Assembly (NCBI GenBank): GCA_964520555.1
Contig: CAZFNN010000001.1
Coordinates: 253,858 to 317,857 of the forward strand
Origin: an uncultured Ignavibacteria bacterium
GTDB lineage: Bacteria; Zixibacteria; MSB-5A5; CAIYYT01
Length of the DNA stretch: 64,000 nt
Reading direction: 5' to 3'
The notes under the pieces: model-generated
The model's input: only the letters and a program-made list of their open reading frames with translations
The model's database searches: none
Told to the model about the DNA's origin: nothing
Made by a program: the position numbers and the translations under genes
Part shown: piece by piece, positions 1 to 64,000 of the stretch
Layout: each line of letters opens with the position of its first letter
How positions within the stretch are numbered: the first letter of the stretch is position 1

Positions 1-606
1 TCGAAGACTGGCGAGAACCTGCGGCTGCAGCGATCCTTCGAAGCGAATCAGGAACGCAAGGTAATAACCCGCCGAGATGATCAGAATGTCCAACGCTACG
101 ATCAGCAGCCGACGCGGAATTAAAAGCGGCGAAACGATCTGCTCGGCGTTTTCACTCATTGCCCCCGAGGGCGAACGAAACAGCAGCAACCGATTCAGGC
201 TGAGCGTCAGAATGAGCGAGATCCAGTAGGTGAAGATCAGTATTTTCGAGGTCGAGAAGAATGAGTTGGGATCGGCAGAATCGACCGTAACGAAGATCAG
301 CAGCACCACGCCCAGCGATACGACATTGAAGATGCGGAGAAACTCGCCGTAGAGCCCCTGGGGGAAAAACTTTCGCAGCAGGCGCGACAGCCACAAAAGA
401 CCGAGCCAATAGATCGTGACCACCAGGTTGGGCAGGCCATAGAAGTATCCGAGGGTCTCCCCTAACGACTCGCGCACTTCGCGCAGGTTGTGGAAGAGCA
501 GAACCGCCAGGAAGAAACACAACTGGATCGCGACGAGATCAGCCGCAACCAGCACGGCTTCGCGCCGAACTCTCGCCATTTTCTCGGACTTGTCATTCTG
601 CATAAC
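1..606 (-). CDS. Integral membrane polysaccharide-biosynthesis protein, N-terminal part (sugar transferase / CapD-like multi-TM N-terminus); the gene continues beyond the window start
   Basis: Own translation of the minus strand gives an uninterrupted frame from ATG at 606 (or 582) to position 1: MQNDKSEKMARVRREAVLVAADLVAIQLCFFLAVLLF...RRLLIVALDILIISAGYYLAFLIRFEG. It has five predicted TM helices and the D-x-L-x-x-A-x-x-LAF-LRF motif typical of membrane-bound polysaccharide biosynthesis enzymes. It is absent from the ORF track because it runs off the window edge. The track ORF 152..520 is in another frame and is spurious. Confidence 0.45.
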
Positions 607-672
607 TATATAGTCTACCGACGGCCGCAGGCGCAGTCAATGCCAATTTCGGCATCGAAACGACCTGCACGT

Positions 673-1782
673 CTATCGAACAGCCGCTGCCAACTTCCGA
701 GCAATACGCGCGGCCGCCCCGGTCCGACAGATTGCGCGGTTTGAGAAGGAGAACCGATGCTTGGTCAGAGCCTTGCGAAGTTTCGCCGGGTCGAAGCCGA
801 CAATGACGCTGCCGCCGGAGCGAACGATCTCCACCCACTCGGTGACCTCGCGTAATAGCGCCGTCGGTCGCCGCAGGAAGTACGCCTCCCGCTGCAGGCC
901 GCCGGAGTCAGTCAGGAGCATCCGGCAGCCACCGATCAGCGCGAGCATCTGCCGATATCTGACCGGTTCCACCAGCCGCACAGACTTGTTTTGTCGCAGC
1001 CGGCCCAGCAACTTGAAAGCGCGCAGCCGCTCGCTGGTGCGCGGATGCACCGGGAATATCGTCGGCGCCGGAAGTGCACACAACATCTCCACCAAAATTG
1101 TCAGTTTCGCGCGATCATCAACGCTATCAGCACGGTGCAAAGTGGCGACGTAGTAGGACTGCGGTGTCAACTTCAGCGATTCCAGAATCGCGCTGGTTTC
1201 ACGTGCGCCCGGCAACGTGTCAGTGAGGACGTCATACAGGAGGTCGCCGGTCAAACTCACACCGGCCGTAAGCCCTTCGGACGTCAAGTTGGCGACCGCT
1301 TGCGGTGTCGGGCAGAACAAAGCCTGAGCCATACGGTCAGTGAGGAGGCGGTTGAGTTCTTCCGGCGTGCCCAAGTCAAAGCAGCGCAACCCGGCCTCGA
1401 TGTGCGCCATCGGCAGATGCAATTGTGCGGCGGCCAGCGCCCCGCCCAGAGTGCTGTTGGTATCGCCGATGACGACGACCAGATCGGGACGGAGCCGGCG
1501 CAACTGAACGGCGCAGCGCTCAAGAATGCGTGCCGTCATCTCCGCGGCGTCAGCCGATCCGACCTCAAGATTGGCTGTCGGCTTGGGCAACCTGAGTTCG
1601 CGAAAAAACACGCCCGCCATCTGATAGTCGTAGTGCTGGCCGGTATTGATGATGCGATGATCGAGGCCGAGCGGCGCCAGGGCCCGCTGCAGCGGCGCCA
1701 GCTTGATGTACTGCGGCCGCGCGCCGACAATCGTGACGATCCGCGCCTTACGAGACAAATTTGAGGACCGTCGCGGCGACAT
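673..1782 (-). CDS. wecB: UDP-N-acetylglucosamine 2-epimerase (non-hydrolysing), WecB/WbpI-like
   Basis: RIVTIVGARPQYIKLAP N-terminus, HIEAGLR and DSGGLQREA motifs, 369 aa. The true start may be an internal TTG near 1770 (..LSRKARIVTIV), which overlaps the upstream stop. Confidence 0.8.
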   Translation of the reverse strand: MSPRRSSNLSRKARIVTIVGARPQYIKLAPLQRALAPLGLDHRIINTGQHYDYQMAGVFFRELRLPKPTANLEVGSADAAEMTARILERCAVQLRRLRPDLVVVIGDTNSTLGGALAAAQLHLPMAHIEAGLRCFDLGTPEELNRLLTDRMAQALFCPTPQAVANLTSEGLTAGVSLTGDLLYDVLTDTLPGARETSAILESLKLTPQSYYVATLHRADSVDDRAKLTILVEMLCALPAPTIFPVHPRTSERLRAFKLLGRLRQNKSVRLVEPVRYRQMLALIGGCRMLLTDSGGLQREAYFLRRPTALLREVTEWVEIVRSGGSVIVGFDPAKLRKALTKHRFSFSNRAICRTGAAARIARKLAAAVR

Positions 1783-2848
1783 AGTCTCGTTCCGCCTCGC
1801 TCAGTTGCGGGTAAATCGGCAAGGAAATGATCTGTCGGGCACAGCGCTCCGCAACGGGCAAGTCACCCGCGCGATAGCCAAGGTGGTGAAAGCACGCCTG
1901 CAGGTGCAGCGGCAACGGGTAGTAAATTTCATAGCCGATACCGGCCTGTTTGAGCTGATCGCGCAGACCGTCGCGATTGTCGATCAGAATCGAATACTGG
2001 TTATAGATGTGGTACGCGTACGGTTGCTCGGCCGGTGTACGCAAGCTTGATCCGGCAAACCGCTGGCTATAGTAGGCGGCATTCGCCCGCCGTGCGCGCG
2101 ACCACTCATCCAAGTGTGGCAGTTTGACCAACAGCACCGCAGCGTGAACTGTGTCGAGCCGTGAGTTGTAGCCAACAACGTCGTGGTAGTACTTCACCTT
2201 GGCGCCGTGCGCTTTGAGACTCCGCAGCTTTGCCGCCAAGTCGTCGGAATTGGTCACGACCAGCCCGCCGTCGCCCGCACAACCGAGATTCTTGGTCGGA
2301 TAGAACGAATAGATGCCGATGTCACCGATCGTCCCCGACATCTTGCCCTTGTACTTCGAGGACAGGGACTGGGCCGCGTCTTCGACAACAGCGACCTGAT
2401 GGCGCTTGGCGATCGCGAGAATCGGATCGAGATCGGCACTCTGTCCAAACAGGTGCACGGGAATAATCGCCTTTGTCTTGCCGGTAATTTTCGCTTCGAT
2501 TTGTGCCGGATTGAGATTGAACGTGCTCTCGTCGATATCGACAAATACCGGCGTCGCTCCGAGGTTTGCCACGGTTCCCGCGGTGGCAAAAAACGAGAAG
2601 GTTGTCGTGATAACCTCGGTCCCCGGGCCGACCCCGACCGCGCGCAACGCCAGCAGCAGTGCGTCCGTACCGGAGGCCACTCCGATCGCATGCCGCACTC
2701 CGAGGTACGTAGCGGCCTGCTCTTCGAAAAGCTTGACCTGTGGTCCGTTGATGAAGTGCGTCTCGGCCATGACATCGAGCACGGCCCGATCCAACTCCGA
2801 GCGCAGTGCCGCGTATTCGCGGCGCAAATCCAGAAGTGGAACCTGCAA
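1748..2848 (-). CDS. DegT/DnrJ/EryC1/StrS family PLP-dependent sugar aminotransferase (WbpE-like)
   Basis: Hallmarks: FINGPQVKLFEEQ, GTDALLLAL, SFYPTKNLGCAGDGG, 366 aa. Confidence 0.85.
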   Translation of the reverse strand: MQVPLLDLRREYAALRSELDRAVLDVMAETHFINGPQVKLFEEQAATYLGVRHAIGVASGTDALLLALRAVGVGPGTEVITTTFSFFATAGTVANLGATPVFVDIDESTFNLNPAQIEAKITGKTKAIIPVHLFGQSADLDPILAIAKRHQVAVVEDAAQSLSSKYKGKMSGTIGDIGIYSFYPTKNLGCAGDGGLVVTNSDDLAAKLRSLKAHGAKVKYYHDVVGYNSRLDTVHAAVLLVKLPHLDEWSRARRANAAYYSQRFAGSSLRTPAEQPYAYHIYNQYSILIDNRDGLRDQLKQAGIGYEIYYPLPLHLQACFHHLGYRAGDLPVAERCARQIISLPIYPQLSEAERDYVAATVLKFVS

Positions 2849-2867
2849 AGATCGTGTCCTTTGTGAC

Positions 2868-3614
2868 CTATTGATTTTCGAGCAGCTGTTCCGGTGGCAC
2901 TCGTTTCAGCGGTTTCGCCGGCGAGCCCATGACGATCATCTGGTCCGGTGCATCTTTAGTCAGCACCGCGCCGGCCGCCACCAACGCATCCTCGCCGACC
3001 ACCTTCCCCGGCAAGATGGTTGCATTCAATCCAACGCGGCCGCCGCGCTTGACGGTTATACCTTTAAAATATTTGAAGCGTTCCTTCGTGCGTCCCACGA
3101 AATTGTCGTTGGAAGTTGCCACACAGGGCGCCATGAACACGCGATCCGCCAGTTCGGAGTAGGCCGTCAGGTAGACGTTGGTTTCGAGTTTGCAGTACGC
3201 ACCGACTTTACAGAAATTCTCGATTGCCACGCCGCGGCCGACGATCGTGAAATCGCCAATTGTAACGTTTTCCCGTACCGTCGCCTGATCGGCGATCAGC
3301 ACTTTCTTGCCGATCGTCGCGCCGGTGTAGATCACGACGTTGTTGCCGATGATGCAGTCGTCACCGATCGAAGTCGGCGGCAGTTCCTGCTCTTTGGTGA
3401 CCGCCGAGTTGGCCGCCCGCATCGGCTGCTTGCCGATTGAGGCCCCGTCGTCAATCCGCACGTTCGCACCGACCGCGGTACCGGCATAGACGACAACATG
3501 TGCACCCAGGACCGAGCCGGCGCCGATGGTCACCCGCTCGCCGATCACGCAGAAATGCCCCAGGCGAACGCTGGGATCGATGCGGGCCGATGCGGCCACA
3601 ATTTGACTATTCAT
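2868..3614 (-). CDS. Hexapeptide-repeat (left-handed beta-helix) sugar N-acetyltransferase (WbpD/PglD-like)
   Basis: Repeating [LIV]GxxxxI hexapeptides along the whole protein (VIGERVTIGAGSVLGAHVVVYAGTAVGANVRIDDGASIG...), 248 aa. Position in a sugar-modification operon. Confidence 0.75.
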   Translation of the reverse strand: MNSQIVAASARIDPSVRLGHFCVIGERVTIGAGSVLGAHVVVYAGTAVGANVRIDDGASIGKQPMRAANSAVTKEQELPPTSIGDDCIIGNNVVIYTGATIGKKVLIADQATVRENVTIGDFTIVGRGVAIENFCKVGAYCKLETNVYLTAYSELADRVFMAPCVATSNDNFVGRTKERFKYFKGITVKRGGRVGLNATILPGKVVGEDALVAAGAVLTKDAPDQMIVMGSPAKPLKRVPPEQLLENQ

Positions 3615-3638
3615 ACGTTTCCTTTGCGAATGTAAGCC

Positions 3639-5261
3639 TCAATTGACCGCCTGATCAACGACGATGTAGATCGTAGCGATATTGGCCAGGAAGAACCCGG
3701 TGTCTTTGAGGAACTGCCAGACGTTGATGCCTTTCTTCTGTGGCACCATGATCCGGTCGCCCATCGCCACGCGCGTACTGCTCTCAGACTTGACTACCGC
3801 GCCGGTATTGGCCTTGATGATGCGAATGTCACCGCGATTGGCCTTGTAGCCGTATCCGCCGGCCGCCTTGATGTAGTAATCGACCGTTGCCTCCTCCCGG
3901 TATGGCACGAGCCCCGGATTGACCACACGGCCCATCACCGTCACGGCGAAGCTCTTCGACGGAATTCGCACGAAATCGCCGTCCACCAACGGGATATCCA
4001 ACTCGGTACGACCGCCAGTTAGGAGTTGCTCGAAGTCAACGGCAATCTTGCCGGGCTTCTCCGAGGAGATTTCCTTAAGGTACTGCAGCTCAAATTCCGA
4101 CAACTTGTCGGTTGACAACTGCAGGAGCTGTTCAAAGCTTGTCTTCTCAGTTGAGACGAACTGCGGTTTGCGGAACATCTCAGCCTCGGATAATGACGCC
4201 TTGTCCAGGATGCCACCGGCTTTTTGCAGAAGCTGCAACAGTGTCTCGCAGCCGGGTTGAATCGGGTAGACGCCCGGGTACTTGACCTCTCCAGTCAGCA
4301 CCACCTGCTCTTTGCGCCGATATCCGGCGAGCGCGCGCACGAACAGCCGGTCGTCGGGCGCCAGTTCCAAGTTGCCGGCGGAACCCGGGTTTTCGAGAAT
4401 CTCAGCCAGATCGACCTTGATCGAATTCTTGTTGCGACCTTCGGTACTGAAACGAATCAATTCTGCCGTCTCGCGATCGGCGTCCGCCGAGAGCCCAAAG
4501 CCCAACTCGACCAGGTCGGAGATGCGGTCACCGCGACGGTACTCGAACACTCCCGGCGCGTTGACGGCGCCATAGACCTCGATCTTGTCAAACGTGTCGG
4601 ACACGACGGGCACAAAGACAACGTGGCCCTCGTTGAGATAGGGATTGGCGGCGACGGCGCCGGTCGCATAAAAACGGGCGATGTCCGCCTGAGTCGTGTC
4701 CGCGGCCTTAATCAACTTGATGTTGCGCTGCGACGCCTTCTTCTGCAAGCCGCCGGCACGCTGAATCGCCTCGGTAACCCGATCGGCACCCGAAACGACA
4801 ACAACACCGGGCTCCGCCACCGCCCCGGTAACGCTGACCTTGAACGATCGCACGGCTGCCAGATGCACGTCGAGCGAGCGATCGCGGACGCGACCGGCCA
4901 CGGCGGCGCGGATTCGCTCCTTCGCTTCTTTCAGTGTGATCTGCCCAAGCGTCACCACCCCCACCTGGGGGATTGCCACCACGCCTTCCGGCAACACTTC
5001 CACCCGTAACGGCTCAGTTGAGACGCCGTAGAACTGGATGATGAACACGTCACCGGGCCCGACGATGTACAGATGCTCATCCACTGCCTTGTCCAGCAGC
5101 TGTTCGGTTCGGGCCGTTGCCTGCCGCTCTTCTACTGGTGACTTCTCCACCTCCGGCTGCGGTTTCAACGCTGGGTAGTCCAAGGCATGTGCCGGCACAG
5201 CGGTTAAAACCAGGCCAAGCAGGATTATCCGTTTAAAGAATGTACTTGCGGAGGTCTTCAT
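3639..5261 (-). CDS. Polysaccharide export protein, Wza/KpsD family (SLBB-domain outer-membrane exporter)
   Basis: Signal peptide ([26 protein letters not shown]). Repeated SLBB-like units ([11 protein letters not shown]...; VSVTGAV..PGVVVV; [15 protein letters not shown]; [15 protein letters not shown]). C-terminal hydrophobic helix. Confidence 0.75.
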
Positions 5262-6588
5262 CTTCGATGATTTCCTTCAGGGTACTCTGTACCCGCGACT
5301 TGGTAATCTTGACCTTGCCGACTTTTTCATCGGGAACGTTGAACATGATCTCTTCCAGCAAGTTGGACATCAGCGTATGCAGCCGCCGAGCGCCGATGTT
5401 TTCTGAGGATTCGTTCAGCAGAGCCGCCAAATGCGCGATTTCCTCGACCGCCGCCGAATCGAACGTGATGTGGACGCCCTCAGTCTCCATCAACGCCGAG
5501 TACTGCTTGAGCAGCGCATTCTTCGGCTCTCGCAAAATGCGCACGAATTCCTTCTCCGTCAGTGGATCAAGTTCGACTCTGATCGGAAATCGCCCCTGCA
5601 GCTCCGGAATCAGATCGGACGGCTTGCTCGAATGAAAGGCGCCCGCGGCGATGAACAGAATATGGTCTGTCTTGACCATGCCGTATTTTGTTGATACGCT
5701 TGAGCCTTCGACAATCGGCAGAATGTCGCGCTGCACCCCTTCGCGGGAGACGTCGGGACCCGATGCCGGCCCTTCGGCGCCCGCGATTTTGTCGATCTCG
5801 TCGATAAAGACAATTCCGGAGTTCTCGACTCGCTGCAAAGCCTCGGCAACCACTTCATCCATATCGACGAGCTTGGCAGCTTCCTCTTCCTTCAAATACT
5901 TCTTCGCCTCAGCCACCGTGAGCTTGCGGATCTTTTTCTTCTTGGGCATGATCCCGGAGAACATTTCCTGGAAATTGACACCCAACTCCTCCATTCCTTG
6001 CGGCGTGAAAATCTCGACGACCGGATAGCGGTTGGCGGGAATCTCGATATCGATGGTGCGCGTATCGAGGAAGCCTTCGTGCAGTTGGCGCCGCAGTTTC
6101 TCCAGCGTCCGTTGGTACTTCTCTTCGATGAGCGGGTCCTCCGCGGTTTCGGCGTTGCGCGGTTGCCGACGCCGCGGCAACAACAATTCGAGGATTCGTT
6201 CCTCCGCCATCTCCTCGGCCTTGGCTTGCACCGATTCCGACTTTTCCTTCCGCACCATCTGCACAGCCAGCTCGACCAGGTCGCGAATCATCGATTCCAC
6301 GTCGCGACCGACATAGCCGACCTCCGTGAATTTCGAGGCCTCGACTTTGACAAACGGCGCGCCGGCGAGGTTGGCCAGCCGGCGGGCAATCTCCGTCTTT
6401 CCGACGCCGGTCGGGCCGATCAGGATGATGTTGTTCGGCATGATTTCTTGACGGATGTCGTCCGTCACGGCCTGCCGCCGCCAGCGATTGCGCAATGCGA
6501 TCGCGACCATCTTCTTGGCTTTGTCTTGTCCGATGATATATTTATCGAGCTCCTCGACGATCTGTCGGGGGGTCAGATGCTTGTCCAA
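5233..6588 (-). CDS. hslU: ATP-dependent protease ATPase subunit HslU
   Basis: [20 protein letters not shown], Walker [26 protein letters not shown], 451 aa. The last 9 codons overlap the start of the exporter gene. Confidence 0.95.
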
Positions 6589-6655
6589 TGCTCCTCCGCG
6601 GTCACTGAGATACGAGAGCGGGTTAGTATAACGTCGCCGATCTGCGAAATCAAAC

Positions 6656-7186
6656 CTATTTTAGGCTCTCGATCGTGATGAACTTGTTGCTGTAGATGCA
6701 GATATCCCCTGAAATTTCCAGTGCCCGTTTGACGATCTGTTCGGCTGAAAGTTTCGTCTCTGCCACCATGGCGCGGCAGGCCGCCAGGGCAAACGGACCG
6801 CCGGAGCCGATAGCGATGATGCCGTCGTCGGGCTCCACCACGTCGCCGGAGCCGGAAATCACAAGCGCATGCTCCTTGTCGAGCACACCCAGTAGTGCTT
6901 CCAGTTGACGCAGGTATTTGTCGCGGCGCCAATCCTTGGCCAATTCGACCGCGGCCCGCGGCAGGTTATCGGAGAATTCCTCCAACTTTGCCTCGAAGCG
7001 CTCAAACAAAGTAAAGGCGTCGGCCGATGAGCCAGCGAAACCCGCCAGAATGGTGCCTCCGGCCAGCGTTCGGATCTTCTTGGCCGTCGCTTTGACAATG
7101 GTATCGCCCAGCGTAACCTGGCCGTCACCGCCAATCGCCACGTGCCCCTTATGTCTAAGTCCCAGTATCGTTGTAGCGTGAAACAC
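6656..7186 (-). CDS. hslV: ATP-dependent protease subunit HslV
   Basis: [45 protein letters not shown], 176 aa. Confidence 0.95.
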
Positions 7187-7285
7187 TGATTCTCCTTGTC
7201 ATAATCGCAGCACCCCCGCGAAACGACGGGGCGTTGCCTTAATAAGTGAGAATTGGCGGGGGAAATCCAGTAAGATATTGACCGG

Positions 7286-8245
7286 CTACGGTCGCCGCTT
7301 GGACTGCTTGGCCGCGCGCGGGTGTGCCTGCAAATATTCTTTTTTGAGCCCCGCCGTCGAGACGTGCGTGTAGATTTGCGTCGTGGCGATCGAAGCGTGG
7401 CCCAGCAATTCGGAGATCGCCAGCAGATCGGCGCCGTTGTCCAGCATGTGCGTTGCGAATGAATGTCGCAATTTGTGCGGGGAAACACGGTTGCCTTCCC
7501 GCAATTGCCGCGTGTACTTCTCGACGACGCGGGCGATTGAGCGCGCGGTAATCGGTTCACCGAAGCGATTCACAAATAGTCGCGGTAGTCCCTTGCCGAA
7601 GGCGTGATCGCGCACCGCCACGTAGTCCTTCAGTCGCTGACCGGCGATGGCGCCAAACGGCATCAGGCGCATCTTCTTCCGCTTGCCCAGAACCCGCAGC
7701 AATTGCGCGTTCCAGTCGATCGCCGCATCCGTCAGTTCGGTCAGCTCCGCCAGTCGTAGACCACACTGATAGAACAGCTCCAGAACGGCCCGGTCGCGAA
7801 GCGCCTGCCAGCCGTCACCCTTCGGCAGATCCATCAACTGCGTTGCCTCCGCCTCCGACAGATACACCGGCAGCGACTTCTCGATCTTGAAGCCGCGTAA
7901 CTCCAGCTCAGCGCTCTCCTTCAGATGTCCTTCGCGCAAGAGATAGGACAGATACTTGCGAATGGCCGAGAGCTTGCGCACGATGGTGCGATTCTTCTTC
8001 TGTTCCGCCTTAAGTTGATAAAGATAGGTTCGTACGACCGGATAGAACGACCGCATCAGCTTGTCCTCTCCAATCGACTGCCGATCAAGGAACTGCACGA
8101 ATTGTTCAAGGTCGCTGCGATAGGCGCACACGGTATGCGGCGAATACTTCCGTACTTCGCCCAAATACTTCGTGTAACGCCGGATATTGTCAGCCAACAC
8201 GCCGGGCATACGCAAGAATGTCAGGAATTCAACGGTGGGCCGCAA
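7286..8245 (-). CDS. xerC: Tyrosine recombinase XerC
   Basis: C-terminal catalytic motifs (R..LRHSFATHMLDNGADLLAISELLGHASIATTQIYTHV). Conserved xerC-hslV-hslU order. The start may be the internal Met at about 8209. Confidence 0.85.
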   Translation of the reverse strand: MRPTVEFLTFLRMPGVLADNIRRYTKYLGEVRKYSPHTVCAYRSDLEQFVQFLDRQSIGEDKLMRSFYPVVRTYLYQLKAEQKKNRTIVRKLSAIRKYLSYLLREGHLKESAELELRGFKIEKSLPVYLSEAEATQLMDLPKGDGWQALRDRAVLELFYQCGLRLAELTELTDAAIDWNAQLLRVLGKRKKMRLMPFGAIAGQRLKDYVAVRDHAFGKGLPRLFVNRFGEPITARSIARVVEKYTRQLREGNRVSPHKLRHSFATHMLDNGADLLAISELLGHASIATTQIYTHVSTAGLKKEYLQAHPRAAKQSKRRP

Positions 8246-8264
8246 CGCCGTTTCGGCGGCGGCA

Positions 8265-10508
8265 TCAGGCCGGAGTTACTTCCGGAGTGGTCTCGAGCGA
8301 GTGCTTGTGATGGCAGGTTGGACAGTAGAGGTGGTGGCCGTCGCGCTTCGTCTCCTTTTCCACCATGTAGGCAGCGCCGCAGGACGGACATTTCTGCGCC
8401 ACCGGCTTATACCAGGAGGCGAAATCGCACTTCGGGTAGTTGCCGCAGCCCCAGAAAGGCTTGCCGTAACGGCTACGCCGCTCGACGACATCCCCGCCGT
8501 CTTTCGGACACTTGATGCCGGTGGAAATCGGCTTGGTGTTTTTGCAGTTGGGATAGGCCGAACAGGCCATGAACTTCCCGAAACGACCCGTCTTGATGAC
8601 CATCGCTGAACCGCATAACTCGCACTTTTCGTCAGTCGGCGCGTCTTTCTGCGCATCCAGCGGCTGCGTATTCTTGCAGTCCGGATAACCCGAGCAGGCC
8701 AGGAATCGTCCGTTACGCCCCCACTTCTCCACCATCGGACGACCGCACTTGTCGCAGTTGATATCGGAGACTTTCTGCATCGATGCCTTGATTTCGTGTT
8801 GCGTGCTTTCGACCTCGGTCAGCCGCGTCGAAAACGGGCCGTAGAAATCCTCGAGAACCTGCTGCCAGGAGAAGTCGCCCTCCTCCACCTTGTCGAGTTC
8901 GCCTTCCATCTGGGCGGTGAACTCAACGGAGAAGATGTCGGGAAATTCCTTGACCAGAATCCCATTGACAGTTTTACCCAGTTCCGTCGGGAACAAGCGC
9001 CGCTGTTGCACCTCGACATATTTGCGAGCTTTTAGCGTCGTGATGATCTGCGCGTAGGTCGACGGCCGGCCAATGCCGTTCGACTCGAGTTCTTTCACCA
9101 GCGAAGCTTCCGTAAACCGCGGTGGTGCCTTGGTGAAGTGCTGAGTCGGAGTGATTTCGCTGAGTTTGAGGTTGTCGCCGACGGCCAGCTTGGGCAGCTT
9201 CTTGGCCTCACCGTTGCCATTGCCGTTTGGATCCTCTTCGGCCGTCATCGAATAGACTTTGAGGAATCCCTCAAAGGTAACCCGCGTGCTGGTAGCGCGA
9301 AACTGGTACGGTCCGCCTACCACATCAACCGTCAACTGATCGAATTCGGCCGGAGCCATCTGCGACGCCAAGAACCGATTCCAGATCAATTCGTAAAGTC
9401 GGAACTGATCGCGCGATAGGTACTTCTTCACCTTTACTGGCGGATACTCCAGGTACGTCGGGCGGATCGCCTCGTGCGCATCCTGAGCATTTTTCTTGGT
9501 CTTGTAGACATTAGGAGTCTCCGGATAGAATTCCGGGCCATAATTTTCCACAATGAAGTTCTTTGCGGCGACCACGGCTTCATCCGCGATCCGAACCGAA
9601 TCGGTTCGCATGTAGGTGATCAAGCCAACCTGTCCTTCATCGCCGATTTCGACGCCTTCGTACAGGGATTGAGCAACCTGCATTGTCTTGGCCGAGGCAA
9701 AACTCAGCCGAATCGAAGCATCCTGCTGCAGCGTTGATGTTATATAAGGAGGAAGCGCCCGCCGTGTCTTCTTGTCGGTCTCAACCTTATCAACGGCGAA
9801 ATTCTGCTTGAAGACATCGGTTTTCAGCCTCTCAGCTTCTTCAGTCGACGAGACTTTGAAATCTCCGCCATTGATTTTGAAGAGCCGCGCTTCAAACTTC
9901 TCCTTCTTGGCAGTGACGAACTCCGCCAGTAGTTTCCAGTATTCCTCCGGCTTGAACGCGTCAATTTGAGCTTCGCGCTCGCAGATGATTCGCAGCGCTA
10001 CCGACTGCACGCGCCCGGCGGAAAGACCGTAATAGATGGTCTGCCAGAGTACGGGGCTCACCTTGTAACCCACTAAGCGGTCCAGGATTCGGCGCGCCTG
10101 CTGCGCATCAACCAGCTTCTGGTCGATTGCGGTCGCATTCTCAATTCCGGCTAAAACGGCTTTCTTGGTAATCTCGTTAAACGTGACCCGCCGGATTGGA
10201 ATTTTCAGCCCGCTCAATTTGGAGGCAATATGATAGGCGATCGCCTCGCCTTCACGATCCGGATCAGGTGCCAGGAAAACAGCTTTCGCCTTGGCAGCCG
10301 CTTCTTTGAGCTCCTTGATGATCGGGGCCTTCCCCTTGATCACCTGATAGGTCGGCTGGAAGCCGTTGTCCAGGTCAATGCCGAGTTTCGACTTGGGCAG
10401 ATCCAGAACGTGACCCACCGAGGCCTTAATGGTGAAATCCTTACCAAGGAACTTGGCCAGGGTCTTGGACTTTGTCGGCGACTCGACGATGACGAGATTT
10501 TTTGCCAA
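8265..10508 (-). CDS. topA: DNA topoisomerase I
   Basis: TOPRIM N-terminus (LVIVESPTKSKTLAKFLG), active-site region, three C-terminal C4 zinc ribbons; 747 aa. Confidence 0.95.
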   Translation of the reverse strand: MAKNLVIVESPTKSKTLAKFLGKDFTIKASVGHVLDLPKSKLGIDLDNGFQPTYQVIKGKAPIIKELKEAAAKAKAVFLAPDPDREGEAIAYHIASKLSGLKIPIRRVTFNEITKKAVLAGIENATAIDQKLVDAQQARRILDRLVGYKVSPVLWQTIYYGLSAGRVQSVALRIICEREAQIDAFKPEEYWKLLAEFVTAKKEKFEARLFKINGGDFKVSSTEEAERLKTDVFKQNFAVDKVETDKKTRRALPPYITSTLQQDASIRLSFASAKTMQVAQSLYEGVEIGDEGQVGLITYMRTDSVRIADEAVVAAKNFIVENYGPEFYPETPNVYKTKKNAQDAHEAIRPTYLEYPPVKVKKYLSRDQFRLYELIWNRFLASQMAPAEFDQLTVDVVGGPYQFRATSTRVTFEGFLKVYSMTAEEDPNGNGNGEAKKLPKLAVGDNLKLSEITPTQHFTKAPPRFTEASLVKELESNGIGRPSTYAQIITTLKARKYVEVQQRRLFPTELGKTVNGILVKEFPDIFSVEFTAQMEGELDKVEEGDFSWQQVLEDFYGPFSTRLTEVESTQHEIKASMQKVSDINCDKCGRPMVEKWGRNGRFLACSGYPDCKNTQPLDAQKDAPTDEKCELCGSAMVIKTGRFGKFMACSAYPNCKNTKPISTGIKCPKDGGDVVERRSRYGKPFWGCGNYPKCDFASWYKPVAQKCPSCGAAYMVEKETKRDGHHLYCPTCHHKHSLETTPEVTPA

Positions 10509-10511
10509 TGC

Positions 10512-10754
10512 TTATTCCTGACTGCGATAGACGTACTTGATGCGGTCGTTCAAAAGGTCGTCCAGCGCCAGCGTTGTGACCTTGCGATAATCGAAATTGT
10601 ACTCGCTGTCTTCATTCATCATCTGCAGCTGTTGCAGTCGCTTGAGATTGACGAAGCGGGCGCGCTTGGCGGCGACCAGGACAGCCTCATAATGGTTGAG
10701 CGTAATCTTGTCCAGGTTGCTCATCAGCAGCGTTTCATCTCTGTGGCGATCCAT
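10512..10754 (-). CDS. rpoZ: DNA-directed RNA polymerase subunit omega
   Basis: 80 aa; NHYEAVLVAAKRAR core; conserved gmk-rpoZ adjacency. Confidence 0.75.
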   Translation of the reverse strand: MDRHRDETLLMSNLDKITLNHYEAVLVAAKRARFVNLKRLQQLQMMNEDSEYNFDYRKVTTLALDDLLNDRIKYVYRSQE

Positions 10755-10757
10755 CGG

Positions 10758-11390
10758 TTACTCCATTAGGTTGATTGTTCCGCACCGGGTCACCCGCTGC
10801 GATTCGGCTCGGATGATCTGATCGATCAGCGCCACCGTCGCTTCGAGGTCGTCGTTGCAGACAACGTAATCATATTTCGTCCAAACTTTCATTTCCTTTA
10901 GCGCGCGCCCCAGGCGCTTGCGCGCCGACTCTGACGATTCGGTCCGGCGACCCAACAAGCGCCGTTTGAGAACCGCTAAGCTGGGCGGCATCACGAAGAT
11001 CAGGATCGCATCCTGGCGCCAGCGTTTGATCGCCCGGCCGCCAAGGATGTCGATATCGAACAACACGGTACGGCCCTTGGCCATCGCATTCAACACCGCC
11101 TGTTTGGGCGTACCGTACCAGGCATCGAAAAGACGAGCCGTTTCTATAAACTCGCCGCGGCGGAGTTTGTTCCGGAAGGTCGCCGGTGACATAAAGAAGT
11201 AATCGCGACCATGCCGCTCCCCTGCTCGCTTGATACGCGTGGTCGCCGAAACCGACTCAACAAAATTCCGGTTGCGTTGAAGCAGCCACTCCACCAGCGT
11301 CGACTTGCCGACCCCGGACGGGCCCGACAAAACGACGATCAACGGCTTACGCTTGTTCAGCCGGCGCAAATTGCTGGCGCTCACTTCCAT
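10758..11390 (-). CDS. gmk: Guanylate kinase
   Basis: P-loop LIVVLSGPSGVGKST, SVSATTR, 210 aa. Confidence 0.9.
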   Translation of the reverse strand: MEVSASNLRRLNKRKPLIVVLSGPSGVGKSTLVEWLLQRNRNFVESVSATTRIKRAGERHGRDYFFMSPATFRNKLRRGEFIETARLFDAWYGTPKQAVLNAMAKGRTVLFDIDILGGRAIKRWRQDAILIFVMPPSLAVLKRRLLGRRTESSESARKRLGRALKEMKVWTKYDYVVCNDDLEATVALIDQIIRAESQRVTRCGTINLME

Positions 11391-12286
11391 TACTCGATGT
11401 TTTGTACCTGTTCGCGGAGCTTCTCGATCTCTTCGCGGATGCGGATGACTTCGGCGGAAATCTCATACAGCGCCGCCTTGGAGCCGATGGTGTTGGCTTC
11501 CCGATTCATCTCTTGCAGGATGAAATTCAGTCGCTTGCCGGTATCGCCTTCAGCCTTGATTGCCGCCGCAAAGGCGTCGCAGTGACTGCGCAGTCGTACA
11601 CACTCTTCGGTGATGTCGGCTTTGTCGACCAGCAGCGCCAGCTCCATATCCAGTCGCAGACGAGTCTCGTCGGCGCTGCGCATGGTGCTGCTATCGTCAA
11701 GCAACTTCTTCAGCGTCTCCTGGAAGCGCTGGCGAGAGCGACTGACCGTTTGCGGATAGAGCTTTTCGATTTTGTCAATCGCCTTCGAGATCAACTTGAC
11801 CCGCATAATCATATCGTCGCCCAGCGCTTTGCCCTCGCGCTGCCGCATCTTGTTCAGAGATTCGACCGCGTGCCTGACGCCATCAACCAGCTTGGCCACC
11901 TCCTCTTTCGACAGCGCCGCCGCGGCCGCCACGTTAAACAGCTCCGGCAACCCGGTGAAATCGGCGAGACTGATCTCGCCGGCCAACTTGAACTTCTTCT
12001 TGAGGTCGGCGAACATTTTATAATAGAGAGCGGCGTTTTCTTCGTTGAGAACCAAGGTCTGCGGCGAGACGTTGTTGTCCTCCATCGTTACCAGCACTGA
12101 CAGCTTGCCGCGCGACACCATCCCGGTAATCGCCTCGCGCAAGTCGCTCTCATACTCCGCGAAGACACGCGGCAGGCGCAGTGACAATTCGAGGAACCGG
12201 TTATTGACCGAGGTGATCTCGATCGAAACCTTCTTCTTGTTAACGCTGACCGCGGCTTTTCCGTAGCCGGTCATGCTTCTGATCAT
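11390..12286 (-). CDS. YicC family stress-induced protein
   Basis: The true N-terminus MIRSMTGYGKA lies inside the longer track ORF 11390..12544, so the start is trimmed to that ATG. Conserved yicC-gmk-rpoZ neighbourhood. Confidence 0.8.
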   Translation of the reverse strand: MIRSMTGYGKAAVSVNKKKVSIEITSVNNRFLELSLRLPRVFAEYESDLREAITGMVSRGKLSVLVTMEDNNVSPQTLVLNEENAALYYKMFADLKKKFKLAGEISLADFTGLPELFNVAAAAALSKEEVAKLVDGVRHAVESLNKMRQREGKALGDDMIMRVKLISKAIDKIEKLYPQTVSRSRQRFQETLKKLLDDSSTMRSADETRLRLDMELALLVDKADITEECVRLRSHCDAFAAAIKAEGDTGKRLNFILQEMNREANTIGSKAALYEISAEVIRIREEIEKLREQVQNIE

Positions 12287-12352
12287 ACTTGCCCTCGTGC
12301 AGAATTCAAGTTTCGCAAAAAACACCCCAGGATTGCCGGTGTCAACGGAAAA

Positions 12353-13897
12353 GTGTCCTTGTTGACTTTGGTGCCGGCAGAACGTAGCTTCGACAACTGC
12401 ATGATACCCAAGAGCGCCATCATCACCTATTTCCTTGCGCGCGAACTGGATCGGGCCGTCGCGGGCGCGCTTTTGCATAAAGTCGAATACAACAAGAGCG
12501 GCAAGAGTTTTCGATTCCTTTTTGCCTCGGCGCCGAAGCTGCACTTGCTGTTCTCCTTCGCGCCGCCCAGTTTCCTGCCGGTGACCAACTGGCCCGATAG
12601 GTCCGAGACCTTCGCGATTTGGCAGGAGGCGACACCGGCGACCGTGACCGCAGTTCAGGGCGATCGTCGCAATCGCCTCATCACGATCGAGTTATCGCGC
12701 GCGTCTGACGAGGTCGCGCAGCAGAATTTCCGCATTGTCTTCGAACTCTTTGGCGGTCAGAGCAATGCCTTTTTGCTCGATGCGTCCGGTACCATCGTTC
12801 AGGCGTTGCGCGTGATTGACGACAAACGAAAACTGCGACCACGCGCGCTCTACCAGGCGCCGCCGCCGCTGGCTGAGCCACCGCATTCCGGCGAGGTCGT
12901 GGTCTATGAAGACCATCGGCGCAGATACACGCTGCGCTTCGAGGGTGATCGATACGAAGTTCATGACGCCAACAGCAGTCTACCGCTCGCAACGTCGCCG
13001 TTGATCGAACTGTTTCACTCCATCGAGGTATTGGGTGAATCGGAACGGAAGTTTGCCGAAGTCCGGCGAAGCTGGCGCAACCGCATCAATCGCGAGATTG
13101 GTCGGCTGAGACAGTTGATTGGCAAACTCGAAATCGACCTTGCTGGATGCGCTGCCGCCGAGCAGTATAGCCGCTGGGGGGACCTGCTGATGAGCAATCC
13201 GCAAACGACCCCGAGGGACGGAATGGTCACGGCTACCGACTTCTATTCGGGCGCATCGGTCGAAATCGAACTGCTGCCCGGCAAGAGCGTCATAGAGTCG
13301 GCGGCCGGCTACTACAAGACTGCGAAAAAGCTCCAGCGCTCCAAGCCGCTCCTCACCGAGCGCATTTCCGGGGCTCACGCCAAGATCGATGCTTTTGGAG
13401 AGGCAATTGCAGCGATAGACCGAGCCGGTTCGCCGGAGGCACTCAGCGAGCTTGTCAGGGTCCTGGGGCTTTCCACCAAACTGAAGCGGACTGATGATGA
13501 CGCTCCCGAACAATCCAAGTACTACCGCACACTGCGCAGCAGCGACGGGGAAAAAATCTTGATCGGCAAGAACTCCGAAGGCAATGACGAACTTACATTC
13601 AAGGTAGCCCGCAGTTACGATCTCTGGTTTCATGCGCAGCAGGTCCCGGGGTCGCACGTTATCTTGGTTCTACCCGACAAGAATCGCCAGCCTTCACGAC
13701 GCTCGATCGAGGAGGCGGCAGCGGTTGCGGCGTTTTACTCCGAGATGCGCAGGGTCACGCAGGTGCCGGTAATCTATACCGAACGACGTTATGTGCGCAA
13801 AATGCGCAAGGGCGCCCCGGGACAAGTAATCTATCAAAATGTCAAGTCGCTCTTCATCGATCCGGCACTGCCGCCATCCGCCCAGCGCGACGATTGA
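12353..13897 (+). CDS. RqcH/FbpA (NFACT family) ribosome-quality-control / fibronectin-binding-like protein
   Basis: C-terminal NFACT-R/DUF814 signature DLWFHAQQVPGSHVIL. Coiled-coil middle region. 514 aa; the start is possibly the internal Met at about 12401. Confidence 0.7.
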   Translation: MSLLTLVPAERSFDNCMIPKSAIITYFLARELDRAVAGALLHKVEYNKSGKSFRFLFASAPKLHLLFSFAPPSFLPVTNWPDRSETFAIWQEATPATVTAVQGDRRNRLITIELSRASDEVAQQNFRIVFELFGGQSNAFLLDASGTIVQALRVIDDKRKLRPRALYQAPPPLAEPPHSGEVVVYEDHRRRYTLRFEGDRYEVHDANSSLPLATSPLIELFHSIEVLGESERKFAEVRRSWRNRINREIGRLRQLIGKLEIDLAGCAAAEQYSRWGDLLMSNPQTTPRDGMVTATDFYSGASVEIELLPGKSVIESAAGYYKTAKKLQRSKPLLTERISGAHAKIDAFGEAIAAIDRAGSPEALSELVRVLGLSTKLKRTDDDAPEQSKYYRTLRSSDGEKILIGKNSEGNDELTFKVARSYDLWFHAQQVPGSHVILVLPDKNRQPSRRSIEEAAAVAAFYSEMRRVTQVPVIYTERRYVRKMRKGAPGQVIYQNVKSLFIDPALPPSAQRDD

Positions 13898-13928
13898 CAT
13901 TCACTCAGGAAACAGTGATCTTTGAACT

Positions 13929-14273
13929 ATGCGCCCATGGTCGACCGTTGTTCTCGCCGCCATCGCCGTCGCTGCATTCGCGTACTTCCAACTGCGGCCG
14001 CATCCGACTCATCCCCGCGAAATTGACTTCGTGAACTGCTACGTGGAATTGTCCTTGCTGGCCGCGCGCAGCGACACAGTGGGCAGCGTGTTCTACCGTG
14101 AGCGTGACTCGATCCTGACCGCCTTCAGTTTTACCGACTCTTCGCTGCTACAGGTGAAGTCGGAACTGAGTCTTGAACCGGAACGGCTGGTAGTGATCTG
14201 GGACATGATTGAAGCCCGCCTGAAGGAACGCCGCGCTGAACTGGGTCTCAAGCCGCTGGAGACTAAAGAGTAA
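13929..14273 (+). CDS. Hypothetical small protein with N-terminal signal/TM segment
   Basis: ORF with hydrophobic N-terminus (VVLAAIAVAAFAYF); no recognisable domain. Confidence 0.4.
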   Translation: MRPWSTVVLAAIAVAAFAYFQLRPHPTHPREIDFVNCYVELSLLAARSDTVGSVFYRERDSILTAFSFTDSSLLQVKSELSLEPERLVVIWDMIEARLKERRAELGLKPLETKE

Positions 14274-14622
14274 AGGCGTTGGGGCGGTGTTCGATCCGCT
14301 GGTGGCCGTTACGCGCTTCCGTTACGATCACCACGTCAAACCGGAATCCCGCCACTTCACGTCGGAATTGCTGAATAAAGCCCTGCGCCGCGGCGATGAG
14401 CGCCTGCTGTTTGCGCTGGTCGACCTTGTAGACCGCGTCGCCAAACCTATCCGAACGCGAGCCCTTAACCTCGACGAAGATTACGACCTCGTCGCTCAGG
14501 CAAACCAGGTCGATTTCGTTGCGGCCGCTGCGATAGTTCCGCGCGATGATTTCATAGCCTTGCTCTTCGAGAAACTTCGCTGCGCTCGCCTCGAAGCGTG
14601 ATCCGGTAGCCCGCCGGTTCAT
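14263..14622 (-). CDS. YraN family (UPF0102) endonuclease
   Basis: Core EIDLV....VIFVEVK....D (restriction-endonuclease-like). Classic rnhB-yraN adjacency. Confidence 0.8.
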   Translation of the reverse strand: MNRRATGSRFEASAAKFLEEQGYEIIARNYRSGRNEIDLVCLSDEVVIFVEVKGSRSDRFGDAVYKVDQRKQQALIAAAQGFIQQFRREVAGFRFDVVIVTEARNGHQRIEHRPNAFTL

Positions 14623-15264
14623 TTATCTGCCGCCGTCGTCAGACGTACTGAACGCGAGTTCGTACTGGGGGTCAAGCAGGTTGAAGCTCTTGCGGTGGAT
14701 CGGCAACACGCCGAAACGCGCGATGTTGGCGCGATGCTGCGCGGTAGGATAGCCTTTGTGTTGGTCGAACCCATACTCCGGATGCTGACGGTGATATTCA
14801 CGCATAATCCGATCGCGCGTAACCTTCGCGACGATCGACGCACAGGCGATCGCCACGATGCTGCCGTCCCCTTGAACAATCGTCTGCTGCGGAATAAACA
14901 AATCGGGGATCGGTTGGTTGCCGTCAACAAGGACGATCTCCGGCGTGCGTGAAAGCTGTCCAATCGCCTGGCGCATGGCGTGAAAGGTCGCCTGAAGGAT
15001 ATTGATTTCGTCAATCACCTCCGGGTCACAACGACCGACGCCAAAGCTGAGACATTCCCGCATGATTCGTTCAAGGCAAGCTTCGCGCTGAGGTTCCGTG
15101 AGTCGCTTGGAGTCCGCGATCCCCCGCGCATCAAAATCGGCGGGGAGCATCACTGCCGCCGCCACTACCGGTCCGGCCAGTGGCCCCCGGCCGGCTTCGT
15201 CCACGCCGCAGATCCAGCTTGTGCCCTGCTTGCGCAATTCGATTTCCTGTCGCGAACGCCGCAT
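14623..15264 (-). CDS. rnhB: Ribonuclease HII
   Basis: GVDEAGRGPLAGPVVAAAV, ADSKRL, 213 aa. Confidence 0.95.
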   Translation of the reverse strand: MRRSRQEIELRKQGTSWICGVDEAGRGPLAGPVVAAAVMLPADFDARGIADSKRLTEPQREACLERIMRECLSFGVGRCDPEVIDEINILQATFHAMRQAIGQLSRTPEIVLVDGNQPIPDLFIPQQTIVQGDGSIVAIACASIVAKVTRDRIMREYHRQHPEYGFDQHKGYPTAQHRANIARFGVLPIHRKSFNLLDPQYELAFSTSDDGGR

Positions 15265-15330
15265 GCAAAGAATCTTGGCGCTTCAAATCGATCCGGCAAG
15301 CGGAACTTCGGCGCTGCCCGCCGGCGGCAA

Positions 15331-15370
15331 AGGGCAAAAGAAAACGGCGCCCGGTTCGCGACCGGACGCC
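15331..15370 (-). terminator. Intrinsic terminator between rplS and rnhB (minus strand)
   Basis: Minus-strand RNA: GGCGUCCGGUCGCGAACCGGGCGCC (10-bp stem, 1 mismatch) followed by GUUUUCUUUUG. Confidence 0.5.
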
Positions 15371-15395
15371 GTCGTGTTCTTCTCCAGACTGCGGG

Positions 15396-15761
15396 CTATT
15401 CCGTCGCCTGTTCCTCGGTGCGTTTCTCGCCGATGCGAGCCGCCTTGCCGGACCGGCCGCGCAAATAGTTGAGTTTGGCGCGCCGGACGTGGCCGGTGCG
15501 TACCTTCTCGATCTTCGCGATATTCGGCGAATGCAGCGGATAGACTTTTTCGACCGCAATTCCCTGCGTGACCTTGCGCACGGTGAAGCTCGCTCCGGTA
15601 CCGCCGCCGCGGCGGCCGATCACGACGCCCTGGAAAACCTGGACGCGCTCTTTGTCGCCTTCCATGATCTTCTGATGTACCGCCACCGTATCACCCGGCG
15701 AAAAATCAACTTTCTGCTCGCGCAGATATTTCTCCTCGATCTTGCGCACCAACTGATTCAT
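15396..15761 (-). CDS. rplS: 50S ribosomal protein L19
   Basis: [28 protein letters not shown]...; start trimmed to the MNQL Met. Confidence 0.95.
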
Positions 15762-15780
15762 TCTATCCTCCAATCAAAAA

Positions 15781-16530
15781 TCAATTTTCGAATTCACGGC
15801 CGGCGACGATGCTTTCCAACATGGTGCGATCCTCGTCGGACAATTGCGCGCGCCGTAACAAGTCGGGGCGATGTTCGACTGTGCGCTTCAGGGCGCACCA
15901 CCGGCGAAATCGCTCCTGGCGGGCATGGTCGCCTTCCACGAGTACGGCCGGCACCCGCTGGCCGAGAAATTCGGCCGGGCGAGTCCACACCGGCGCTCCC
16001 AGAAGCTCGTCGCTGAACGAGTCACTTAAAGCCGACTCAATCTTGTGGATTGAACCGGGGAGCAGCCGGAAGACCGACTCCAAGATAACAAGGGCGGCCG
16101 TTTCGCCGCCGTTGATTATATAATCACCGATCGAGATTTCATCAAGGTCGAAAAATCGAGAAATACGCTCGTCGACACCCTTGTAGCGTCCGCAAACAAC
16201 GATAAGATGGTCGAGGAGCGAGTATTTCACCGCCGTCGCGTGGTCGTATTTTCTGCCCGCGGCGGAGGTTAGCACGATCCGACGGTTTTGGGTTTCGCTT
16301 TCATACAGCGCGGCAGCCAGCGCATCGTACAGCGGTTCAATCTTCATGACCATGCCGCCGCCGCCGCCGAACGGGGTGTCATCCACAGTGTTATGCTTGT
16401 TGGTTGAGTACTTGCGGATATCGATAAGCTCGACTTCGAGCACGCCGGAGTCGATCGCCTTCTTCAACAGCGACTGCTGCAGCGGACTGTCGAAGAACTC
16501 GGGAAAGATCGTGAGAATGGTGATCTTCAT
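15781..16530 (-). CDS. trmD: tRNA (guanine37-N1)-methyltransferase
   Basis: MKITILTIFPEFF, DDTPFGGGGGMVMK, 249 aa. Confidence 0.95.
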   Translation of the reverse strand: MKITILTIFPEFFDSPLQQSLLKKAIDSGVLEVELIDIRKYSTNKHNTVDDTPFGGGGGMVMKIEPLYDALAAALYESETQNRRIVLTSAAGRKYDHATAVKYSLLDHLIVVCGRYKGVDERISRFFDLDEISIGDYIINGGETAALVILESVFRLLPGSIHKIESALSDSFSDELLGAPVWTRPAEFLGQRVPAVLVEGDHARQERFRRWCALKRTVEHRPDLLRRAQLSDEDRTMLESIVAGREFEN

Positions 16531-17024
16531 TACTGCAAATCCAACAGCCCCTCAAGAATCCGAATCGTGACCACGCGCGCTGTTCGGTCGACCTTCAAAA
16601 TGATATTGCCGCTGGCCGGCAGGTTGAACGATCGATGTCCCTCAACTCGCCAGATGTCATTGGCCGGCATTTCGATGATCTCCACAATCTTACCCAGAAC
16701 CTCGCCATCTTCCGATCGAACTTCCATGCCGACGACATCGAACTGAAACAAAGTCCCCTCCGGCAGTTCCACCAACTCGGCGCGCGTGACGGAGAGAAAT
16801 TCGCCGATGTGCGCTTCGGCGTCATTGCGGGTATCGATGGTTTCGAGGGCGATCAGCAGCTGCTGTTTGTGCGCCCGCACCGAGCGGACGGCCAGTCGGC
16901 GCGGTTGCGGTGCTTCGAGGACGACGGATTCCAGGTCGTCAAATCGATCGACAAAGTCCGTCAGCGGGGTTACGACGAGTTCGCCGTTGATGCCGTGGGC
17001 GCGGACAACTTTACCGATCGCAAT
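16530..17024 (-). CDS. rimM: 16S rRNA processing protein RimM (start codon unresolved)
   Basis: The track ORF 16530..16880 (116 aa) covers only the C-terminal PRC-barrel half. The same frame continues upstream without a stop and encodes the RimM N-terminal barrel (IAIGKVVRAHGINGELVVTPLTDFVDRFDDLESVVLEAPQPRRLAVRSV). There is no in-frame ATG/GTG/TTG there; an ATT at about 17022-17024 or an ATA overlapping the KH-gene stop is the only option. Confidence 0.7.
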   Translation of the reverse strand: MAIGKVVRAHGINGELVVTPLTDFVDRFDDLESVVLEAPQPRRLAVRSVRAHKQQLLIALETIDTRNDAEAHIGEFLSVTRAELVELPEGTLFQFDVVGMEVRSEDGEVLGKIVEIIEMPANDIWRVEGHRSFNLPASGNIILKVDRTARVVTIRILEGLLDLQ

Positions 17025-17035
17025 TAGCTCTTGAT

Positions 17036-17266
17036 CTATTCGAGTATCTCCAATACTGCTCGCTTGCCGTGCTTGGCCGAGACGGCCAGCATAATCGTGC
17101 GAATCGCCTTTGCCGTATTCCCCGCCTTGCCGATCACCTTACCCAGATCACCCGGGCCGACGCGGAGTTCGAATACTGTCGTGCGCTCGCCTTCAATCTC
17201 CCGTAATCGAACGGCGTCCGGGTTGTCTACCAGTGCCTTGACGATCGTCTCGACGAAATCCTTCAC
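17036..17266 (-). CDS. KH-domain RNA-binding protein (YlqC/UPF0109 family)
   Basis: 76 aa, [24 protein letters not shown] motif; conserved position between rpsP and rimM. Confidence 0.85.
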
Positions 17267-17399
17267 GTTCCACCTTCCAGTCTGTGCAGATTACCAGTAT
17301 CTACCTCGTTTGACAATCGCACTCAGTGAATCGACCGGCCTGCGCCAAACTTGGGGGAGTGAAGCGATTCCCTTCACTGCAATAGAATTGACCCGAAAT

Positions 17400-17774
17400 C
17401 TATGCCGAAGCTTCTCCCGCCGCCGGCGCAGCCGAGGCCGCCTTCGCCTTGCGTGTGCGCTTTTTCCTTTCCGTGATCGTTGTCTTGATTTCGACCCCGG
17501 AACCGTCTTTGCCGGCGCGCAGCAATTCCCACTTCTCGTTAATGCCGATCTGCGAGAACAGCGTGTGCACCGTGTCGGACGGTGTCGCGCCTTGCTTTAA
17601 CCACTTGAAAATCTTCTCTTCGTCAACCTTCACCAGCGCCGGCTTGACGATTGGGTTGTAATACCCCATCATGTCGACAAATCGTCCCTCACGGGCGCGG
17701 CGCGAGTCAATGGCAACGATGCGATAAATGGGACGCTTCTTGGCGCCCATACGTCTGAGTCTCAGCTTGACTGC
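17400..17774 (-). CDS. rpsP: 30S ribosomal protein S16
   Basis: (M)[32 protein letters not shown]. Start assigned to the TTG preceded by a GGAGG-N6 spacing rather than the track's upstream TTG. Confidence 0.9.
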
Positions 17775-17819
17775 CAATTCATTCCTCCAATACAAGATAC
17801 GTAAAGTTAATGTACTTAA

Positions 17820-19136
17820 CTAATTGAAAAAGTTGCCTGGAATCATCCGCTTTAGTTTACCGCCCCGCATTTGTTTCAGCATCTTCTGCATCTGCTGGAA
17901 CTGCTTGATCAGTCGATTGACCTCTTGAATCGAATTCCCCGAGCCGTCAGCGATACGCGCCCGGCGCGAGCCGTTCAGAATTTGCGGTCGATTGCGCTCT
18001 TCCGGCGTCATCGATAGGATGATCGCCTCGACGCGCTTCATCTGTGATTCATCGATATCAACGTTGCGCATAGCACTCGAAACACCGGGGATCATCTTCA
18101 GAATCGACTCCAGCGAGCCCATCTTCTTGAGCTGCTGTAATTGTTGGTAGAAATCATCAAAGGTGAACTGATCCTTGCGCAGCTTCTTTTCGAGCTTCTC
18201 GGCCTCTTTGATGTCGATTGTCTCTTGCGCTTTTTCGACCAGCGATACGATATCGCCCATCCCGAGGATGCGCGAGGCCATCCGCTCCGGGTAGAAGAGT
18301 TCGAGGTCGCTGAGTTTCTCGCCGATCGACACCAGCTTCAGCGGCTTGCCGGTGACGTGGCGGATTGACAGCGCTGCGCCGCCGCGAGCGTCACCGTCCA
18401 ACTTGGTCAGTGCCACACCGGATATATCGAGCGCCTCGTTGAACTGCTGGGCGACGTTGACGGCATCCTGGCCGGTCATCGAGTCGGCCACGAGGATAAT
18501 CTCATCCGGAGTTACCCGCCGCTTGATCTCCTTGAGCTCTTCCATCAATTCCAGATCGATGTGGAGCCGGCCGGCAGTATCGAAAATGACCAGCGTCAGA
18601 TTGTTGGCACGCGCGTATTCCAGCGCTTCTTCGCAGATCTGCGGCGGTTTTTTGTCGACGTGGAATACCGGCACCTCGATCGACTTGCCGAGCACTTGAA
18701 GCTGCTTCACCGCGGCAGGACGATAGACGTCACCGGCCACCAATAGGGGTCGCTGACCTTTCTTCTGATAATGCAGTGCCAGTTTGCCGCAGAGGGTCGT
18801 CTTGCCGGAACCCTGAAGACCGCAGACCACCAGTTTGCCGGGTGTCGCGCGGAACGCGATCGGCGCATTTTCGCCACCAAGGACGGTCACCAACTCGTCA
18901 TGGATGATCTTGACGACCTGCTCGCCCGGGGAAATCGAGCGCAGCGTTTCCTGACCGTAGGCCTTGGCTTCGACAGCGCCGATGAACTCCTTGACAACCT
19001 TGAAGTTGACATCGGCTTCGAGGAGAGCGCGGCGAACTTCCTTGACGGACTCGCGGACGTTATCCTCCGTCAGCTTGCCTTGGCCGCGAAGATTCTTGAA
19101 AACCTTCTCTAATTTTTCCGATAACGAATCAAACAT
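17820..19136 (-). CDS. ffh: Signal recognition particle protein Ffh
   Basis: NG domain GLQGSGKTTLCGKLA, DTAGRL, C-terminal Met-rich M domain; 438 aa. Confidence 0.95.
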   Translation of the reverse strand: MFDSLSEKLEKVFKNLRGQGKLTEDNVRESVKEVRRALLEADVNFKVVKEFIGAVEAKAYGQETLRSISPGEQVVKIIHDELVTVLGGENAPIAFRATPGKLVVCGLQGSGKTTLCGKLALHYQKKGQRPLLVAGDVYRPAAVKQLQVLGKSIEVPVFHVDKKPPQICEEALEYARANNLTLVIFDTAGRLHIDLELMEELKEIKRRVTPDEIILVADSMTGQDAVNVAQQFNEALDISGVALTKLDGDARGGAALSIRHVTGKPLKLVSIGEKLSDLELFYPERMASRILGMGDIVSLVEKAQETIDIKEAEKLEKKLRKDQFTFDDFYQQLQQLKKMGSLESILKMIPGVSSAMRNVDIDESQMKRVEAIILSMTPEERNRPQILNGSRRARIADGSGNSIQEVNRLIKQFQQMQKMLKQMRGGKLKRMIPGNFFN

Positions 19137-19229
19137 ACTATCGTCCAGAGACTTGAGAGTATACGTTCCCTCCTGCCGAATTGCAAGGGGGAATTAGTCC
19201 CTCCCCATCCCGATGGTGCTGTCAGATTT

Positions 19230-19580
19230 CTAATACACTCGGAACCCGATCACGGCAGGACGCCGCCCGGGTTCCAGCAGCGACAAGCTGCCATCAGCCT
19301 TCTCGACCCCAAGAATCAGCACTTCCGACATGAAGCCGGCGATGTTCTTCGGCGCGAAGTTGACCACGGCGATCACCTGCTTGCCGACAAGTTCCTCTGT
19401 GCTGTAAGCCGTCTTTGCCTGAACACTGGACCACTTCTCGCCCAATTCCGGCCCGAAGTTAACACGGACCTTGTAAGACGGATTGCGCGCGCGCTCAAAA
19501 TCGAGCACTTCCAGAATCTCGCCGACGCGCATGTCGACCCGGCGAAAATCGTCATAACTGATCTGCGGTTCACTGGCCAT
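19230..19580 (-). CDS. tRNA-binding protein (CsaA / EMAP-like OB fold)
   Basis: DFRRVDMRVGEILEV....KVRVNFG....GKQVIAVVNFAPKNIAGFMSEVLILG pattern of tRNA-binding domain proteins. Confidence 0.75.
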   Translation of the reverse strand: MASEPQISYDDFRRVDMRVGEILEVLDFERARNPSYKVRVNFGPELGEKWSSVQAKTAYSTEELVGKQVIAVVNFAPKNIAGFMSEVLILGVEKADGSLSLLEPGRRPAVIGFRVY

Positions 19581-19653
19581 ACTCTAACCCTGTCGTTTCG
19601 ATACCGTCTCTGCCCTTCCCGAAAGTCCAGCGCCCGCGCCGGAATTTCGTCCA

Positions 19654-19692
19654 GAAAAAAGCAACCCGCCCGGCACATCCACCGGGCGGGTC
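19654..19692 (-). terminator. Intrinsic terminator downstream of the yqeY-like gene
   Basis: Minus-strand RNA: ACCCGCCCGG-UGGAUGUG-CCGGGCGGGU (9-10 bp GC stem) followed by UGCUUUUUUC. Confidence 0.65.
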
Positions 19693-19716
19693 GCATTGAT
19701 CATTCTCGATCGTCGT

Positions 19717-20163
19717 TTAGCCCGCCAGTTTGGCGGCGATTAGCTCACGCACACGATTGCCGTCGACACGACCCTTGATCTTGGGCATGATCTCCTTCAT
19801 CACCTTACCCATGTCGCCCGGTGCTTTGGCACCAGTGGCGGCGATGGCCGCGGCGATTATCGAATTCACTTCCTCGTCCGAGAGCTGCTGAGGCAGATAA
19901 CGGGTAATGATCTCAAGCTCGTGGCTCTCCTTATCCACCAAATCCTGGCGCCCCCCCGCCCGAAACTGCTCGATCGAATCGCGCCGTTTCTTGGCGGCGG
20001 TTGAAAGCACGGCGACCGCATCCTCATCAGTTGGCGGCCGCTTTAGCTCGATCTCCTTGTACTTGATGTCGGATTTCAGTCCGCGAATAACTTCGGCTTT
20101 AGCCCTGTCCCCCGCCTTGAGTGCTTCCTTCAAATCGTTATTCAGCGTCTCCAGCACGGACAT
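19717..20163 (-). CDS. GatB/YqeY domain protein
   Basis: 148 aa, LKEALKAGD..K..IRGLKSDIKYKEIE, typical rpsU-yqeY pairing. Confidence 0.8.
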   Translation of the reverse strand: MSVLETLNNDLKEALKAGDRAKAEVIRGLKSDIKYKEIELKRPPTDEDAVAVLSTAAKKRRDSIEQFRAGGRQDLVDKESHELEIITRYLPQQLSDEEVNSIIAAAIAATGAKAPGDMGKVMKEIMPKIKGRVDGNRVRELIAAKLAG

Positions 20164-20165
20164 CG

Positions 20166-20357
20166 TCAGTCTTCCCGATTGAACCTGCGCGCTTTGCGCT
20201 TGGCTGCGTTCATCTTGCGCTTGCGACGATCCGACGGCTTCTCAAAATGCTGATGCTTCTTGATGTCCGAAAGAATCCCCGAGCGCTCGCACAGCTTGTT
20301 GAAGCGCCGCAACGCTTTCTCGAATGACTCGTCGTCACGAACTTTGACTCCTGTCAA
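20166..20357 (-). CDS. rpsU: 30S ribosomal protein S21
   Basis: 63 aa, VKVRDDESFEKALRRFNKLCERSGILS, basic C-terminus. Confidence 0.9.
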   Translation of the reverse strand: MTGVKVRDDESFEKALRRFNKLCERSGILSDIKKHQHFEKPSDRRKRKMNAAKRKARRFNRED

Positions 20358-20630
20358 TCCTGGCTCAACCTCCTCTCACGCTGGATAAGGGTTCTGCCCC
20401 AAAATCAATTAAGGCTAAATAAATTAGCTCGCGCTCCCCCCGCTGTCAAGCGATTCCTTGACACCGTGATCCGTTATTCGATACGGCTCCCCAGCGGCGC
20501 TGTTGGCTGATTTTCCCGTCCGCCTTCGACCCAGTCGATTCTTGTCGAATTTCCCCTCGCTGCAAGCTTATTTTTCCGGTGCGCTGACGGCGATTGTCAG
20601 ACTTTTAACGATCGGTAACAGAACTTCTAT

Positions 20631-20642
20631 GTAAGTACTTAC
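20631..20642. promoter_or_regulatory. Perfect 12-bp palindrome GTAAGTACTTAC about 30 bp upstream of the MarR-GNAT gene start (candidate autoregulatory operator)
   Basis: Seen directly; MarR-type regulators bind short palindromes overlapping their own promoters. A second inverted repeat, TGTCAAG-N5-CTTGACA, lies at about 20445-20463. Confidence 0.4.
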
Positions 20643-20673
20643 GTAAATCGAAAATGAGCGGAGGAAGACCATC

Positions 20674-21651
20674 ATGACCGCGACAGGTCAAGACACAATT
20701 CGAACCTTGGGCGCTCTGGCCCTTGCCAGCCGCTTGAAGCGGCTGAGCGACCGCCTCGCTCGCGACATTTCCCGCATCTACGCCGAACACGAAGTGAATT
20801 TTGAGGCGCGCTGGTTTCCGGTCGCTTTCCTGCTCTTCGAGCGCAGCCCGCTGGCGGTGACGGAAATTGCCGAGCAATTGAAATTCACCCATCCGGCGGT
20901 CAACCAGATCGCCGGCCAGATGGAGAAGAATGGCCTGCTCGTTTCTGCGCGCGACCGGCAGGACGATCGTAAGCGCCTGCTCAGCTTGAGCAAGCACGGC
21001 CGCCAGACCGTCACGGCACTGCAACCAATGTGGGAAGTCATCCGCAACTGTAACGAAGAGCTGCTGGCGTTGGTCGACCGCGACTTCCTGGGCACTCTGG
21101 ACCGAGTCGAAGATTCGCTGGCGGAACGAGAGATGTACGACCGGGTGGTCGAGCGGCTCTATCCGGAGTTATACGCGCCCGTCGACGTCATCGACTTCGA
21201 GCAGCGCTACCAGAAACTATTCAAGCAGCTCAACGTCGAGTGGCTGCAGGAGTACTTCCGGGTCGAGCCGGCCGACCTGAAGGTGCTCGATCATCCCGAC
21301 CGCCACATTCTCGCGAACGGCGGCCGGGTCTTCCTGGCCCGCGCTGGCAGTACAGTCGTCGGGACGGCGGCGCTCGTTCGGCACAACGATGACGTTTACG
21401 AGATTGCCAAAATGGCCGTGACGCGGCGCTTTCGCAGCCGCGGTATCGGTCGCCGACTGGCGCAGCACTGCATCGAGCAAGCTGCTACGCTGGGGGCCCG
21501 TGAGGTTGTACTCGCGACCAGCCCAAAGCTGACCGCTGCCAACCTGCTCTATCGCAAGCTTGGATTTCGCAAATTGAGAACAACCCCGCCCTGGGCCACG
21601 CGCTATGCCCGCGCGACAGTCTACATGCGCCTACGGCTACCGAGCCCCTAA
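20674..21651 (+). CDS. Fusion protein: MarR-type winged-helix transcriptional regulator (N-terminus) plus GNAT N-acetyltransferase (C-terminus)
   Basis: N-terminus RWFPVAFLLFERSPLAVTEIAEQLKFTHPAVNQIAGQMEKNGLLVSARDRQDDRKRLLSLSKHGRQ (MarR wHTH). C-terminus VVGTAALVRH...YEIAKMAVTRRFRSRGIGRRLAQHCIEQAATLGAREVVL (GNAT motif A, R-x-x-G-x-G). Confidence 0.75.
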   Translation: MTATGQDTIRTLGALALASRLKRLSDRLARDISRIYAEHEVNFEARWFPVAFLLFERSPLAVTEIAEQLKFTHPAVNQIAGQMEKNGLLVSARDRQDDRKRLLSLSKHGRQTVTALQPMWEVIRNCNEELLALVDRDFLGTLDRVEDSLAEREMYDRVVERLYPELYAPVDVIDFEQRYQKLFKQLNVEWLQEYFRVEPADLKVLDHPDRHILANGGRVFLARAGSTVVGTAALVRHNDDVYEIAKMAVTRRFRSRGIGRRLAQHCIEQAATLGAREVVLATSPKLTAANLLYRKLGFRKLRTTPPWATRYARATVYMRLRLPSP

Positions 21652-21672
21652 CAATTTGGAAGAGGAGATGAC

Positions 21673-23037
21673 ATGAGCTTCCGGTCACACCCGCATCTGG
21701 TTTCTCTGATATTGAGCCTCGCTTTCATGCTGGCGCTTTGTTCAAGTGAACGCGCCAATGCACAGCTCATAATCTCGACCGAAACCAGCGATCGGACGCT
21801 TGACGCCAAGGTGCAAGCGGCGATTATCGACAGCGTCTCGAAGGCTCTGGTCGACGAATACGTCTTCCTCGACAAGGCCCAGGCGATGAGCAAATTCATC
21901 CAAGATCAATTCCGGAAAGGCGCCTACAAATCCATCACCAGCGGCCGGGAGTTTGCTCTGCGGTTAACGGAAGATCTGCGCTCGATCTCAGACGATCGCC
22001 ATCTCGGCGTCCACTTTGTCAGCGACAATCAACTCAAGGAAATGGCAGCCGCACGTGACTCGTTGGCCCCAAATCCGTGGTACGAGGAGATGAAAGCGAG
22101 CAACTACGGCTTCCGGAAGCTGGAAATCCTTGACGGTAATGTCGGCTACCTGGACCTGCGCGGCTTTGTGCCCGCCGAGATCGCCGGCGGCACCGCCATA
22201 GCCGCCATGAATTTCCTCAGCGGCTGCGACGCGGTGATCTTCGACTTGCGCCAGAACGGCGGCGGCGATCCGTCGATGATCCAGCTCATCACCAGCTACC
22301 TTTTCGAGACGCCGGTCCACTTGAACAGCTTCTATATCCGCGCGCAGGACACGATCCAACAATTCTGGACCCAGGCGTACGTCCCCGGCAACAAGATGCC
22401 GGGTACCGCTGTGTATGTGCTGACCAGCCCGTTTACTTTCTCCGGCGGCGAGGAGTTCACCTATAATCTCAAGAGCCTCAAGCGCGGAACGATCATCGGC
22501 AAGACCACGGGCGGCGGCGCGCATCCGACTAACGAGCGGCTTTTTGCGAGTCTCAATGTCCAGATTGCCGTCCCCTTTGGTCGCGTCATTAACCCGATCA
22601 CCGGCACCAATTGGGAAGGCGTTGGTGTTGCGCCCGACATCGAGGTCGATCCGCAACAAGCCCTCGATGTTGCGTACTTGGCGGCGCTGCAGGCGATCTC
22701 GGAAAAATCGACCGATCTCCGCAAGAAAGAACGGCTGCAGTGGGCGGCGGAAGCGATTGCGGCTCGCGTTCGACCGACGCAACTGGATGAAGCCAAGCTC
22801 GCCGAGTATGTCGGCACCTACGGCCCGCGCCGGGTCTGGTTGGAAAACGGCAAGCTACGCTACCAGCGCGAACAGAATCCCGCGTCTAACTTGGTGCCGC
22901 TGGGGAATGATCGCTTCATGATTGAGAATGTCGATTACTTCCGTGCGCAGTTTCTGCGCGACGAAAGCGGCCGCGTGGTCACTTTCCTCGGGCTCTACGA
23001 TAACGGCACCAGCGACCAGCACGCGCGAACCGATTAG
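21673..23037 (+). CDS. Secreted S41-family peptidase (C-terminal processing / tail-specific protease-like)
   Basis: Signal peptide. VIFDLRQNGGGDP, FTFSGGEEFTYNLKSLKRGTIIGKTTGGGAHP (catalytic Ser/Lys region of the S41 fold). Confidence 0.7.
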   Translation: MSFRSHPHLVSLILSLAFMLALCSSERANAQLIISTETSDRTLDAKVQAAIIDSVSKALVDEYVFLDKAQAMSKFIQDQFRKGAYKSITSGREFALRLTEDLRSISDDRHLGVHFVSDNQLKEMAAARDSLAPNPWYEEMKASNYGFRKLEILDGNVGYLDLRGFVPAEIAGGTAIAAMNFLSGCDAVIFDLRQNGGGDPSMIQLITSYLFETPVHLNSFYIRAQDTIQQFWTQAYVPGNKMPGTAVYVLTSPFTFSGGEEFTYNLKSLKRGTIIGKTTGGGAHPTNERLFASLNVQIAVPFGRVINPITGTNWEGVGVAPDIEVDPQQALDVAYLAALQAISEKSTDLRKKERLQWAAEAIAARVRPTQLDEAKLAEYVGTYGPRRVWLENGKLRYQREQNPASNLVPLGNDRFMIENVDYFRAQFLRDESGRVVTFLGLYDNGTSDQHARTD

Positions 23038-23044
23038 CGACCGG

Positions 23045-23581
23045 CTAAAGCGCGATGGCGTATCGCAGCAGGAGGTATCCGAAGGTTGCGTTGCCGGTGC
23101 TCGTCGAGGCTTTCACCAGCCGCAGTTCCGTCGAGACGTTGGAGGATTGACGGTCGTACAACGAGACCGATACGCCGAGATGTCCAGTCAGCGCGCGGTT
23201 CGACTTGGACCATTCGCGCATGTCGGAAAACCCGATACCAATCCCGCCGCCGATGGCGAGTTTGACCTTACCTGAAATTGCGAAGTGGCCGTTCAGAGAG
23301 AGCGGCAGATCGACTAGGTAGCTCCCGCCCGAGCGTCCGCTTGCCACAATTGCGCAGAACGTAGGAGCAATTGCGAGGTTGAGGTCGGCTCCGATGCCAA
23401 TCGCCATCCCCACGCCGGTCATTGTATGGAAGTTGCTTCCGGCGCCCTTCTGAGCTCCAGCACCGAGCGATAAAGCCCAGGAAACCTGCCCCGGTTCCGC
23501 AGAGTCGAACCCGCTAGCGCTCTCGTGTGTTAGCGTCACGATCAGTATCAGGAAGATGGCTCTTGTCGCAATCGACCGCAT
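23045..23581 (-). CDS. Small outer-membrane beta-barrel protein (OmpW/OmpA-beta-barrel-like), secreted
   Basis: Signal peptide, alternating hydrophobic beta-strand pattern rich in G/A/S, 178 aa. No specific family assignable from sequence alone. Confidence 0.4.
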   Translation of the reverse strand: MRSIATRAIFLILIVTLTHESASGFDSAEPGQVSWALSLGAGAQKGAGSNFHTMTGVGMAIGIGADLNLAIAPTFCAIVASGRSGGSYLVDLPLSLNGHFAISGKVKLAIGGGIGIGFSDMREWSKSNRALTGHLGVSVSLYDRQSSNVSTELRLVKASTSTGNATFGYLLLRYAIAL

Positions 23582-23645
23582 CGTTACTCCGTAGTTAGTC
23601 CCCCCTGCCCGCTCTGATCAGGATCGGAATCTTGCTCTAAGTGGC

Positions 23646-23957
23646 TTAGCCCCACGCCAGAAAATGATAGTGGAGGTGAAAGACGATCTGCCCCGAACCG
23701 GGACCGTTGTTGATCTGGATGCGGAAGTCCTTGCCGCGCTCGCCCAGCATCTCACTCACCTTTCGGACCGCAGCGGCCAAATGCCCGTGTACCTCCGGCG
23801 GCGCGCTTAGGAAATTCTCATAGTGTTGCCTGGGGCAAATGAGTAGGTGGATCGGAGCTTTCGGCGCAATATCATGAAAGACGATGACATTCTCGTCCTG
23901 ATAGAAGATCTTGGTCGGCGCTGATCCTTCGATGATGCGACAGAAGATGCAAAGCAT
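23646..23957 (-). CDS. HIT (histidine triad) family protein
   Basis: C-terminal HLHYHFL histidine triad; N-terminus CIFCRII; start trimmed to the MLCIFC Met. Confidence 0.8.
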   Translation of the reverse strand: MLCIFCRIIEGSAPTKIFYQDENVIVFHDIAPKAPIHLLICPRQHYENFLSAPPEVHGHLAAAVRKVSEMLGERGKDFRIQINNGPGSGQIVFHLHYHFLAWG

Positions 23958-24186
23958 GGGGTCGAGATTAGCGAATTGGAATTCTCCGTGCAAGCCGATA
24001 GTCTCTTGGCAACAGCATCGTAAGATGCCCGCCGTCTCACCGACTACGCCCAGAACTGACTTCCCACATACTTCCCTTTCCGACTTGTCTCGCGGTGCCC
24101 CATTCTGCGCAGTGGAACGCCTCTAATTGCGAAGTTTTGCAGCACGGGCAATCGCTACTAATTCGCCAGAAATCCCCAAATAATTC

Positions 24187-24215
24187 TTGACAAGATTTGC
24201 CTTCATCTATATATA
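24187..24215 (+). promoter_or_regulatory. Sigma70-type promoter of the citrate synthase gene (TTGACA-17 bp-TATATA)
   Basis: Consensus -35 hexamer and near-consensus -10 with a 17-nt spacer, in an AT-rich 150-bp intergenic region about 100 bp upstream of the start codon. Confidence 0.55.
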
Positions 24216-24228
24216 GGACAGATAGAAT

Positions 24229-24244
24229 TGTGAATTAATTCACA
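24229..24244. promoter_or_regulatory. Perfect palindrome TGTGA-ATTAAT-TCACA (CRP/FNR-family-type operator) centred about 20 bp downstream of the -10
   Basis: Seen directly. It matches the TGTGA-N6-TCACA half-site consensus of CRP-family regulators. Its position overlapping the transcription start suggests repression. A short GC hairpin, CGCCC-GGAG-GGGCG, follows at 24251-24264. Confidence 0.45.
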
Positions 24245-24318
24245 TAACTACGCCCGGAGGGGCGATATGACAGCGGCCTCGCTCCTGCCATTGCTCAGTC
24301 CGGCAGATAGAGGTACAT

Positions 24319-25620
24319 ATGGCAACCGTAGCACAAGAAGTGAAAATGACAGCATTAAGAGAAAAATTAGCGTCCGAATTCCCGAAAAAGGCGACGGAAA
24401 TTCGGGAAATGGTGAAACAATTCGGCAATCTGAAAATCTCCGAGGTGAGTATCGAGCAAGCCTACGGCGGCATGCGCGGCGTGAAGGGGTTGGTCTGCGA
24501 CACGTCCGAGGTTCCGCCGGATAAGGGTTTGATCATCCGGGAGATTCCGGTCGGCCAGCTCGTCGACAAGACCCCCGAAGAGACCTTCTGGCTGCTGCTG
24601 ACCGGCGAACTCCCTACCAAGGAACAACTCGCCGATCTCGACAAGGATCTCAAGGCTCGTGCTAAGGTGCCGGAATACGTTTGGAAGGTCCTCGAGGCGA
24701 TGCCGAAGGACTCGCATCCGATGGCGATGTTCAACACTGCCATTCTCGTCATGGAGAAGGAGTCGAAGTTCCGGTTGCATTACGACCAGGGGATGCCGAA
24801 GAGCGACTACTGGGTGTGGACCCTAGAAGACGCTCTCGACATCATCGCCCGCCTGCCCGAAATCGCAGCCGGCGTATACCGGATGCGTTTCGGTAAAGGC
24901 GCGCGGATTGCCTCCGATCCCAAGCTGACCTGGTCAGAAAACTACGTGAAGATGCTCGGACTGCCTGATCCGCAAGGCAAGTTCGCCGATTGCATGCGCC
25001 TGTATCTGGTGCTGCATTCCGATCATGAATCGGGCAACGTCTCGGCACATACGACGTTCTGCGTCAATTCGGCGCTGTCCGACCTCTACTACTCGCTGTC
25101 CGCCGGCCTCAACGGCCTGGCCGGTCCGCTGCACGGTCTGGCCAATCAGGAATGCCTGCACTGGATTCTTGATGTGAAGAAGAAGTTCGGCGGCGTTCCG
25201 AGTGAAGAGCAACTCAAGCAGTTTGCATGGGAAACTCTGAATTCCGGCAAGGTGGTTCCGGGTTACGGCCATGCCGTGCTGCGTATCACCGATCCGCGCT
25301 TTGCGGCCTTCCTCGACTGGGGCAAGAAGCACATTGCACAGGACGAGGTCTTCCAGATCGTTGAGCGCGTGTTCAATACCGTGCCGGGAGTGCTGCAGCA
25401 AGTGCAGAAGATCAAAGATCCATGGCCGAACGTTGATGCCGGATCGGGCGCGCTGCTGTATCACTTCGGTTTGACCGAATTCGACTATTACACGGTCCTC
25501 TTCAGCGTTTCGCGCGCTCTGGGCGTTTGTGCTCAGGCAGTCGTGGCGCGGGCGATGGGCTGGCCAATTGAACGTCCAAAGTCTGTAACAACCAAGTGGA
25601 TGAAATCACAAATCAAGTGA
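24319..25620 (+). CDS. gltA: Citrate synthase (eukaryotic/type-I-like)
   Basis: GGMRGVKGLVCDTSEV, HSDHE.GNVSAHT, GYGHAVLR.TDPR motifs; 433 aa; the N-terminal region resembles mitochondrial-type enzymes. AGAGGT RBS. Confidence 0.9.
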   Translation: MATVAQEVKMTALREKLASEFPKKATEIREMVKQFGNLKISEVSIEQAYGGMRGVKGLVCDTSEVPPDKGLIIREIPVGQLVDKTPEETFWLLLTGELPTKEQLADLDKDLKARAKVPEYVWKVLEAMPKDSHPMAMFNTAILVMEKESKFRLHYDQGMPKSDYWVWTLEDALDIIARLPEIAAGVYRMRFGKGARIASDPKLTWSENYVKMLGLPDPQGKFADCMRLYLVLHSDHESGNVSAHTTFCVNSALSDLYYSLSAGLNGLAGPLHGLANQECLHWILDVKKKFGGVPSEEQLKQFAWETLNSGKVVPGYGHAVLRITDPRFAAFLDWGKKHIAQDEVFQIVERVFNTVPGVLQQVQKIKDPWPNVDAGSGALLYHFGLTEFDYYTVLFSVSRALGVCAQAVVARAMGWPIERPKSVTTKWMKSQIK

Positions 25621-25791
25621 GACGCTTGGAACTTTGCAGCAGTGCAGACGTTAGAATTGGTAGATGACATTGAAAACAGACAACATCGCCAGATGTTGAC
25701 GATTTAATAGTAATCCTACCGGAAGGGCCTGAGGTAAATCGCTTCAGGTTGCTCCTCGGGGACCCTTCCTTATCCTACCCTGTACCCAACG

Positions 25792-25831
25792 GACCGGGGT
25801 TGTCGTCAGACGGCCCCGGTCATCCTTTTGT
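25792..25831 (+). terminator. Intrinsic terminator about 170 nt downstream of gltA
   Basis: GACCGGGG-(UUGUCGUCAGACGG)-CCCCGGUC followed by AUCCUUUUGU. Confidence 0.5.
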
Positions 25832-25872
25832 AGCAGTTATCTATCGGACTTTGTGAAATAAATCTCCATTGC

Positions 25873-26811
25873 TCAAGCACGGATGAGTGCGCGCAACGGC
25901 CGGAAGCTTATCAGCCGAAAGGCTCCTGATTCCAAGCGTTGACGCAACTCAGGGGATGTCAAGATACGGTAGTCCCAACTACGGACCTGCCAAATCAATC
26001 CCGCCCCGTCGTCGACGTGAACTCCGTCTAACTCGCTGAGCCAGGCGGCGCGGGCAGGATGGAAATACAACTCCGTGACTCCTGCTGGTAAAGCATCAAT
26101 AAGTCGCAGCGTGTAGGACAGCTTGTCGTCAAAGCTTTCGAAAGCATCGATGGGGACATATACGAAGTTGTCGGGAAAATGCAGCCCCAGATCATGTGCG
26201 TGGCCAATCCAGTCGTCTTCGTGTCCAAGTTCGCGCACCAGCATACGTGAGCCCATCCGCATGGGCAGGCGGAAACGCGCGCCAAGACGGATGTAGACCT
26301 CCGCGAATTCCGGACGTAGCTGCAGGGTACCTTCGTGGCTATCAAGGTGCGTCAAGTCCACACCAACAGACAAGACTCTCTTGATTTGGGCAATCGCCTC
26401 GCGCTCGGCCTCTTCAGGTCTGGCGTTGGCGAAAAAATCGTCGCGATTCAGGTAAAAGTGACCGTTTCTGTCTACCAGACTTGGAATTTCCGCGGCCGGC
26501 AAAATCGGTGTAGCCGGCGAATCTGGCAACGACGACGTCAACGTCAGGTGCAAGCCACAATCGGGGATCGACCCGTCCTTGACCAGCCTGACAGCCTCAT
26601 CATATGCCCTGCCGGTCGCCATAAGCGTTGTGGAACTTACCAAGCCGAGTTCAAACAGCTCGGCGATTGACCGGTTGACTGCCGGAGTCAGACCAAAATC
26701 GTCAGCATTTATGATGAGCAGCCTCTCGTCACCATCGTGTCCAAGATGTTGGGCCAACGTCGCGTTTCTCTGGCCAAGAAGGTAAGGCTCTGCCTGTACA
26801 AGTGGAATCAT
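25873..26811 (-). CDS. YdjC/ChbG-family carbohydrate deacetylase
   Basis: LLIINADDFGLTPAVNRSI N-terminal hallmark, HLTLTS, THLDSH; 312 aa. Confidence 0.75.
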   Translation of the reverse strand: MIPLVQAEPYLLGQRNATLAQHLGHDGDERLLIINADDFGLTPAVNRSIAELFELGLVSSTTLMATGRAYDEAVRLVKDGSIPDCGLHLTLTSSLPDSPATPILPAAEIPSLVDRNGHFYLNRDDFFANARPEEAEREAIAQIKRVLSVGVDLTHLDSHEGTLQLRPEFAEVYIRLGARFRLPMRMGSRMLVRELGHEDDWIGHAHDLGLHFPDNFVYVPIDAFESFDDKLSYTLRLIDALPAGVTELYFHPARAAWLSELDGVHVDDGAGLIWQVRSWDYRILTSPELRQRLESGAFRLISFRPLRALIRA

Positions 26812-26859
26812 CGCAGGATAATACGCTCGAAAGCGAGTGAGAGCAAGCTAAGCTGGACG

Positions 26860-26911
26860 GGGAAAATAAAAAGGGAGTGGTGGAGGGGGGATACCCGAAG
26901 TCAACTTCGGG
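26860..26911 (-). terminator. Intrinsic terminator between the beta-propeller gene and the ydjC-like gene (minus strand)
   Basis: Minus-strand RNA: CCCGAAG-UUGA-CUUCGGG followed by UAUCCCCCCUCCACCACUCCCUUUUUAUUUUCC. Confidence 0.5.
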
Positions 26912-27192
26912 CGGCCGGTTGGTCCGGCGCGCACCACTCCCAGAATTCCTGGCGAGTCGCGGTCAATAATAAGAGTCCGCAACCTCAACTTCGGAGCAAT
27001 TCGAGTGCCGAAAACGCTGAAGAGTCACTTAAGGACAGCCCCTCAAGATGATGTCTTACAGTAGCTTACTGTAGCACGAAGAAACTGGACTTGTCTCGCC
27101 GGCAACGAAGACAGAATTCACCCCTTTCGATGAGCTTTTTATGCAACTTGATGCATAGAACCCTGGGCCAATATCCAGTGTTCGACTTCCAG

Positions 27193-28479
27193 TTAGTCAG
27201 CGCAGCCACAAGGCGGCGGACCGCCCGCAAAGATGAAATTGATCAGGTAGACCGCGTCGCTGATCGAGAGTGAACCGCTGCAATCCGCGTCGCCGGACCC
27301 TTCGACCTGCGGTTCGGGGCCGCCGGCAAAAATGAAGTTGATCAGGTAGACGGCATCCGAGACCGAGACCGTCCCGGAGTTATCAGCGTCACCCTTGGGA
27401 ACAAAGCATTCAGGGGACTTGGCCGCCACAGCCGGACCATCGCCGACATCGAACGCCTTCAGTACGTTTCCCTGAGCGTCGATCTCAACCAAACGATCAT
27501 CGGCGAAACAGCACGCGGCCACCGTTGAATCAGTAACCGCCGTCGCCGAGGTCACGCCCCAGCAAGTAATGATGGGGTTGGAGGGTCCATGCATGATGCT
27601 CCAGCTCGCGAGGTCGACTGTAAAGACGAGTCCGCCCGAGAGCTGCGCTCTGGACAACCTCCGCTCCACGATCTGCAATCCCCCGGAATCGCGTTTGACC
27701 GGCGGCGGCCAGCCGCCGGCGGCGAGAAATGCTACCCCCGTCTTAGTGATGGCAAGCCCGCCCGGCGAACCACCGATGTCAAGCGAGTCAATAAGATTCA
27801 GGGTCGCCGGGTCGAACTTGAAGAGTCTGCCCCCGATATCGGCATAGTTGCCAGTACAAAGGATATACAAGTATCCATCGTAACCGAAGCGAGCAAGTTG
27901 GGGATTGATGCCAACCGCTACGCGCTTGACCAGCGTATCGGCGTTCAAGTCCCAGACCTCAAGCTTGCCTTGATCGTACTCGAACAACTCGTTGAAACTG
28001 GTGAGGCAGATGTAGGCGCGGCGCCCTCGGATGACGATTCCTTGCGGGCTATCGCTGTCCAGATTATCCCCTACGGGAAACTCGGTTATGACCGCGCGAC
28101 TGCCGGCATCAACTTTGGTCACTGTCGAAGCGACCAAATTCGTCACATAGATCGTGTCGGTGCCGAGAAATGCGCCGTTGTAAGGGTTCCGGCCGGCGCC
28201 GACAAAGAGCTGTCCGACTCGCGCCAAAGTGGTCATGTCGTAGAAGTAGAGATCATTGCTGCCGGAATTTATGGCAATACCCCGGCTGGCACTGACAACA
28301 AAGTCATTGGGATAGAGACCAAGTTGATCGACACCGAGCGTAGCAGCGCTATCACTCAAGTTGACTAAATCGAACGTCTCACCCAGCCCGTCAACGACGA
28401 CGAGATTGCGTTCGGCCGCCGCCACTGAGCCCCAAACCAGGATTGGCAAGAAGATCCAGGACAGATTTCGAAGAAGCAT
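27193..28479 (-). CDS. Secreted YVTN-type beta-propeller protein with a C-terminal dockerin-like double repeat; candidate surface cobalamin-capture accessory (BtuG-like role)
   Basis: Signal peptide (no lipobox). Repeated beta-propeller blade motifs (IYVTNLVASTVTKVD, AYICLTSFNELFEYD, LYILCTGNY...LFKFD). C-terminal GDADNSGTVSVSDAVYLINFIFAGGPEP and GDADCSGSLSISDAVYLINFIFAGGPPP, two 28-aa repeats matching the dockerin Ca-binding loop pattern D-x-D-x-(S/D)-G-x5-D-A-V-x-L. Its start lies 19 nt after the stop of the riboswitch-controlled TonB receptor. Confidence 0.6.
   Translation of the reverse strand: MLLRNLSWIFLPILVWGSVAAAERNLVVVDGLGETFDLVNLSDSAATLGVDQLGLYPNDFVVSASRGIAINSGSNDLYFYDMTTLARVGQLFVGAGRNPYNGAFLGTDTIYVTNLVASTVTKVDAGSRAVITEFPVGDNLDSDSPQGIVIRGRRAYICLTSFNELFEYDQGKLEVWDLNADTLVKRVAVGINPQLARFGYDGYLYILCTGNYADIGGRLFKFDPATLNLIDSLDIGGSPGGLAITKTGVAFLAAGGWPPPVKRDSGGLQIVERRLSRAQLSGGLVFTVDLASWSIMHGPSNPIITCWGVTSATAVTDSTVAACCFADDRLVEIDAQGNVLKAFDVGDGPAVAAKSPECFVPKGDADNSGTVSVSDAVYLINFIFAGGPEPQVEGSGDADCSGSLSISDAVYLINFIFAGGPPPCGCAD
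27208..27375. repeat. Two tandem 84-bp repeat units inside the CDS (encode the dockerin-like repeat pair)
   Basis: Near-identical DNA units ..CCGCCGGCAAA(G/A)ATGAA(A/G)TTGATCAGGTAGAC(C/G)GC(G/A)TC.. are visible directly. Confidence 0.6.
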
Positions 28480-28497
28480 AGTTGATTCTCCCCGTTG

Positions 28498-30705
28498 TTA
28501 GATTGCGATACGAAATGAGAGCACCAGGCTGCGCGGAGGCATCGGCATGCGCTCCAGCAGCTCGTAGCGCTGATCGAACAAGTTGTAGGCGGCCAGGCGA
28601 ATCGTGCTGCTCGTCGGCGCCACCGTAAACGTGTATTCCAAAACAAGATCATGCAGCGCGAAACCCGGTTGAGCTTTGGAATTTGCCTCACGAATGTAGC
28701 GCTCGCCGGTGAAGCTGTAGCGATAGTCCATCCGCACCTTCTTCAACATCGCCGAGACCGTGAGTCGCTCGGTGCGATTTGGTTTGAAGGGAATAGTGTT
28801 CCCGGCGTAACCCGAACCCGTTGACTCGTTCACGGCGTTAAGAGTGTTGCGCGTGTAGCTCAATTCCAGCCGGTGATTGTGAGTCGCCAATTTGATCTCG
28901 AACTCAGTGCCGGAATGACGGGCACGATCGAGATTCACCGGCCGGTACTTGCCGTCAAACTGCCGCCGCCAGACGATCATCTCGGCCAGACGGCTGGAAT
29001 ACCAGGTGTTCTTCAATTCGAGGACAATCGGTGCTTCGTGGCGAAAGAAGATTCCGAGATCGCGCGTAACTGCGGTTTCGGGCTTGAGGTCGGGATTGGA
29101 CTCGACGAAGACGTCATCGCGCCAAAACAGCGCATCGAGCGGCGGCAGTCGATACGACTCAGCATAGCTCGCCTGCACACCAAGAACGAATGGCCGGCGC
29201 ACCTGCACGGTTCCGCCCAAATACGGCGAAGTATGGCTCTCTTTATCGACGCGATCCAAACGCCAGTTGCCCTCAAGCAAGGCAGCAAGCCACCGATAAG
29301 CCGGCGACAGCCTGATCCCGCTCACAAAGGACTCGGTGCGCTGACGCGTTCGCGGCAACGAGCGGCCCGGCGCGACGAGATCGTCATTGAGAAATGTCTC
29401 GCCGGTGACTTCCCCGCCGACGTGCGGCTCGAACCACGAGGCGACCGACGGACTCCAGTCGACATCGACACGCCGAAGAATCTGGAGGTAGTTCTTTTCG
29501 TAAGGCAGGTAAGCCTCACGATCGCGGAAGTACTGACCGATTTGGCGTAATGCGACGCCGACCCGGAGGTTGGACGCATCGTAATTGGCTGCAAGAAGCA
29601 GGTTCTCCCGCTTGGCAAGAGTCGCGCCGGTCGTCTCTTGAAAGATCGCCCCGGGCAGGCCGCTGTGGCTGTTGGCTTGATGGATGATTGCCGACAGCCG
29701 CTGCCACCGTCGGGGCCGAAGTGAAGCAAACAGCGAATAGGCGCGACGGAAATTGTTGCGGCGCTCCAGATCACCGAGGTACGGGTGGGTATAGCTGTAG
29801 TCGTTCGCTTGCTGCGAGTAGTCATAGCTCAATGCCACAGCAGTGCCGAGCAGTTGTGCGCCCGCCGTTGTAGCGGCGGCGGTCTGCTCGAAACTCCCAC
29901 GCTGGAATGAAACCTGCAGCGACGGATCGCTGAGCAAGAGCGGCCGCCGGGTCGTGACACTCACCGCTCCGCCCAGGCCGTTCGCACCGAAGCGCGCCGA
30001 ACCGCCGGTCTTGACCACCTCAACCCTCTCGATGTTCTCGACTGGGATCGTGCTGAGATCGGCGGCGCCGCCATCGGGATTCAGGGGAACACCATCAAGC
30101 AAAATGAGTACGCTTTGCGGAGAGAAGCCCCGCAACGAAGCATATTGTGTGCGGCCATCGGATTCCAACTGCACACCCGTCTGCGCCAGGAACTCGCCGA
30201 GCGTATGCGCCACTGATGCCGCAATCTGAGCACGACCGTACACGACACTTCCCGGCGAAACGGAACGGGTGGAGGTAATCGTCTGCGTGGGCAATTCGAT
30301 GGTGGTGGTCTGCACCCACAGCGACAGCCCAATGCTTGTGCCCTCTCGCAGCAGAATGCCCTCCCATTGCTTTGACGCAATGAAGGCTGATTCACAGCGT
30401 ACCGACATCACCCCCGGGGTAAGCCGCGAGAGTCGAAAACGACCCTGGGAATCCGTGGTGGCAGTGACTCCCTGCGGGAGCGCGGTCACCAGCACACCGC
30501 CAACGGGTACTTCCAGCAGTGAATCGCGGACGACGCCGGTGATCTCCCCGAAGTCCTGGCATCGAACCGAGGGGGCTGTCAGCAGTGTCAGTAAGACATG
30601 GCAGGCGGCGAGTGCAGCGCAAAGATGGTGCAGACGGAACCGCTGCGGCGATGAGCGCGCCGCCAACGTGCGTTGCAGAAAAAAGGCCCGGAAGAAGTCT
30701 GTCAT
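28498..30705 (-). CDS. btuB: TonB-dependent outer-membrane receptor, BtuB-like (cobalamin riboswitch-controlled), with N-terminal carboxypeptidase-regulatory-like domain
   Basis: Plug and barrel motifs (QTGVQLESDGRTQYASLRGFSPQSVLILLDGVPLN, VEVVKTGGSARFGANGLGGAVSVTT). Start trimmed to the MTDFFRAFF Met at 30705 (signal peptide, GGAG RBS) because the track's upstream extension would run into the riboswitch. A B12 riboswitch lies immediately upstream. Confidence 0.8.
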   Translation of the reverse strand: MTDFFRAFFLQRTLAARSSPQRFRLHHLCAALAACHVLLTLLTAPSVRCQDFGEITGVVRDSLLEVPVGGVLVTALPQGVTATTDSQGRFRLSRLTPGVMSVRCESAFIASKQWEGILLREGTSIGLSLWVQTTTIELPTQTITSTRSVSPGSVVYGRAQIAASVAHTLGEFLAQTGVQLESDGRTQYASLRGFSPQSVLILLDGVPLNPDGGAADLSTIPVENIERVEVVKTGGSARFGANGLGGAVSVTTRRPLLLSDPSLQVSFQRGSFEQTAAATTAGAQLLGTAVALSYDYSQQANDYSYTHPYLGDLERRNNFRRAYSLFASLRPRRWQRLSAIIHQANSHSGLPGAIFQETTGATLAKRENLLLAANYDASNLRVGVALRQIGQYFRDREAYLPYEKNYLQILRRVDVDWSPSVASWFEPHVGGEVTGETFLNDDLVAPGRSLPRTRQRTESFVSGIRLSPAYRWLAALLEGNWRLDRVDKESHTSPYLGGTVQVRRPFVLGVQASYAESYRLPPLDALFWRDDVFVESNPDLKPETAVTRDLGIFFRHEAPIVLELKNTWYSSRLAEMIVWRRQFDGKYRPVNLDRARHSGTEFEIKLATHNHRLELSYTRNTLNAVNESTGSGYAGNTIPFKPNRTERLTVSAMLKKVRMDYRYSFTGERYIREANSKAQPGFALHDLVLEYTFTVAPTSSTIRLAAYNLFDQRYELLERMPMPPRSLVLSFRIAI

Positions 30706-30729
30706 ACAACAACTCCACGGGCGGGCATG

Positions 30730-30760
30730 AAAAAACCGACCTGTGTCAAGTCGGTCAGGA
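30730..30760 (-). terminator. Expression-platform terminator/attenuator of the cobalamin riboswitch
   Basis: Minus-strand RNA: CUGACCGAC-UUGACACAG-GUCGGU followed by UUUUUUC, about 25 nt before the btuB-like start codon. Confidence 0.55.
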
Positions 30761-30799
30761 CCAACTCCTGAACCCGCGCAGGAATAAGTGAACGATGAT

Positions 30800-30945
30800 G
30801 ACTTTCGGCAGGTCTCCTGACTTGTCAGCTTCCAACCTACTCTCCCGCGCCTTCCCGGTTTCCCAGTGGCATGGTGGGGATTTCGTAGCTGCTTACAGTA
30901 GCGGGGCTGTGTGGGAATTTCACCCACTTCCCGATTAAGCAATTG
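30800..30945 (-). ncRNA. Cobalamin (AdoCbl/B12) riboswitch
   Basis: Minus-strand RNA contains ..GGGAAGUGGGUGAAAUUCCCACACAGCCCCGCUACUGUAAGCAGC.. (conserved core), GCCACUGGGA, and the B12 box AGUCAGGAGACCUGCC, in the canonical order, in the 5' leader of a TonB-dependent receptor. Confidence 0.85.
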
Positions 30946-30975
30946 CGCCGAAAATCGTTAGCGATGTCGAAACTG

Positions 30976-31004
30976 AACCTAAACCGTCGAATTAGCATTG
31001 TCAA
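30976..31004 (-). promoter_or_regulatory. Candidate sigma70 promoter for the B12-riboswitch operon (TTGACA-17 bp-TAGGTT on the minus strand)
   Basis: Consensus -35 hexamer; weak -10; located about 20 nt upstream of the riboswitch 5' end. Confidence 0.35.
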
Positions 31005-31068
31005 GTTGATTTTTATTTCGGAATCCGCAACCAGCTAACCCAAGCAGAGTATACTCTGACTCAAGCTT

Positions 31069-32841
31069 TTGGACTTGCCTCCGACAGATGTCGGGTGTAT
31101 TCTCGACGGATATTCGCCGGCACGTCCAAGCGGAGATGAGTGGAGATCAATGACGGAGACATCAGCCAAACCAGCCAATCGGGAACGAGCCTTCTCCCAG
31201 AGTCGGCTGAACTACATTGCCGAGCTGCATGACCAGTTGCGCCCGTTTCTTGCGGGCGCCTCCCTGGCAGTACTGATCTATCATCGCAAGCGCCTGGAAC
31301 TTGAGGTTCATCTACTCAACGCCGATGAGCGCAAGCGCTATTCGCTGCGGGACATCATTTCGGCCGAATACGAACATCTTGCGGCGGAGCCGGAGATCGG
31401 CGACAGCCCGATCATCAGGGAACTGAAAAAGCACTCGGCCTTGGACGTCAACCGCCTCCGCAGGTTTCCCTTTGAGGCAGTCGAATCAATCCCGGCAATG
31501 TTCCTGGTGTATGGCGGTGCGGGCTTCGAGCATCTGGTTGAGCAGGTCATTGAGAATCTCAGCGAGTACCAATTGCGTCTGCGCAATGCCGTGCTGATCG
31601 ATGCTCTCCACCGGATCGAACTCGAGCTGGAATTACTCCAGGAGACCGGCACAATCTTGTCGATGTCGATTCGGCTCAACGAGGTCTTCAAGAGCATCGT
31701 GGCGGCGCTGGAGAAGCTGATTGCGTTTGACGCCGTCGGAATCTACATCCTGAGCCACAAGGGCGAGATGATCGACGAGCTGTTTTCGCAGGGTTATCAC
31801 GAGGACGACACCCCGGCGCTGCTACGTCTGAAGGCGGGCAAAGGTCTGGTCGGCTGGGTGGCCAAGACCGGCGAGCCGGTGATTGTGCCGAATGTCGCCG
31901 AAGATCAACGTTACGTCAAAACTCGCCAAACCACGAACTCGGAACTCGTGGTACCCCTCTTCTCCGGCAATGAGGTGATCGGCGCCTTCAATCTCGAATC
32001 CGACCGACTCGACGCCTATTCCCCGTCCGATCTGGAGATGGTGACCGCTTTCGCCAATCAGGCATCGGTGTCAATTACGCGCGCCAAACTGATTCAGGAG
32101 ACGTTGGAGAAGAACAAGATCAAAGACCAGCTCCAAGTGGCGCGGGAAATTCAAAAGTCGTTCATCCCGGCGGTGCCGCCGCGCTATCCGGGTTTCGATT
32201 TCGATGCCGTGAACATCTCGTCCGACGAGGTCGGCGGCGATTATTTTGACTTCATCCCGATTGTCGATCACCAGTTGGGAGTCACGATTGCCGATGTCTC
32301 CGGTAAAGGAGTTCCGGCGGCACTGATCATGGCCTCCTACCGGGCGTCCCTGATCGCCGAAATCCGCAACAACTATGCGATCCGCACGATTCTGCGCAAA
32401 GTAAACAACCTGATCTGCGAATCGGTCGAACGCGGGAAATTCGTGACAGCGGTCTACGGCGTGTTGGATGCCAAGAACCGGATCTTTACCTTTGCGAACG
32501 CCGGCCACAACCCGCCGATTCATTTGCGGGCGACCGGCGAGGTCGAATTCCTCACGACCGGCGGCTGGACGCTGGGAATCCAGTCGGACAAGGAATACGA
32601 GGAACGGCCGATACATATAAGGAGCGGTGACATCCTGGTGCTCTACACCGATGGGGTCACCGAAGCCGAGAATCCCCGGCAGGAATTATTTGGAACTGAC
32701 CGTCTGGTCGAGTTGGTAAAATCGAATGGTAATCGCTCTGCCCGAGAAATTCGCGAGACGATCGTTGATGAGGTGATCCGGTTCCGCGATCCGGAGACGC
32801 AGCCGGACGACCTGACCCTGATGATTATCAAGGCCGAATGA
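31069..32841 (+). CDS. GAF sensor domain plus PP2C-type serine phosphatase (SpoIIE/RsbU family)
   Basis: Central GAF-like region (VGIYILSHKGEMID...GLVGWVAKTGEPVIVPNVAEDQRY). C-terminal PPM motifs GGDYFDF, IADVSGKGVPAALIMA, VLYTDGVTEAEN, DDLTLMII. The start may be the Met at about 31150 (MTETSAK). Confidence 0.8.
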   Translation: MDLPPTDVGCILDGYSPARPSGDEWRSMTETSAKPANRERAFSQSRLNYIAELHDQLRPFLAGASLAVLIYHRKRLELEVHLLNADERKRYSLRDIISAEYEHLAAEPEIGDSPIIRELKKHSALDVNRLRRFPFEAVESIPAMFLVYGGAGFEHLVEQVIENLSEYQLRLRNAVLIDALHRIELELELLQETGTILSMSIRLNEVFKSIVAALEKLIAFDAVGIYILSHKGEMIDELFSQGYHEDDTPALLRLKAGKGLVGWVAKTGEPVIVPNVAEDQRYVKTRQTTNSELVVPLFSGNEVIGAFNLESDRLDAYSPSDLEMVTAFANQASVSITRAKLIQETLEKNKIKDQLQVAREIQKSFIPAVPPRYPGFDFDAVNISSDEVGGDYFDFIPIVDHQLGVTIADVSGKGVPAALIMASYRASLIAEIRNNYAIRTILRKVNNLICESVERGKFVTAVYGVLDAKNRIFTFANAGHNPPIHLRATGEVEFLTTGGWTLGIQSDKEYEERPIHIRSGDILVLYTDGVTEAENPRQELFGTDRLVELVKSNGNRSAREIRETIVDEVIRFRDPETQPDDLTLMIIKAE

Positions 32842-32916
32842 ATTTGACTAAACTCGACCACCGTGTTAGTTTCCCCTGGTTACCATCGAAATAAGCGTCG
32901 TGAGAACGGAGAAATA

Positions 32917-34020
32917 ATGAATTTGAGAAAACTCTTGTCCCTCGGGCTGGCCGTCGTGCTGGCCGGATTCATGATGATCGGCTGCGGCGAAGACGATGAG
33001 CCTGTCGTCGGGGCGGGCGGCGACCGCGAGGTCAAGGTCGCGGCGGTGACAACTCCGCCCAATACCGGCGACATCATAAACGACCCGGTCTGGGACAACA
33101 TCGACATCGCGTCGATCTGGATTGGTTCCGATTCAACGTACGGCGACTACTTCGGCGTCGGTGTGGTGCGGGTGCAAGCGATTCAGGACGGCCAGAACCT
33201 CTACCTGCGCTTCAACTGGGTCGATTCGTCCGAGTCGCGGCTGCCGGCACGCTGGATGTTTCAGGACACCTCGCAAGCTCTGCCGATCTGGTATCTGACC
33301 GCAGAGGCGATCCGGGGCAAGGCGGGAAATACTCTGCTGAACGTGGGCGAAGCCAACCGGAATCTATGGGAAAATGAGGACGCACTGGCGCTCTTCATCG
33401 ACTACGGCAATAACGGCGGCGAGCGTGCCAATTGCGCTTCAACCTGCCATTTCCGCGAGCCGAATGCGAACGGCGATACGCATTTCACCACGGGCGGCGG
33501 CAATATCGACGGCTGGATCTGGCGTGCGGGACGTACCGAGCCATTCGGGATTGCCGAGGACTACTTCTGGGGTGCCGACCGCAAGTACGACCAGTTTGAC
33601 CATGCGCTTTATTCGCGCAACTCGCGCTTGCCGGAGGTCGACGATTTCCAGGACACAGAACCGCGCCTGATGCACTCCACCGGCAGCAACTTCACCGGCG
33701 AACAGCTCTTTGCGCAGGATACAGTACCGCTGCAGTTCGTCGGTCAGAACTGGCAGAGTGGCGATCACATTTCCGGCTACATCTTCGACCAGAATTACAA
33801 CACAGGCAACAAGTCGCGCTATGACGTCAACGCTCAGGCGGAATATGACGCGCAGATGAGCCGCTGGAACCTCGTGCTGTGGCGCACGCTGGCGGCGCCG
33901 AATCCGGCGGAGGATGTCGCTTTCGAGGCCGGGCACTCGTACGAAGCGACCCTCGCAATCATGCGCCAGAACATGCAACGGCATTCGGGATCGCAGCCGT
34001 TCACGCTCACATTCGAGTAG
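32917..34020 (+). CDS. Lipoprotein with DOMON/EB_dh-like (CBM9-like, possible heme-binding) domain
   Basis: Lipoprotein signal MNLRKLLSLGLAVVLAGFMMIGC. DG..DPVWDNIDIA....LYLRFNWVD pattern reminiscent of EB_dh/CBM9-like domains. Contains C-A-S-T-C-H (CX3CH). The assignment is tentative. Confidence 0.4.
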   Translation: MNLRKLLSLGLAVVLAGFMMIGCGEDDEPVVGAGGDREVKVAAVTTPPNTGDIINDPVWDNIDIASIWIGSDSTYGDYFGVGVVRVQAIQDGQNLYLRFNWVDSSESRLPARWMFQDTSQALPIWYLTAEAIRGKAGNTLLNVGEANRNLWENEDALALFIDYGNNGGERANCASTCHFREPNANGDTHFTTGGGNIDGWIWRAGRTEPFGIAEDYFWGADRKYDQFDHALYSRNSRLPEVDDFQDTEPRLMHSTGSNFTGEQLFAQDTVPLQFVGQNWQSGDHISGYIFDQNYNTGNKSRYDVNAQAEYDAQMSRWNLVLWRTLAAPNPAEDVAFEAGHSYEATLAIMRQNMQRHSGSQPFTLTFE

Positions 34021-34066
34021 GCCCGGAAACACGCGAACCAGCGATTCGTCCTGATTACGGCGACAA

Positions 34067-34102
34067 CGCCGCCGGCTGAAACGACCGGCGGCGCTCTTAT
34101 TG
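34067..34102 (+). terminator. Intrinsic terminator after the lipoprotein gene
   Basis: CGCCGCCGG-CUGAAACGA-CCGGCGGCG followed by CUCUUAUUG (U-tract weak). Confidence 0.45.
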
Positions 34103-34254
34103 CCGGCCACCCGATCATCCCTGCCCGCTTCTGTCCGCCTACCTCGGACTTCATCACTCCACCGAAAGGTGATTGCCAACGCCAGGATCGCGCACTAACT
34201 TCAGGCAGTCAGTGTCTCCCTTGGCTTGACAACGTACACGCAGGAGGAACAAGC

Positions 34255-34605
34255 GTGCAGAAGCATAAAGTATTCTCGATGAAATTCGGGAGCGTCTACC
34301 CGATGTATGTTCAAAAGGCGGAACGCAAGAATCGCACCAAGAAGGAAGTTGATCAGATCATCTGCTGGCTGACCGGCTATGACCAGGCGGGATTGAAGAA
34401 GCAAATCGAAGAGGGGAACGACTTTGAGACCTTCTTTGCTCAGGCACCACGCCTACATCCCAATAGCGCGCTGATCAAGGGCGTGGTGTGCGGGATTCGC
34501 GTGGAGGACATTGAAGATCCGCTGATGCAGAAAATCCGCTATTTGGACAAGCTGATTGATGAACTGGCCAAGGGAAAAGCGATGGAGAAGATTCTGCGGC
34601 AGTGA
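34255..34605 (+). CDS. DUF2200-family small protein
   Basis: [29 protein letters not shown]-terminus resembles the DUF2200 family. GTG start 8 nt after AGGAGG. Lower GC than its surroundings. Confidence 0.5.
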
Positions 34606-34731
34606 CGCGGCTGAAGAGTTTTCGTTGGTCAAGATTTCTTCAGCAATCTCCGAAGACAATCCAACGCCTGATGAATGCGCTCCTGACTGCAAAAGTTGAT
34701 ATAGCCGTCCGTTGCCAGCCGTGCAGCAGTC

Positions 34732-35088
34732 TCACGCAAGAAAGATCAACGCAAACGACAGAAGGACATAGAGAATCACCAGGAATCCGCCAATCCGCCA
34801 GCTTCGTTCGGACTCGCGTTCGTACTGGCTCATGATCTTCTCAACCCGGTTTATATTTAGGAACAGGATTGAATTTGTGACAAAAAGGGCCACGATTAGC
34901 GCACCAATTACGATCTTGTGATTAATCACAGGGCCCGCTTGGGAGGGAGGAAACACCTGCGAATAGGCAGCGACAGCATACCATCCGTTAAACCACGTCA
35001 TGGCCCCTATGGGCCCCCATTCGTTATTGCCTTTCCGGTTCAAAAAGCGTGACAGCTTGTAGAACAAGTAGTAATAAGGATTTATCAT
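34732..35088 (-). CDS. Hypothetical small membrane protein (2 TM)
   Basis: Two hydrophobic helices; about 45% GC, clearly below the local average; no recognisable domain. Confidence 0.35.
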   Translation of the reverse strand: MINPYYYLFYKLSRFLNRKGNNEWGPIGAMTWFNGWYAVAAYSQVFPPSQAGPVINHKIVIGALIVALFVTNSILFLNINRVEKIMSQYERESERSWRIGGFLVILYVLLSFALIFLA

Positions 35089-35243
35089 AGTAAAGACCCA
35101 TCGCCAACGTAAGTTCTGCAGCTAGTCAAAGCTTTTGAGATGGCAAAGGGGTTTCGACGTCTTCCTTTTTTCTCATCATTAAAACCCACCTTGATGAATT
35201 ATCACCTCCCGAATCGAAGGCGTCAAGCGGTTTGACGAAACCT

Positions 35244-35295
35244 CACGAAAAGACACCGCCGCCGGGTCGGATCGACCGGGCGGCGATTTTGTGTG
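35244..35295. terminator. Bidirectional intrinsic terminator (serves the cupin gene on the minus strand)
   Basis: 13-bp GC-rich stem, CGCCGCCGGGUCG-GAU-CGACCGGGCGGCG, flanked by an A-tract on one side and UUUUGUGUG on the other. Confidence 0.55.
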
Positions 35296-35314
35296 CGTCA
35301 GATGGCGGTAGTAT

Positions 35315-35662
35315 TCAACCCTGACATTGCGGTATGGATGAGATCAAGATCAGCCGGCCGTCGCCGGTATTCTTGATCTGGTGTTCCTGCTCGGCGGGAA
35401 TAAAAAGAACGTCGTCGGGTGCGAGGCGGCATTCGCGTTTGCCGTCGGTCACCAGTCCTGCCCCTTTCGTGACGAAAATCGCCTGTTCATGCGGTTCCGT
35501 GTGCATCGAAGTAAATCCACCCGGATCGATCTCAATCACCCGCATGGCAAGCTGCTGAGCGCCGTCCTCAACGGAAATGGCCACCCGGACAGAGACTCCG
35601 GTGGACTTCTCATTGCGGAAAGCATCCCGCTTTTCGACCTTGTTGTAGTTGCGGACCTTCAT
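35315..35662 (-). CDS. Cupin-domain protein
   Basis: Start trimmed to the MKVRNY Met. G..H.H...E.IFV..G conserved cupin motifs (MHTEPHEQAIFVTKGAG; DVLFIPAEQEHQIKN). Confidence 0.65.
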   Translation of the reverse strand: MKVRNYNKVEKRDAFRNEKSTGVSVRVAISVEDGAQQLAMRVIEIDPGGFTSMHTEPHEQAIFVTKGAGLVTDGKRECRLAPDDVLFIPAEQEHQIKNTGDGRLILISSIPQCQG

Positions 35663-35755
35663 TACGACTCCTCTCGCTGGGCGAAAAGTACACGAGCAGC
35701 GGAAGCAAGTCAATTTGTTCTTGACTCCATGGCACCGGCGGGCATAATGGAGCCA

Positions 35756-36559
35756 ATGGAATTCTGTATATCGACCAATATCGACCGGCAAATCAATATT
35801 GCGGACTGGTATCAGGCCGTCGCCGCCGCCGGTTTTCGGGCGCTGGCGCTGAATCGGGATACCACGCACTGCAGCTACGAGGAGGCCACCGGTCGACTGC
35901 AGTTGATTGCTGAAGCGAAACGGCTGGATTTGCGCTACTCGCTATTGTTCGTGCCGGTCGGAATCGACTACGATATCACCTGCAAGCACGGCGAAACGCG
36001 CATGGGCGCGGTCTGCGCAATCGCCAATGCCATGCATGCCGCGCAGGTCCTCGGCTGCAGCGCAATCGTCTTGAGCGTCACGCATGCCTTGCCGACCCGC
36101 CATGGCAGCGACACGAGTTCGGCACTCGCTGCGCTGACCGATCTGGTCGAAACCGCCGAGAATATGCGAATCAATCTGCTGCTCAAGAATCTGATCGACT
36201 CCGCCTCCCTGGCGACGCTGGAGGCGGCGTTGGCGGAGTTTCCATCACCGCGCCTCGGCGTCTGCTATAATCCCGCACTGGATCTGCTCTCGGGGAAGCC
36301 GCCGTATCGTTTTCTCGAAACGCAGGCGAACCGAATTCTGGCGCTGCAGTTGGCCGACACCGATCGGCGCACGCCTCGTAATCGCATGATGTTTACCGGA
36401 CTGGTGGACTGGCATCGGCTCGCAGCATTCCTGTCGATCGCGCCTCGTATGCCCCTTCATCTAGATATCGATGTGACGCCGGAAGTAACCGCCGGCGAGC
36501 ACTTAGCGTCTTTGCGAGCTGCCGCAGATCGGCTGGTCGAGTTAATGCACGCTGTCTAG
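35756..36559 (+). CDS. Xylose-isomerase-like TIM-barrel protein (sugar phosphate isomerase/epimerase family)
   Basis: 267-aa protein from MEFCISTNI. The N-terminal part of the track ORF (35381-35755) overlaps the cupin gene on the opposite strand and is rejected. TTGACT-17 bp-CATAAT and a GGAG RBS lie immediately upstream. Confidence 0.5.
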   Translation: MEFCISTNIDRQINIADWYQAVAAAGFRALALNRDTTHCSYEEATGRLQLIAEAKRLDLRYSLLFVPVGIDYDITCKHGETRMGAVCAIANAMHAAQVLGCSAIVLSVTHALPTRHGSDTSSALAALTDLVETAENMRINLLLKNLIDSASLATLEAALAEFPSPRLGVCYNPALDLLSGKPPYRFLETQANRILALQLADTDRRTPRNRMMFTGLVDWHRLAAFLSIAPRMPLHLDIDVTPEVTAGEHLASLRAAADRLVELMHAV

Positions 36560-36582
36560 TCCGCGATCGTAACTCGCACCGC

Positions 36583-37455
36583 TCACCCGCGTTGGGTCAG
36601 CAACACGCCGATGATAACCAGCGCGCCACCCAGATAGAAATCGAATCCCAGCGATTCGCCGACCAGCACAACGGCCAGGATCGCAGCAATGATCGGCTGC
36701 AGATTCTGGAAAATCGCCAGTTTGGAGGCTTCCATGCGGCCGAGCGCCCAGTACCAGATCGTGTAGGAAATCACGGAAGTCAGAATTGCGATGTAGAGGA
36801 GCGACAACCATCCGGTCGTGGAAACGCCGGAGTAGTCAAAGCGAGCGGCGAAGTAGGCGCCAAAGGGCAAGTACTGGAGCGTTCCGATGGTTAGCGCCCA
36901 AGTGGTCGTCGTGAAAGCGCCGTACTTCTGGATCATCGGTTTGCCGAGAATCGTGTAAGCCGCCCAGGCGATCACGGCGAGAATGACCAGAACATCGCCA
37001 AGCAAGATCTCGGCATCGAAACGCCCGGCGCGCAGTATCACAGCGACACCGGCAAACGAGACGACAATCCCCAGCACCTTGCGGATCGTCGCCTTCTCTT
37101 TCAGATACCAAAGTGCCAGCAGAAAAACGAACACTGGTGTAGCACCGTAATAGAGCGCCGACCGGCCAGCCGTGGTGTATTTGAGGCCATACAGAAATAG
37201 CAGTTGATTCAGTGGTATTGCCAGCAGGCCGATGAAGAACAGCTTCCACCAATCCGCGCGTTCGATCCGTCTCAGGCGGCCGGTCAGGCGGGCGATGATC
37301 AGCATGGCGCTGGAGGCGATCAGAAAGCGAGTAAACGCCAGCGTAAACGGGTCGAAATCGTTGAGCGCAAGTTTGGCGACGGGAAATGTGCCGCCGGCAA
37401 TCAATTGTCCGATGACGATCACCGGATAGAGGAAGCGCGTCCTATGATCGGTCAA
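36583..37455 (-). CDS. EamA/DMT-superfamily transporter
   Basis: Ten predicted TM helices, duplicated EamA halves, 290 aa. Confidence 0.75.
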   Translation of the reverse strand: MTDHRTRFLYPVIVIGQLIAGGTFPVAKLALNDFDPFTLAFTRFLIASSAMLIIARLTGRLRRIERADWWKLFFIGLLAIPLNQLLFLYGLKYTTAGRSALYYGATPVFVFLLALWYLKEKATIRKVLGIVVSFAGVAVILRAGRFDAEILLGDVLVILAVIAWAAYTILGKPMIQKYGAFTTTTWALTIGTLQYLPFGAYFAARFDYSGVSTTGWLSLLYIAILTSVISYTIWYWALGRMEASKLAIFQNLQPIIAAILAVVLVGESLGFDFYLGGALVIIGVLLTQRG

Positions 37456-37467
37456 GTTGGTCCGCGA

Positions 37468-38256
37468 TCAGATACATTTGACAAACCCGCCGTCGATATT
37501 GACAGCGACGCCGGTGATGTAGCCGGCGCGCTCACTGGCGAGGAATGCCGCCAGATCGCCCAATTCCTCGGGTCGACCGAGACGTCCAGCTGGGATCATC
37601 TGCTCCCAGCCGGCATAGACGCTCTTGATCGACTTCCCGGTCGCTCTGTTCGTCGCAGCCGCCAATTCCTCCAGCCGCTCGGTACGGGTGTAGCCGGGAC
37701 AGATGACGTTGACCGTTATGCCATGGGGTGCCAGTTCGTTGGACAGAGCTTTAGTGAATCCGTGGACCCCCGGACGCATGGTGCTCGACAGCATCAGCGT
37801 CTCGCTGGCCTGCAGGGCTACGATCGAAGTAATGCTGATGATCCGACCCCAGCGTCGCTCGATCATCGACGGCACCGTCGCCGCGCAAAGCATGATCGTG
37901 GACTTCAGGCTGAGCGCATAGGCATTGTCCCAATCGGTGGTCTTCATCTCAAGGAATCGACGCATCGGTGGCCCGCCGGCGTTGCAGACGAGGATGTCAA
38001 CCGGTCCAAGCTTGGCGTTGACCTTTTGCGCCGCAGCTTCAATGGCCGTCTTCCGTGTAACATCACACACCAACGGCAAAACGCTCACGCCGGTCTCAGC
38101 CAGAATCTGTCTTGCGGCTGCCGCCACATTTTCCTTCCGCCGCGACAACATCGCGACACTCGCCCCTTCGCGTGCCAGCGCAGCAGCAATCGCCTTGCCG
38201 ATGCCTGCTGAGGCACCGGCAACCAATGCAACTTTGTCCTTAAGTCCGAGATCCAT
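37468..38256 (-). CDS. SDR-family oxidoreductase (3-oxoacyl-ACP reductase-like)
   Basis: KVALVAGASAGIGKAIA (TGxxxGxG), NAG, YxxxK region; about 262 aa. Confidence 0.8.
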   Translation of the reverse strand: MDLGLKDKVALVAGASAGIGKAIAAALAREGASVAMLSRRKENVAAAARQILAETGVSVLPLVCDVTRKTAIEAAAQKVNAKLGPVDILVCNAGGPPMRRFLEMKTTDWDNAYALSLKSTIMLCAATVPSMIERRWGRIISITSIVALQASETLMLSSTMRPGVHGFTKALSNELAPHGITVNVICPGYTRTERLEELAAATNRATGKSIKSVYAGWEQMIPAGRLGRPEELGDLAAFLASERAGYITGVAVNIDGGFVKCI

Positions 38257-39613
38257 GCCCGAGAAGCCCAAACAGATGCGCGACGGTGACGATGCCCTGA
38301 TGGAAATCTATGAGGGAGAACTTCTCATTCGGTGAATGGGCATTGTCGTCCTGCTGGCCGAAGCCCAAAAGCAGCGTATCGAGCCCGAGTTCTTCCTTAA
38401 ACGTGTTGACAATCGGGATCGACCCGCCCTCGCGAATAAACACCGGCTTGCGGCCGAAACCCTTCTCAAGCGCGTCTACACAGGCCTTGACCATGAAGTT
38501 ATCGCGCGCGACGATCGCCGGCTTGGCGCCACCCAACTTCTTCACCTCGACCGTCACCGTGGCCGGCGCGATCTTGTGAACATACTTCTCGAATTTCGCA
38601 AGGATATCCTCCGGCGTCTGATCCGGCACCAACCGCATCGTGACTTTGCAGCCGGCCCAGGACGGCACAATGGTCTTGCTGCCTTCGCCGGCATAGCCGC
38701 CGTAGATGCCGTTGATCTCGCAAGTGGGACGCGCCCAGACGCGCTCCAGGGTCGAGTAGCCCTTCTCGCCGACTGTAGAGGGCGAACCGGTCTTGCGCAG
38801 ATGCTCACTCTCCTCATATTTGAGGGAGCCAAACATATCGCGCTCCCAGCCTTCGACCTCGCGCACTTTGTCGTAGAAGCCGTCAATGAGCACATGCTTG
38901 TTGTCGTCATGGAGCTTGGCGATCATCCGCGCCAGCTCCACCACCGGATTGGCAATCGAGCCGCCGAACGATCCGGAGTGCAGGTCCTTGTCCGGCCCGA
39001 CCACCTTGATTTCGGCTGCGGCGATGCCGCGCAGTCCGTAGGTGATGGCCGGGATTCCGCGGCCATACATCGCCGTGTCGGAGACGATCACGCCGTCGGC
39101 CTTGAGCAATTCATGGTGATCTTTGATGAAGTGTTCCAGGTTGTTGGAGGCGATCTCCTCTTCCCCTTCGATGAGGAACTTCAGATTCACCGGCAGTTCC
39201 TTGCCGGCTTTCAGATATGACTCCGCCGCCAGCAGATGGATCAGGAACTGACCCTTATCATCGGTGGCACCGCGGGCATAGATGGTTTCGCCGTCGATGT
39301 GCGGTTCAAAGGGCGGGTTCTTCCAGAGATGGAGCGGATCGACCGGTTGGACATCGTAGTGGCCGTAGATCAGGAGCGTGCGCTTGTTGCCCGGATTGTT
39401 GTATTCGGCAAAGACAATCGGGTGACCTTTGATCGGAAAGATCTGCGCCTTCAGGCCGGCGGTTTCAAAACGCTCCTTAACGTGTTCGGCACATCGCTGG
39501 ACTTCTTCCTTGAATTTGGAGTCCGCCGAGACCGACGGATACTTGAGCAGATCGACGAGATCGGTGACGAACTTACCGCGATTTTTGTCGATGTATTCCA
39601 ATACCGGTTGCAT
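38240..39613 (-). CDS. M20-family metallopeptidase (dipeptidase-like)
   Basis: LIYGHYDVQP, GATDDKG, zinc-ligand spacing typical of M20/M25/M40; 457 aa. Confidence 0.8.
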   Translation of the reverse strand: MQPVLEYIDKNRGKFVTDLVDLLKYPSVSADSKFKEEVQRCAEHVKERFETAGLKAQIFPIKGHPIVFAEYNNPGNKRTLLIYGHYDVQPVDPLHLWKNPPFEPHIDGETIYARGATDDKGQFLIHLLAAESYLKAGKELPVNLKFLIEGEEEIASNNLEHFIKDHHELLKADGVIVSDTAMYGRGIPAITYGLRGIAAAEIKVVGPDKDLHSGSFGGSIANPVVELARMIAKLHDDNKHVLIDGFYDKVREVEGWERDMFGSLKYEESEHLRKTGSPSTVGEKGYSTLERVWARPTCEINGIYGGYAGEGSKTIVPSWAGCKVTMRLVPDQTPEDILAKFEKYVHKIAPATVTVEVKKLGGAKPAIVARDNFMVKACVDALEKGFGRKPVFIREGGSIPIVNTFKEELGLDTLLLGFGQQDDNAHSPNEKFSLIDFHQGIVTVAHLFGLLGHGSRT

Positions 39614-39749
39614 ATACGCTCTCCTTGGTTTGCGTCAATCGTGCAGGGAAAGCTACCCCGACCCGCCGTTTTGTCAAGCGGATTCGCCCCGGTTCCTCCG
39701 CCGGGAAATCGGCTTGACTCCAGCCGCCTGCCATGCTACGTTCTGGGCG

Positions 39750-39766
39750 ATTGGCACGCAGCCAAT
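39750..39766. promoter_or_regulatory. Inverted repeat ATTGGC-N5-GCCAAT between a TTGACT -35-like element and the first peroxiredoxin start (candidate operator)
   Basis: Seen directly, 14 nt upstream of the ATG. Confidence 0.3.
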
Positions 39767-39780
39767 GATTCGGAGGCAAG

Positions 39781-40329
39781 ATGCAAATTGGCGAAAAAGC
39801 GCCGTTCTTCAAAGGCGTGGCCGTCATGCCGGACAAAACCTTCAAGAAGATTACCTTGGACGATTACCGGGGCAAATGGTTGGTGCTCTTCTTCTACCCA
39901 CTCGATTTCAGCTTCGTCTGCCCGACGGAGGTGCGCGCTTTCTCGCTGGCCTTCAACAAATTCAAGGATGTCGGCGCCGACCTGCTTGGCTGTTCCGTCG
40001 ACTCGCACTTTGCCCATCTGGCCTGGATTGAAAAAGAGCTCGGCCAGGTGAAGTTTCCGCTCCTCTCCGATATCACCAAGAACATCTCGCGTTCCTACAA
40101 TGTACTCGTGCACGGCGCGTTCAGTCTGCGCGGCACGTATGTCATCGATCCCGACGGCGTACTCAAGTCGATCGTGGTTAACGACACGTCGATCGGTCGC
40201 TCGATTGACGAAACCCTGCGCACGCTGAAAGCGATTCAAACCGGCGAACTGACCGGCGCCGGCTGGCAGCCGGGCGACGAGACGCTTGGCCTCGATGGCT
40301 CCAAGCACTACGACTCCGGAACCGACTGA
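39781..40329 (+). CDS. Peroxiredoxin (Prx1/AhpC-type fold; peroxidatic Cys present, canonical resolving Cys absent)
   Basis: FFYPLDFSFVCPTEV peroxidatic motif. C-terminal GELTGAGWQPG occupies the place of the typical GEVCPAxW (Cys replaced by Thr). Confidence 0.85.
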   Translation: MQIGEKAPFFKGVAVMPDKTFKKITLDDYRGKWLVLFFYPLDFSFVCPTEVRAFSLAFNKFKDVGADLLGCSVDSHFAHLAWIEKELGQVKFPLLSDITKNISRSYNVLVHGAFSLRGTYVIDPDGVLKSIVVNDTSIGRSIDETLRTLKAIQTGELTGAGWQPGDETLGLDGSKHYDSGTD

Positions 40330-40458
40330 GGCGATGGCTTCTGTCTAATACCTGCGCCGGTCTTCATCGACATTCCTGTACAAGTTCGACTTGACTGAGA
40401 GTCTCCGACTGTCTATGCTGATAGTGCAGTTGCGGTATTACTCTGCACCGGAGGTAAC

Positions 40459-40992
40459 ATGCAAATCGGTCAACCCGCACCCGAGTTCTGCGGAGTTGCT
40501 GTCATGCCGAACAAGCGGTTTCGCGAACTCCGCATGACCGACTTTCGCGAAAAGTGGCTGGTGCTCTTCTTCTACCCGCTTGACTTCACTTCCGAATTTC
40601 CACGTGAGCTGCAATCATTCGTTGAGATCTACCCGCGGTTTCGAGGACTGAATGTCGAAGTCATTGGCTGCTCGGTTGATTCGCATTTCACGCACCTGAA
40701 TGCGATCGAACACTACTTCAGTCAAATCAGCTTCCCCCTGATGTCTGATCTTAACAACGACATTGCGCGCAACTACGAAGTGCTGACGGACGGAGGATTC
40801 AGTCAGCGAGCAGTCTTTATCATCGACCCCGCCGGCACCCTGAGAGTGGCCTGGGTAACCGACAGTGCCCTGACTGGGTCTGTTGATGAGATCCTGCGAA
40901 TCGTCAGTGAACTCCAGACCAAGGATGGGCTCGGGTTGGAGACTCCGGCAGACCGGCACACTCTTGGGCACTCGCGGCCCGAGTCCACTTAG
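40459..40992 (+). CDS. Peroxiredoxin-like paralog lacking the peroxidatic cysteine (probable pseudo-enzyme)
   Basis: Aligns over its whole length with the upstream Prx (MQIG.PAP.F.GVAVMP.K.F......DFR.KWLVLFFYPLDF...VIGCSVDSHFTHL), but the active-site FVCPTE is FTSEFPRE and no C-terminal Cys is present. Confidence 0.75.
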   Translation: MQIGQPAPEFCGVAVMPNKRFRELRMTDFREKWLVLFFYPLDFTSEFPRELQSFVEIYPRFRGLNVEVIGCSVDSHFTHLNAIEHYFSQISFPLMSDLNNDIARNYEVLTDGGFSQRAVFIIDPAGTLRVAWVTDSALTGSVDEILRIVSELQTKDGLGLETPADRHTLGHSRPEST

Positions 40993-41017
40993 TTGCAGAC
41001 AGTGAAATGGCGGGGCT

Positions 41018-41536
41018 TCAAGCTACAAATACGCGGTAAAGAAAGATCCCGATCAGCACGAACGACACGATAAGCTGAACTACGGCGCCGAAGACAAACC
41101 CGACAAATGTCCCGGCACCGGCTTTGAGAGACGCCGTTAACGATTTGCCGACCAGCAGCTCGACGACGACGGCGCCGACGAGCGGCCCGATGATCACACC
41201 GACGAGCGAGCCGACAAAGAGTCCGATCACCATGCCGACAAAAGCGCCGAACATTCCCCAGCGCGAGGCGCCCCACCGCTTGGCGCCATACACCTGCACA
41301 AAGTGTTGAAGTATCCAGATCACGGTAACCGCGATGCCGGAATAGACCAGGAACTCGCCCGAGAGATAAGCGTAGCCGGTGAAATAGCCGAAGATGGCCA
41401 TCGCCGCCCAGATCAGTGGCAATCCCGGGATGACCGGCACGATGACTCCGGCAGCGCCAACCAACATCGTTAGGAAACAGCCGACGAAGAGCAGGACTTC
41501 CGCTGTCGTTGTTTGCAAGAGGAGAAGCGAGATCAC
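41018..41536 (-). CDS. Small multi-TM membrane protein (DUF456-like), last gene of the TPP-riboswitch operon
   Basis: 172 aa, four or five Gly-rich TM helices (IPGLPLIW.., GLFVGSLVGVIIGPLVGAVVV). Lies 39 nt downstream of the SSS permease on the same strand. Confidence 0.45.
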   Translation of the reverse strand: MISLLLLQTTTAEVLLFVGCFLTMLVGAAGVIVPVIPGLPLIWAAMAIFGYFTGYAYLSGEFLVYSGIAVTVIWILQHFVQVYGAKRWGASRWGMFGAFVGMVIGLFVGSLVGVIIGPLVGAVVVELLVGKSLTASLKAGAGTFVGFVFGAVVQLIVSFVLIGIFLYRVFVA

Positions 41537-41575
41537 GGAATCAACTTACGAAAAACCGTGCCAAATGTTAAGAAC

Positions 41576-42961
41576 TTAGCGAAGGTACGACGGCCGCCGC
41601 CGACCACAGATCAGGTAGACCAGAAACGATGCCGCCAGACCGGGAAAGATCGGCTCGATCCCGAGCGCGTAGGTGCCGTCCGGTATCAGCTGCGTCGTAC
41701 TGAGCCAGACTGTGGAAGCGAGTCCGCCGAGCACCATCGCGACCACGGCCGCTCGACCACTCATGACGCGATTGCCGACAAAGGTTGTCAGCAGCGGAAC
41801 CAGTAGAATCGGCGTCCCGACCGAACCAAAGCCGTACCAGACCGTCACCACCGATTCAAAAAGGGCGGAAACCATGACCGTCAGAACAGCCGACCCGATC
41901 AGCGCCCATTTCGTGTAGCGATTTATGATATCATCGGTCGCATCCCGCCAGCGCGCAAAGATGTCCTTGCCAACAGTGGACGCGGCGATGAACAGGTATG
42001 AGTCGGCGGTAGAGATGACGGTCGCGATCAGCGAAACGGCGAAGATCCCGAACAACCCGGCCGGCAGGACTTGCTGCCCCAGCAGCGGAAAGGCGGAAAC
42101 GGGATCAATGTCGGGCGGCAGGATGGCTCGCGCATAGAGCCCGCAGGTCGTGGTCAGCATATCAAAGACAAACCAGCAGATGATCGAGACGAGAATACCC
42201 CGACGGGCGGTCTTCTCATCACGGGCGGCATAGCAGGCCTGGAAAAACGACGGCTCCACCAGAGTCGACAGTGCGATGAAATACCAGACGATAATGAACC
42301 AGGCGCTGTTACCCCCGTGCCATTGAAAGTGAGTTTCCGGGAGCCGGGCGGTAAGAAAATCCTGGCCGCCGTAGCCGGTGACCAGTACGATGAAGATCAC
42401 CGCGAAGCCGAGATACATGAAGAGAAAGTGCCAGATATCGGCGCGGACGAGCGTACGGAAGCCGCCAATGAAGGCATAGATTGTGACGATGACCGCGCCA
42501 ACGATGATGCCAATCGACTTCGGCCAGCCGAAGAAGGTTTGTCCGAGCACTCCTAAAATCAGAATGTAAGCTGTTGGTAGCGTCCACCCGAATACGACCA
42601 CGGCGCCGAGAATCGCCGCCGGACGGCCGTAATACTGGTTGAGGCGATCGGCAATCGTAATGAACTCGGTGCGGCGTGCCTTGGCCGCCAGCAGCCACGC
42701 AAAGAGCAAAGCGCCGAGATAGTAGGGTAATCCAAAGACGAACCAATTGGAAACCCCGTAGCGATAGGAGTATTCGCCGACACCAAGTATCCCGCCATAC
42801 CAGTTGCAGACCAGTGTGGCGACGAATGCAGGCAAGGTCAGACGGCGGCCATCCAACATGTATTCGACGGCGGTATTGCCTACCGTCGGTCGGCGCCAGA
42901 AGCTGAATACAATGATGCCGAGCAAATACGCGGCGATTATTAGTGTGTCGACGAGCTCCAA
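41576..42961 (-). CDS. Sodium:solute symporter (SSS) family permease, ThiV/PanF-like; candidate thiamine or thiamine-precursor transporter
   Basis: 13 predicted TM helices; SSS N-terminal signature (TAVEYMLDGRRLTLPAFVATLVCNWYGGILGVGE). Lies 3 nt downstream of the TPP-riboswitch-controlled TonB receptor. Confidence 0.7.
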   Translation of the reverse strand: MELVDTLIIAAYLLGIIVFSFWRRPTVGNTAVEYMLDGRRLTLPAFVATLVCNWYGGILGVGEYSYRYGVSNWFVFGLPYYLGALLFAWLLAAKARRTEFITIADRLNQYYGRPAAILGAVVVFGWTLPTAYILILGVLGQTFFGWPKSIGIIVGAVIVTIYAFIGGFRTLVRADIWHFLFMYLGFAVIFIVLVTGYGGQDFLTARLPETHFQWHGGNSAWFIIVWYFIALSTLVEPSFFQACYAARDEKTARRGILVSIICWFVFDMLTTTCGLYARAILPPDIDPVSAFPLLGQQVLPAGLFGIFAVSLIATVISTADSYLFIAASTVGKDIFARWRDATDDIINRYTKWALIGSAVLTVMVSALFESVVTVWYGFGSVGTPILLVPLLTTFVGNRVMSGRAAVVAMVLGGLASTVWLSTTQLIPDGTYALGIEPIFPGLAASFLVYLICGRRRPSYLR

Positions 42962-42964
42962 TGC

Positions 42965-45475
42965 CTACTCAAGTTCCAATCGCAAGGTGGTGAAAATCGA
43001 GCGTCCGGCAGCGGGGATGTACTCCGACCAATGCTGGTCAGGTGCGTCGCGGAATCGAGTCACGCCGCCGTAGCCAGAAACCTCGTACTTGTGATCGAGC
43101 ACGTTGTCGACCCGTGCTGCGAGTTCGAGGCGACCCAGATCGGCGATCTCTCCCAAAGTAATTCCGGCGGAAACGGCCGCTACGAAATACGGATCGATCG
43201 AAAGTTCGCGCACGTTGTCATTTTCGACATAGATGCGCCCAACCATGCGTCCACGACATGCGAGATTGAAGCGCTGGTGGCGATACTCGGCGATCAGATT
43301 TCCAATGTAGTCGGGAAAGCCGGGGATCGTCTTGCCGTCGTAAGAAAAAGAGCGGCTTTCGAGATAATTCCAGTCGGCGTCATTGTCGTAGACGGCTTCT
43401 GCGATTTCAAAGCCTTTGATCCGATTGTAATTGTACGAAAAGTTGCCGCTCAGCTGGAAATTGCGACCGACGGTGTTTGTAGTCGAGAGTTCGATCCCGG
43501 CATGCACCGATCGGTCGGCGTTGGTGGTGATCGGGAGACCGAGATCATTGAGTCCCCCATACGGCACGATCTCGTTGGCGAAGTCCATCCAGAACAGGTT
43601 CAGCGTGTGCGCACTGGATTGAGTCCGCCAGCCTAACCCCAATTCGAAATTATGAACGCGTTCCGATTGGGCGGTCGGATCGCCGAAGATAATCGTGGAA
43701 TCACTGCCGCTACGTCGGATCTCCTGGATATGTAGCGAGGGGAAGGCGTACGGATCGCCGGCATCATAAATCTCCCAGTCGGCCGGAACACGCGAAGACA
43801 GCGAGTAGCTCGCCAGCAAGTTCACCGCCGGTGCAACCGCGTAGCTGAAGCCCAGGCGCGGCGAAAGAAAAGTCCAGTCAATGTCATACGCATAACCGGC
43901 AAAAGCGCCCAGCCGGTTCTGTTTAAAACTGTAGTCTTGATGACGCAATTGCAGACTGACATTGGCAGTCAGCCGCTCGCCGAGGCGGCGGCTCTGTACT
44001 GCATAGAGTGAGCCAAACCACTTTTCACCAAAATATTCGTAGTAGCGATGACGCGGATCGATCGCGTTCGTGACGCCTTCGGCCCAAACCACTTGTCCCC
44101 AGTGGTCGGATTCGAAGTAGTAAAATGAGCCGCCGATGCTGAGAGCACCCTGCTTCTGCTGGAACTCGAGCCGCGGGTTCCAGCCCCACTGATTCTTGCG
44201 AACGTGCTGCTGCCGGACGAGATCGCCGGAAATGATGGCCTCAATCGAATCGCCGTCAGGACTGGTAATGATCGTCGCCGGAATGTTGTAGTCGGCAAAG
44301 CTGCGATCGTCGCGATACTGCTCGTAGTAACCGTCACCGTGGATGTGGAAGAGCGTGTTTTGCAGCGAGGCATTGGGACTCAACTCGTAGGTATTGTGCA
44401 GCTCGTAATGCGGTTGACTGAAATTGTCGGTCTCGTTGTCATAAGTTAACGGATTGAAACGGCGGTCGCTTTCAAGTTGCTCGCGCGAAACACCGTAGTA
44501 GGCGAGGTGCATCTGCATCGGACCGCCGTAGACATTGACCGTCGTCGTCATCCGCGGATCGAGACGCGACAGCGAAAGCTGATACGCCCAACCGTCATAC
44601 CACGCATTGCTGCGGTAGCCGTCGGAAAGCTGGCGGGAGTAGCGCCCGGCAAAATTCCAGCGACCATCAATGAGGCCGGAACGATATTCAACCGCTTGCT
44701 TCTGCATATCGCCGACCCAGCGGCCATCGTCCCAGAATCCGCCGTAACCGGTGGCCAACGAAATGCTGCGCGACTGCTCGATTCCCGCCGAGACGATATT
44801 GACTGTGCCCCCAAAGGAAGCATCCCCGTAAAGCGAACTGCCGATCCCCCGCTGCACCTGGACGTCTTTTACGCCGGCGGCAAAGTCAGGGATATCGACG
44901 AAATAGGTCGCCTGATCCTCAGGGTCGTTCAGTGGAATTCCGTTGATGTAAACTGAGACCCGTTTATCGTCGAAGCCACGGATCTTCAGATAGCTGTAAC
45001 CCAGCCCGCCGCCGGCATCGGCATAAGAATAGACATTGGGAGTGGTTTCGAGCAAGAGCGGCAACTCGCCGATCAAATAGTCCCGTTCGATATCCTGGCT
45101 CGTGAAATCGGAAAAAGCCGTCGGCGTACGCCCCACTTCGGCTCGATCCGCCGTGACGGTCACACCCTGGCTGCGAAATACCGTCGGCCGCAACTGCACG
45201 CGCACGGGGGCGCCATCGCTAACGGAAACCATCACTGGCTGGAAGCCGATGTGCTTGATCGTAATGCGTCGAGTGACGCCGGGGTCGACCTGGAACCCGA
45301 ATGCTCCATCTTTGCCGGTTACGGCGACCACACGATCGCCATCGGCGATGATGGCTGCACCTTCCACGGGTTGGCCACTCTCGTCAGTAATGAGTCCGGT
45401 CAGTTCCAAGCCGACAACTGTTGCCGACAGGACGAGGACAAGAAATGCGGAAAGAAGGAAGAGCGATTTCATCAC
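42965..45475 (-). CDS. TonB-dependent outer-membrane receptor (TPP-riboswitch-controlled; candidate thiamine receptor) with N-terminal carboxypeptidase-regulatory-like domain
   Basis: Signal peptide. CarbopepD_reg-like N-terminus (LTGLITDESGQPVEGAAIIADGDRVVAVTGKDGAFGF). Plug motifs (KIRGFDDKRVSVYINGIPLNDPEDQ, VQRGIGSSLYGDASFGGTVNIVS). 836 aa. Confidence 0.8.
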   Translation of the reverse strand: MMKSLFLLSAFLVLVLSATVVGLELTGLITDESGQPVEGAAIIADGDRVVAVTGKDGAFGFQVDPGVTRRITIKHIGFQPVMVSVSDGAPVRVQLRPTVFRSQGVTVTADRAEVGRTPTAFSDFTSQDIERDYLIGELPLLLETTPNVYSYADAGGGLGYSYLKIRGFDDKRVSVYINGIPLNDPEDQATYFVDIPDFAAGVKDVQVQRGIGSSLYGDASFGGTVNIVSAGIEQSRSISLATGYGGFWDDGRWVGDMQKQAVEYRSGLIDGRWNFAGRYSRQLSDGYRSNAWYDGWAYQLSLSRLDPRMTTTVNVYGGPMQMHLAYYGVSREQLESDRRFNPLTYDNETDNFSQPHYELHNTYELSPNASLQNTLFHIHGDGYYEQYRDDRSFADYNIPATIITSPDGDSIEAIISGDLVRQQHVRKNQWGWNPRLEFQQKQGALSIGGSFYYFESDHWGQVVWAEGVTNAIDPRHRYYEYFGEKWFGSLYAVQSRRLGERLTANVSLQLRHQDYSFKQNRLGAFAGYAYDIDWTFLSPRLGFSYAVAPAVNLLASYSLSSRVPADWEIYDAGDPYAFPSLHIQEIRRSGSDSTIIFGDPTAQSERVHNFELGLGWRTQSSAHTLNLFWMDFANEIVPYGGLNDLGLPITTNADRSVHAGIELSTTNTVGRNFQLSGNFSYNYNRIKGFEIAEAVYDNDADWNYLESRSFSYDGKTIPGFPDYIGNLIAEYRHQRFNLACRGRMVGRIYVENDNVRELSIDPYFVAAVSAGITLGEIADLGRLELAARVDNVLDHKYEVSGYGGVTRFRDAPDQHWSEYIPAAGRSIFTTLRLELE

Positions 45476-45565
45476 GGCACCTCACTATTTGCCTGCGCAT
45501 AAAAAATGCCGCCTGATCTCCGCAGGGATGGCAGCAACGCAAATCGCGTCCGTGAATCGGTCGCT

Positions 45566-45647
45566 GCCGTTTCCCTACGCCGGTATTATCCGGATCAGGT
45601 ATTGGGGGTGTGATCTCAGACGACTGGATGGTCGCCACTCCCAACGG
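45566..45647 (-). ncRNA. TPP (THI-box) riboswitch
   Basis: Minus-strand RNA: GCCGUUGGGAGUGGCGACCAUCCAGUCGUCUGAGAUCACACCCCCAAUACCUGAUCCGGAUAAUACCGGCGUAGGGAAACGGC. It contains CUGAGA, ACCCC, and ACCUGAUC-GGAUAAUACCGGCGUAGGGAA (near-identical to the consensus ACCUGAUCUGGAUAAUGCCAGCGUAGGGAA), closed by a P1 helix GCCGUU/AACGGC. About 90 nt separate it from the receptor start codon. Confidence 0.85.
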
Positions 45648-45750
45648 CAATTATGTCTTCGCAATTATTACGCAGGAGAACTGTGAACGCAAGAGGAATT
45701 TCTATCAACGCAGTCTACGCCACATTTGCCCCCGGCCGACTTCCGAAGAG

Positions 45751-46389
45751 ATGATCGCAACCCCAGGTACACGCCCTCGTATCATCTACATTGTGGGCAA
45801 CGTTATCACGCCGGAGGACAACAAGCCTCCACGCCGTCAGCGGGTGTGTCCCGTTGAACATGCCGGCATCTTGGATGGTGTCTGGCGACGATTGCTGCAG
45901 AATCCCCGAAAGATTCTGTCTCCCTACATCCGCGATGGTATGACCGTCCTCGACTTCGGCTGTGGTCCCGGATTCTTCACGGTTACCATGGCAGAGCTCG
46001 TAGGGCCAACGGGGCGGGTCTTAGCGGTAGATTTGCAGGAGGGTATGCTGAGACTGTTAGGATCACGGATTCGCGGTTCAAAGCTGGAATCGCGCGTCAC
46101 ACTTCACCGCTGCAGCCCCGATTGCATTGGGGTCAACGCGAAGGTCGATTTCATCCTTGCCTTCTATGTCGTTCATGAACTCCCTGACCAGCACCAATGG
46201 TGCCGTGAGGTCGCTGATTTGTTGCGGCCCAAGGGTCTACTTCTCATCGTCGAACCGAGACCGTTTCACGTCTCCAAGGCAGACTTCGAGCAGACGATCC
46301 TCGCGGCAAGAACTGCCGGATTGGCGGCTACTTCAAGTCCACGCGTGCTCCTCAGCCGGACCGCCCTGCTCAACAAAAAAGTCGTTTAA
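45751..46389 (+). CDS. Class I SAM-dependent methyltransferase
   Basis: Motif I VLDFGCGPGFFTVTMAELVGPTGRVLAVDL. Start trimmed to the ATG at 45751 because the track's upstream extension overlaps the TPP riboswitch on the other strand. Confidence 0.7.
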   Translation: MIATPGTRPRIIYIVGNVITPEDNKPPRRQRVCPVEHAGILDGVWRRLLQNPRKILSPYIRDGMTVLDFGCGPGFFTVTMAELVGPTGRVLAVDLQEGMLRLLGSRIRGSKLESRVTLHRCSPDCIGVNAKVDFILAFYVVHELPDQHQWCREVADLLRPKGLLLIVEPRPFHVSKADFEQTILAARTAGLAATSSPRVLLSRTALLNKKVV

Positions 46390-46532
46390 ATCCCCCGGCC
46401 GGGTCGATGAAGGCTCGCTCCCAGCAGCGCTTGCTTTGTGAAAAGAATCACTTGCTTTTTTATGGGGGATTTCCTTACCTATTCAGTTAGATTTAGGGCA
46501 ATGATGACGGTGAGACTTCAGACTTCCGGCAG

Positions 46533-47783
46533 GTGGACAAGATGGTCAAGATAAAGGCATTCAGGGGTTTACGGCCAAAGGTGGAACTGATAGACAAAGT
46601 TGCTACTCCTCCCTATGATGTGCTCTCCAGCGACGAAGCGCGCCGAATGGCGGCGGGCAATGACTTCTCATTCCTCCGGGTCACTAAACCGGAAATCACT
46701 TTCCCGCCCGATCACTCTCCTGCCGGCAACGACCTCTACGAACGCGCTCGCGATAATCTTCGCCGCCTGATCGAGGTCGGCGCGATGGCGCAGGATCAAG
46801 AAGAGTCCGTCTACGTCTATCGTCTGCGCTGGCGCGATGTCGACCAAACCGGCTACATGATCCTCTCTTCATGCGACGACTATCTGGAGGGCCGGATCAA
46901 GCGCCACGAATTCACTCGTCCCGACAAGGAGACCGATCGCACCAATCTGAACGACATTGTCAATGCCCAGACCGGTCCGGTCTTCCTCTTCTATCAGTCG
47001 GACTCCGATCTGGATGCGATTCTTGCCGCCATCGCCAAGACGGCGCCGGTATACGATTTTGTGGCGGCGGACGTTCGTCACGAATTCTGGATCGTCAACG
47101 ACAAGGCCAAGGTGAACGAGATCGTGGCGGCCTTCGCCGGACTGGAAGCAACTTATATCGCCGATGGCCACCATCGCTGTGCTGCCGCGGCCAATGTCTG
47201 CAAGCAGCGTCGTGCTGCGAGCGGCGGGCCGGGACATGACGAACCTTACGCATACTTCTTGTCCGTGGTGTTTCCGGAGAACCAACTGAAGATCCTCCCC
47301 TATAACCGCGTGGTCCGGGATCTCAACGGTCACGACCCCTCGGCGTTTCTCAACCTAATTCGCAGTCGCTTCGAGGTAACCGCCATGCCCGCCGGCAAGA
47401 CAGTTGAGCCGGAGGTTGACCGCGTACTCGGCATGTATATCGAAGATCGTTGGTATAAGCTTCAGCCATTGCCGAACAGCTACAACAAGTTTGATCCGAT
47501 CGAATCGCTCGACGTGAGTATTCTCCAGAAAAACCTCCTGGAACCGATTCTGGGCATCACCAAGCCGCGCACCGACAAGCGGATTGACTTTGTCGGCGGC
47601 ATTCGCGGTACCGGTGAGCTGGTCAAGCTTGTCGACTCGGGAAAATTCAAGGTGGCATTTGTCGTCCCACCCGTCAGCTTGCGTGCTCTGCGGAATGTGG
47701 CCGACACCGGGCAGGTGATGCCGCCAAAATCGACCTGGTTCGAGCCAAAATTGCGAGATGGGATAGCCGTTTATCTCCTGTAA
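46533..47783 (+). CDS. DUF1015-family protein
   Basis: 416 aa, IADGHHR motif; this family recurs next to serA/serC. Function unknown. Confidence 0.6.
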   Translation: MDKMVKIKAFRGLRPKVELIDKVATPPYDVLSSDEARRMAAGNDFSFLRVTKPEITFPPDHSPAGNDLYERARDNLRRLIEVGAMAQDQEESVYVYRLRWRDVDQTGYMILSSCDDYLEGRIKRHEFTRPDKETDRTNLNDIVNAQTGPVFLFYQSDSDLDAILAAIAKTAPVYDFVAADVRHEFWIVNDKAKVNEIVAAFAGLEATYIADGHHRCAAAANVCKQRRAASGGPGHDEPYAYFLSVVFPENQLKILPYNRVVRDLNGHDPSAFLNLIRSRFEVTAMPAGKTVEPEVDRVLGMYIEDRWYKLQPLPNSYNKFDPIESLDVSILQKNLLEPILGITKPRTDKRIDFVGGIRGTGELVKLVDSGKFKVAFVVPPVSLRALRNVADTGQVMPPKSTWFEPKLRDGIAVYLL

Positions 47784-47816
47784 CCATAGAATCAAGGTTC
47801 ATTTGAGGATGATGTT

Positions 47817-48707
47817 ATGAAGATTCTAATCTGTGACGCTTTTGATCCGACGCTTCCCGAACTGCTCAAGAAGCACGGCGAAGTGACCGCGGACATGAAT
47901 GAGCTCCCGAATGCTGCTGTCGCGCTGGTGCGCTCCAAGACGAAAGGCGACCGGGATTTCATCGACAAGGGCAAGTCACTGAAGATGATTATTCGCGGCG
48001 GCGTTGGCCTCGACAATATCGATGTCAAGTACGCGCGCGAGAAGAACATTGAAGTGCGCAACACTGCCGAGGCCTCCAGCATCGCGGTTGCCGAACTGGC
48101 CTTCGCCATGATGATCGCAGTTCCGAATCGGCTGGTTGAGGCCAACACCTCTATGCAGGCCGGCAAGTGGATGAAGAAGGAGCTGAAGCGCACCGAACTG
48201 TACGGCAAGATTCTCGGCATCATCGGCTGCGGCCGCATCGGCACCGAGTTGGCGCGGCGCGCCAAGGCGTTCGGCATGATGGTGGTCGGCTACGACCCGT
48301 CGGTCGATGTCTCCGAGGACATCCTGATCAAGCCGACGCTCCATGATATGCTGCCGATCTGCGATTACATCTCGATTCATACGCCCCTTACCGACCGAAC
48401 CCGTGGCTTCATTAATAAGGATACCATTGCCCGGATGAAGAACGGCGTCGTGATCATCAACACGGGGCGCGGCAAGTGCGTGATCGAAGCCGACGTGGTC
48501 GATGCACTGAAGTCGGGCAAGATCGGCTTCTACGCCAACGACGTCTGGTACTCCGATCCGCCGGAGAGTACTCCCCTGGTCGGGGCGCCCAATACCCTGC
48601 TGGCGCCGCATATCGGGGCTTCCACCAATGAGAACTTGCTGCGCATCGGCAAAGCCGTTGACAGGATTATTACCAAGGCGGCCGACGCCGGCTTCTTTGG
48701 TAAATGA
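47817..48707 (+). CDS. serA: D-3-phosphoglycerate dehydrogenase-like 2-hydroxyacid dehydrogenase (short form, no ACT domain)
   Basis: NAD-binding GIIGCGRIGTELARRAKAFGM, catalytic R/E/H region; 296 aa; lies next to serC. Confidence 0.7.
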   Translation: MKILICDAFDPTLPELLKKHGEVTADMNELPNAAVALVRSKTKGDRDFIDKGKSLKMIIRGGVGLDNIDVKYAREKNIEVRNTAEASSIAVAELAFAMMIAVPNRLVEANTSMQAGKWMKKELKRTELYGKILGIIGCGRIGTELARRAKAFGMMVVGYDPSVDVSEDILIKPTLHDMLPICDYISIHTPLTDRTRGFINKDTIARMKNGVVIINTGRGKCVIEADVVDALKSGKIGFYANDVWYSDPPESTPLVGAPNTLLAPHIGASTNENLLRIGKAVDRIITKAADAGFFGK

Positions 48708-48721
48708 GAGGATAAACAGCC

Positions 48722-49804
48722 ATGAAACGCGTCTTTAATTTCAACCCCGGCCCGGCGGCGTTGCCTGAAGAAGCGCTGAAAACCGCTGCGGCCGAGATGC
48801 TCGATTACAAAGGCACCGGCATGTCGGTGCTGGAGATGAGCCACCGTTCGAAGGACTTTGAAGCTATTCTTGCCGAAACCAAGAGCCTGGTCAAAAAGCA
48901 CCTGGCCGTCCCCGACAACTTCCAGATTCTGTTCATGGGCGGCGGCGCTTCCCTGCAATTCGCGATGCTGCCGATGAACTTCCTCTCGCAGGGGCAGTCG
49001 GCTGACTATGTGATTACGGGAGCGTGGGCGCAAAAGGCGGCATCCGAGGCCAAGCTCTTCGGTACGGTCAATGTCGCGGCCACCTCGGAACCGGACAAGT
49101 TCACCTGGGTGCCGAAGAACGACCAGATCAAGTTGAATCCGGCCGCTCAGTACGTGCACATGACCTCAAACAACACCATCTTCGGCACGCAATTGCGTGA
49201 ATACCCGAATACCGGCAATGTGCCGCTGGTCGTGGACATGTCGTCGGATATCATGTCAAAACGCGTCGATGTCTCGAAGATGTCGTTTGTTTACGCGGGA
49301 GCACAAAAGAACATGGGACCGGCCGGAGTGACCGTGCTCCTCATCCGCGACGACTTTCTGCCAAAACAGAAGACCGGTTTGCCGAAGATTCTGAGCTACT
49401 CGACTTACGTGAAAGAGAACTCACTCTACAACACGCCGCCGGTGTATGCGATCTACATCACGATGCTGACCATGAGCTGGATCGACTCGGTCGGCGGATT
49501 GGGCGAGGTCGAAAAACGCAACAAGCGCAAGTTTGATTTGCTGTATGGCCAAATCGACGGCTCCAACGGCTACTATCGCGGTACCGTCCGTCCCGACAGC
49601 CGCTCCTGGATGAACGCCACCTTGCGTCTCGGTTCCGAGGAGCTGGAAGACAAGTTCATTAAAGAGGCGAAGGCGGCGGGATTCGTTGGACTCAAAGGCC
49701 ATCGTTCGGTCGGCGGCGTGCGGGTCTCGATGTACAACGCCGTGTCGGTTGAAGCGATTGAGAAGCTGGTCGAGTTCATGAAGAACTTCCAGAAGAAGAA
49801 TTAG
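48722..49804 (+). CDS. serC: Phosphoserine aminotransferase
   Basis: MKRVFNFNPGPAALPEEAL N-terminus, PLP-Lys region (YAGAQKNMGPAGVTV), 360 aa. Confidence 0.9.
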   Translation: MKRVFNFNPGPAALPEEALKTAAAEMLDYKGTGMSVLEMSHRSKDFEAILAETKSLVKKHLAVPDNFQILFMGGGASLQFAMLPMNFLSQGQSADYVITGAWAQKAASEAKLFGTVNVAATSEPDKFTWVPKNDQIKLNPAAQYVHMTSNNTIFGTQLREYPNTGNVPLVVDMSSDIMSKRVDVSKMSFVYAGAQKNMGPAGVTVLLIRDDFLPKQKTGLPKILSYSTYVKENSLYNTPPVYAIYITMLTMSWIDSVGGLGEVEKRNKRKFDLLYGQIDGSNGYYRGTVRPDSRSWMNATLRLGSEELEDKFIKEAKAAGFVGLKGHRSVGGVRVSMYNAVSVEAIEKLVEFMKNFQKKN

Positions 49805-49834
49805 CTGATCGAACTCGAGATGCCCGGCAACTTC

Positions 49835-49872
49835 AAGCGCCGTCGGCCGACCGACGGCGCTTCGTCTTTTCC
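49835..49872 (+). terminator. Intrinsic terminator after serC (convergent with the next gene)
   Basis: AAGCGCCGUCGG-CCGA-CCGACGGCGCUU (12-bp stem) followed by CGUCUUUUCC. Confidence 0.6.
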
Positions 49873-49885
49873 GGTGCTGCAGAAG

Positions 49886-51160
49886 TTAGGCGCGGGCGGC
49901 GACGGCCAAGCCTTCGTCCAGCGCGGCGATGAGGTCGTCGGGGTCTTCCAAACCGATCGACAGCCGTACCAGTTCGTCGGTGATGCCGATCTTCTGACGA
50001 ACTTCTGGCGCAACTCCGGCGTGCGTCATCGAAGCCGGATGCTGGATCAACGAATCAACGCTGCCGAGGCTGACCGCGAGAGTGAAGATCTTGAGGTTGT
50101 TCATCAGCCGGCGTGCGGCTTCATAGCCGCCGCGCAACTCGAAGGCCAGCACGCCGCCAAAGGCATGCATTTGCCGTCGCGCCAACTCATGCTGCGGATG
50201 GCTGGGCAGACCCGGGTAGTAGACGCGCCGGATGGCCGGATGTCGCTCAAGATGCTGCGCGATCCTGAGGGCGCTGGCACAATGGCGATCCATCCGCAGC
50301 GCCAGCGTCTTCAGACCGAGATAGATGAGCCAGCTGTCAAACGGCGACGGGCAGCCACCGAGGTCCTTGATGACGCCGTACAGCTTGTCCTTGAAACTCT
50401 CATTGTCGGTGACCACGGCGCCGCTGATCACATGACCGTGCCCGGAGATGTATTTCGTCGCGGAATGCATCACGACCTCGGCGCCAAGTTCGAGCGGTCG
50501 CTGCAGATACGGCGTTGCATACGTGTTGTCGACAATCACCAAGCATTCGGGGTTGTAACGTTTGGCGATGTCGGTAACGGCGGCAATGTCGGTTATGGTC
50601 ATGGTCGGATTTGTCGGAGTCTCGAAATAGACGCCCTTGGCCCTGGGATTCGCCTGTATCGCCCGCTCGACCTGGGCGAGATCGGAGGTATCGACAACGA
50701 CGACTTTGACACCGAAGCGGGGCAGCACGTGGGTGAAAAGGCTGTCGGTGCAACCGTAGACGACTTCACCGCGAATCAGCGTGTCGCCCTGCTGCGCGAG
50801 GGCGAACATGATACTTGAAATCGCCGACATCCCCGAAGAAAACAGCAGCGACGAAACCCGCACCCCTTCCGGATCGCGCAGCTTGACACCGCTCCCCTCG
50901 AGGGCATTGAGCTTGGCCTCGGCAGTGACCACTGTCGGATTGCCGAGGCGAGTATAGATGAAACCATTGTCTTCGGCCGCGAACAGTTTTCTCCCCTGCT
51001 CCGCATCATCAAAGACAAAGGTCGATGTCTGATAAATGGGGACGGTGTGCGCGTTGGAATGGTGGCCGGCGATATGTTCCCCGGCGTGCAGGGCACGGGT
51101 GGAAAAGCCGTGTTTGAGGAAGAACTCTTCGACGGCATTCAGGCTTTTTGAATCTTCCAT
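49886..51160 (-). CDS. Cys/Met-metabolism PLP-dependent enzyme (methionine gamma-lyase / cystathionine gamma-synthase family)
   Basis: HSATKYISGHGHVISGAVV (PLP-Lys region), 424 aa. Confidence 0.8.
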   Translation of the reverse strand: MEDSKSLNAVEEFFLKHGFSTRALHAGEHIAGHHSNAHTVPIYQTSTFVFDDAEQGRKLFAAEDNGFIYTRLGNPTVVTAEAKLNALEGSGVKLRDPEGVRVSSLLFSSGMSAISSIMFALAQQGDTLIRGEVVYGCTDSLFTHVLPRFGVKVVVVDTSDLAQVERAIQANPRAKGVYFETPTNPTMTITDIAAVTDIAKRYNPECLVIVDNTYATPYLQRPLELGAEVVMHSATKYISGHGHVISGAVVTDNESFKDKLYGVIKDLGGCPSPFDSWLIYLGLKTLALRMDRHCASALRIAQHLERHPAIRRVYYPGLPSHPQHELARRQMHAFGGVLAFELRGGYEAARRLMNNLKIFTLAVSLGSVDSLIQHPASMTHAGVAPEVRQKIGITDELVRLSIGLEDPDDLIAALDEGLAVAARA

Positions 51161-51248
51161 AGGTCATCTCCGAAATTGCAGGAAGCGCTCAATCGTATCG
51201 GTGGGAATATAGGTGCGACCGGTGCCGCGCGTAAGCGGTTATTCGCGC

Positions 51249-51884
51249 TTACGCAATTTCCGGGCGATCCGGCATCTCGTTGACATCGCCGGGTTGAATC
51301 GGAAAATACTCCGCCAATTTGGCGCCGATCTCGCGAATGGCAACGATCAACCCCTCGCTGTGGCGGTCGTCCTTCATCGAGGCCACCAGCAGAGCGTGCG
51401 GATGATCCCAATAGCTCGCCGGTAGCTTATCGGCGATGGCCTTGTCCGCAATAATGGCGGCTTCGCATTCGGCCAGCGAGATCAGAATCAAAACGCCGGT
51501 TTGCCCCTTGGTGGCGGTCAGATCGCGGAAGATCTGCAGCCCGCGCCGCCACACGAATCCACGCCGGCGGCCGGCCGTACGCAGGAGCGGCGCCAGGCCG
51601 AAAAAGCCCAGGAGAAACGCGATCAGTCCCCAGAGCGTCGCCTGCGAGAAGTCGTAATAGACGCCCCAATTGACTTCGCGCGTCAGGCACAGCGAAATGG
51701 CAACGCCAACCAGCGAGGCAAAGCTGGCGACAAGGATTCGTTCGGACAACCACGCGTGCGATTGCGGCGAAATGCGAACGACGATCTCACCGCTGGTGCG
51801 CGTCTCAACTTCAGCCACTGCGGCTTTGATCGCCTCGAAGTCAACCTCGGAGAAGTACTGATTGATGATTCGATGCGTTGCCAT
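51249..51884 (-). CDS. TPM-domain (TLP18.3/YgcG-like) membrane protein
   Basis: GVLILISLAE.EAAIIADKAI... TPM core, two TM helices; start trimmed to MATHRIINQYF. Confidence 0.6.
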   Translation of the reverse strand: MATHRIINQYFSEVDFEAIKAAVAEVETRTSGEIVVRISPQSHAWLSERILVASFASLVGVAISLCLTREVNWGVYYDFSQATLWGLIAFLLGFFGLAPLLRTAGRRRGFVWRRGLQIFRDLTATKGQTGVLILISLAECEAAIIADKAIADKLPASYWDHPHALLVASMKDDRHSEGLIVAIREIGAKLAEYFPIQPGDVNEMPDRPEIA

Positions 51885-51888
51885 CAGA

Positions 51889-52662
51889 TCACCAGCCTCC
51901 CGAGGCGCCGCCGCCGCCGGACGAACCGCCGCCGAAACTGAAGCCGCCGCCCGAACTGTGACTGCTGCCGCCGCCACTTCCCCAGTGCCAATCGCTGGAG
52001 CGACCCGAACCACTGAAAATCGATCCCCAGCCTGCCCCTTTCTTCGTAGCTTGCCGGATTCCCGAGATCACAATGAAGAGAACCCAGATAATGAAGAAGA
52101 CCGGGAAAGCTAAGGGGAGAAAGTCGGGAAAATTGTCTTCCGGGGGTGGTGCAGGATCGTACTCGCCGCCAATGGCGATGATGATTCCGTCAACCACCGC
52201 CCCAATCCCCTCGTCCCAGTTACCGGCGCGGAAGCTCTGTGCCATCGGCGAGTCGCGGCGCACCAACCGCCCGGCCTCGAGGTCAGTCAAGCTTTCTTCG
52301 AGTCCGTAGCCGACCTCGATTCGCGCCTGCTTATCTCCGACCGCCATCAGAAACAACACGCCGTTATCGCCTTTGGCCTTGCCGACGCCCCAGGTATTGA
52401 ATACCTCGTGGGCGTAGTCCTCCAGCGACTCGCCCTCCAGCGAAGGAATGATCAAGACGGCGATTTCGTTCTGCGACTGATCGCGATAGGTGAGAATCTT
52501 CTGTTCGAGCGCTGAGCGTGCGTCGTCACTGAGCAGCCCGTCAAGGTCGGTCACGGGTGAGGTGTAACCGGGCACCTCGAGGGCGGCCGCCAGGGCAACC
52601 AGCATCAGAGCCAGCGTTGCCGCCCAGCCGGCGGCGTATCGCGAACGAAGATATCTACTCAA
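51889..52662 (-). CDS. TPM-domain protein with Gly/Ser-rich C-terminal tail
   Basis: NEIAVLIIPSLEGESLEDYAHEVFNTWGVGKAKGDNGVLFLMAVGDKQARIEVGYGLE (TPM signature). C-terminal GSGGGSSHSSGGGFSFGGGSSGGGGASGGW. Confidence 0.7.
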   Translation of the reverse strand: MSRYLRSRYAAGWAATLALMLVALAAALEVPGYTSPVTDLDGLLSDDARSALEQKILTYRDQSQNEIAVLIIPSLEGESLEDYAHEVFNTWGVGKAKGDNGVLFLMAVGDKQARIEVGYGLEESLTDLEAGRLVRRDSPMAQSFRAGNWDEGIGAVVDGIIIAIGGEYDPAPPPEDNFPDFLPLAFPVFFIIWVLFIVISGIRQATKKGAGWGSIFSGSGRSSDWHWGSGGGSSHSSGGGFSFGGGSSGGGGASGGW

Positions 52663-53266
52663 AGAGCTGCTTCACATTGGGCGCCTGCTGTGCCTCAGCA
52701 CTGGCGGCGAAATACGGTTTTTCATACGGGTAGCCGAAGACCGTGCCGGCAAGTAGCGCTCCGATGCCCTTTTGACGGAACGTGTTGTATTCCCGCACCG
52801 TTTCGTTGTAGACCCGCCGTTCCTGGGCGATGCGATTCTCGGTGCCTTCGAGCTGAGTTTGCAGGTCGGCGTAGAGCGCTTCACCTTTGATGTCCGGATA
52901 GCGCTCGACCACCACATTGATGAAAGAGTTCAACTGCTTCGATAGCTGTCCCGACAGCGAATCGAGCAGAACGGGGTTGCCCTGCTTCAACGCCGCTTCG
53001 GCCGAACCCTTCAGATCCAGCACCTTTTGCCGCATACCGATCACCTCGGTCAGGGTTTCCTGCTGTCGTTTCATGAAGTTGTCAACGCTGGCGACAAGAT
53101 TGGGGATGAGATCGAAGCGTCGTTGATAAACATTCTGGACTTGCGACCATTTCTCGTCAATCGCCTGCGAACGGTCAATCAAGCCACCGCGATTGCTCCA
53201 GACCCAGCCGCCGACGATCAGCACCAGGATCAGGAGTACGGCCAGGATGATACCGAAAACTTTCAT
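52655..53266 (-). CDS. LemA-family protein
   Basis: N-terminal TM helix then the LemA helical domain (RRFDLIPNLV....ERYPDIKGEALYADLQTQLEGTENRIAQERRVYNETVREYN). Conserved lemA-TPM-TPM operon. Confidence 0.8.
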   Translation of the reverse strand: MKVFGIILAVLLILVLIVGGWVWSNRGGLIDRSQAIDEKWSQVQNVYQRRFDLIPNLVASVDNFMKRQQETLTEVIGMRQKVLDLKGSAEAALKQGNPVLLDSLSGQLSKQLNSFINVVVERYPDIKGEALYADLQTQLEGTENRIAQERRVYNETVREYNTFRQKGIGALLAGTVFGYPYEKPYFAASAEAQQAPNVKQLFE

Positions 53267-53379
53267 GAGGACGTCTCGCTTTCCGTGAGATGTTTGTTCG
53301 CCGCAAATCAATGCCTCGCGGTCGACTTTCGCAACCAGATTCTGTGACTATTACGAAGATTCTGCGGGAGGGTTGCGGT

Positions 53380-55077
53380 TTATTGCCGGCGCAGCTTGTC
53401 CGGCACGGTTTTGTTGTCGGGGTCGAGCGCCAGCACGGTCTTCCACGCGTCGCGCGCGGACTCCAAATTGCCGAGTGCGTATTGAATATCGCCGAGATGC
53501 TCGATAACGATGGGATCGTTGTTGGTCAGTCTCACCGCTTTCTGAATCTGGATCAATGCTTCGTCATACCGCCCCAGCCGGTAAAGCACCCAGGCAAAGC
53601 TGTCGAGATAGGCGCCGTTCTCCGGCTCCGCGTTCACCGCCTTCTCGATCATCGTCAGCGATTCTTCCAGCCGCACGCCCTTATCGGCCAGCATGTAACC
53701 GAGGAAATTCAATGCCTGATGATTGTCGGGATCGATCTTCAACACGGCGGCAAATGACTCGACCGCGCGGTCGAACTCGCCTTGCTTCTCGTATTCAGCG
53801 CCCAATTGAAACAAGGCGCGGATCGAGTCGCCGCCCTCCGCCAGGACGCTGTCCAATATCGTAATCGCGCTGTCGGATCGGTTCAATTGTGAGAGCAACT
53901 GCGCATAGAACAACTGGACATTGCTTCGATCTTCCTTCACCACCGCCAGCGCGGCTTCGAGCGTCTTGAGTGCGCTGTCGGGCAACTGCTGCTGTTGTCG
54001 GATCAGCGCCAGATTGGTCCAGCCGTCCGGCATCGTCGAATCCACGGCGACCAAACGGTTGAAGTAGCCCAGGGCCGGCACCCACTGCTTGCGCTCGATC
54101 TCAATGCGGCCGAGATAAAACAGCGCGTAGCGATTGACCGGGTCGCGTTCCAGCAGTCTGCTATACAGTTTCTCGGCCAGGTCGGCCTGACCGGCACGCA
54201 TCATCACGATCCCGATCCTCTCAATCACCAGCGGTTCGGGCTCCTTTGCGGCGGCCAGCATTTCACCATAATACCGCAATGAGTCAGGATTGCCTTCGGC
54301 GTTGAACGTTTCAATCAACTGCGCGATCAATCGCGCGTTGGTGCTATCGGCGGCAAGGCCCCGCCTCAGGGCATCCTTCGCGGCCTCCGGCTTGCCGGCA
54401 TTGTAGTGGTAGACCGCCAGCGCCGAGTAAAGTCCGCCATCCTTCGGATTCAGCCGCAACGCCGATTCGATCACGACGGTGGCAGAGTCATAGAGCTTGA
54501 GATCGGCGTACATTTGAGCGATCTGCACAAACAACTCGGTATTCCGGGACAAGGCCGCTGCATTGCGCAAGTACTTGGCAGCCTCGTCGATGCGGTTGGC
54601 GCGTGCGGCATAAGCACCGAGCTGGTAATTCAACGCGACGTTGGCAGAATCGGTAGCCCAGGCGCGGCGATAGGCGTTTTCGGCCTCGGCATCCTGGCGC
54701 AGCGACCGGAAGCAATCGCCAATCAAGCGATAGGTGTCGGCGGTCTTGTCGGCGATTGGAAGAAACGTGTCCAGCGCTTGCGCGGGGCGGTTCATGCCGA
54801 GATAGAGCTGCCCCAGCGCCATGCGGATGTCGAAAGACAGCGGTTCGTACGTCAGCGCCTGCTCGTACTCGTGGGCCGCCTCCTCGACCATCCCTTCTTG
54901 CTCGTAGATCACGCCGTTGGTGAAATGATGATACGCCTCTTCGTTCATTTCACGCTCCGGCAGTATTTTTACCGGCTTCGTCGTCGCCGCAGTCGTCTGC
55001 TTCTGCGCTGCGCACCCGGCAACGGCAACAATCAGAAACAGTCCTGCAATCAGGTGATGAACGAGCAGCTTCTTCAT
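53380..55077 (-). CDS. Tetratricopeptide-repeat lipoprotein
   Basis: Lipobox IVAVAGC, then more than 10 TPR units; 565 aa. Confidence 0.7.
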   Translation of the reverse strand: MKKLLVHHLIAGLFLIVAVAGCAAQKQTTAATTKPVKILPEREMNEEAYHHFTNGVIYEQEGMVEEAAHEYEQALTYEPLSFDIRMALGQLYLGMNRPAQALDTFLPIADKTADTYRLIGDCFRSLRQDAEAENAYRRAWATDSANVALNYQLGAYAARANRIDEAAKYLRNAAALSRNTELFVQIAQMYADLKLYDSATVVIESALRLNPKDGGLYSALAVYHYNAGKPEAAKDALRRGLAADSTNARLIAQLIETFNAEGNPDSLRYYGEMLAAAKEPEPLVIERIGIVMMRAGQADLAEKLYSRLLERDPVNRYALFYLGRIEIERKQWVPALGYFNRLVAVDSTMPDGWTNLALIRQQQQLPDSALKTLEAALAVVKEDRSNVQLFYAQLLSQLNRSDSAITILDSVLAEGGDSIRALFQLGAEYEKQGEFDRAVESFAAVLKIDPDNHQALNFLGYMLADKGVRLEESLTMIEKAVNAEPENGAYLDSFAWVLYRLGRYDEALIQIQKAVRLTNNDPIVIEHLGDIQYALGNLESARDAWKTVLALDPDNKTVPDKLRRQ

Positions 55078-55078
55078 A

Positions 55079-56302
55079 CTACTTTCGCGCCAGCGTTCCT
55101 TTCACACGATAAAACCCGCGCTTGCCGACCTTCAGCAAGTATTCCCGTTCGACCTTTAACTGCGCGTTCTGATCCGAGACACGCTCGTTGTCCACGGCAA
55201 TTCCTCCCTGCTTGACCAACCTTATCACTTCACTGGTGCTGGACATGATCTGCAACTCGACCAGTAATTTAGGTAGCCAGATCGTATCCTCCCCCCAAGC
55301 GTACTGCAGTGACGGAATCTCGTCCGGCAGCCCCTTCTTGGCGAAGATATTTTCAAATTCCTTCTCCGCCTGCTCGGCAGCCGTCACATCATAGTACATA
55401 CGCACAATCGTCCGCCCCAGTTCCTTCTTGAATCTGACCGGGTTCTCACCCGCGGCGATCTGCCGGTCGATTTCGTCGATCTGGGCAAACGGATAGTCGC
55501 TGACGAGCCGGAAATACGGAATGATCAGCCGATCCGGAATCGACATCACCTTGCCGAAGATTTCTTTCGGCGGCTCGGCCACGCCGATGTAGTTGCCGAT
55601 CGACTTGCTCATCCGCTGGATACCATCGACGCCTTCGAGGACTGGGAGCGTCAAGGCGACCTGCGGTTCGACGCCGTAAGCCTCCTGAATCTGGCGGCCG
55701 GTCAACAAATTGAATTTCTGTTCGGTCGCACCCAGTTCGACGTCCGCCTTGATCGCCACTGAGTCGTACGCCTGCATCAATGGGTACAGCAGCTCGTGGA
55801 TCGAAATCGGCGCCTGCTCCGCCCAGCGTTTGGCAAAATCCTCGCGCTCCATCATTCGTGCCAAAGTCATCTTGCCGGTCAGACGCAGAATATCGGCAAA
55901 GGCCATCTGCGCCAGCCACTCGCCGTTGCGGCGCACCTCGCACATCTCGGCTGGTATTACCTTGTAGAATTGTTCGAGATAGGTATGTGCATTCGCCTCA
56001 ACCTGCTCGAGCGTCAACTGCGGCCGGGTGACCAAGCGGCCCGAAGGATCACCCACTTGGGCGGTATAATCGCCGATGATGATGACAATGTGATGTCCAA
56101 GGTCGGCAAATTGCCGCAGCTTGCGCAGCCCGACTGTGTGACCGAGGTGGATATCGGGCGCGGTCGGATCAAAACCTTGTTTGATCACCAGCGGCTTGCC
56201 GGTCCTGACCGCACGCTCCAGCTTCTTTTCCAGCTCCCCCTCAGGAAGGATTTCCACCGCATTCTCACGAATTTTCATCATCTGTTCGGCAACAGAGAGC
56301 AT
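55079..56302 (-). CDS. tyrS: Tyrosine--tRNA ligase
   Basis: HIGH variant (DIHLGHTVGL), KMSKS, C-terminal S4-like domain; 407 aa. Confidence 0.95.
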   Translation of the reverse strand: MLSVAEQMMKIRENAVEILPEGELEKKLERAVRTGKPLVIKQGFDPTAPDIHLGHTVGLRKLRQFADLGHHIVIIIGDYTAQVGDPSGRLVTRPQLTLEQVEANAHTYLEQFYKVIPAEMCEVRRNGEWLAQMAFADILRLTGKMTLARMMEREDFAKRWAEQAPISIHELLYPLMQAYDSVAIKADVELGATEQKFNLLTGRQIQEAYGVEPQVALTLPVLEGVDGIQRMSKSIGNYIGVAEPPKEIFGKVMSIPDRLIIPYFRLVSDYPFAQIDEIDRQIAAGENPVRFKKELGRTIVRMYYDVTAAEQAEKEFENIFAKKGLPDEIPSLQYAWGEDTIWLPKLLVELQIMSSTSEVIRLVKQGGIAVDNERVSDQNAQLKVEREYLLKVGKRGFYRVKGTLARK

Positions 56303-56343
56303 CGGTCCTCCGCAGTAGCAATAAGATCATTATCGGCAACAAA

Positions 56344-56366
56344 TTGGCGGCCATTGGTGCCGCCAA
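56344..56366 (-). promoter_or_regulatory. Hairpin TTGGCGGC-N7-GCCGCCAA followed by a U-tract in the tyrS 5' leader (possible attenuator)
   Basis: Perfect 8-bp inverted repeat about 40 nt upstream of the tyrS start. On the tyrS (minus) strand it is followed by AUUUGUUG. Confidence 0.35.
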
Positions 56367-56510
56367 CCCAAACAATACGCGATCGGCCGTACTGCAACAA
56401 GCGATAAAAAGTCGCCTGAAAGTCCGCCGACACCGGAATTACGCTATGCGACCGGCCTGTCCATTCGTACATTCCGTCCTTCGTGGCGGCTGTGTGCTGA
56501 GGCTGTAGCA

Positions 56511-57410
56511 ATGAGTTTCCTGGGTGAAATCCTGGCGTTGACCGCGGCGCTGTGTTGGGCGTTCGGCAGCCTGCTATTCAGCTTCGCCGGCCGGCGTGTC
56601 GGAGCCTTCACGGTCAATGCCGTTCGCATTCCGATTGCCGCAATGGTCTTGGTCTTGATCAGCCTGATCGCCCAGGGCATGATCTGGCCGGCCCGAGCCA
56701 CATCAACGCAGTTTTCCTGGTTGGTCTTTTCGTCACTGGTCGGCCTGGTCATCGGCGATCTCTGCTACTTCAAGTCCCTCGTTATTCTTGGACCGCAGAT
56801 CGCCTCGTTGTTGTCGGCCTCCTCGCCAATCTTCTCGGTGTTCATTTCGTGGGTTGTTCTCAACCAGAGCCTGCGTTGGTACTCCCTGCTCGGAATTGTC
56901 ATCACGCTGGCCGGCCTGACCTGGGTCTCCCTCGAGCGCAATGTCAAGACCTTCGGCGCTCAGGAAAACGGGTCGAAACCGTGGGGGTACTTCCTCGCCG
57001 GGATCGGTGCGGTCAGCCAGACGGTTGGGCTGGTCGCGGCCAAACTCGGTATGCTGGACAACGTGACTGCCTTGAGCGCCGCCACGGTGCGCATGCTGGC
57101 CGCTGCAGTCATGACCTGGATCATCGCCGGGCTCCAGCGGCGAGTCGCCGGTGTCCTGCGCGGCATCGCCGACCGCCGGGCTCTGACGGCGATGTTCGTT
57201 GCGGCCTTCGTCGGCCCGGTCGCCGGCATCTGGCTCTCTCTGGCTTCAATCCAGTACACGAAAGTTGGAATTGCGGCTACCCTGATGTCGACCACGCCAT
57301 TATTTGTTATTCCCCTGGTGATGTTGATCCATCACGAACGACCTTCCGCCCGGGCCGTCATCGGGACCGTCATTACAATTGCCGGGGTCGCCGTGCTGAT
57401 GTTGACATGA
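56511..57410 (+). CDS. EamA/DMT-superfamily transporter
   Basis: Ten TM helices, duplicated EamA halves; 299 aa. Confidence 0.75.
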   Translation: MSFLGEILALTAALCWAFGSLLFSFAGRRVGAFTVNAVRIPIAAMVLVLISLIAQGMIWPARATSTQFSWLVFSSLVGLVIGDLCYFKSLVILGPQIASLLSASSPIFSVFISWVVLNQSLRWYSLLGIVITLAGLTWVSLERNVKTFGAQENGSKPWGYFLAGIGAVSQTVGLVAAKLGMLDNVTALSAATVRMLAAAVMTWIIAGLQRRVAGVLRGIADRRALTAMFVAAFVGPVAGIWLSLASIQYTKVGIAATLMSTTPLFVIPLVMLIHHERPSARAVIGTVITIAGVAVLMLT

Positions 57411-57493
57411 AGATTGACAAATTTGACCGCTGATAGCTTATTACCTGTAACTGTAATCGCAATTGAACAATCCGCGAGCACGAAAGGAGCGCG

Positions 57494-58480
57494 ATGAGCT
57501 GTATGGCGCTTGGTCTCGAATTTGTACTATCGCTGGCGGTGACGCTGTCGCTCGCTGCGGTTTGCTTTGTGCGCGGCGACGACATGCCTCCGACACCGAC
57601 AGAACTCATGGCGCAGGCGGACAACCAGTTTGACGCCCGCAACTTCCCTGCCGCAATCGATCTTTACCAGCAGGCCCTTGAGGGCGCGACCACGATCTCC
57701 GATACCTCGACTCAACTCGAGGCAATGGCGCAGTTGGCGCGCTGCCACCTTACCCAGAATTTGTTTGACGACGCGAAAGAGTGGCTCCGGAAAGCGGAGG
57801 GGTTCGCATCAAAGAATTACCCCGCCGGCTACGCACGCTACCTGGGAGTGCGCGGCCGCCTCGAGTGGCGCGAAGGCCGCAATGACAATGCCCGCGAGCT
57901 TTTTATGCAGATGTATGACCTGAGCAGCGCCCAGAATCTTCCCGCTCGCGCCATCGATGCCTGCCGTATGATGGCCATCGTCGGCACGCCCCAGGAGCAG
58001 ATCGATTGGGGCCGGCGTGGTATTGCCGCAGCCGAGCAAGCCGGATTGCTGGATAACCTCGCGTCACTTTGGAACAATCTGGCGGCCAGTCACGGTGATC
58101 AGGGCGACTACGTGAGCGCCTGTGACGCCTTTCTCAAGGCGCGTGAGTACCACTGGCGTTTCGGCAACGAAGTCGGCAAACTCTATGCGGATTATCAAGT
58201 CGGCTGGGCGCTGCGAATGAAGGGCGACTTCGACCAGGCACTGACGTGGCTACGGCCGTCGCTGGCGTGGGCCGAGCGACTGGGCAATGACGATGTACAG
58301 GCGCAAGCTTGCGAAGACCTCGGTGAGATCGCTTTCGTCCGCAGCGACTTTCATTCGGCCGCTACATATCGGAAACGCGCTTTGGAGCATTTCCTCAAAG
58401 CCGGATACCGGGACCATAGCCCGGAGAAGGTGGCTGCACTTGAGAAGCGAATCAATGAGGCTGAACAGCGGCAGGAGTGA
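57494..58480 (+). CDS. Secreted TPR-like helical repeat protein (hypothetical)
   Basis: Signal peptide, several TPR-like helix pairs; no catalytic motif. Confidence 0.4.
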   Translation: MSCMALGLEFVLSLAVTLSLAAVCFVRGDDMPPTPTELMAQADNQFDARNFPAAIDLYQQALEGATTISDTSTQLEAMAQLARCHLTQNLFDDAKEWLRKAEGFASKNYPAGYARYLGVRGRLEWREGRNDNARELFMQMYDLSSAQNLPARAIDACRMMAIVGTPQEQIDWGRRGIAAAEQAGLLDNLASLWNNLAASHGDQGDYVSACDAFLKAREYHWRFGNEVGKLYADYQVGWALRMKGDFDQALTWLRPSLAWAERLGNDDVQAQACEDLGEIAFVRSDFHSAATYRKRALEHFLKAGYRDHSPEKVAALEKRINEAEQRQE

Positions 58481-58481
58481 C

Positions 58482-59522
58482 TCAGGGGCGGCGCAATTCC
58501 GCCAGTTGCTTGCGAAGCTCTTCCACCTCGGATTTGAGGCGTCTGAGCTCGTCCATGCGCTGCGGAAGGCGGTGAACATGCGCCTCGATCTCGCGGTACT
58601 CGCGAATGGGACGTGCCGGTATTCCACCGTAATCGCCGCCGGAATAGGACTTGGTGACGCCGGATTTGGCGCTGACGCGAGTGCCGCTGCCGATCTCCAA
58701 GTGCCCCACGAGGCCAACTTGACCGGCGAGCACAACATAGTCGCCCAGGACGGTGGAACCGGCAATTCCCACCTGCGCCACAATGATGCAACCCTTTCCG
58801 ATACGGACATTATGTGCGATTTGCACGAGATTGTCGATCTTTGTGCCCGACCCGATGACGGTTTCACTGAGCGCGCCCCGGTCAATCGTGCAATTGGCCC
58901 CGATTTCCACGTCGTCTTCTATCCGGACGCGGCCAATCTGATAGACCTTGTGATGTACACCGGCGTGAGTCGCGTAGCCAAAACCATCGGAGCCGACGAC
59001 GGTACCGGCATGGATCGCCACACGACTGCCGAGCAAACACTCATCATAAACTACAACATGGGGATAAAGCTGCGAATCGTCGCCGATCCGGCAATTGCGG
59101 CCGATGACACAACCTGTCAAAATGCGGCTGCCGTCACCGATTGTGGTGCCCGCTCCGATTTCGACAAAGTCGCCGATATGCACACCGCGGCCGATTCGGG
59201 CGCTGGCATCGACCCGTGCCGAAGCGGCGATGCCGGGCTGAATTTGCGCGCCCGGTGCCGGGTAAAGCAACTTCAGCGCCTGCGCCACGGCAGAGTAAGG
59301 ATCGTCGTGAACCAGGAAATTCCGCTGCTGACCCGCCGGAACCGCCTTGACAATCACGGCCGACGCGCGCGTGGTGTCAAGCCGCGCCGCGTACTTGGGA
59401 TTCGCGATAAATGTGAGCTCGCCGGGGCCGGCCGCCTCAATCGTGTTCAAACGGAGGATTTCGGTCTCGCCGTCACCGATTACGGCGCCGCCGATCCGCG
59501 CCGCCAAATCCTTAAGCTTCAT
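58482..59522 (-). CDS. lpxD: UDP-3-O-acylglucosamine N-acyltransferase
   Basis: N-terminal LpxD domain (MKLKDLAARIGG...), long hexapeptide beta-helix, 346 aa; bamA-skp-lpxD context. Confidence 0.9.
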   Translation of the reverse strand: MKLKDLAARIGGAVIGDGETEILRLNTIEAAGPGELTFIANPKYAARLDTTRASAVIVKAVPAGQQRNFLVHDDPYSAVAQALKLLYPAPGAQIQPGIAASARVDASARIGRGVHIGDFVEIGAGTTIGDGSRILTGCVIGRNCRIGDDSQLYPHVVVYDECLLGSRVAIHAGTVVGSDGFGYATHAGVHHKVYQIGRVRIEDDVEIGANCTIDRGALSETVIGSGTKIDNLVQIAHNVRIGKGCIIVAQVGIAGSTVLGDYVVLAGQVGLVGHLEIGSGTRVSAKSGVTKSYSGGDYGGIPARPIREYREIEAHVHRLPQRMDELRRLKSEVEELRKQLAELRRP

Positions 59523-59524
59523 GC

Positions 59525-60064
59525 TTACTGCGTCTTTTCCAGCTCCTCGAGAACACGGTCGGTGATGTCGAGCTCCTTTTTCGCGTAAGCGATATTGCCA
59601 TTGATGCTGTCGAGAATCATTGCGTAGCCTTCCTGCAGCGCCAGTTTCTCCAACACGGTATTGATCTTGTCAAGCAGGGGCTTGGTCAACTCGGCGTTGC
59701 GTTTCTCGGCGCGCCCGTCGGGGCCGAAGATGTCGTTGGCCAGCTTCTGCCACGTCGCCTTCTTGGTCTCGATCTCGGTCTCGCGCTCTTTCTTTTTCGC
59801 CTCGGAGAGGATCAGCGACTGCTTGGCCAACTCGGCCTCCATCTTCTCAATATCCTTCTGTCCGGTCTCGACCTCGGCATTCCAGGTTTCAACTTCCTTG
59901 TTGAACTGCGCCTGCGCGTCCTGAAACTCCTTGTATTCGAGGCGAATGCGATATGAGTCAATGTACACAATCCGATCCTGGGCTTGCAGCGTCACTGGCG
60001 CTGCGAGAATCGCTGCCAGGGCAATGACAAGAACTGCCATTGTACGAAACACCATTTTCTCCTC
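59525..60064 (-). CDS. skp: OmpH/Skp periplasmic chaperone
   Basis: Signal peptide plus long charged coiled-coil, about 180 aa, located between bamA and lpxD. Confidence 0.8.
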   Translation of the reverse strand, partial: EEKMVFRTMAVLVIALAAILAAPVTLQAQDRIVYIDSYRIRLEYKEFQDAQAQFNKEVETWNAEVETGQKDIEKMEAELAKQSLILSEAKKKERETEIETKKATWQKLANDIFGPDGRAEKRNAELTKPLLDKINTVLEKLALQEGYAMILDSINGNIAYAKKELDITDRVLEELEKTQ

Positions 60065-60084
60065 CATGGGCGAGCTATAACTGT

Positions 60085-62403
60085 TTAGAACGTAGTTCCG
60101 AGTTGGAAGTGTGGTTTCCATTCGGCACCGCTGGGGTTATTATAACCATAACCAAAGTCAAATCCAATCGTCCCGAGTCCCGGAATGACGATTCTGAATC
60201 CGGCGCCGACTGATTTCTTGAGGCCGTCGTAGCGGTCGAGATCGAACGGTTTCACCGCCCGACCTGATTCCCAGGCATTGCCGGCATCGGCAAACAGCAA
60301 AGCGTAGATCTGCTGGCTGACGATCGGCACCTGCAATTCCATATTATATACAATCTCCGAACGCCCTCGCATGTAGCCGCCCCGCGAATTACGCGGACCG
60401 ATCGACGCATCGTCGTAGCCGCGTATCACGCCGTCCTGGTAGGTGCCGCCCGGCGCGAAGCGCTCGCCGTAGGGGATGCCGTCGTAACCATACGGGCTGT
60501 CCACCCAGCCGATCCGAACTTTCCCGGCCAGCACGACATTCCACCATACCCGTAGATAGCGAGCCATATCAAAGATGTGCTTGTGATAGCGGTAATCGCC
60601 ACCCAGCGCCCAGCCGGAGACTTCCGACGACATCTGATGCAGCGATCCTTTGGTGGCGAATTGAGAGAGGTCGCGGCTGTCGCGCACAATTGTCAAGCCA
60701 AGCGTTGATGTCGTCGACCAATCGTTTTCGAAGCGCAACAGACTGAGCGGATCATCTTTATAGCGATCGCGATAGGTCTGGTTGAAATCGTAGTAGCGAA
60801 ACTCTTCGAGGCTATAGCGCAAAGAGGCACGGAAGTAATCGTCCGGCCAGCGCAACCGGCGGCCAATCCGGACGCCGAGTCCCCGCGTCCCTTCGGTCCA
60901 CTCCTCGTCGGTGTACTGAACATTGCGATTGATGCTGAAGACGTCGAAACCCAGAGTTGTTGGCGTATCCAGCAACCAGGGCTCTGTGAAAGAGAGCGAT
61001 ATCGAGTTGCGCCGCGAGCCAAAGGACCAATCCAGATTGACATTCTGGCCCTCCCCGCGGAAATTTGGTATCCCCAATCCCAGCGTGCCAACCAGCTTGT
61101 CCTGGCCGGAATAGCCGGCGCCGGCCTGTATCTGACCGGTGGGCTTTTCTTCCACTTTAAACACCAGATCAATATCACCGTTCGGCAAATTGCGCACGTC
61201 CGGCTCGACATTGCTGAAATAGTTTAGCAACATCACATTGCGCAGGGAGCGCATCAGTGTCGAGCGCTGAAACGTCTGCCCCGGCCGCGAAAACAACTCG
61301 CGACGGATCACCTTTTCTTTAGTTTTCGAGTTGCCCTCGATGAACACCTTGTTGATGTGCGCCGGTACACCCTCGGAGATTTCCAACTCGATATTCAGAG
61401 TCGAATCGACGGTCTGCACATTGTCGATCATGCGGACGTGGATGTAGCCGTCCTCCTGATACACCGAGTACAGGTCGGACATCGACTCTTCGAACTTCTC
61501 CTGATTGTAGACATCCCCCTTCCTGAACTTGATCTGATCCTGCAGCAACTCTGTCTTGTAGATTTCGTTGCCCTTGAACGTCACGTCGCCGAAGTAATAG
61601 CGGTTCCCCTCGTTGACCCGCACGAACAGCACCATTTTCTTGCCGTCCGGGTCGATCGCGATGCTGTCGCCGGTTACGGACGCATCGATGAATCCACGCT
61701 TGCGGTAGAACTCGACGACCTTGTCCTTGTCGTCCTCAAACTGCTCGCGTTTGAATGAACCGGAGCGCAGGAACCCGCCCGCCTTGGTCTTCATTTGGCC
61801 GCGCAGTTTGCCGTCGTCGAAGAACTGATTGCCTTCAAAGTCCACTTGGCGGATCTTGATTTTCTCGTTTTCTCTAATCTTGAACCGCAGCGCCACGCGA
61901 TTGCTGTCGAGCGGCTCCGACTCGGCTTCGACGTCAGCGAGAAAGTATCCCTCCTCGCGGTAGAGCTTCTTGATGACTTCGATGTTATTGCGGATTTGAC
62001 TGGGGCCGACGGTTTGCTGCTCAAAGACCGTGAGCTTCTCTTTGAGCTTCTTGTCCTTGATCGACTTATTGCCCTCGAATTTCATTGCCGCCAGACGCGG
62101 AAATTCGACTACCGTGATTTTGAGGTTGATCCGCCCGCCGCTGAATTCCCCGGCAATTTTGACGTCCGAAAAAAGACCAAGGCCGTACACGCGGCGAATC
62201 GCCTCCTGCACGGCCGTTGACGAAAGCTTGGTTCCGGATGTCAGACCGGCGACGGCGGCGATCAGCGATGACTCGACCGCCGAGTTCCCTTCCACCACCA
62301 CGCTGCCGATTTCGTATGACTGCGCCGCGCTCGGCGTCGCTCCCACCTGCAGCAGCAGAAGGATCAAGCCGATCACCAGCACTGCCCGTGATCTGAACAT
62401 CAC
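60085..62403 (-). CDS. bamA: Outer-membrane protein assembly factor BamA
   Basis: Signal peptide, five POTRA-like repeats, C-terminal 16-strand barrel ending ..FQLGTTF; 772 aa. Confidence 0.9.
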   Translation of the reverse strand: MMFRSRAVLVIGLILLLLQVGATPSAAQSYEIGSVVVEGNSAVESSLIAAVAGLTSGTKLSSTAVQEAIRRVYGLGLFSDVKIAGEFSGGRINLKITVVEFPRLAAMKFEGNKSIKDKKLKEKLTVFEQQTVGPSQIRNNIEVIKKLYREEGYFLADVEAESEPLDSNRVALRFKIRENEKIKIRQVDFEGNQFFDDGKLRGQMKTKAGGFLRSGSFKREQFEDDKDKVVEFYRKRGFIDASVTGDSIAIDPDGKKMVLFVRVNEGNRYYFGDVTFKGNEIYKTELLQDQIKFRKGDVYNQEKFEESMSDLYSVYQEDGYIHVRMIDNVQTVDSTLNIELEISEGVPAHINKVFIEGNSKTKEKVIRRELFSRPGQTFQRSTLMRSLRNVMLLNYFSNVEPDVRNLPNGDIDLVFKVEEKPTGQIQAGAGYSGQDKLVGTLGLGIPNFRGEGQNVNLDWSFGSRRNSISLSFTEPWLLDTPTTLGFDVFSINRNVQYTDEEWTEGTRGLGVRIGRRLRWPDDYFRASLRYSLEEFRYYDFNQTYRDRYKDDPLSLLRFENDWSTTSTLGLTIVRDSRDLSQFATKGSLHQMSSEVSGWALGGDYRYHKHIFDMARYLRVWWNVVLAGKVRIGWVDSPYGYDGIPYGERFAPGGTYQDGVIRGYDDASIGPRNSRGGYMRGRSEIVYNMELQVPIVSQQIYALLFADAGNAWESGRAVKPFDLDRYDGLKKSVGAGFRIVIPGLGTIGFDFGYGYNNPSGAEWKPHFQLGTTF

Positions 62404-62413
62404 TTCCCGTCTG

Positions 62414-62728
62414 TTATGCGACTACGATCTTTGCGACTTTCAGGTCCGTAAAATCCTGACGGTGTCCGCGCATCTTGCGGTATTTGGTGCGGCGCTTCTT
62501 CTTGAAAACCAGCACCTTTTCGCCGCGACCCTGCGCCACCACCGTCGTTTCGACACGGGCGCCTTCGACGTGCGGCTTACCGATCCGGCTCGAGTCGGCG
62601 TCTCCTACCAGCAGAACGCGCTCGATCGCGAAGGCTTCACCCGGCTGCGCGACGTGCATCGGCACCCGAATGACATCGCCTTCCGCGACGCGATACTGGA
62701 GACCGCCGGCCTCAACTATGGCATACAT
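62414..62728 (-). CDS. rplU: 50S ribosomal protein L21
   Basis: MYAIVEAGGLQYRVAEGDVIRV; start trimmed to that Met. Confidence 0.9.
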   Translation of the reverse strand: MYAIVEAGGLQYRVAEGDVIRVPMHVAQPGEAFAIERVLLVGDADSSRIGKPHVEGARVETTVVAQGRGEKVLVFKKKRRTKYRKMRGHRQDFTDLKVAKIVVA

Positions 62729-62963
62729 ATTCTCTGCGTTTCTCCTCTCAACAGTCTCAAAATTAGCCACTTATGATAGTCGCGGCGATCCATTTGTCAA
62801 GGACATTCTAACCTGAGTGTCTCTTCCATCTGACTCTCTTAAAATCTTGTGCGCGTGAAAGTTCCTAAAATCTTCCGCATGCATGCTTCCGGCATCCGGG
62901 GATTCTCACCTCCAAATCGCTAATGTTATTGACCTCACCCGATTTCCGCGTACTTTCAACGAC

Positions 62964-64000
62964 ATGGCGAAGTTCAACCTGGTCTCAAAGTATGAACCAC
63001 GGGGCGACCAACCGGAGGCAATCCGGCGTCTTTCGGAAGGCGTGCTCAATCGCGAGAGCTACCAGACTCTCCTGGGTGTGACCGGTTCCGGCAAGACCTT
63101 TACTGTCGCCAACGTCATTGCCAACATCGGCAAACCGACTTTGGTGATCTCCCACAACAAGACACTGGCCGCCCAGCTTTACGGAGAGTTCAAGTCTTAT
63201 TTCCCTGATAACGCGGTTGAATTCTTCATCAGCTACTACGATTACTATCAGCCGGAGGCGTACGTCCCGTCGACCGACACCTACATCGAGAAAGACACCT
63301 CCATCAACGACAACATCGACCGCCTGCGCCTGCGCGCCACCAGTTCCCTTCTGGAGCGCGACGATGTCATCATCGTGGCTTCGGTTTCGTGCATCTACGG
63401 CATCGGCTCACCATCGGAATACAAGAATCTCCTCGTGCTGCTCCGCACTGGTGAAGAAGTTGACCGCAATCAGATTCTGCGCAAGTTGATCGAAATCCAG
63501 TATACCCGCAACGACATCGACTTTTCGCGCGGCCATTTTCGCGTGCGCGGCGACACCATCGAGATTTTCCCGGCCTATGAGGTCAACGGCGTCCGTGTCG
63601 AACTCTGGGGCGATCAAATTGAACGCATTCGGACATTTGATCCGGTCAGCGGCGAGATCAAGGGCGAGATCGAGCGGATCGCGATCTATCCGGCGCGGCA
63701 CTTCGTCAGCTCGTCCGAGACGGTCCGCAAGGCGATCTTCGGTATCGAGCAGGAATTGCGCGAGCGCCTGGCCGACTTTCGCGAGCAGGGCAAGCTGCTG
63801 GAAGCTCAGCGCCTGGAATCACGCACGCTCTACGATTTGGAGATGCTGCGGGAGATCGGCTATTGCAGCGGCATCGAAAACTACTCGCGCTACTTCTCCA
63901 ACCGCGCTCCCGGCGAACGACCTTACACGCTGATCGACTTCTTCCCGGAAGACTTCCTGTTGGTCGTTGACGAATCGCACCAGTCGATTCCGCAGATCAA
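62964..64000 (+). CDS. uvrB: Excinuclease ABC subunit B (N-terminal 345 aa; continues beyond the window end)
   Basis: Own translation from ATG 62964: [23 protein letters not shown]...[15 protein letters not shown] (Walker A)...[10 protein letters not shown]. Absent from the track because it runs off the edge. Confidence 0.95.

Follow-up and report, generated by a model that had tools for sequence, protein, structure and literature searches.

Does a riboswitch-controlled locus in a Zixibacteria-type genome encode a vitamin B12 receptor with a BtuG-like capture protein and, if so, what takes the place of the lipid anchor of BtuG? We examined this question in a window of 64,000 nucleotides (the whole stretch of DNA analysed). 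The most likely answer, which we hold with fair though not strong confidence, is a B12-repressed BtuB-like receptor with a BtuG-like capture lid, in which a dockerin-like module and not lipidation serves for surface attachment or sorting. The sequence features described in an earlier note on this DNA were all found where it had placed them and the observation was confirmed; those parts of its interpretation that could be examined in silico were supported, several of the scores against single models being marginal.

Riboswitch, terminator and operon layout

The regulatory region and the first gene comprised the following features:

30790..30967, minus strand: cobalamin riboswitch aptamer, RF00174 (cmscan, 108.1 bits, E 4.1e-26)
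30727..30756, minus strand: expression platform, intrinsic terminator hairpin and T-run (terminator scan, minimum-free-energy fold, sequence)
28498..30705, minus strand: BtuB-like TonB-dependent receptor, 735 aa (Pfam and solved-structure sequence matches)
28480..28497, minus strand: intercistronic spacer, 18 nt, with GGGGAG ribosome-binding site (sequence)

The AdoCbl riboswitch that had been proposed for the receptor leader was recovered at full length, the alignment covering model positions 1-189 of 189 (gathering score 31.5) and enclosing the core, GCCACUG and B12-box strings quoted previously. Downstream of the aptamer and ahead of the receptor ATG (30705), the hairpin claimed to follow the B12 box was found by the terminator scan and was present in the minimum-free-energy fold; it has 10 bp (30756-30734, minus strand; GACCGACTTG-ACA-CAGGTCGGTT) and is followed by a T-run. 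Of 19 related loci, 16 had a comparable hairpin and T-run 3' of the aptamer. With ligand bound to the aptamer, the hairpin and U-tract (30756-30727) would halt transcription, and under scarce B12 the RNA polymerase would read through into the receptor and propeller genes. In E. coli btuB a leader cobalamin riboswitch likewise represses a TonB-dependent B12 receptor, whereas here regulation extends to a second cistron and the platform has the appearance of a transcription terminator; moreover, E. coli has no lid protein and the receptor of this locus carries an N-terminal CarboxypepD_reg domain.

The sequence between the receptor stop and the propeller ATG (CAACGGGGAGAATCAACT) leaves 18 intervening nt, so that the ATG at 28479 is the 19th base after the stop, in agreement with the 19 nt reported before. 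Co-transcription of both genes was supported by this short gap and by the order riboswitch, receptor and propeller, which was seen again in 19 non-redundant loci; these were all the dockerin- or TM-tailed loci with sufficient upstream sequence, and their MAGs bore the label Zixibacteria or Ignavibacteria or had no classification. In all 20 related loci a same-strand ORF of 713-894 codons ended at most 85 nt upstream of the propeller. On the reading favoured here, the locus is an operon of two genes for corrinoid uptake in a Zixibacteria-type (FCB-group) diderm, shut off by intracellular cobalamin. The window yielded neither a cohesin nor a secretion component nor an inner-membrane B12 transporter, which counts against this reading.

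Receptor and propeller

The first gene encodes a BtuB-like TonB-dependent outer-membrane transporter. It displayed a CarboxypepD_reg N-terminal domain, a Plug and a 22-strand barrel (37.1, 70.5 and 84.5 bits for PF13620, PF07715 and PF00593, respectively), and its nearest solved structures by sequence were BtuB2 (8bmx_C, 6.8e-16) and BtuB3 (8p97_A, 3.2e-14), both from Bacteroides, which bore out its description as BtuB-like. Since these two proteins form complexes with BtuG (PMC10404256), the closeness speaks for a BtuG-type pairing; the score against the NCBIfam BtuB equivalog, far under the cut-off (112.6 vs. 599.7 bits), speaks against the favoured reading.

The second gene encodes a protein of 428 aa with a signal peptide, seven blades and a duplicated dockerin-like module at its end:

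28414..28479, minus strand: type I (Sec) signal peptide, about residues 1-22 (translation)
27415..28413, minus strand: YVTN-type seven-bladed beta-propeller, BtuG-like, about residues 23-355 (AF2, Foldseek, profile E-values, hhalign)

Residues 1-30 contain no Cys and the lipobox is therefore absent; residues 2-17 were modelled as a helix with low pLDDT. The product is a seven-bladed propeller, Sec-exported and without lipidation, that is homologous to BtuG of Bacteroides, and the earlier claim of a secreted protein without lipidation was upheld. In Foldseek comparisons of the AF2 model (pLDDT 89.7) with the PDB, the top 16 matches were all BtuG1, BtuG2 or BtuG3 (E 1.9e-18 to 7.8e-17, target TM-score 0.73-0.80); the family profile matched BtuG chains at E 8.5e-14 to 2.4e-11, and hhalign gave a probability of 96.6% with BtuG3. 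This indicated a remote homology between propeller and BtuG, as had been suspected. Homology thus stood at the level of profiles and hhalign, but not by the Pfam model of the BtuG family, DUF5074, under whose threshold the window propeller fell (a point against the favoured reading); BtuG3 scored 74.7 bits and P0057, a distant member of the propeller family, passed with 40.6 bits. The YVTN model TIGR02276 gave 27.7 bits, just under the cut-off of 27.85. Blade 6 of the window propeller contains a 26-residue low-confidence insertion.

The Bacteroides BtuB1G1, BtuB2G2 and BtuB3G3 complexes capture B12 at the outer membrane (Wexler 2018, PMC6143338; Abellon-Ruiz 2023, PMC10404256). The corrin ligands of BtuG2, Q93, N107, S131, Y196, Q219 and Y239 (PMC13616437; bioRxiv 10.1101/2024.02.16.580637), aligned with N58, N71/S72, N98, F162, N192 and Y212 of the propeller, respectively, positions that were invariant or at least 94% conserved among 33 homologues. 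Most likely, the corrinoid would be bound in the central cavity through N58, N71/S72, N98, N192/Q194, Y212 and F162, and the propeller would hand the vitamin to the receptor, acting as an extracellular lid. Some of the aligned polar residues belong to the 'xPxG' motif common to YVTN blades, so their conservation may be structural. Two further observations weigh against the favoured reading: the BtuG2 loop NEGNF (Glu55, Gly56 and the DMB-stacking Phe58) is deleted in the propeller family according to hhalign, and Trp149, Trp194 and Ser195 of BtuG2 are unconserved there.

Such differences would suit a generic YVTN-type surface protein that binds no B12 and either serves the receptor otherwise or takes a different ligand. 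This we regard as very unlikely. The strongest PDB profile match of the family was indeed the archaeal YVTN protein 1L0Q (8.1e-32), the window protein has neither a DUF5074 match nor the Phe58 loop, and the lipoprotein relative P0057 stands behind a receptor without a cobalamin riboswitch. In Foldseek, however, all 16 BtuG chains ranked above 1L0Q; propeller and BtuG share Y212 and amide side chains at 58 and 192, whereas 1L0Q has Lys and Ala at the positions of Y212 and N192 and is unaligned at 58; and in the 19 loci the propeller was strictly linked to a BtuB-like receptor and RF00174.

The dockerin-like tail

27196..27414, minus strand: C-terminal dockerin-like module, residues 356-428 (PF00404, profile, AF2)

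The two 28-aa repeats, exactly as quoted in the earlier note, are Ca-loop-plus-helix units at residues 363-390 and 396-423, with helices modelled by AF2 at 373-385 and 406-418 and four Cys (358, 400, 424 and 426) in the tail. Against a Dockerin_1 (PF00404) cut-off of 22.9 bits, the whole protein scored 19.9 and the isolated tail 24.1 bits, the family profile matched solved dockerins at 3.8e-5, and the best matches retrieved by the tail were multi-dockerin PF00404 proteins. This indicated that the tail is a member of the dockerin family, as the earlier reading held. It shares with type I dockerins the C-terminal position and two tandem segments, each with a helix after a DxDxSG...D calcium loop. 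Unlike them, it belongs to a putative vitamin-capturing propeller from a candidate phylum that is not cellulolytic, and it has four conserved Cys and a characteristic AVYLINFIFAGGPxP helix; the whole protein remains under the Pfam cut-off, and no cohesin was found among 21 window ORFs scanned against Pfam.

Unrelated exported proteins of Zixibacteria, scores of them among the matches listed, ended in the same four-cysteine module; S8 proteases, VCBS/FG-GAP proteins, PQQ dehydrogenases and beta-helix proteins are examples. It lay within the last ~75 residues in all 64 unrelated proteins listed, with up to 79% identity to the window tail, and signal-peptide-like N-termini were present in 54 of 65 by a crude hydrophobicity count. 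The tail is thus a lineage-wide module and not an invention of the window propeller. In keeping with this distribution, the tail might instead be a sorting or secretion tag, possibly cleaved, for an export or attachment route specific to Zixibacteria, with a role like that of the T9SS C-terminal domain or PEP-CTERM; in that case the propeller would remain a B12 lid, and the tail would govern its reaching the surface, not its staying there. We consider this alternative to a dockerin-cohesin anchor unlikely, although it is the strongest of those weighed. It is favoured by the lack of a cohesin in the window and of a curated NCBIfam model for the tail, and by the best 150 matches in a library of 1.84 billion proteins, 93 of which had the best-matching stretch ending at most 20 residues from the C-terminus. 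Yet within a single cellulosomal species dockerins, too, are nearly identical and for the most part C-terminal, and the tail has the calcium loop, helix pattern and PF00404 matches of a true dockerin. In addition, the module occurred near N-termini (21 of the 150), internally and in tandem arrays (6-12 Dockerin_1 stretches in 8 of 10 top matches scanned with Pfam), a pattern more in line with a binding module than with a cleaved signal. The Ca-binding four-cysteine module would replace the N-terminal lipid anchor of BtuG, and most likely tethers or sorts the propeller to the cell surface through a putative partner.

Homologues carried other anchors. P0057 displayed a lipobox (LAGC) on the same propeller type, and P0052 and P0053, still behind RF00174 and a receptor, ended in a TM helix followed by KRRG. 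Every homologue examined had an anchor-type module (lipobox, dockerin-like tail, or TM helix with basic tail). This argues against a soluble corrinoid binder (secreted scavenger or periplasmic shuttle) whose tail only confers stability through Ca and disulfides, as do the position of the propeller gene, always directly downstream of the receptor gene, and the characterised BtuG homologues, all of which sit on BtuB as stable lids, their B12 site turned toward the barrel (PMC10404256). Such a binder is improbable, even though the signal peptide is of type I only with no known signal for outer-membrane translocation, a periplasmic binding protein of BtuF type is missing from the operon, and the four conserved Cys would suit an oxidising periplasmic or extracellular compartment.

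Probable B12 lids outside Bacteroidota

Like the Bacteroides BtuB-BtuG systems, the locus is controlled by a cobalamin riboswitch and pairs a receptor gene, nearest to BtuB2/BtuB3, with an adjoining gene for a seven-bladed propeller that is homologous in profile and fold and keeps several corrin-amide ligand positions. It differs from them in its Zixibacteria-type host, in the C-terminal dockerin-like module found instead of a lipobox or lipoprotein export signal, in the unreached DUF5074, deleted Glu55/Phe58 loop and blade 6 insertion, and in an operon of only two genes without BtuH, BtuJ, BtuK and BtuFCD. Lipoprotein lids on TonB-dependent transporters (SusD, XusB, HmuY, DUF4249 and others) have been described by Price et al. 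(bioRxiv 10.1101/2023.03.17.533168), with receptor-lid pairs reported almost confined to Bacteroidota. As in those pairs, a gene for an accessory substrate-binding protein adjoins that of the transporter, on top of which the protein presumably works; in contrast to them, the lid here would lack lipidation and belong to another phylum. In the literature searched, no paper joined BtuG or Zixibacteria with dockerin, in keeping with the earlier statement that the combination had not been described. A non-lipidated BtuG-like propeller in a Zixibacteria-type genome suggests that B12 "lids" appear to exist beyond Bacteroidota, attached differently.

Cobalamin riboswitch operon and its conservation

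We consider it probable that B12 represses a bicistronic operon whose products would be a BtuB-like transporter plus a BtuG-like lid that captures corrinoids, with surface attachment or sorting of the lid relying on the dockerin-like module of this lineage. The elements of the operon were located as follows:

30790-30967 (-): cobalamin riboswitch aptamer (RF00174, model positions 1-189 of 189)
30756-30734 (-): terminator hairpin of 10 bp, GACCGACTTG-ACA-CAGGTCGGTT, followed by a T-run (terminator scan and sequence)
28498-30705 (-): TonB-dependent receptor of 735 aa with CarboxypepD_reg, Plug and TonB-barrel domains
28479-27193 (-): propeller gene, 428 aa, starting 18 nt past the receptor CDS (spacer CAACGGGGAGAATCAACT)

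The full aptamer scored 108.1 bits with the covariance model (gathering score 31.5; E 4.1e-26), and the strings given in the earlier note for the core, GCCACUG and the B12 box all fell inside this alignment; the cobalamin riboswitch claimed there was thus recovered as a match of sequence and structure, with AdoCbl as its putative ligand. The terminator hairpin and U-run, also claimed 3' of the aptamer, were seen in the sequence, in the terminator scan and in the leader structure of minimum free energy, 34 nt downstream of the aptamer. For the receptor gene, the start of the longest ORF (30942) was discarded because it overlaps the aptamer, and the ATG at 30705, with GGAG just before it, was taken. 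The propeller gene, described before as starting 19 nt after the receptor stop on the same strand, begins with an ATG at 28479 after 18 intervening nt. A sigma-70 scan detected no promoter upstream of the riboswitch, a result of little weight as this consensus differs from FCB-group promoters. The G+C content of the window was 57%.

With a Plug domain (PF07715, 70.5 bits) followed by a 22-strand barrel (PF00593, 84.5 bits), the receptor presented the domains of a TonB-dependent transporter. Its nearest solved structures by sequence were BtuB2 of B. thetaiotaomicron (8bmx_C, 6.8e-16) and BtuB3 (8p97_A and 8p98_A, around 3e-14), which are receptors forming complexes with BtuG; E. coli BtuB aligned at about 1e-9 and in the plug only. 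Scores remained far under the NCBIfam BtuB equivalog cut-offs (112.6 vs. 599.7 bits for TIGR01779 and 73 vs. 836 for NF007926). The receptor is therefore named BtuB-like, on the basis of its context and nearest solved relatives, rather than an E. coli BtuB equivalog.

Conservation was analyzed in 30 related loci, obtained from the contigs of six homologues and from a scan of GTDB representative genomes; the scan was performed with a narrower alignment (A2), the alignment of 33 full-length propeller homologues (A1) being too diverse. RF00174 was found upstream of the receptor gene, on the same strand, in the related loci L001, L002, L004/L005, L006/L007 and L010 and in 14 of 17 further loci; in the three negatives (L020, L025, and L027) less than 2.3 kb of sequence precedes the propeller gene. 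Overall, 19 non-redundant loci displayed the riboswitch-receptor-propeller order, which was present at every tailed locus whose upstream sequence was long enough. A position beside btuB in a cobalamin-riboswitch locus, a criterion of BtuG, was thus found in the window and in these 19 loci. A same-strand ORF of 713-894 codons ended at most 85 nt before the propeller gene in all cases (20/20), and 16 of 19 loci had a hairpin with T-run 3' of the aptamer, frequently containing the identical CCGACTT...AAGTCGGTTTTTT. The organisms were given in the source records as Zixibacteria, which belong to the FCB group, 'uncultured Ignavibacteria' MAGs, or unclassified; a BamA encoded in the window indicated that the organism is diderm.

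The surroundings of the operon were also shared to variable extents. In the window the shared stretch spans 24319-34020. Genes for a YdjC-type carbohydrate deacetylase and for citrate synthase lay downstream in L001, L002, L004, L005, and the window, and only the window and L001 had a divergent GAF-SpoIIE phosphatase with an EB_dh-like haem-binding protein on the upstream side. The propeller gene was always followed by 381-795 nt in which no gene was called and no terminator was detected by a simple scan; in the window, these 381 nt (26812-27192) contained no convincing ORF or terminator. In L028 and L030 the propeller gene appeared frameshifted, with the tail in a separate short ORF and P0047 truncated, which could reflect assembly errors or pseudogenes.

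A second riboswitch-linked receptor was present in the window:

45555-45652 (-): TPP riboswitch (RF00059, 64.4 bits)
42965-45475 (-): second receptor, downstream of the TPP riboswitch, with CarboxypepD_reg, Plug and barrel domains
41576-42961 (-): PanF-like sodium:solute symporter, after the second receptor

This stretch (41576-45652) looks like an uptake operon for thiamine or a thiamine precursor, composed of an outer-membrane receptor and an SSF-family inner-membrane carrier; no lid gene was found in it. TonB/ExbBD and BtuFCD genes were not found among the 21 window ORFs scanned.

The propeller and its relation to BtuG

The N-terminus of the propeller, MLLRNLSWIFLPILVWGSVAAA/ERN, is a signal peptide without cysteine, so that both the export signal and the lack of a lipobox described in the earlier note held. 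The AlphaFold2 model (mean pLDDT 89.7, pTM 0.86) displayed 30 strands forming seven four-stranded blades, followed by two helices in the tail. When this model was compared with the PDB by Foldseek, places 1-16 corresponded to BtuG1, BtuG2, BtuG3, and the BtuG2 homologue 3DSM (E 1.9e-18 to 7.8e-17; target TM-score 0.73-0.80), the next match being the archaeal YVTN protein 1L0Q (7.5e-16). What these PDB entries are is confirmed by PMC10404256. The BtuG-like character proposed for the propeller was thus recovered at the level of predicted structure.

At the sequence level the relationship was more distant. No match to DUF5074 (PF16819), the Pfam family of BtuG, was obtained in the propeller even at E<=10, whereas homology was evident between profiles: the family profile, searched against all sequences of the PDB, reached BtuG chains at 8.5e-14 to 2.4e-11, and hhalign of A1 with part of BtuG3 (8p97_B, residues 10-267, as reconstructed from a printed alignment) gave 96.6% probability over 208 columns. 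DUF5074 scored 74.7 bits in BtuG3 and 40.6 in the distant relative P0057, with sub-threshold values in the homologues P0051 (18.9) and P0031 (14.2). As to the YVTN type also ascribed to the propeller, model TIGR02276 was narrowly missed (27.7 bits vs. a cut-off of 27.85) whereas the family profile matched the YVTN structure 1L0Q at 8.1e-32, more strongly than any BtuG chain. Since homology to BtuG was at profile level and DUF5074 was reached only by a distant relative, the propeller family is a divergent sister group to DUF5074/BtuG among YVTN propellers. Blade 6 carried an insertion of 26 residues, WPPPVKRDSGGLQIVERRLSRAQLSGG (residues ~258-283, window ~27631-27708, minus strand; pLDDT 53-73), with variable-length forms in closer homologues (≥47% identity) and missing in more distant ones.

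The corrin ligands of BtuG2 are E55, G56, F58, Q93, N107, S131, R135, W149, S195, Y196, Q219, and Y239, and its upper-ligand pocket is lined by W194, W272, Y316, and Y335 (PMC13616437; bioRxiv 10.1101/2024.02.16.580637); residue numbers in BtuG3 are those of BtuG2 minus 11. HMM and hhalign alignments placed Q93 at N58 of the window propeller, N107 at N71/S72, S131 at N98, Y196 at F162, Q219 at N192, and Y239 at Y212, all of them invariant or at least 94% conserved among the 33 homologues. The counterparts of N192 and Y212 in 1L0Q are Ala and Lys, which argues that part at least of the pattern is common to BtuG and not generic to YVTN propellers. Against this, the NEGNF loop of BtuG2, with E55, G56, and the DMB-stacking F58, was deleted in the window propeller family, where NGL-GET occurs instead; W149, W194, and S195 were not conserved, and several conserved residues of the family fell in the generic blade motif. 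Weighing the shared positions against these losses, the propeller would be a likely binder of corrinoids. That it does not bind B12 at all would be in line with the missing loop; Y212 and the amide side chains at 58 and 192, shared with BtuG, speak against it, and we regard it as very unlikely.

The dockerin-like tail and other anchors

The corrinoid-binding lid we favor ends in a dockerin-like tail (residues 356-428; window 27196-27414, minus strand), in which the two 28-aa repeats quoted in the earlier note were found:

residues 363-390: first 28-aa repeat
residues 396-423: second 28-aa repeat, followed by CGCAD

Each repeat displayed the calcium-loop pattern D-x-D-x-S-G...D followed by a helix (residues 373-385 and 406-418 in the AlphaFold2 model). 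The tail could be aligned with solved dockerins such as 4uyp_B, and the family profile matched solved dockerins at 3.8e-5 and weaker. With Dockerin_1 (PF00404; cut-off 22.9 bits), the whole protein remained below the cut-off (19.9 bits) and the isolated tail scored above it (24.1 bits); the propeller homologues P0049 and P0031 reached 40.8 and 32.1 bits.

The full-length query matched 642 proteins, most of those listed through their last 60-70 residues only, with identity up to 79%. The tail carriers listed comprised subtilases, VCBS/FG-GAP proteins, PQQ sugar dehydrogenases, and beta-helix, SBBP-repeat, and beta-lactamase-fold proteins, and all those with a named source were Zixibacteria. In the unrelated tail-bearing proteins listed, the module was inside the last ~75 residues in every case (64/64), and signal-peptide-like N-termini were counted in 54 of 65 tail-bearing proteins by a crude hydrophobicity criterion. 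The cysteines of the module were usually four (proteins P0055-P0120 and the window): one before repeat 1, one in the GDADCSG of the second calcium loop, and two at the extreme C-terminus, a spacing which suggests two disulfides. The C-terminal end was CGCAD in the propeller family and PCAACP in most other carriers, so that module ends perhaps differ by subfamily.

The 73-residue tail searched against 1.84 billion cluster representatives matched 25,094 proteins at E<=0.001, of which 4,812 reached E<=1e-10. Among the 150 best matches, the best-matching stretch ended at most 20 residues from the C-terminus in 93 and started near the N-terminus in 21, and 44 presented four or more matched stretches; 6-12 Dockerin_1 stretches occurred in eight of the 10 top matches scanned. 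Tandem-dockerin proteins, some with an S8 peptidase or peptidoglycan-binding domain (P0123, P0131), were present among P0121-P0137 from this search. By alignment, the protein of PDB 8X39/8X3A is a double-dockerin serine protease; the literature retrieved for these entries consisted of unrelated papers only. The PF00404 matches, the solved-dockerin matches and these library relatives taken together indicated that the tail truly belongs to the dockerin family and is widely used on exported proteins in Zixibacteria. Judging from its carriers, it is a phylum-wide module and not a speciality of B12 uptake.

Anchoring through a dockerin-cohesin pair could hold the propeller at the surface. No cohesin was found among the 21 window ORFs scanned against Pfam, and a tail HMM turned up no further ORF with such a tail, either in the window or in the sequence flanking the related loci. 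The CarboxypepD_reg domain of the receptor was rejected as a partner of the tail, as it also occurs on the thiamine-linked receptor of the window and on receptors beside propeller homologues; in SusC-type transporters this domain is periplasmic. The tail might alternatively be a sorting signal and no cohesin-binding anchor, which concerns the tail only and which we regard as rather unlikely: its C-terminal position and the lack of a cohesin among the window ORFs scanned are consistent with such a role, and its dockerin homology speaks for the other. No NCBIfam model exists for the tail, which indicates that it is not among the curated sorting domains, of which PEP-CTERM and the T9SS C-terminal domain are examples.

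Other attachment modules occurred in the propeller family. P0052 (L010, 8001-9176) and P0053, still located behind RF00174 and a receptor, had, in place of the tail, a hydrophobic helix at the C-terminus with KRRG as its last residues, which resembles an anchor of the sorting-signal type. P0057 (L008, 7035-8048), a distant relative which passes DUF5074, was alone in having a lipobox (LAGC, then ENQDD); it has no tail, and its signal peptide could be aligned with that of BtuG3. A receptor gene precedes it, but no cobalamin riboswitch was detected at L008 even at E<=1; P0057 was therefore dropped as a B12-linked bridge, and its substrate may differ. All three architectures observed among the 33 aligned homologues thus bore a membrane- or surface-attachment module, which is the best indirect argument that the tail would do the job of the lipid anchor in Bacteroides. 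With its cysteine-free signal peptide the propeller could also be a soluble periplasmic or secreted binder; beside an attachment module on every architecture, we hold this to be improbable.

Relation to known receptor-lid pairs

What sets this locus apart, a BtuG-like propeller that has a dockerin-family tail and no lipid anchor, was upheld, and the order of riboswitch, receptor and propeller is real and conserved in 19 further loci. The system of the window would work like BtuBG of Bacteroides as regards riboswitch, receptor and propeller, whereas the propeller lacks two defining features of BtuG, lipoprotein status and a DUF5074 match. Wexler et al. found BtuG homologues in Bacteroidetes only, among 313 gut genomes, and defined BtuG as surface lipoproteins with lipobox and export signal (PMC6143338). 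Price et al. reported that receptor-lid pairs are almost all from Bacteroidota, and guessed that diderms elsewhere are unable to bring lipoproteins to their surface (bioRxiv 10.1101/2023.03.17.533168). The passages of a 2026 review that trace BtuH and BtuJ outside Bacteroidota do not do so for BtuG. In the literature searched, no paper joined BtuG or Zixibacteria with dockerin, and nothing relevant appeared on dockerin with TonB-dependent and riboswitch, or on dockerin in FCB candidate phyla.

In the window and its 19 relatives, a pair of the BtuB/BtuG type is governed by the same riboswitch logic in an FCB-group phylum other than Bacteroidota, with the lipid anchor exchanged for a dockerin-like module or, in some relatives, for a C-terminal transmembrane signal. 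If the propeller binds corrinoids at the cell surface, lid-based high-affinity B12 capture would reach environmental sediment and soil lineages, the anchor would be an exchangeable module, and the tail of many exported proteins of Zixibacteria would gain a concrete, testable function. In applications that already employ BtuG2, the propeller could be an alternative, as a corrinoid binder that carries no lipid and is soluble by nature. More tentatively, and with some doubt on our side, Zixibacteria might place lids of TonB transporters without surface lipoproteins, by means of the phylum-wide, calcium-binding, four-cysteine module, the BtuG-like lid being one cargo among many. If such a general tail-based display or sorting is true, it would represent an undescribed pathway of envelope attachment and would answer why transporter lids seem confined to Bacteroidota.

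Follow-up and report, generated by a model that had tools for sequence, protein, structure and literature searches.

A putative pseudo-peroxiredoxin without catalytic cysteines is encoded beside a 1-Cys-type peroxiredoxin in uncultured Zixibacteria

Peroxiredoxins (Prxs) are defined by the peroxidatic cysteine (Cp), and classification schemes drop the sequences that are without it; thus, natural Cys-free members of the family are scarcely described. The 1-Cys Prxs are a mechanistic class, found mainly in the Prx6 and Prx5 subfamilies. Prxs that act as holdases usually do so as decamers or higher oligomers, and pseudoenzyme paralogs of homo-oligomeric enzymes often act as partner subunits. The active site of Prxs is defined by the motif Pxxx(T/S)xxC, and the Prx1-type enzymes are obligate dimers in which the active site is completed by the C-terminal arm of the partner; Trp81 of S. 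typhimurium AhpC is a key active-site Trp/Phe residue, and members that lack the resolving cysteine (Cr) are reported from all six Prx subfamilies (PMC4749874). Engineered C-to-S mutants of 2-Cys Prxs (Anabaena Alr4641 C56S and T. cruzi MPX) keep chaperone/holdase activity without Cp and show that these proteins can function independently of thiols (PMC4349727; PMC8855072). Full-text literature searches for a natural Cp-less Prx or a 'pseudo-peroxiredoxin' returned engineered mutants only. Prx1-type paralogs within one genome are exemplified by yeast Tsa1 and Tsa2, both active peroxidases, which differ by Ser versus Thr at the triad position; the Ser and Thr forms of Prx differ in oligomer stability (PMC5024103).

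Two adjacent Prx-like genes, here termed copy 1 and copy 2, are located within a 64-kb stretch of Zixibacteria DNA (the window) in which no further Prx genes were found (Table 1). Both proteins match the AhpC-TSA domain PF00578 (1.4e-35 for copy 1 and 2.7e-31 for copy 2) and align to each other without gaps at 46% identity over 170 aa (E 2e-58), in agreement with the initial annotation, which had called them paralogs. The blocks that were listed as shared (MQIG.PAP.F.GVAVMP.K.F, FFYPLDF and GCSVDSHF.HL) are present in the two proteins, except that the 'VIG' preceding CSVDS occurs in copy 2 only and is LLG in copy 1. Typical 2-Cys Prxs of the Prx1/AhpC subfamily (e.g., human Prx1, Prx2 and Prx4 and S. 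typhimurium AhpC) are similar in overall sequence (best PDB matches 1e-35), and their FFYPLDF, SVDSHF, FPLxSD, IIDPxG and SVDExLR segments are retained in copies 1 and 2. By contrast with these enzymes, copies 1 and 2 fall in a short clade (170-185 aa) that has neither the GGLG loop nor the long C-terminal helix.

Table 1. Features of the two-gene locus; positions are those of the window.
Feature	Position	Strand	Basis or conservation
M20 peptidase gene, divergent; left synteny anchor and substitution-rate control	38240-39613	-	
Copy 1 promoter: TTGACT 39714-39719, 17 nt spacer, TACGTT 39737-39742	39714-39742	+	
17-bp palindrome ATTGGCACGCAGCCAAT (ATTGGC-N5-GCCAAT), predicted 5' UTR of copy 1	39750-39766	+	
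Shine-Dalgarno GGAGG of copy 1	39772-39776	+	conserved
Copy 1, Prx1/AhpC-type peroxiredoxin, 182 aa	39781-40329	+	ORF, PF00578, alignments
Conserved block ATCGACA-N6-TACAAGTT, just 5' of the copy 2 -35 box	40366-40386	+	
Copy 2 promoter: TTGACT 40391-40396, 17 nt spacer, TATGCT 40414-40419	40391-40419	+	consensus scan
Shine-Dalgarno GGAGG of copy 2	40450-40454	+	invariant in 5 loci
Copy 2, Prx-fold protein without catalytic Cys (putative pseudo-peroxiredoxin), 177 aa	40459-40992	+	ORF, PF00578, alignments, AF2
DUF456 membrane protein gene; right synteny anchor of the peroxiredoxin slot	41018-41536	-	

Copy 1 is a peroxiredoxin of the Prx1/AhpC type by sequence and fold membership. The active site motif is intact (P40-L-D-F-S44-F-V-C47), with Cp provided by Cys47 of FVCPTE (codon 39919-39921), and the catalytic R117 (SLRGTY), the second Arg R140 (GRS) and W82 are all present. 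The Cr position is Ala160 (GCC at 40258-40260) in the sequence GELTGAGW, as first annotated, which places copy 1 outside of the typical 2-Cys group. The nearest relatives of copy 1 have GELTGCGW, and the loss of Cr is a recent Cys-to-Ala change inside this clade. The NCBIfam best matches are PrxU and AhpC at 148 and 145 bits, which is under the respective equivalog cut-offs of 270 and 272. Copy 1 lacks Cr and is thus expected to be a 1-Cys-type enzyme in which the sulfenic acid is resolved by an external thiol. It is like the 1-Cys Prxs in having Cp only, but in sequence it is of the Prx1/AhpC type and not Prx6. The dN/dS of copy 1 is 0.035-0.11. This protein would be the working peroxidase of the pair.

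Copy 2 has Phe47 (TTT at 40597-40599; FTSEFPRE) at the peroxidatic position, and its C-terminal tail GLGLETPADRHTLGHSRPEST includes neither Cys nor Trp, which places it outside of the 2-Cys group. The absence of Cp and of a C-terminal Cys was described in the initial annotation; the change proves to be wider and to include the second Arg, the Trp81 equivalent and the whole Cr arm. Relative to the family consensus, Cp is replaced by Phe47, Val46 by Glu, Trp82 by Ala and Gly139-Arg140 by Thr-Gly, and the Cr arm is replaced by a conserved GLET..D....G.SRP tail. Across 236 catalytic relatives, 48 alignment columns reach a conservation of 90% or more; all four copy-2 orthologs retain 29 of these columns, and all four are altered at 12 (among them F45, V46, C47, W82, L116, G118, G139, R140, A151, W162 and G165). 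Position 82 is Ala in the four orthologs versus Trp in 99% of the relatives; R140 is Gly in the four, and R117 is kept in three of the four clusters and is His in the other (P0003). The replacement residues are themselves mostly conserved across the orthologs (E/D46, F47, A82, Q116, A118, G140 and E151), and positions 45, 48 and 49 are variable. Without Cp, Cr, the second Arg and the Trp81 equivalent, copy 2 (P40-L-D-F-T44-S-E-F47) fails the Pxxx(T/S)xxC signature, and the residues encoded demonstrate that sulfenic-acid peroxidase chemistry would be impossible for this protein. Peroxidase activity through another cysteine, Cys11 or Cys71, is very improbable. Cys71 (GCSVDS) is invariant in the copy-2 family; however, catalytic relatives that rely on Cys47 have it as well, and it is thus no new feature. 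Cys11 is Tyr in one ortholog (L001), and of the residues that activate a peroxidatic thiolate, R140 and W82 are gone and R117 is partly lost.

Although the active site is altered, copy 2 is predicted to keep the thioredoxin-like Prx fold of the AhpC-TSA domain. The AF2 model has a mean pLDDT of 85.4 and superposes on human Prx1 and Prx4 with a TM of 0.85 and an rmsd of about 1.5 Å (TM 0.85 also versus Prx2). Region 73-92, which adjoins the pocket, is the most conserved segment of copy 2 (80% invariant), and the C-terminal tail is conserved despite a prediction of disorder. Homodimers of the Prx1 B type form through the beta7 edge, and (alpha2)5 decamers through the A interface; in copy 2, the beta7 edge strand (SIVVN to VAWVT) and region II (LAWI to LNAI) are diverged. 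The conservation of E/D46, F47, Q116 and A118 and of the pocket-adjoining region would be in keeping with a newly gained catalytic or small-molecule-binding function, in which the remodelled pocket is formed by Thr44, Glu/Asp46, Phe47, Arg117 and His79. Such a gain of function is improbable, as Pfam and NCBIfam searches of copy 2 give Prx models and no other family, Arg117 is His in L001, positions 45, 48 and 49 vary, and the pLDDT of the model is lowest around residues 41-50.

The initial annotation viewed the locus as a tandem duplication. Paralogy holds, but synteny and sequence comparison show copy 2 to be the degenerate form of a gene that in a sister lineage fills this slot as an intact 2-Cys Prx, and not a fresh duplicate of copy 1. 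Wherever copy 2 is found, it is the next gene after copy 1, and in two genomes (L072 and L073) the slot between copy 1 and the DUF456 gene holds an intact 2-Cys Prx (P0166; L072 7699-8226) with the same orientation as copy 2 and an alignable promoter region. This slot-2 Prx keeps the FVCPTE, GKLTGCGW, GRS and LSW segments, all of which are changed in copy 2. Copy 2 is 52% identical to P0166, its highest identity, versus 46% to copy 1, and all four copy-2 proteins score better against the slot-2 profile (192-203 bits) than against the copy-1 profile (180-185 bits). A neighbor-joining tree joins copy 2 and the P0166 clade as sisters with 41% bootstrap (72% with the wider clade), and the grouping of copy 2 with copy 1 receives only 2.5%. 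Recent tandem duplication of copy 1 was rejected on this bootstrap value together with the identity and profile scores. The copy 2 branch is long, with a 3-4x acceleration relative to the slot-2 Prx; Tajima relative-rate tests give, e.g., 44 versus 14 unique changes, with p from about 1e-6 to 3e-3 by outgroup and mostly near 1e-5. Shared-derived residues number 3 versus 2, which is too few sites to decide on orthology. The proposed orthology of copy 2 and P0166 is based on synteny and on a tree with moderate support on a long branch, which, with the few shared-derived residues, weighs against the proposed descent. The triad residue is Ser in copy 1 (PLDFS) and Thr in copy 2 and P0166, a pairing reminiscent of Tsa1/Tsa2, with the difference that the Thr-type copy 2 is catalytically dead by sequence.

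The Cys-less paralog is carried at the same tandem slot by four related Zixibacteria species clusters, with 177 aa and Phe in all. Phe occupies the Cp position in the four 90%-identity clusters (P0001-P0004) and in 12 more P0002 members that cover the motif. For the Cp codon, a sequencing error, which had been raised as a possible undoing of the annotation, and a frameshift are both rejected, as none of the alternative reading frames gives Cys at this site and Phe is conserved across species. Cp is missing only in the copy-2 family among 252 fetched homologs, and 60 other Prx loci of diverse genomes that cover the Cp site have Cys in all but two (an in-frame stop, possibly selenocysteine). The first homolog search showed an identity gap between 73% and 49%. 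A scan of a genome collection for copy-2 relatives, in which the source genome was not among the matches, returned canonical Prxs only, at up to 41% identity, and a metagenome scan with the DNA pattern for FYPLDFTx[D/E]F gave one true match, in the P0002 cluster.

Codon comparisons give clear signs of purifying selection on copy 2. Comparisons between species give a dN/dS of 0.15-0.26, and the close pair L069/L081 has 0.10 (Fisher p 1e-6 to 1e-19). Five sequences share the 177-codon length with neither indels nor stops, although dS reaches about 1; under simulated unselected substitutions, the ORF is stop-free in only 3-4% of runs. The dN of copy 2 is nonetheless 5-10x that of the flanking genes, and its dN/dS of about 0.2 is 3-5x that of copy 1 and the flanking genes; thus, constraint is relaxed. 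The slot-2 gene is, furthermore, deleted in the nearest outgroup genome (L075), and thus dispensable in relatives, absent in L074 and replaced in L006, and the copy-2 family is limited to one narrow clade. These features would fit a gene that is being lost, drifting under relaxed constraint to eventual deletion with residual constraint due to selection against misfolding of the expressed protein alone. Gene loss is, however, given a low probability: dN/dS is far below 1 even in the most recent pair, the reading frame is uninterrupted in all five sequences, the replaced active-site residues are conserved, and so are the promoter and ribosome-binding site. With its catalytic residues lost and its sequence under purifying selection (dN/dS 0.10-0.26, p ≤ 1e-6), copy 2 qualifies as a pseudoenzyme in the comparisons made here, and the conservation of Phe across species, the purifying selection and the slot-2 ancestry together point to a selectively retained pseudo-peroxiredoxin.

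The ancestor of copy 2 is proposed to be an ordinary 2-Cys Prx1/AhpC-type enzyme that was located directly downstream of copy 1 and had its own promoter, an arrangement still present in a sister lineage. Within one genus-level Zixibacteria clade, a burst of change may have removed Cp (to Phe), Cr, the second active-site Arg and the active-site Trp and placed an acidic residue beside the remaining catalytic Arg. This new state would then have been fixed and since kept by purifying selection, with the ancestral promoter and ribosome-binding site retained. That copy 2 is a retained pseudo-peroxiredoxin of 2-Cys Prx1/AhpC descent that acts by binding and not by catalysis is, taken as a whole, an evenly balanced proposition. 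Its likeliest role would be that of a thiol-independent holdase or scaffold in the peroxide-stress response, expressed from its own promoter alongside copy 1. The working surfaces would be the C-terminal tail and region 73-92, both of them conserved, the latter highly so despite its remodelling. The engineered mutants are like copy 2 in having a Prx1-type fold without Cp, but are single laboratory substitutions in an otherwise intact enzyme, whereas copy 2 is natural and multiply remodelled. The Trp82 region, which contributes to the decamer-building interface (for the role of Trp81, see PMC4749874), is altered in copy 2, and the diverged beta7 edge strand is the dimer-interface strand; both observations weigh against a holdase. 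Membership of copy 2 in the typical Prx decamer, as suggested in the initial annotation, is likewise doubtful because the decamer-interface region is remodelled.

Copy 2 may alternatively serve copy 1 as a specialised subunit without catalysis, in line with the partner role suggested in the initial annotation. Within B-type heterodimers or mixed oligomers, the conserved tail of copy 2 would lie over the Cp pocket of the 1-Cys enzyme and tune its reactivity, over-oxidation protection or reductant access. The position of copy 2, always immediately 3' of copy 1, would suit such a partnership, as would the obligate dimers of the Prx1 type, the tail that is conserved though predicted to be disordered, and the extended -35 box TCSNCTTGAC that is common to the three promoters of the locus. 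As first annotated, each gene has its own TTGACT-type promoter, and the hexamer pairs are conserved in orthologous loci. Those of copy 1 are kept in 7 of 8 loci despite diverged flanks (its -10, TACGTT, is too weak for the consensus scan), and the copy 2 promoter is conserved in the four loci that carry copy 2 and can be recognised ahead of the intact slot-2 Prx gene in L072. A separate promoter counts against the partnership, as stoichiometric co-translation with copy 1 is not enforced. Copy 1 orthologs are, moreover, alike in the genomes that lack copy 2 (L075, L074 and L006), with no copy-2-linked substitutions found outside of the variable tail of copy 1, and the dimer-edge strand and region II of copy 2 have diverged from copy 1. 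The partner subunit is thus considered unlikely, and the thiol-independent binding or holdase role is favoured, with partnership placed second. The broader statement, that the copy-2 family is a natural, selectively maintained and wholly cysteine-independent member of the typical 2-Cys lineage, repurposed either as a chaperone insensitive to redox state or as a subunit that regulates copy 1, appears slightly more probable than its opposite.

Copy 2 probably represents a rare natural dead-enzyme form of peroxiredoxin. Having a traceable catalytic ancestor in the slot, it would provide a clean test of what the Prx fold can do without redox chemistry (as holdase, scaffold or regulator) and an illustration of the steps through which an obligate-dimer enzyme turns into a pseudoenzyme. 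If the cysteine-independent chaperone or subunit is real, the family is a natural experiment that separates the debated peroxidase-independent functions of Prxs from thiol chemistry. It also serves as a warning that 'peroxiredoxin' and 'redoxin' labels make the antioxidant capacity of metagenome-assembled genomes look greater than it is. As the family is limited to a narrow uncultured clade, its wider impact is moderate.

The palindrome upstream of copy 1 had been put forward as a redox-regulator operator, and this candidate was rejected. Its arms are 6 bp, and about one such repeat is expected by chance per 177-bp spacer (an estimate); it occurs once in the window, where matches with one mismatch number 4 versus 2.8 expected, and it is conserved in the closest relatives only, being absent from the orthologous loci of L069, L072 and L074. 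The hairpin z-score is -1.3, the z-scores of RNA folding lie between -2.2 and +0.8, and an Rfam search of 39400-41200 gave no match; the palindrome is at best a weak 5'-UTR hairpin. The block ATCGACA-N6-TACAAGTT, by comparison, has invariant columns in the alignment of the four copy-2 loci and L072 and is a possible candidate for a regulator or UP-like site.

The tandem peroxiredoxin (Prx) genes described in the initial annotation are both recovered as plus-strand ORFs (see table), and the paralogy it proposed is borne out by a gapless alignment (46% identity, E 2e-58). Copy 1 and copy 2 alike match the AhpC-TSA domain (PF00578), and in NCBIfam both score highest against PrxU and AhpC-type models, at values under the equivalog cut-offs. 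The active-site string is PLDFSFVCPTE, with Cys47, in copy 1 and PLDFTSEFPRE in copy 2. In the latter, Phe47 stands in place of the peroxidatic cysteine (Cp), as the annotation held, and does so in all orthologs; no Cys is found at this site in any alternative reading frame. Inspection of the sequence ends likewise upholds the lack of a C-terminal Cys in both proteins, which finish ...QTGELTGAGWQPGDETLGLDGSKHYDSGTD (copy 1) and ...QTKDGLGLETPADRHTLGHSRPEST (copy 2). Judged from its residues, copy 2 is incapable of Cys-sulfenic peroxidase chemistry, and peroxidase activity through a different Cys is extremely improbable.

Coordinates of features in the window and in slot 2 (the position downstream of copy 1) of related loci
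Feature	Coordinates	Strand	Remarks
12-nt inverted repeat, GTCAAGCGGATT / AATCGGCTTGAC	39673-39684, 39707-39718		92% complementary
17-bp palindrome	39750-39766		predicted 5' UTR of copy 1
Copy 1	39781-40329	+	182 aa ORF
ATCGACA-N6-TACAAGTT block	40366-40386		directly upstream of copy 2 -35; invariant in 4 copy-2 loci, also in L072
6-bp inverted repeat, GTGCAG / CTGCAC	40424-40429, 40443-40448		13 nt apart; copy 2 5' UTR, right before RBS
Copy 2	40459-40992	+	177 aa ORF
Phe47 codon of copy 2	40597-40599		TTT
Fourth TCSNCTTGAC match	55650		in a CDS
P0166 gene	L072:7699-8226		
Empty slot, L075	7550-7583		nearest outgroup, M20 85% identical
Empty slot, L074	7544-7855		
Occupied slot, L006	L006:3912-6690		catalase, Fur-family regulator, MIP aquaporin

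The catalytic-triad position is Ser in copy 1 and Thr in copy 2 and in P0166, an intact slot-2 Prx; copy 1 and copy 2 thus parallel the natural Ser/Thr pair of yeast Tsa2/Tsa1, whose decamer stabilities differ (PMC5024103). The closest relatives of copy 1 have GELTGCGW; GELTGAGW, together with Ser replacing Thr (PxxxSxxC), occurs in copy 1 itself and in about a dozen clusters orthologous to it. With Ala substituted for the resolving cysteine (Cr), copy 1 thus qualifies as a 1-Cys derivative; members without Cr are known from every Prx subfamily but are unusual for Prx1 (PMC4749874). Short Prx1-type proteins (170-185 aa; P0143-P0252) form a large clade in Zixibacteria, Omnitrophota and others; they are missing the GGLG loop, and their Cr is displaced two residues downstream from the canonical VCP position (GELTGCGW/GKLTGCGW vs GEVCPxxW).

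The loss of Cp in copy 2 is real, heritable and rare. The orthologous clusters P0002, P0003 and P0004 are 79%, 78% and 73% identical to copy 2, and below 73% the next matches are canonical Prxs at ≤49%. Every ortholog is 177 aa with Phe in the peroxidatic position (FTSEFSRE, FTAEFPSE, FTDDFPRE), cluster members are named by NCBI as candidate division Zixibacteria, and the copy-2 contigs have a common gene order of M20 peptidase (-), copy 1 (+), copy 2 (+), DUF456 (-), SSF transporter (-) and TonB-dependent receptor (-). Among 252 fetched proteins a missing Cp is confined to the copy 2 family, and all 60 unrelated Prx loci covering the Cp site, from diverse genomes, have Cys or, in two, an in-frame stop. 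Scanning metagenomes for DNA encoding FYPLDFTx[D/E]F returned nothing beyond one already known family member, and no close relative was found in species-representative genomes (best match 41% identical), from which the source genome is apparently absent. Copy 2 represents a branch of pseudoenzymes in the Prx1/AhpC family, within a narrow clade of uncultured bacteria. The two in-frame stops lie precisely at the Cp position in a Desulfobacterales MAG (L009, FTFA*PTE) and a Synergistaceae MAG (L065, TSG*TNE), and may be selenocysteine codons of PrxU-like proteins.

The four copy-2 genomes are closely related (M20 95-97% and EamA 97-99% identical), yet copy 2 is only 72-78% identical among them. 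By the Nei-Gojobori method, dN/dS of copy 2 is 0.15-0.26 between species and 0.10 in the close pair L069/L081; the values are 0.035-0.11 for copy 1, 0.03-0.06 for the M20 peptidase and 0.06-0.11 for DUF456. The constraint on copy 2 is relaxed 3-5 fold, which could be read as slow decay, an improbable state for this gene: synonymous exceeds non-synonymous change (Fisher p 1e-6 to 1e-19), five copy 2 sequences have no indels at dS up to ~1, and under simulated unselected substitution at the observed divergence the ORF stays open in just 3-4% of runs. The dN/dS ratios, absent indels and simulations show that copy 2 is not a pseudogene in decay, and the substitution pattern indicates that it is under purifying selection.

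Across 236 catalytic relatives, 48 alignment columns show conservation of at least 90%; of these, 29 are kept in all four copy 2 orthologs and constitute the fold core (FFYPLDF, S-D-S-H, P93, IID, G126, E144, R147, Q153), while 12 are altered in all four. Altered residues include F45, V46 and C47 in the first turn of the Cp helix; W82, corresponding to Trp81 of S. typhimurium AhpC, which the Prx classification treats as a key active-site residue (PMC4749874); L116 and G118 on either side of the catalytic Arg; G139 and R140 (second Arg); A151; and W162 and G165 in the resolving-Cys arm. In one ortholog R117 is changed to His. A Prx fold is predicted for copy 2, whose AF2 model (pLDDT 85.4) matches human Prx1 and Prx4 at TM 0.85 and ~1.5 Å and is least confident in residues 41-50 and 131-140. 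The replacement residues are mostly conserved across the family (E/D46, F47, A82, Q116, A118, G140, E151). Conservation peaks in the remodelled region II (residues 73-92, DSHFTHLNAIEHxFxQIxFPL, 80% invariant), and the C-terminal tail GLET..D....G.SRP is conserved despite AlphaFold-predicted disorder. A new ligand or activity for copy 2 has a low probability.

Copy 2 is probably a retained non-catalytic protein, which would act by binding. Since chaperone/holdase activity persists in engineered Cp-less 2-Cys Prxs (PMC4349727; PMC8855072), a thiol-independent holdase or scaffold role would most simply carry on an ancestral moonlighting function, and by this analogy it is a credible if tentative assignment. 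Copy 2 could also be a regulatory subunit or partner of copy 1, attractive because the C-terminal arm of a partner completes Prx1-type active sites; however, copy 1 shows no co-adaptation to copy 2 and works without it in related genomes, and such a partnership is rather unlikely.

Copy 2 appears to be derived from the slot-2 gene, an origin that position supports well and phylogeny moderately, given the long branch and few shared-derived sites. In L072/L073, the sister lineage, the copy 1 ortholog is followed in this slot by P0166, a 175-aa Prx with FVCPTE, GRS, LSW and GKLTGCGW all intact, to which copy 2 is 52% identical vs 46% to copy 1. A neighbor-joining (NJ) tree recovers the copy-2 sequences as a clade with 100% bootstrap, whose very long branch adjoins the P0166 clade (41% bootstrap for the two, 72% including the next-wider clade); a sister pairing of copy 2 with copy 1 receives only 2.5%. 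A slot-2 HMM is the best scorer for all four copy 2 sequences (192-203 bits vs 180-185 for the copy-1 HMM), and the copy 1/copy 2 intergenic region is alignable with that of L072 in the -35, -10, upstream ATCGACA..TACAAGTT block and RBS. By Tajima tests, unique changes are 3-4 times more numerous on the copy-2 lineage than on P0166 (p ~1e-6 to 3e-3 by outgroup, mostly near 1e-5), and the rates of copy 1 and P0166 are equal. Across L072, L073, L006, L075 and L074, the position after the copy 1 ortholog forms a 'peroxide-defence slot' of variable content, either empty or differently occupied; the Fur-family regulator of L006 may be PerR-like.

The separate TTGACT-type promoters first assigned to the two genes are found as promoter-like TTGACT-N17-TAnGnT upstream of each, with the copy 1 hexamers kept in 7/8 loci and the copy 2 promoter in all five compared. 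A GGAGG ribosome-binding site (RBS) lies 4-5 nt before both ATGs and, judged by such conserved signals, copy 2 is transcription- and translation-competent. Because no intrinsic terminator was detected in the copy 1/copy 2 spacer, transcription may read through from copy 1. The suggestion that the palindrome is a redox-regulator operator is unsupported: it is retained through compensatory change in L001 (ATTGGT-N4-ACCAAT), weakened in L005 and missing in L069, L072 and L074, its recurrence within the window is not above chance, and its hairpin stability does not differ significantly from shuffled sequence (z -1.3). The copy 1/copy 2 region has no match to Rfam families, and the palindrome may be a small lineage-specific UTR hairpin. 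The ATCGACA-N6-TACAAGTT block is a candidate regulator site, retained after enzyme death. Bases flanking the GTGCAG / CTGCAC repeat (GCAGTTGC and CTCTGC) are conserved in orthologous loci. The 12-nt inverted repeat covers the -35 boxes of two divergent promoters, those of the M20 peptidase and of copy 1. TCSNCTTGAC occurs four times in the 64-kb window, once in each of the three promoters of this locus and once elsewhere (see table), and the pattern may reflect shared regulation.

Follow-up and report, generated by a model that had tools for sequence, protein, structure and literature searches.

In gut Bacteroidetes, a TPP riboswitch precedes the OMthi-pnuT-tnr3(TPK) operon, and deletion of both transporters leads to poorer growth at low thiamine (PMC5613172). 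The order seen in Bacteroides, in which the riboswitch is followed by a TonB-dependent receptor (OMthi, BT2390) and an inner-membrane thiamine carrier (PMC5613172; bioRxiv 10.1101/867226), is also the order of the locus described here. The two systems belong to the same FCB superphylum, and the relatives of both mix transcriptional and translational platforms. They differ in the carrier, which is a 461-aa sodium:solute symporter (SSS) here and the small PnuT facilitator in Bacteroides, and in the end of the operon, which has a DUF456 gene and no TPK gene here. A TPK gene, shared with the Bacteroides operon, is found in 12 loci related to this one. A second described system is the pair of omr and the PanF-like thiV, which were predicted as THI-regulated transporters (Rodionov et al. 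2002, cited in PMC2211319). In that citing account, a BtuB-type outer-membrane receptor and a PanF-homologous SSS permease each lie behind THI elements. The present locus has both, but here they are joined in one operon which is conserved across many candidate phyla. The third is SAR11 ThiV/SSSP (SAR11_0811), a sodium:HMP symporter (PMC11452348), which shares with this locus an SSS carrier, a TPP riboswitch, and a role in B1-related salvage, but has no receptor partner in SAR11. In the literature searched, I found no paper on this operon in Zixibacteria or Ignavibacteria and none describing a single receptor-SSS operon conserved across many candidate phyla.

I analyzed the locus in a 64-kb stretch of DNA (the window). 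It is quite likely that the TPP riboswitch turns off an operon for vitamin B1 uptake by ending transcription early, that the receptor and the symporter carry out the import, and that the DUF456 protein is a passenger. This would add a well-supported thiamine import route, widely distributed among FCB-group phyla with few cultured members (Zixibacteria, Ignavibacteria, Eisenbacteria, Fibrobacteres, and others) and composed of a TonB-dependent receptor and a PanF-like sodium symporter instead of the PnuT of gut Bacteroides. Public records give the two proteins only the generic names "TonB-dependent receptor" and "sodium:solute symporter family protein"; thus, the riboswitch and the TPK linkage provide a testable function for them. 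This helps when auxotrophy for vitamin B1 and its cross-feeding are to be predicted from metagenomes. The accepted view of how such systems work is unchanged, and the finding, though genuine, is a rather ordinary one.

The aptamer and the receptor-symporter operon

The features of the locus are listed in Table 1. An Rfam scan of both strands of the window detected a TPP riboswitch with a score of 64.4 bits (gathering score, 54.3; E = 2.3e-10), covering the RF00059 model end to end (1-105). My own covariance model (R1) gave 95.9 bits for the same aptamer. The core motifs CUGAGA and ACCUGAUCCGGAUAAUACCGGCGUAGGGAA are present, as are the pyrimidine- and pyrophosphate-sensor sequences of the class (CUGAGA and ACCUGAUCNGGNUAAUNCCNGCGNAGGGA) and the closing helix P1, which pairs GCCGUU (45648-45643) with AACGGC (45571-45566). 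The P3 extension is missing from this aptamer and likewise from 32 related aptamers. Judged by this full-length family match, from which the ligand is assigned, the RNA is a TPP riboswitch. The first-pass annotation, made from the sequence before any database search, had recognized a THI element closed by GCCGUU/AACGGC and had placed it at 45560-45655, and the covariance match agrees with both the identity and the place.

Table 1. Features of the TPP riboswitch-led locus in the window
Feature	Position	Strand	Basis or remark
TPP riboswitch aptamer (THI element), compact, short P3	45555..45652	-	Rfam RF00059
Antiterminator helix (predicted)	45530..45568	-	GGCAGCGAC (45568-45560, overlaps the P1 3' strand) x GUUGCUGCC (45538-45530)
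Intrinsic terminator (predicted)	45501..45536	-	Hairpin 45536-45507, then U6 45506-45501; by folding
SD-like GAGG (45483-45480) and receptor start ATG (45472)	45472..45483	-	Read from sequence
TonB-dependent outer-membrane receptor, 835 aa	42965..45472	-	Pfam; first gene after the aptamer
PanF-like sodium:solute symporter, 461 aa; predicted inner-membrane thiamine importer	41576..42961	-	Pfam SSF
DUF456 (YqgC-family) polytopic membrane protein, 172 aa	41018..41536	-	Pfam PF04306; last gene on the strand

Three minus-strand ORFs (42965-45475, 41576-42961, and 41018-41536) lie behind the aptamer in the order receptor, symporter, and DUF456. The start codon of the symporter gene lies 3 nt after the stop codon of the receptor gene, and the gap between the symporter and DUF456 genes is 39 nt. 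The order and both gaps are as they had been annotated, and the same gene boundaries are called on contigs whose permeases are 93% and 89% identical. For the receptor, GTG at 45475 is in frame with the listed ATG; gene calls in the relatives give receptors of 835 aa that begin with MKS.

The receptor has an N-terminal CarboxypepD_reg domain (PF13620, 38 bits) and the domains Plug (PF07715, 59.9 bits) and TonB_dep_Rec_b-barrel (PF00593, 101.5 bits), the latter two above their Pfam cutoffs. The plug followed by the 22-strand beta-barrel domain identifies it as a TonB-dependent receptor, as had been proposed. Its translation begins with a signal peptide, MKSLFLLSAFLVLVLSATVVG, and contains the sequence GVTVTA at about residues 103-108, ahead of the plug, which I take to resemble TonB boxes such as DTLVVTA. 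A PDB sequence search gave no meaningful match for the receptor, the permease, or the DUF456 protein. The window has another TonB-dependent receptor gene, which is preceded by a cobalamin riboswitch at 30790-30967, so the wording "second" receptor used for the present one is right.

The conserved unit and the name ThiV

Is the riboswitch-receptor-symporter arrangement found elsewhere? Eighty genome loci were fetched with the symporter, from Zixibacteria, Ignavibacteria, Eisenbacteria, Fibrobacteres, Bacteroidota, and others. A homologous receptor adjoins the symporter in 68 of them, and a TPP aptamer is found in 59. Sixteen of the 21 loci without an aptamer are contigs that end early upstream, and wherever a complete receptor gene lies upstream among the 80 loci, it is accompanied by an aptamer. 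The other five (L018, L050, L055, L061, and L075) have ample upstream sequence with neither an Rfam match at the gathering score nor a receptor; the permease stands alone in the first four, while L075 has a TPK-SSS pair by itself. A related SSS unit is also present in metagenome-assembled genomes of Bacteroidota (L068, L075, and L079). These results support the pairing of receptor and permease, already suggested for the window, as a riboswitch-led unit conserved across many phyla.

The permease matches SSF (PF00474) with 85 bits. Its best specific NCBIfam model is PanF (TIGR02119), but the score of 77.6 bits is far below the equivalog cutoff of 328, and the assignment as a PanF pantothenate symporter was rejected. 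Among four reference SSS proteins, E. coli PanF (sodium/pantothenate symporter) is the best-matching characterized one (26% identity over 482 columns, E = 1e-20), although the genomic context here is that of thiamine and not of pantothenate. The name thiV was originally given to a homologue of PanF controlled by a THI element (Rodionov 2002, as cited in PMC2211319). The present permease, an SSS protein closest to PanF and encoded by the second gene under a THI element, is ThiV-like in this original sense, as had been annotated; the call is made by that definition. The identity with the SAR11 ThiV was rejected. With the sequence of SAR11_0811 taken from the supplement of PMC11452348, the similarity is not significant (BLASTP E about 8; phmmer 1.4 bits), while SAR11_0811 matches Phytophthora SSSP with E = 1e-37. 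Thus, by sequence comparison, the permease is unrelated to the SAR11 ThiV and belongs to a separate SSS branch. The name ThiV therefore covers two unrelated SSS branches, and annotation as an HMP or a thiamine transporter can be misled by it.

The predicted leader switch and the substrate

The start codon lies 83 nt beyond the aptamer, and this spacer contains a hairpin followed by six U residues. In the unconstrained minimum free energy (MFE) fold of the leader (-65.6 kcal/mol), the antiterminator pairs are formed and the terminator is not; both terminator arms are taken up by aptamer and linker sequences. The antiterminator is lengthened in this ligand-free fold by pairing of CCUGAUC (45599-45593), inside the aptamer, with GAUCAGG (45518-45512), which is the GGAGAUCAGG segment downstream of the aptamer. 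When P1 is enforced (-54.3 kcal/mol), the hairpin with U6 appears, and it forms only under this condition (-13.6 kcal/mol for the hairpin alone). The first-pass annotation had proposed a pairing between CCUGAUCC and GGAGAUCAGG and a switch of either a translational or an anti-terminator type. According to the folding, that pairing is a part of the predicted antiterminator, and the switch would be an antiterminator/terminator pair. A simple terminator scan missed the leader terminator because its stem is bulged. The same scan flagged a site at 41264-41244 inside the DUF456 coding region, which was rejected as a chance hit because the scan gave fewer sites than in the shuffles.

Is the switch kept in relatives? 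All 12 close relatives have kept the 3' arm of the terminator with its U-run, GGCGGCAUUUUU. In seven relatives, 85.6% of the antiterminator pairs are kept, compared with 34-49% for a slid partner. Overall, the two alternative structures are about 84-86% paired in relatives, compared with 30-58% for a slid partner; since the sequences are few and close to one another, and the window itself was the source of the structures, these figures lend weak covariation support to the two helices. Folding also predicts a P1-dependent switch for L001, L003, L004, and L090. In L004 and L090, the 5' arm is different (GCGCCGU pairing with ACGGCGC), so the logic of the switch seems to be kept with another sequence. 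In contrast, the MFE folds of a sister clade (L083, L085, and L087) have the terminator with or without P1; thus, thermodynamic folding alone fails to reproduce switching in that clade.

A transcription-termination OFF switch is predicted from these folds. When TPP is abundant, it would bind the aptamer and hold P1 closed, the downstream hairpin and six U residues would form, and RNA polymerase would halt ahead of the first gene. When TPP is scarce, P1 would open; the freed 3' strand of P1 and the linker (GGCAGCGAC), together with the CCUGAUC of the aptamer, could then pair with both terminator arms, and the operon would be transcribed. The receptor would bring thiamine, and perhaps thiamine phosphates as well, through the outer membrane, the symporter would bring thiamine across the inner membrane, and a TPK (thiamine pyrophosphokinase) encoded elsewhere would convert it into TPP.

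The substrate is most likely thiamine itself. A TPK gene (Pfam TPK_catalytic and TPK_B1_binding) lies directly upstream of the symporter gene in 12 related loci, between the receptor and the symporter wherever the receptor region is present. TPK acts on thiamine itself, and the linkage points to thiamine as the substrate, in contrast to HMP in SAR11. With the riboswitch and the conserved receptor-SSS unit, this linkage agrees with the thiamine route across both membranes that had been suggested at the outset. Alternatively, the imported compound may be a precursor of thiamine or a product of its degradation, such as HMP or thiazole, in line with the proposal for the SAR11 ThiV. Precursor transporters are under TPP riboswitches as well, the SAR11 SSS protein named ThiV is linked to HMP uptake (PMC11452348), ThiV is given as a "thiamin precursor" or "pyrimidine(/B1)" transporter in PMC11223231 and PMC10881298, and a TPK gene was not found in the 64-kb window. 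I consider this unlikely in view of the dissimilarity between the two permeases and the TPK linkage. Moreover, no recurring cluster of thiD, thiE, thiM, or tenA-like genes was found among the neighbors of the 80 loci, and Rodionov and colleagues count ThiV among the B1 transporters (PMC6593275). For the leader, regulation mainly at translation initiation, or at both levels, is a rather unlikely alternative. It would agree with the translational riboswitches that precede the thiamine transport genes of Bacteroides thetaiotaomicron (bioRxiv 10.1101/867226) and with the related leaders, about half of which lack a terminator-like hairpin; in six of the latter, the first in-frame ATG lies at the 3' strand of P1. 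The SD of the window, about 18 nt past the U-run, can pair with the U-rich stretch in the full-leader fold, so that a translational effect may be added. Nevertheless, the long spacing holds a hairpin and U-run whose formation depends on P1 and which is kept in all close relatives, and transcriptional control is tied to long aptamer-to-start distances in the Bacteroides work (bioRxiv 10.1101/867226). Intrinsic termination is thus the preferred reading.

The DUF456 gene

The last protein of the operon matches PF04306 with 110.5 bits (cutoff, 29.4) over profile positions 1-138 of 139, in agreement with the DUF456-like label it had been given. The motifs PGLPL, GAKxxGAS, and GPLVGAxxGE are kept, and the N-terminus agrees with those of the relatives. 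No terminator-like site was found in the gap between the symporter and DUF456 genes. The gene is probably co-transcribed with the operon and co-regulated by read-through, and the first-pass annotation is probably right on this point. It had also counted the protein as a component of the import route, which is not supported; the linkage to the operon is limited to a narrow clade. I surveyed ten contexts from encoding contigs and 80 metagenome loci, the latter scanned with a 10-sequence alignment. The adjacency of the SSS and DUF456 genes was found only in the window's own clade and one short metagenome contig (L100), and co-occurrence with the receptor-SSS unit across lineages was not observed. 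A general link of the DUF456 family with thiamine was rejected on this distribution, and no paper tying DUF456 to thiamine was found in the literature searched. The protein is most likely a passenger confined to this lineage, with no working role in the transporter.

Could the thiamine transporter nevertheless depend on this protein, as a genuine accessory subunit or partner, for assembly, activity, or regulation? Its place on the same strand close behind the permease would suit this idea. The arrangement is kept in L001, L081, L082, and L097, and L003 has the receptor, SSS, and DUF456 genes together even though the flanks are rearranged; L100 is more divergent and still has the SSS-DUF456 pair. 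In the sister clade, too, DUF456 is the last gene in the same-strand run behind the riboswitch. However, the permease is not followed by DUF456 in about 75 of the 80 genome loci with the riboswitch-led unit. In 74 of the 80 metagenome loci that carry DUF456, neither a TPP aptamer nor a receptor, SSS, or TPK gene lies within 5 kb of it. The sister clade has a 670-aa LtaS-like gene between the permease and DUF456, with a gap of 3 nt to the latter. In L004 and L090, DUF456 lies apart, about 5 kb away, yet its convergent AhpC neighbors are kept, which suggests that its constant partner is a synteny block and not the transporter. B. subtilis YqgC, moreover, has been linked with Mn and oxidative homeostasis (bioRxiv 10.1101/2024.02.14.580342). 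An accessory role is therefore improbable, and a lineage-specific passenger remains the preferred reading. A narrower version, in which DUF456 is a real TPP-controlled accessory of thiamine salvage in the Zixibacteria-related clade and acts with an LtaS/OpgB-like enzyme in the sister clade, is also improbable. One possibility would be periplasm-facing removal of phosphate from receptor-imported TMP or TPP, giving free thiamine for the symporter; if true, this would be the first biochemical context for DUF456. The LtaS/OpgB-like protein of the sister clade, encoded directly before DUF456, is a membrane enzyme of the alkaline phosphatase superfamily.

In a Foldseek search of the confident AF2 model of the DUF456 protein (pLDDT 91.6, six helices) against the PDB, nothing was found below E = 2.6. 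YqgC, which is co-transcribed with sodA in B. subtilis (bioRxiv 10.1101/2024.02.14.580342), is of the same Pfam family, similar in size, and likewise a polytopic membrane protein. Both genes lie beside those of antioxidant enzymes, sodA in B. subtilis and two AhpC/TSA peroxiredoxins here. Unlike yqgC, the DUF456 gene of the window ends a TPP-controlled operon, and it is convergent, not co-transcribed, with the peroxiredoxin genes.

Gene layout and conservation of the operon

An Rfam scan of the whole 64-kb window returned two matches above the gathering score, RF00059 (TPP) and RF00174 (cobalamin). The former confirms the THI element that the first-pass annotation had placed before the receptor gene. 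Both cores of this aptamer, CUGAGA and ACCUGAUCCGGAUAAUACCGGCGUAGGGAA, are present, together with a 6-bp closing helix P1 (GCCGUU 45648-45643 with AACGGC 45571-45566); the distal P3 extension is absent. The ORFs and their Pfam domains agree with the proposed order of TonB-dependent receptor, sodium:solute symporter (SSS) permease and DUF456 gene, spaced by 3 nt and 39 nt, and an HMM check assigned the last protein to PF04306 as had been claimed. The receptor translation has a signal peptide and a TonB-box-like GVTVTA, and a convergent AhpC/TSA gene closes the unit. An identical gene set with identical boundaries was found on contigs whose permeases are 93% and 89% identical. In an exact-sequence look-up, the cluster mates are called just "TonB-dependent receptor" or "sodium:solute symporter family protein" (candidate division Zixibacteria).

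Features of the window and PF00884 genes (alkaline-phosphatase superfamily, LtaS/OpgB-like) of the sister-clade loci
Feature	Position	Strand	Evidence
TPP aptamer (RF00059)	45555-45652	minus	64.4 bits (gathering 54.3), E = 2.3e-10, full model
TonB-dependent receptor	42965-45472	minus	CarboxypepD_reg, Plug, barrel domains
Sodium:solute symporter family protein	41576-42961	minus	PF00474, 85 bits
DUF456 protein	41018-41536	minus	PF04306, 110.5 bits
AhpC/TSA peroxiredoxin	40459-40992	plus	
Cobalamin riboswitch (RF00174)	30790-30967	minus	108 bits
TonB-dependent receptor ORF behind cobalamin riboswitch	28498-30942	minus	
PF00884 gene, L083	4981-6996		
PF00884 gene, L085	5000-6997		
PF00884 gene, L087	4982-6997		
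PF00884 gene, L088	4084-6099		
PF00884 gene, L089	5542-6837		

Relatives of the permease number more than 2,000, with the top scores going to proteins named from Zixibacteria and Calditrichaeota. A permease scan with one genome per species gave 80 loci from Ignavibacteria, Zixibacteria, KSB1, Cloacimonetes, Eisenbacteria, Krumholzibacteria, Fibrobacteres, Fermentibacteria, and Bacteroidota MAGs. A receptor homologue adjoins the permease in 68 of them, and a covariance model made from 33 aptamers detected a TPP aptamer in 59. Among the 21 negative loci, 16 are on contigs ending short of the expected position and five have neither receptor nor aptamer; none of the 80 loci has a complete upstream receptor without an aptamer.

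Four loci (L052, L056, L069, and L073) have tandem TPP aptamers ahead of the receptor gene, and two Eisenbacteria loci have the reverse order aptamer-SSS-receptor (L072 1494-5371 and L077 2189-6275). Upstream of the window operon lies a divergent SAM-dependent methyltransferase gene (ArsM/UbiE-like; 45610-46389, plus strand), and its longest possible reading frame would reach into the aptamer, which is encoded on the opposite strand. Gene calls of 198-201 aa in its relatives place the true start further downstream. Thirteen other loci also have such a methyltransferase gene, which in 10 of them precedes the receptor in divergent orientation. The next block (46533-49804, plus strand), consisting of DUF1015, 2-hydroxyacid dehydrogenase and class-V aminotransferase genes, also adjoins the receptor operon in L001, L002, L004, L081, L082, and L090. 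The receptor of the cobalamin-controlled operon is about 31% identical to the thiamine-operon receptor over 68 residues only. It is followed by a gene for an uncharacterised 428-aa protein (27193-28479, minus strand) with no Pfam match.

Predicted expression platforms

The aptamer is 83 nt from the receptor start codon. In the unconstrained fold of the leader up to the U-run (-65.6 kcal/mol), P1 is broken and GGCAGCGAC (45568-45560), which overlaps the P1 3' strand, pairs with GUUGCUGCC (45538-45530). GUAGGGA also pairs with UCCCUGC, and CCUGAUC (45599-45593) with GAUCAGG (45518-45512); the latter is the pairing between aptamer and downstream sequence that the first-pass annotation had noticed. 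Forcing P1 to form, as a stand-in for bound TPP, gives a fold of -54.3 kcal/mol in which the same downstream bases make a hairpin (45536-45507; -13.6 kcal/mol alone) followed by U6 (45506-45501). This arrangement is typical of OFF switches that work by termination. Most likely, TPP binding would keep P1 and permit the terminator hairpin with U6, while with P1 broken the same downstream bases would be taken up by pairing with the aptamer and linker, leaving no terminator hairpin.

The 3' arm and U-run, GGCGGCAUUUUU, are identical in all 12 close relatives, and a P1-dependent terminator is predicted also in L001, L003, L004, and L090. L004 and L090 have a different terminator 5' arm, GCGCCGU, which can still pair with the P1 3' strand and linker (ACGGCGC). 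In a seven-sequence alignment, both structures keep 84-86% pairing, compared with 30-58% in slid controls, with true covariation being sparse. In three sister-clade leaders, a terminator is predicted in both states. Given this mixture of support from relatives, sparse covariation and sister-clade folds, the termination mechanism is regarded as a well-founded prediction, not a demonstration.

In the wider family, 34 of 64 aptamers were followed by a terminator-like hairpin in a crude scan. In many Zixibacteria-type leaders AACGGAGAUG is conserved at the P1 3' strand, where the first in-frame ATG lies in six loci. This suggests translational control in such leaders, unlike the terminator design of the window. 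The mixed platforms echo the mix of riboswitch mechanisms reported for Bacteroides (bioRxiv 10.1101/867226). AACGGAGAUG follows the aptamer with no terminator-like hairpin found in L015, L019-L023, L027, L030, L032, L034, L035, L042, and L049; in L021 and L030 its ATG shares the reading frame of the receptor ORF.

Substrate and the name ThiV

The permease had been called ThiV-like, and the original definition fits: as summarized in PMC2211319 (citing Rodionov 2002), thiV is a THI-element-regulated homologue of the pantothenate symporter gene panF. The best specific NCBIfam model is PanF (77.6 bits, far below the equivalog cutoff of 328), and E. coli PanF is 26% identical over 482 columns (E = 1e-20). 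SAR11_0811, now widely called ThiV, has been linked to HMP uptake (PMC11452348). Identity of the permease with this SAR11 protein was rejected, as their similarity is not significant (E about 8). SAR11_0811 rather resembles the eukaryotic SSSP (E = 1e-37). Thus, the one name covers two separate SSS branches.

The sole recurring thiamine-related enzyme near the loci is thiamine pyrophosphokinase (TPK; Pfam TPK_catalytic and TPK_B1_binding). In 12 loci its gene immediately precedes the permease gene, and those of the 12 that include the receptor region have it between the two transporter genes. Because TPK acts on thiamine itself, its placement makes thiamine a more likely substrate than HMP or thiazole. 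No TPK gene was found in the 64-kb window. In L075, a Bacteroidota MAG locus, TPK is immediately followed by the permease (7200-9401), and the 7 kb upstream contain neither a receptor nor a TPP aptamer; here the inner-membrane part occurs without a riboswitch.

In gut Bacteroidetes, OMthi-PnuT-TPK operons are under TPP riboswitches, and mutants that have lost both transporters grow less well when thiamine is scarce (PMC5613172). The operon here probably works alike, with the sodium symporter in the place of PnuT. Both transporter parts are already known singly; according to the same summary (PMC2211319, citing Rodionov 2002), omr and thiV were each predicted as THI-regulated transporters two decades ago. 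No paper on such parts fused into one operon across these phyla was found in the searched literature. The operon is at most a minor variant, unsurprising to a specialist, but it can help to annotate genomes and to predict which uncultured lineages depend on B1.

DUF456 and its neighbours

The first-pass annotation took the DUF456 protein as a component of the transport route. This is unlikely, since the gene directly follows the permease in only two of the 80 genome loci, L001 and L003, and keeps company with AhpC/TSA genes instead. In L003, the flanks are rearranged with receptor, SSS and DUF456 still side by side, as would be expected if they form an operon in that lineage; in L004, DUF456 lies about 5 kb off on the other strand. 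A sister clade (permease 66-68% identical) has aptamer, receptor, SSS, a PF00884 gene and DUF456 on the same strand. The PF00884 protein is 665-671 aa and its gene is separated from DUF456 by 3 nt, except in L089, where the gene call is shorter, at 431 aa, and the gap wider. Convergent AhpC/TSA genes, a pair in most loci, always come after DUF456 (window 39781-41536, L001, L081-L090, and L097-L099), even in L090, where DUF456 stands alone outside the thiamine operon, behind a divergent TonB gene. The constant neighbour of DUF456 in these loci is thus an AhpC/TSA synteny block, not the transporter.

Distant DUF456 genes adjoin SpoU methylase, polyphosphate kinase, and other unrelated genes. In a survey of 80 metagenome DUF456 loci, a TPP aptamer was found in one, L097 of the window's clade, and the permease adjoins DUF456 only in L097 and L100; L098 and L099 have the AhpC neighbours only, and the remaining loci have housekeeping neighbours with no TPP aptamer found. 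DUF456 is probably co-transcribed in the window, as a lineage-specific passenger; a role linked to thiamine, shared in the sister clade with the LtaS-like enzyme, is unlikely. Its AF2 model is confident (pLDDT 91.6) and has six helices, and no matching solved fold was found. YqgC of B. subtilis, the one family member that has been studied, shares a transcript with sodA and is tied to manganese and radical stress (bioRxiv 10.1101/2024.02.14.580342). DUF456 is therefore beside antioxidant enzyme genes, sodA or AhpC/TSA, in two distant phyla. On the 2-kb metagenome contig L100 (111-2076), a more divergent DUF456 (45% identity) lies 43 nt downstream of the permease, indicating that the SSS-DUF456 adjacency is not strictly limited to the window's immediate clade.
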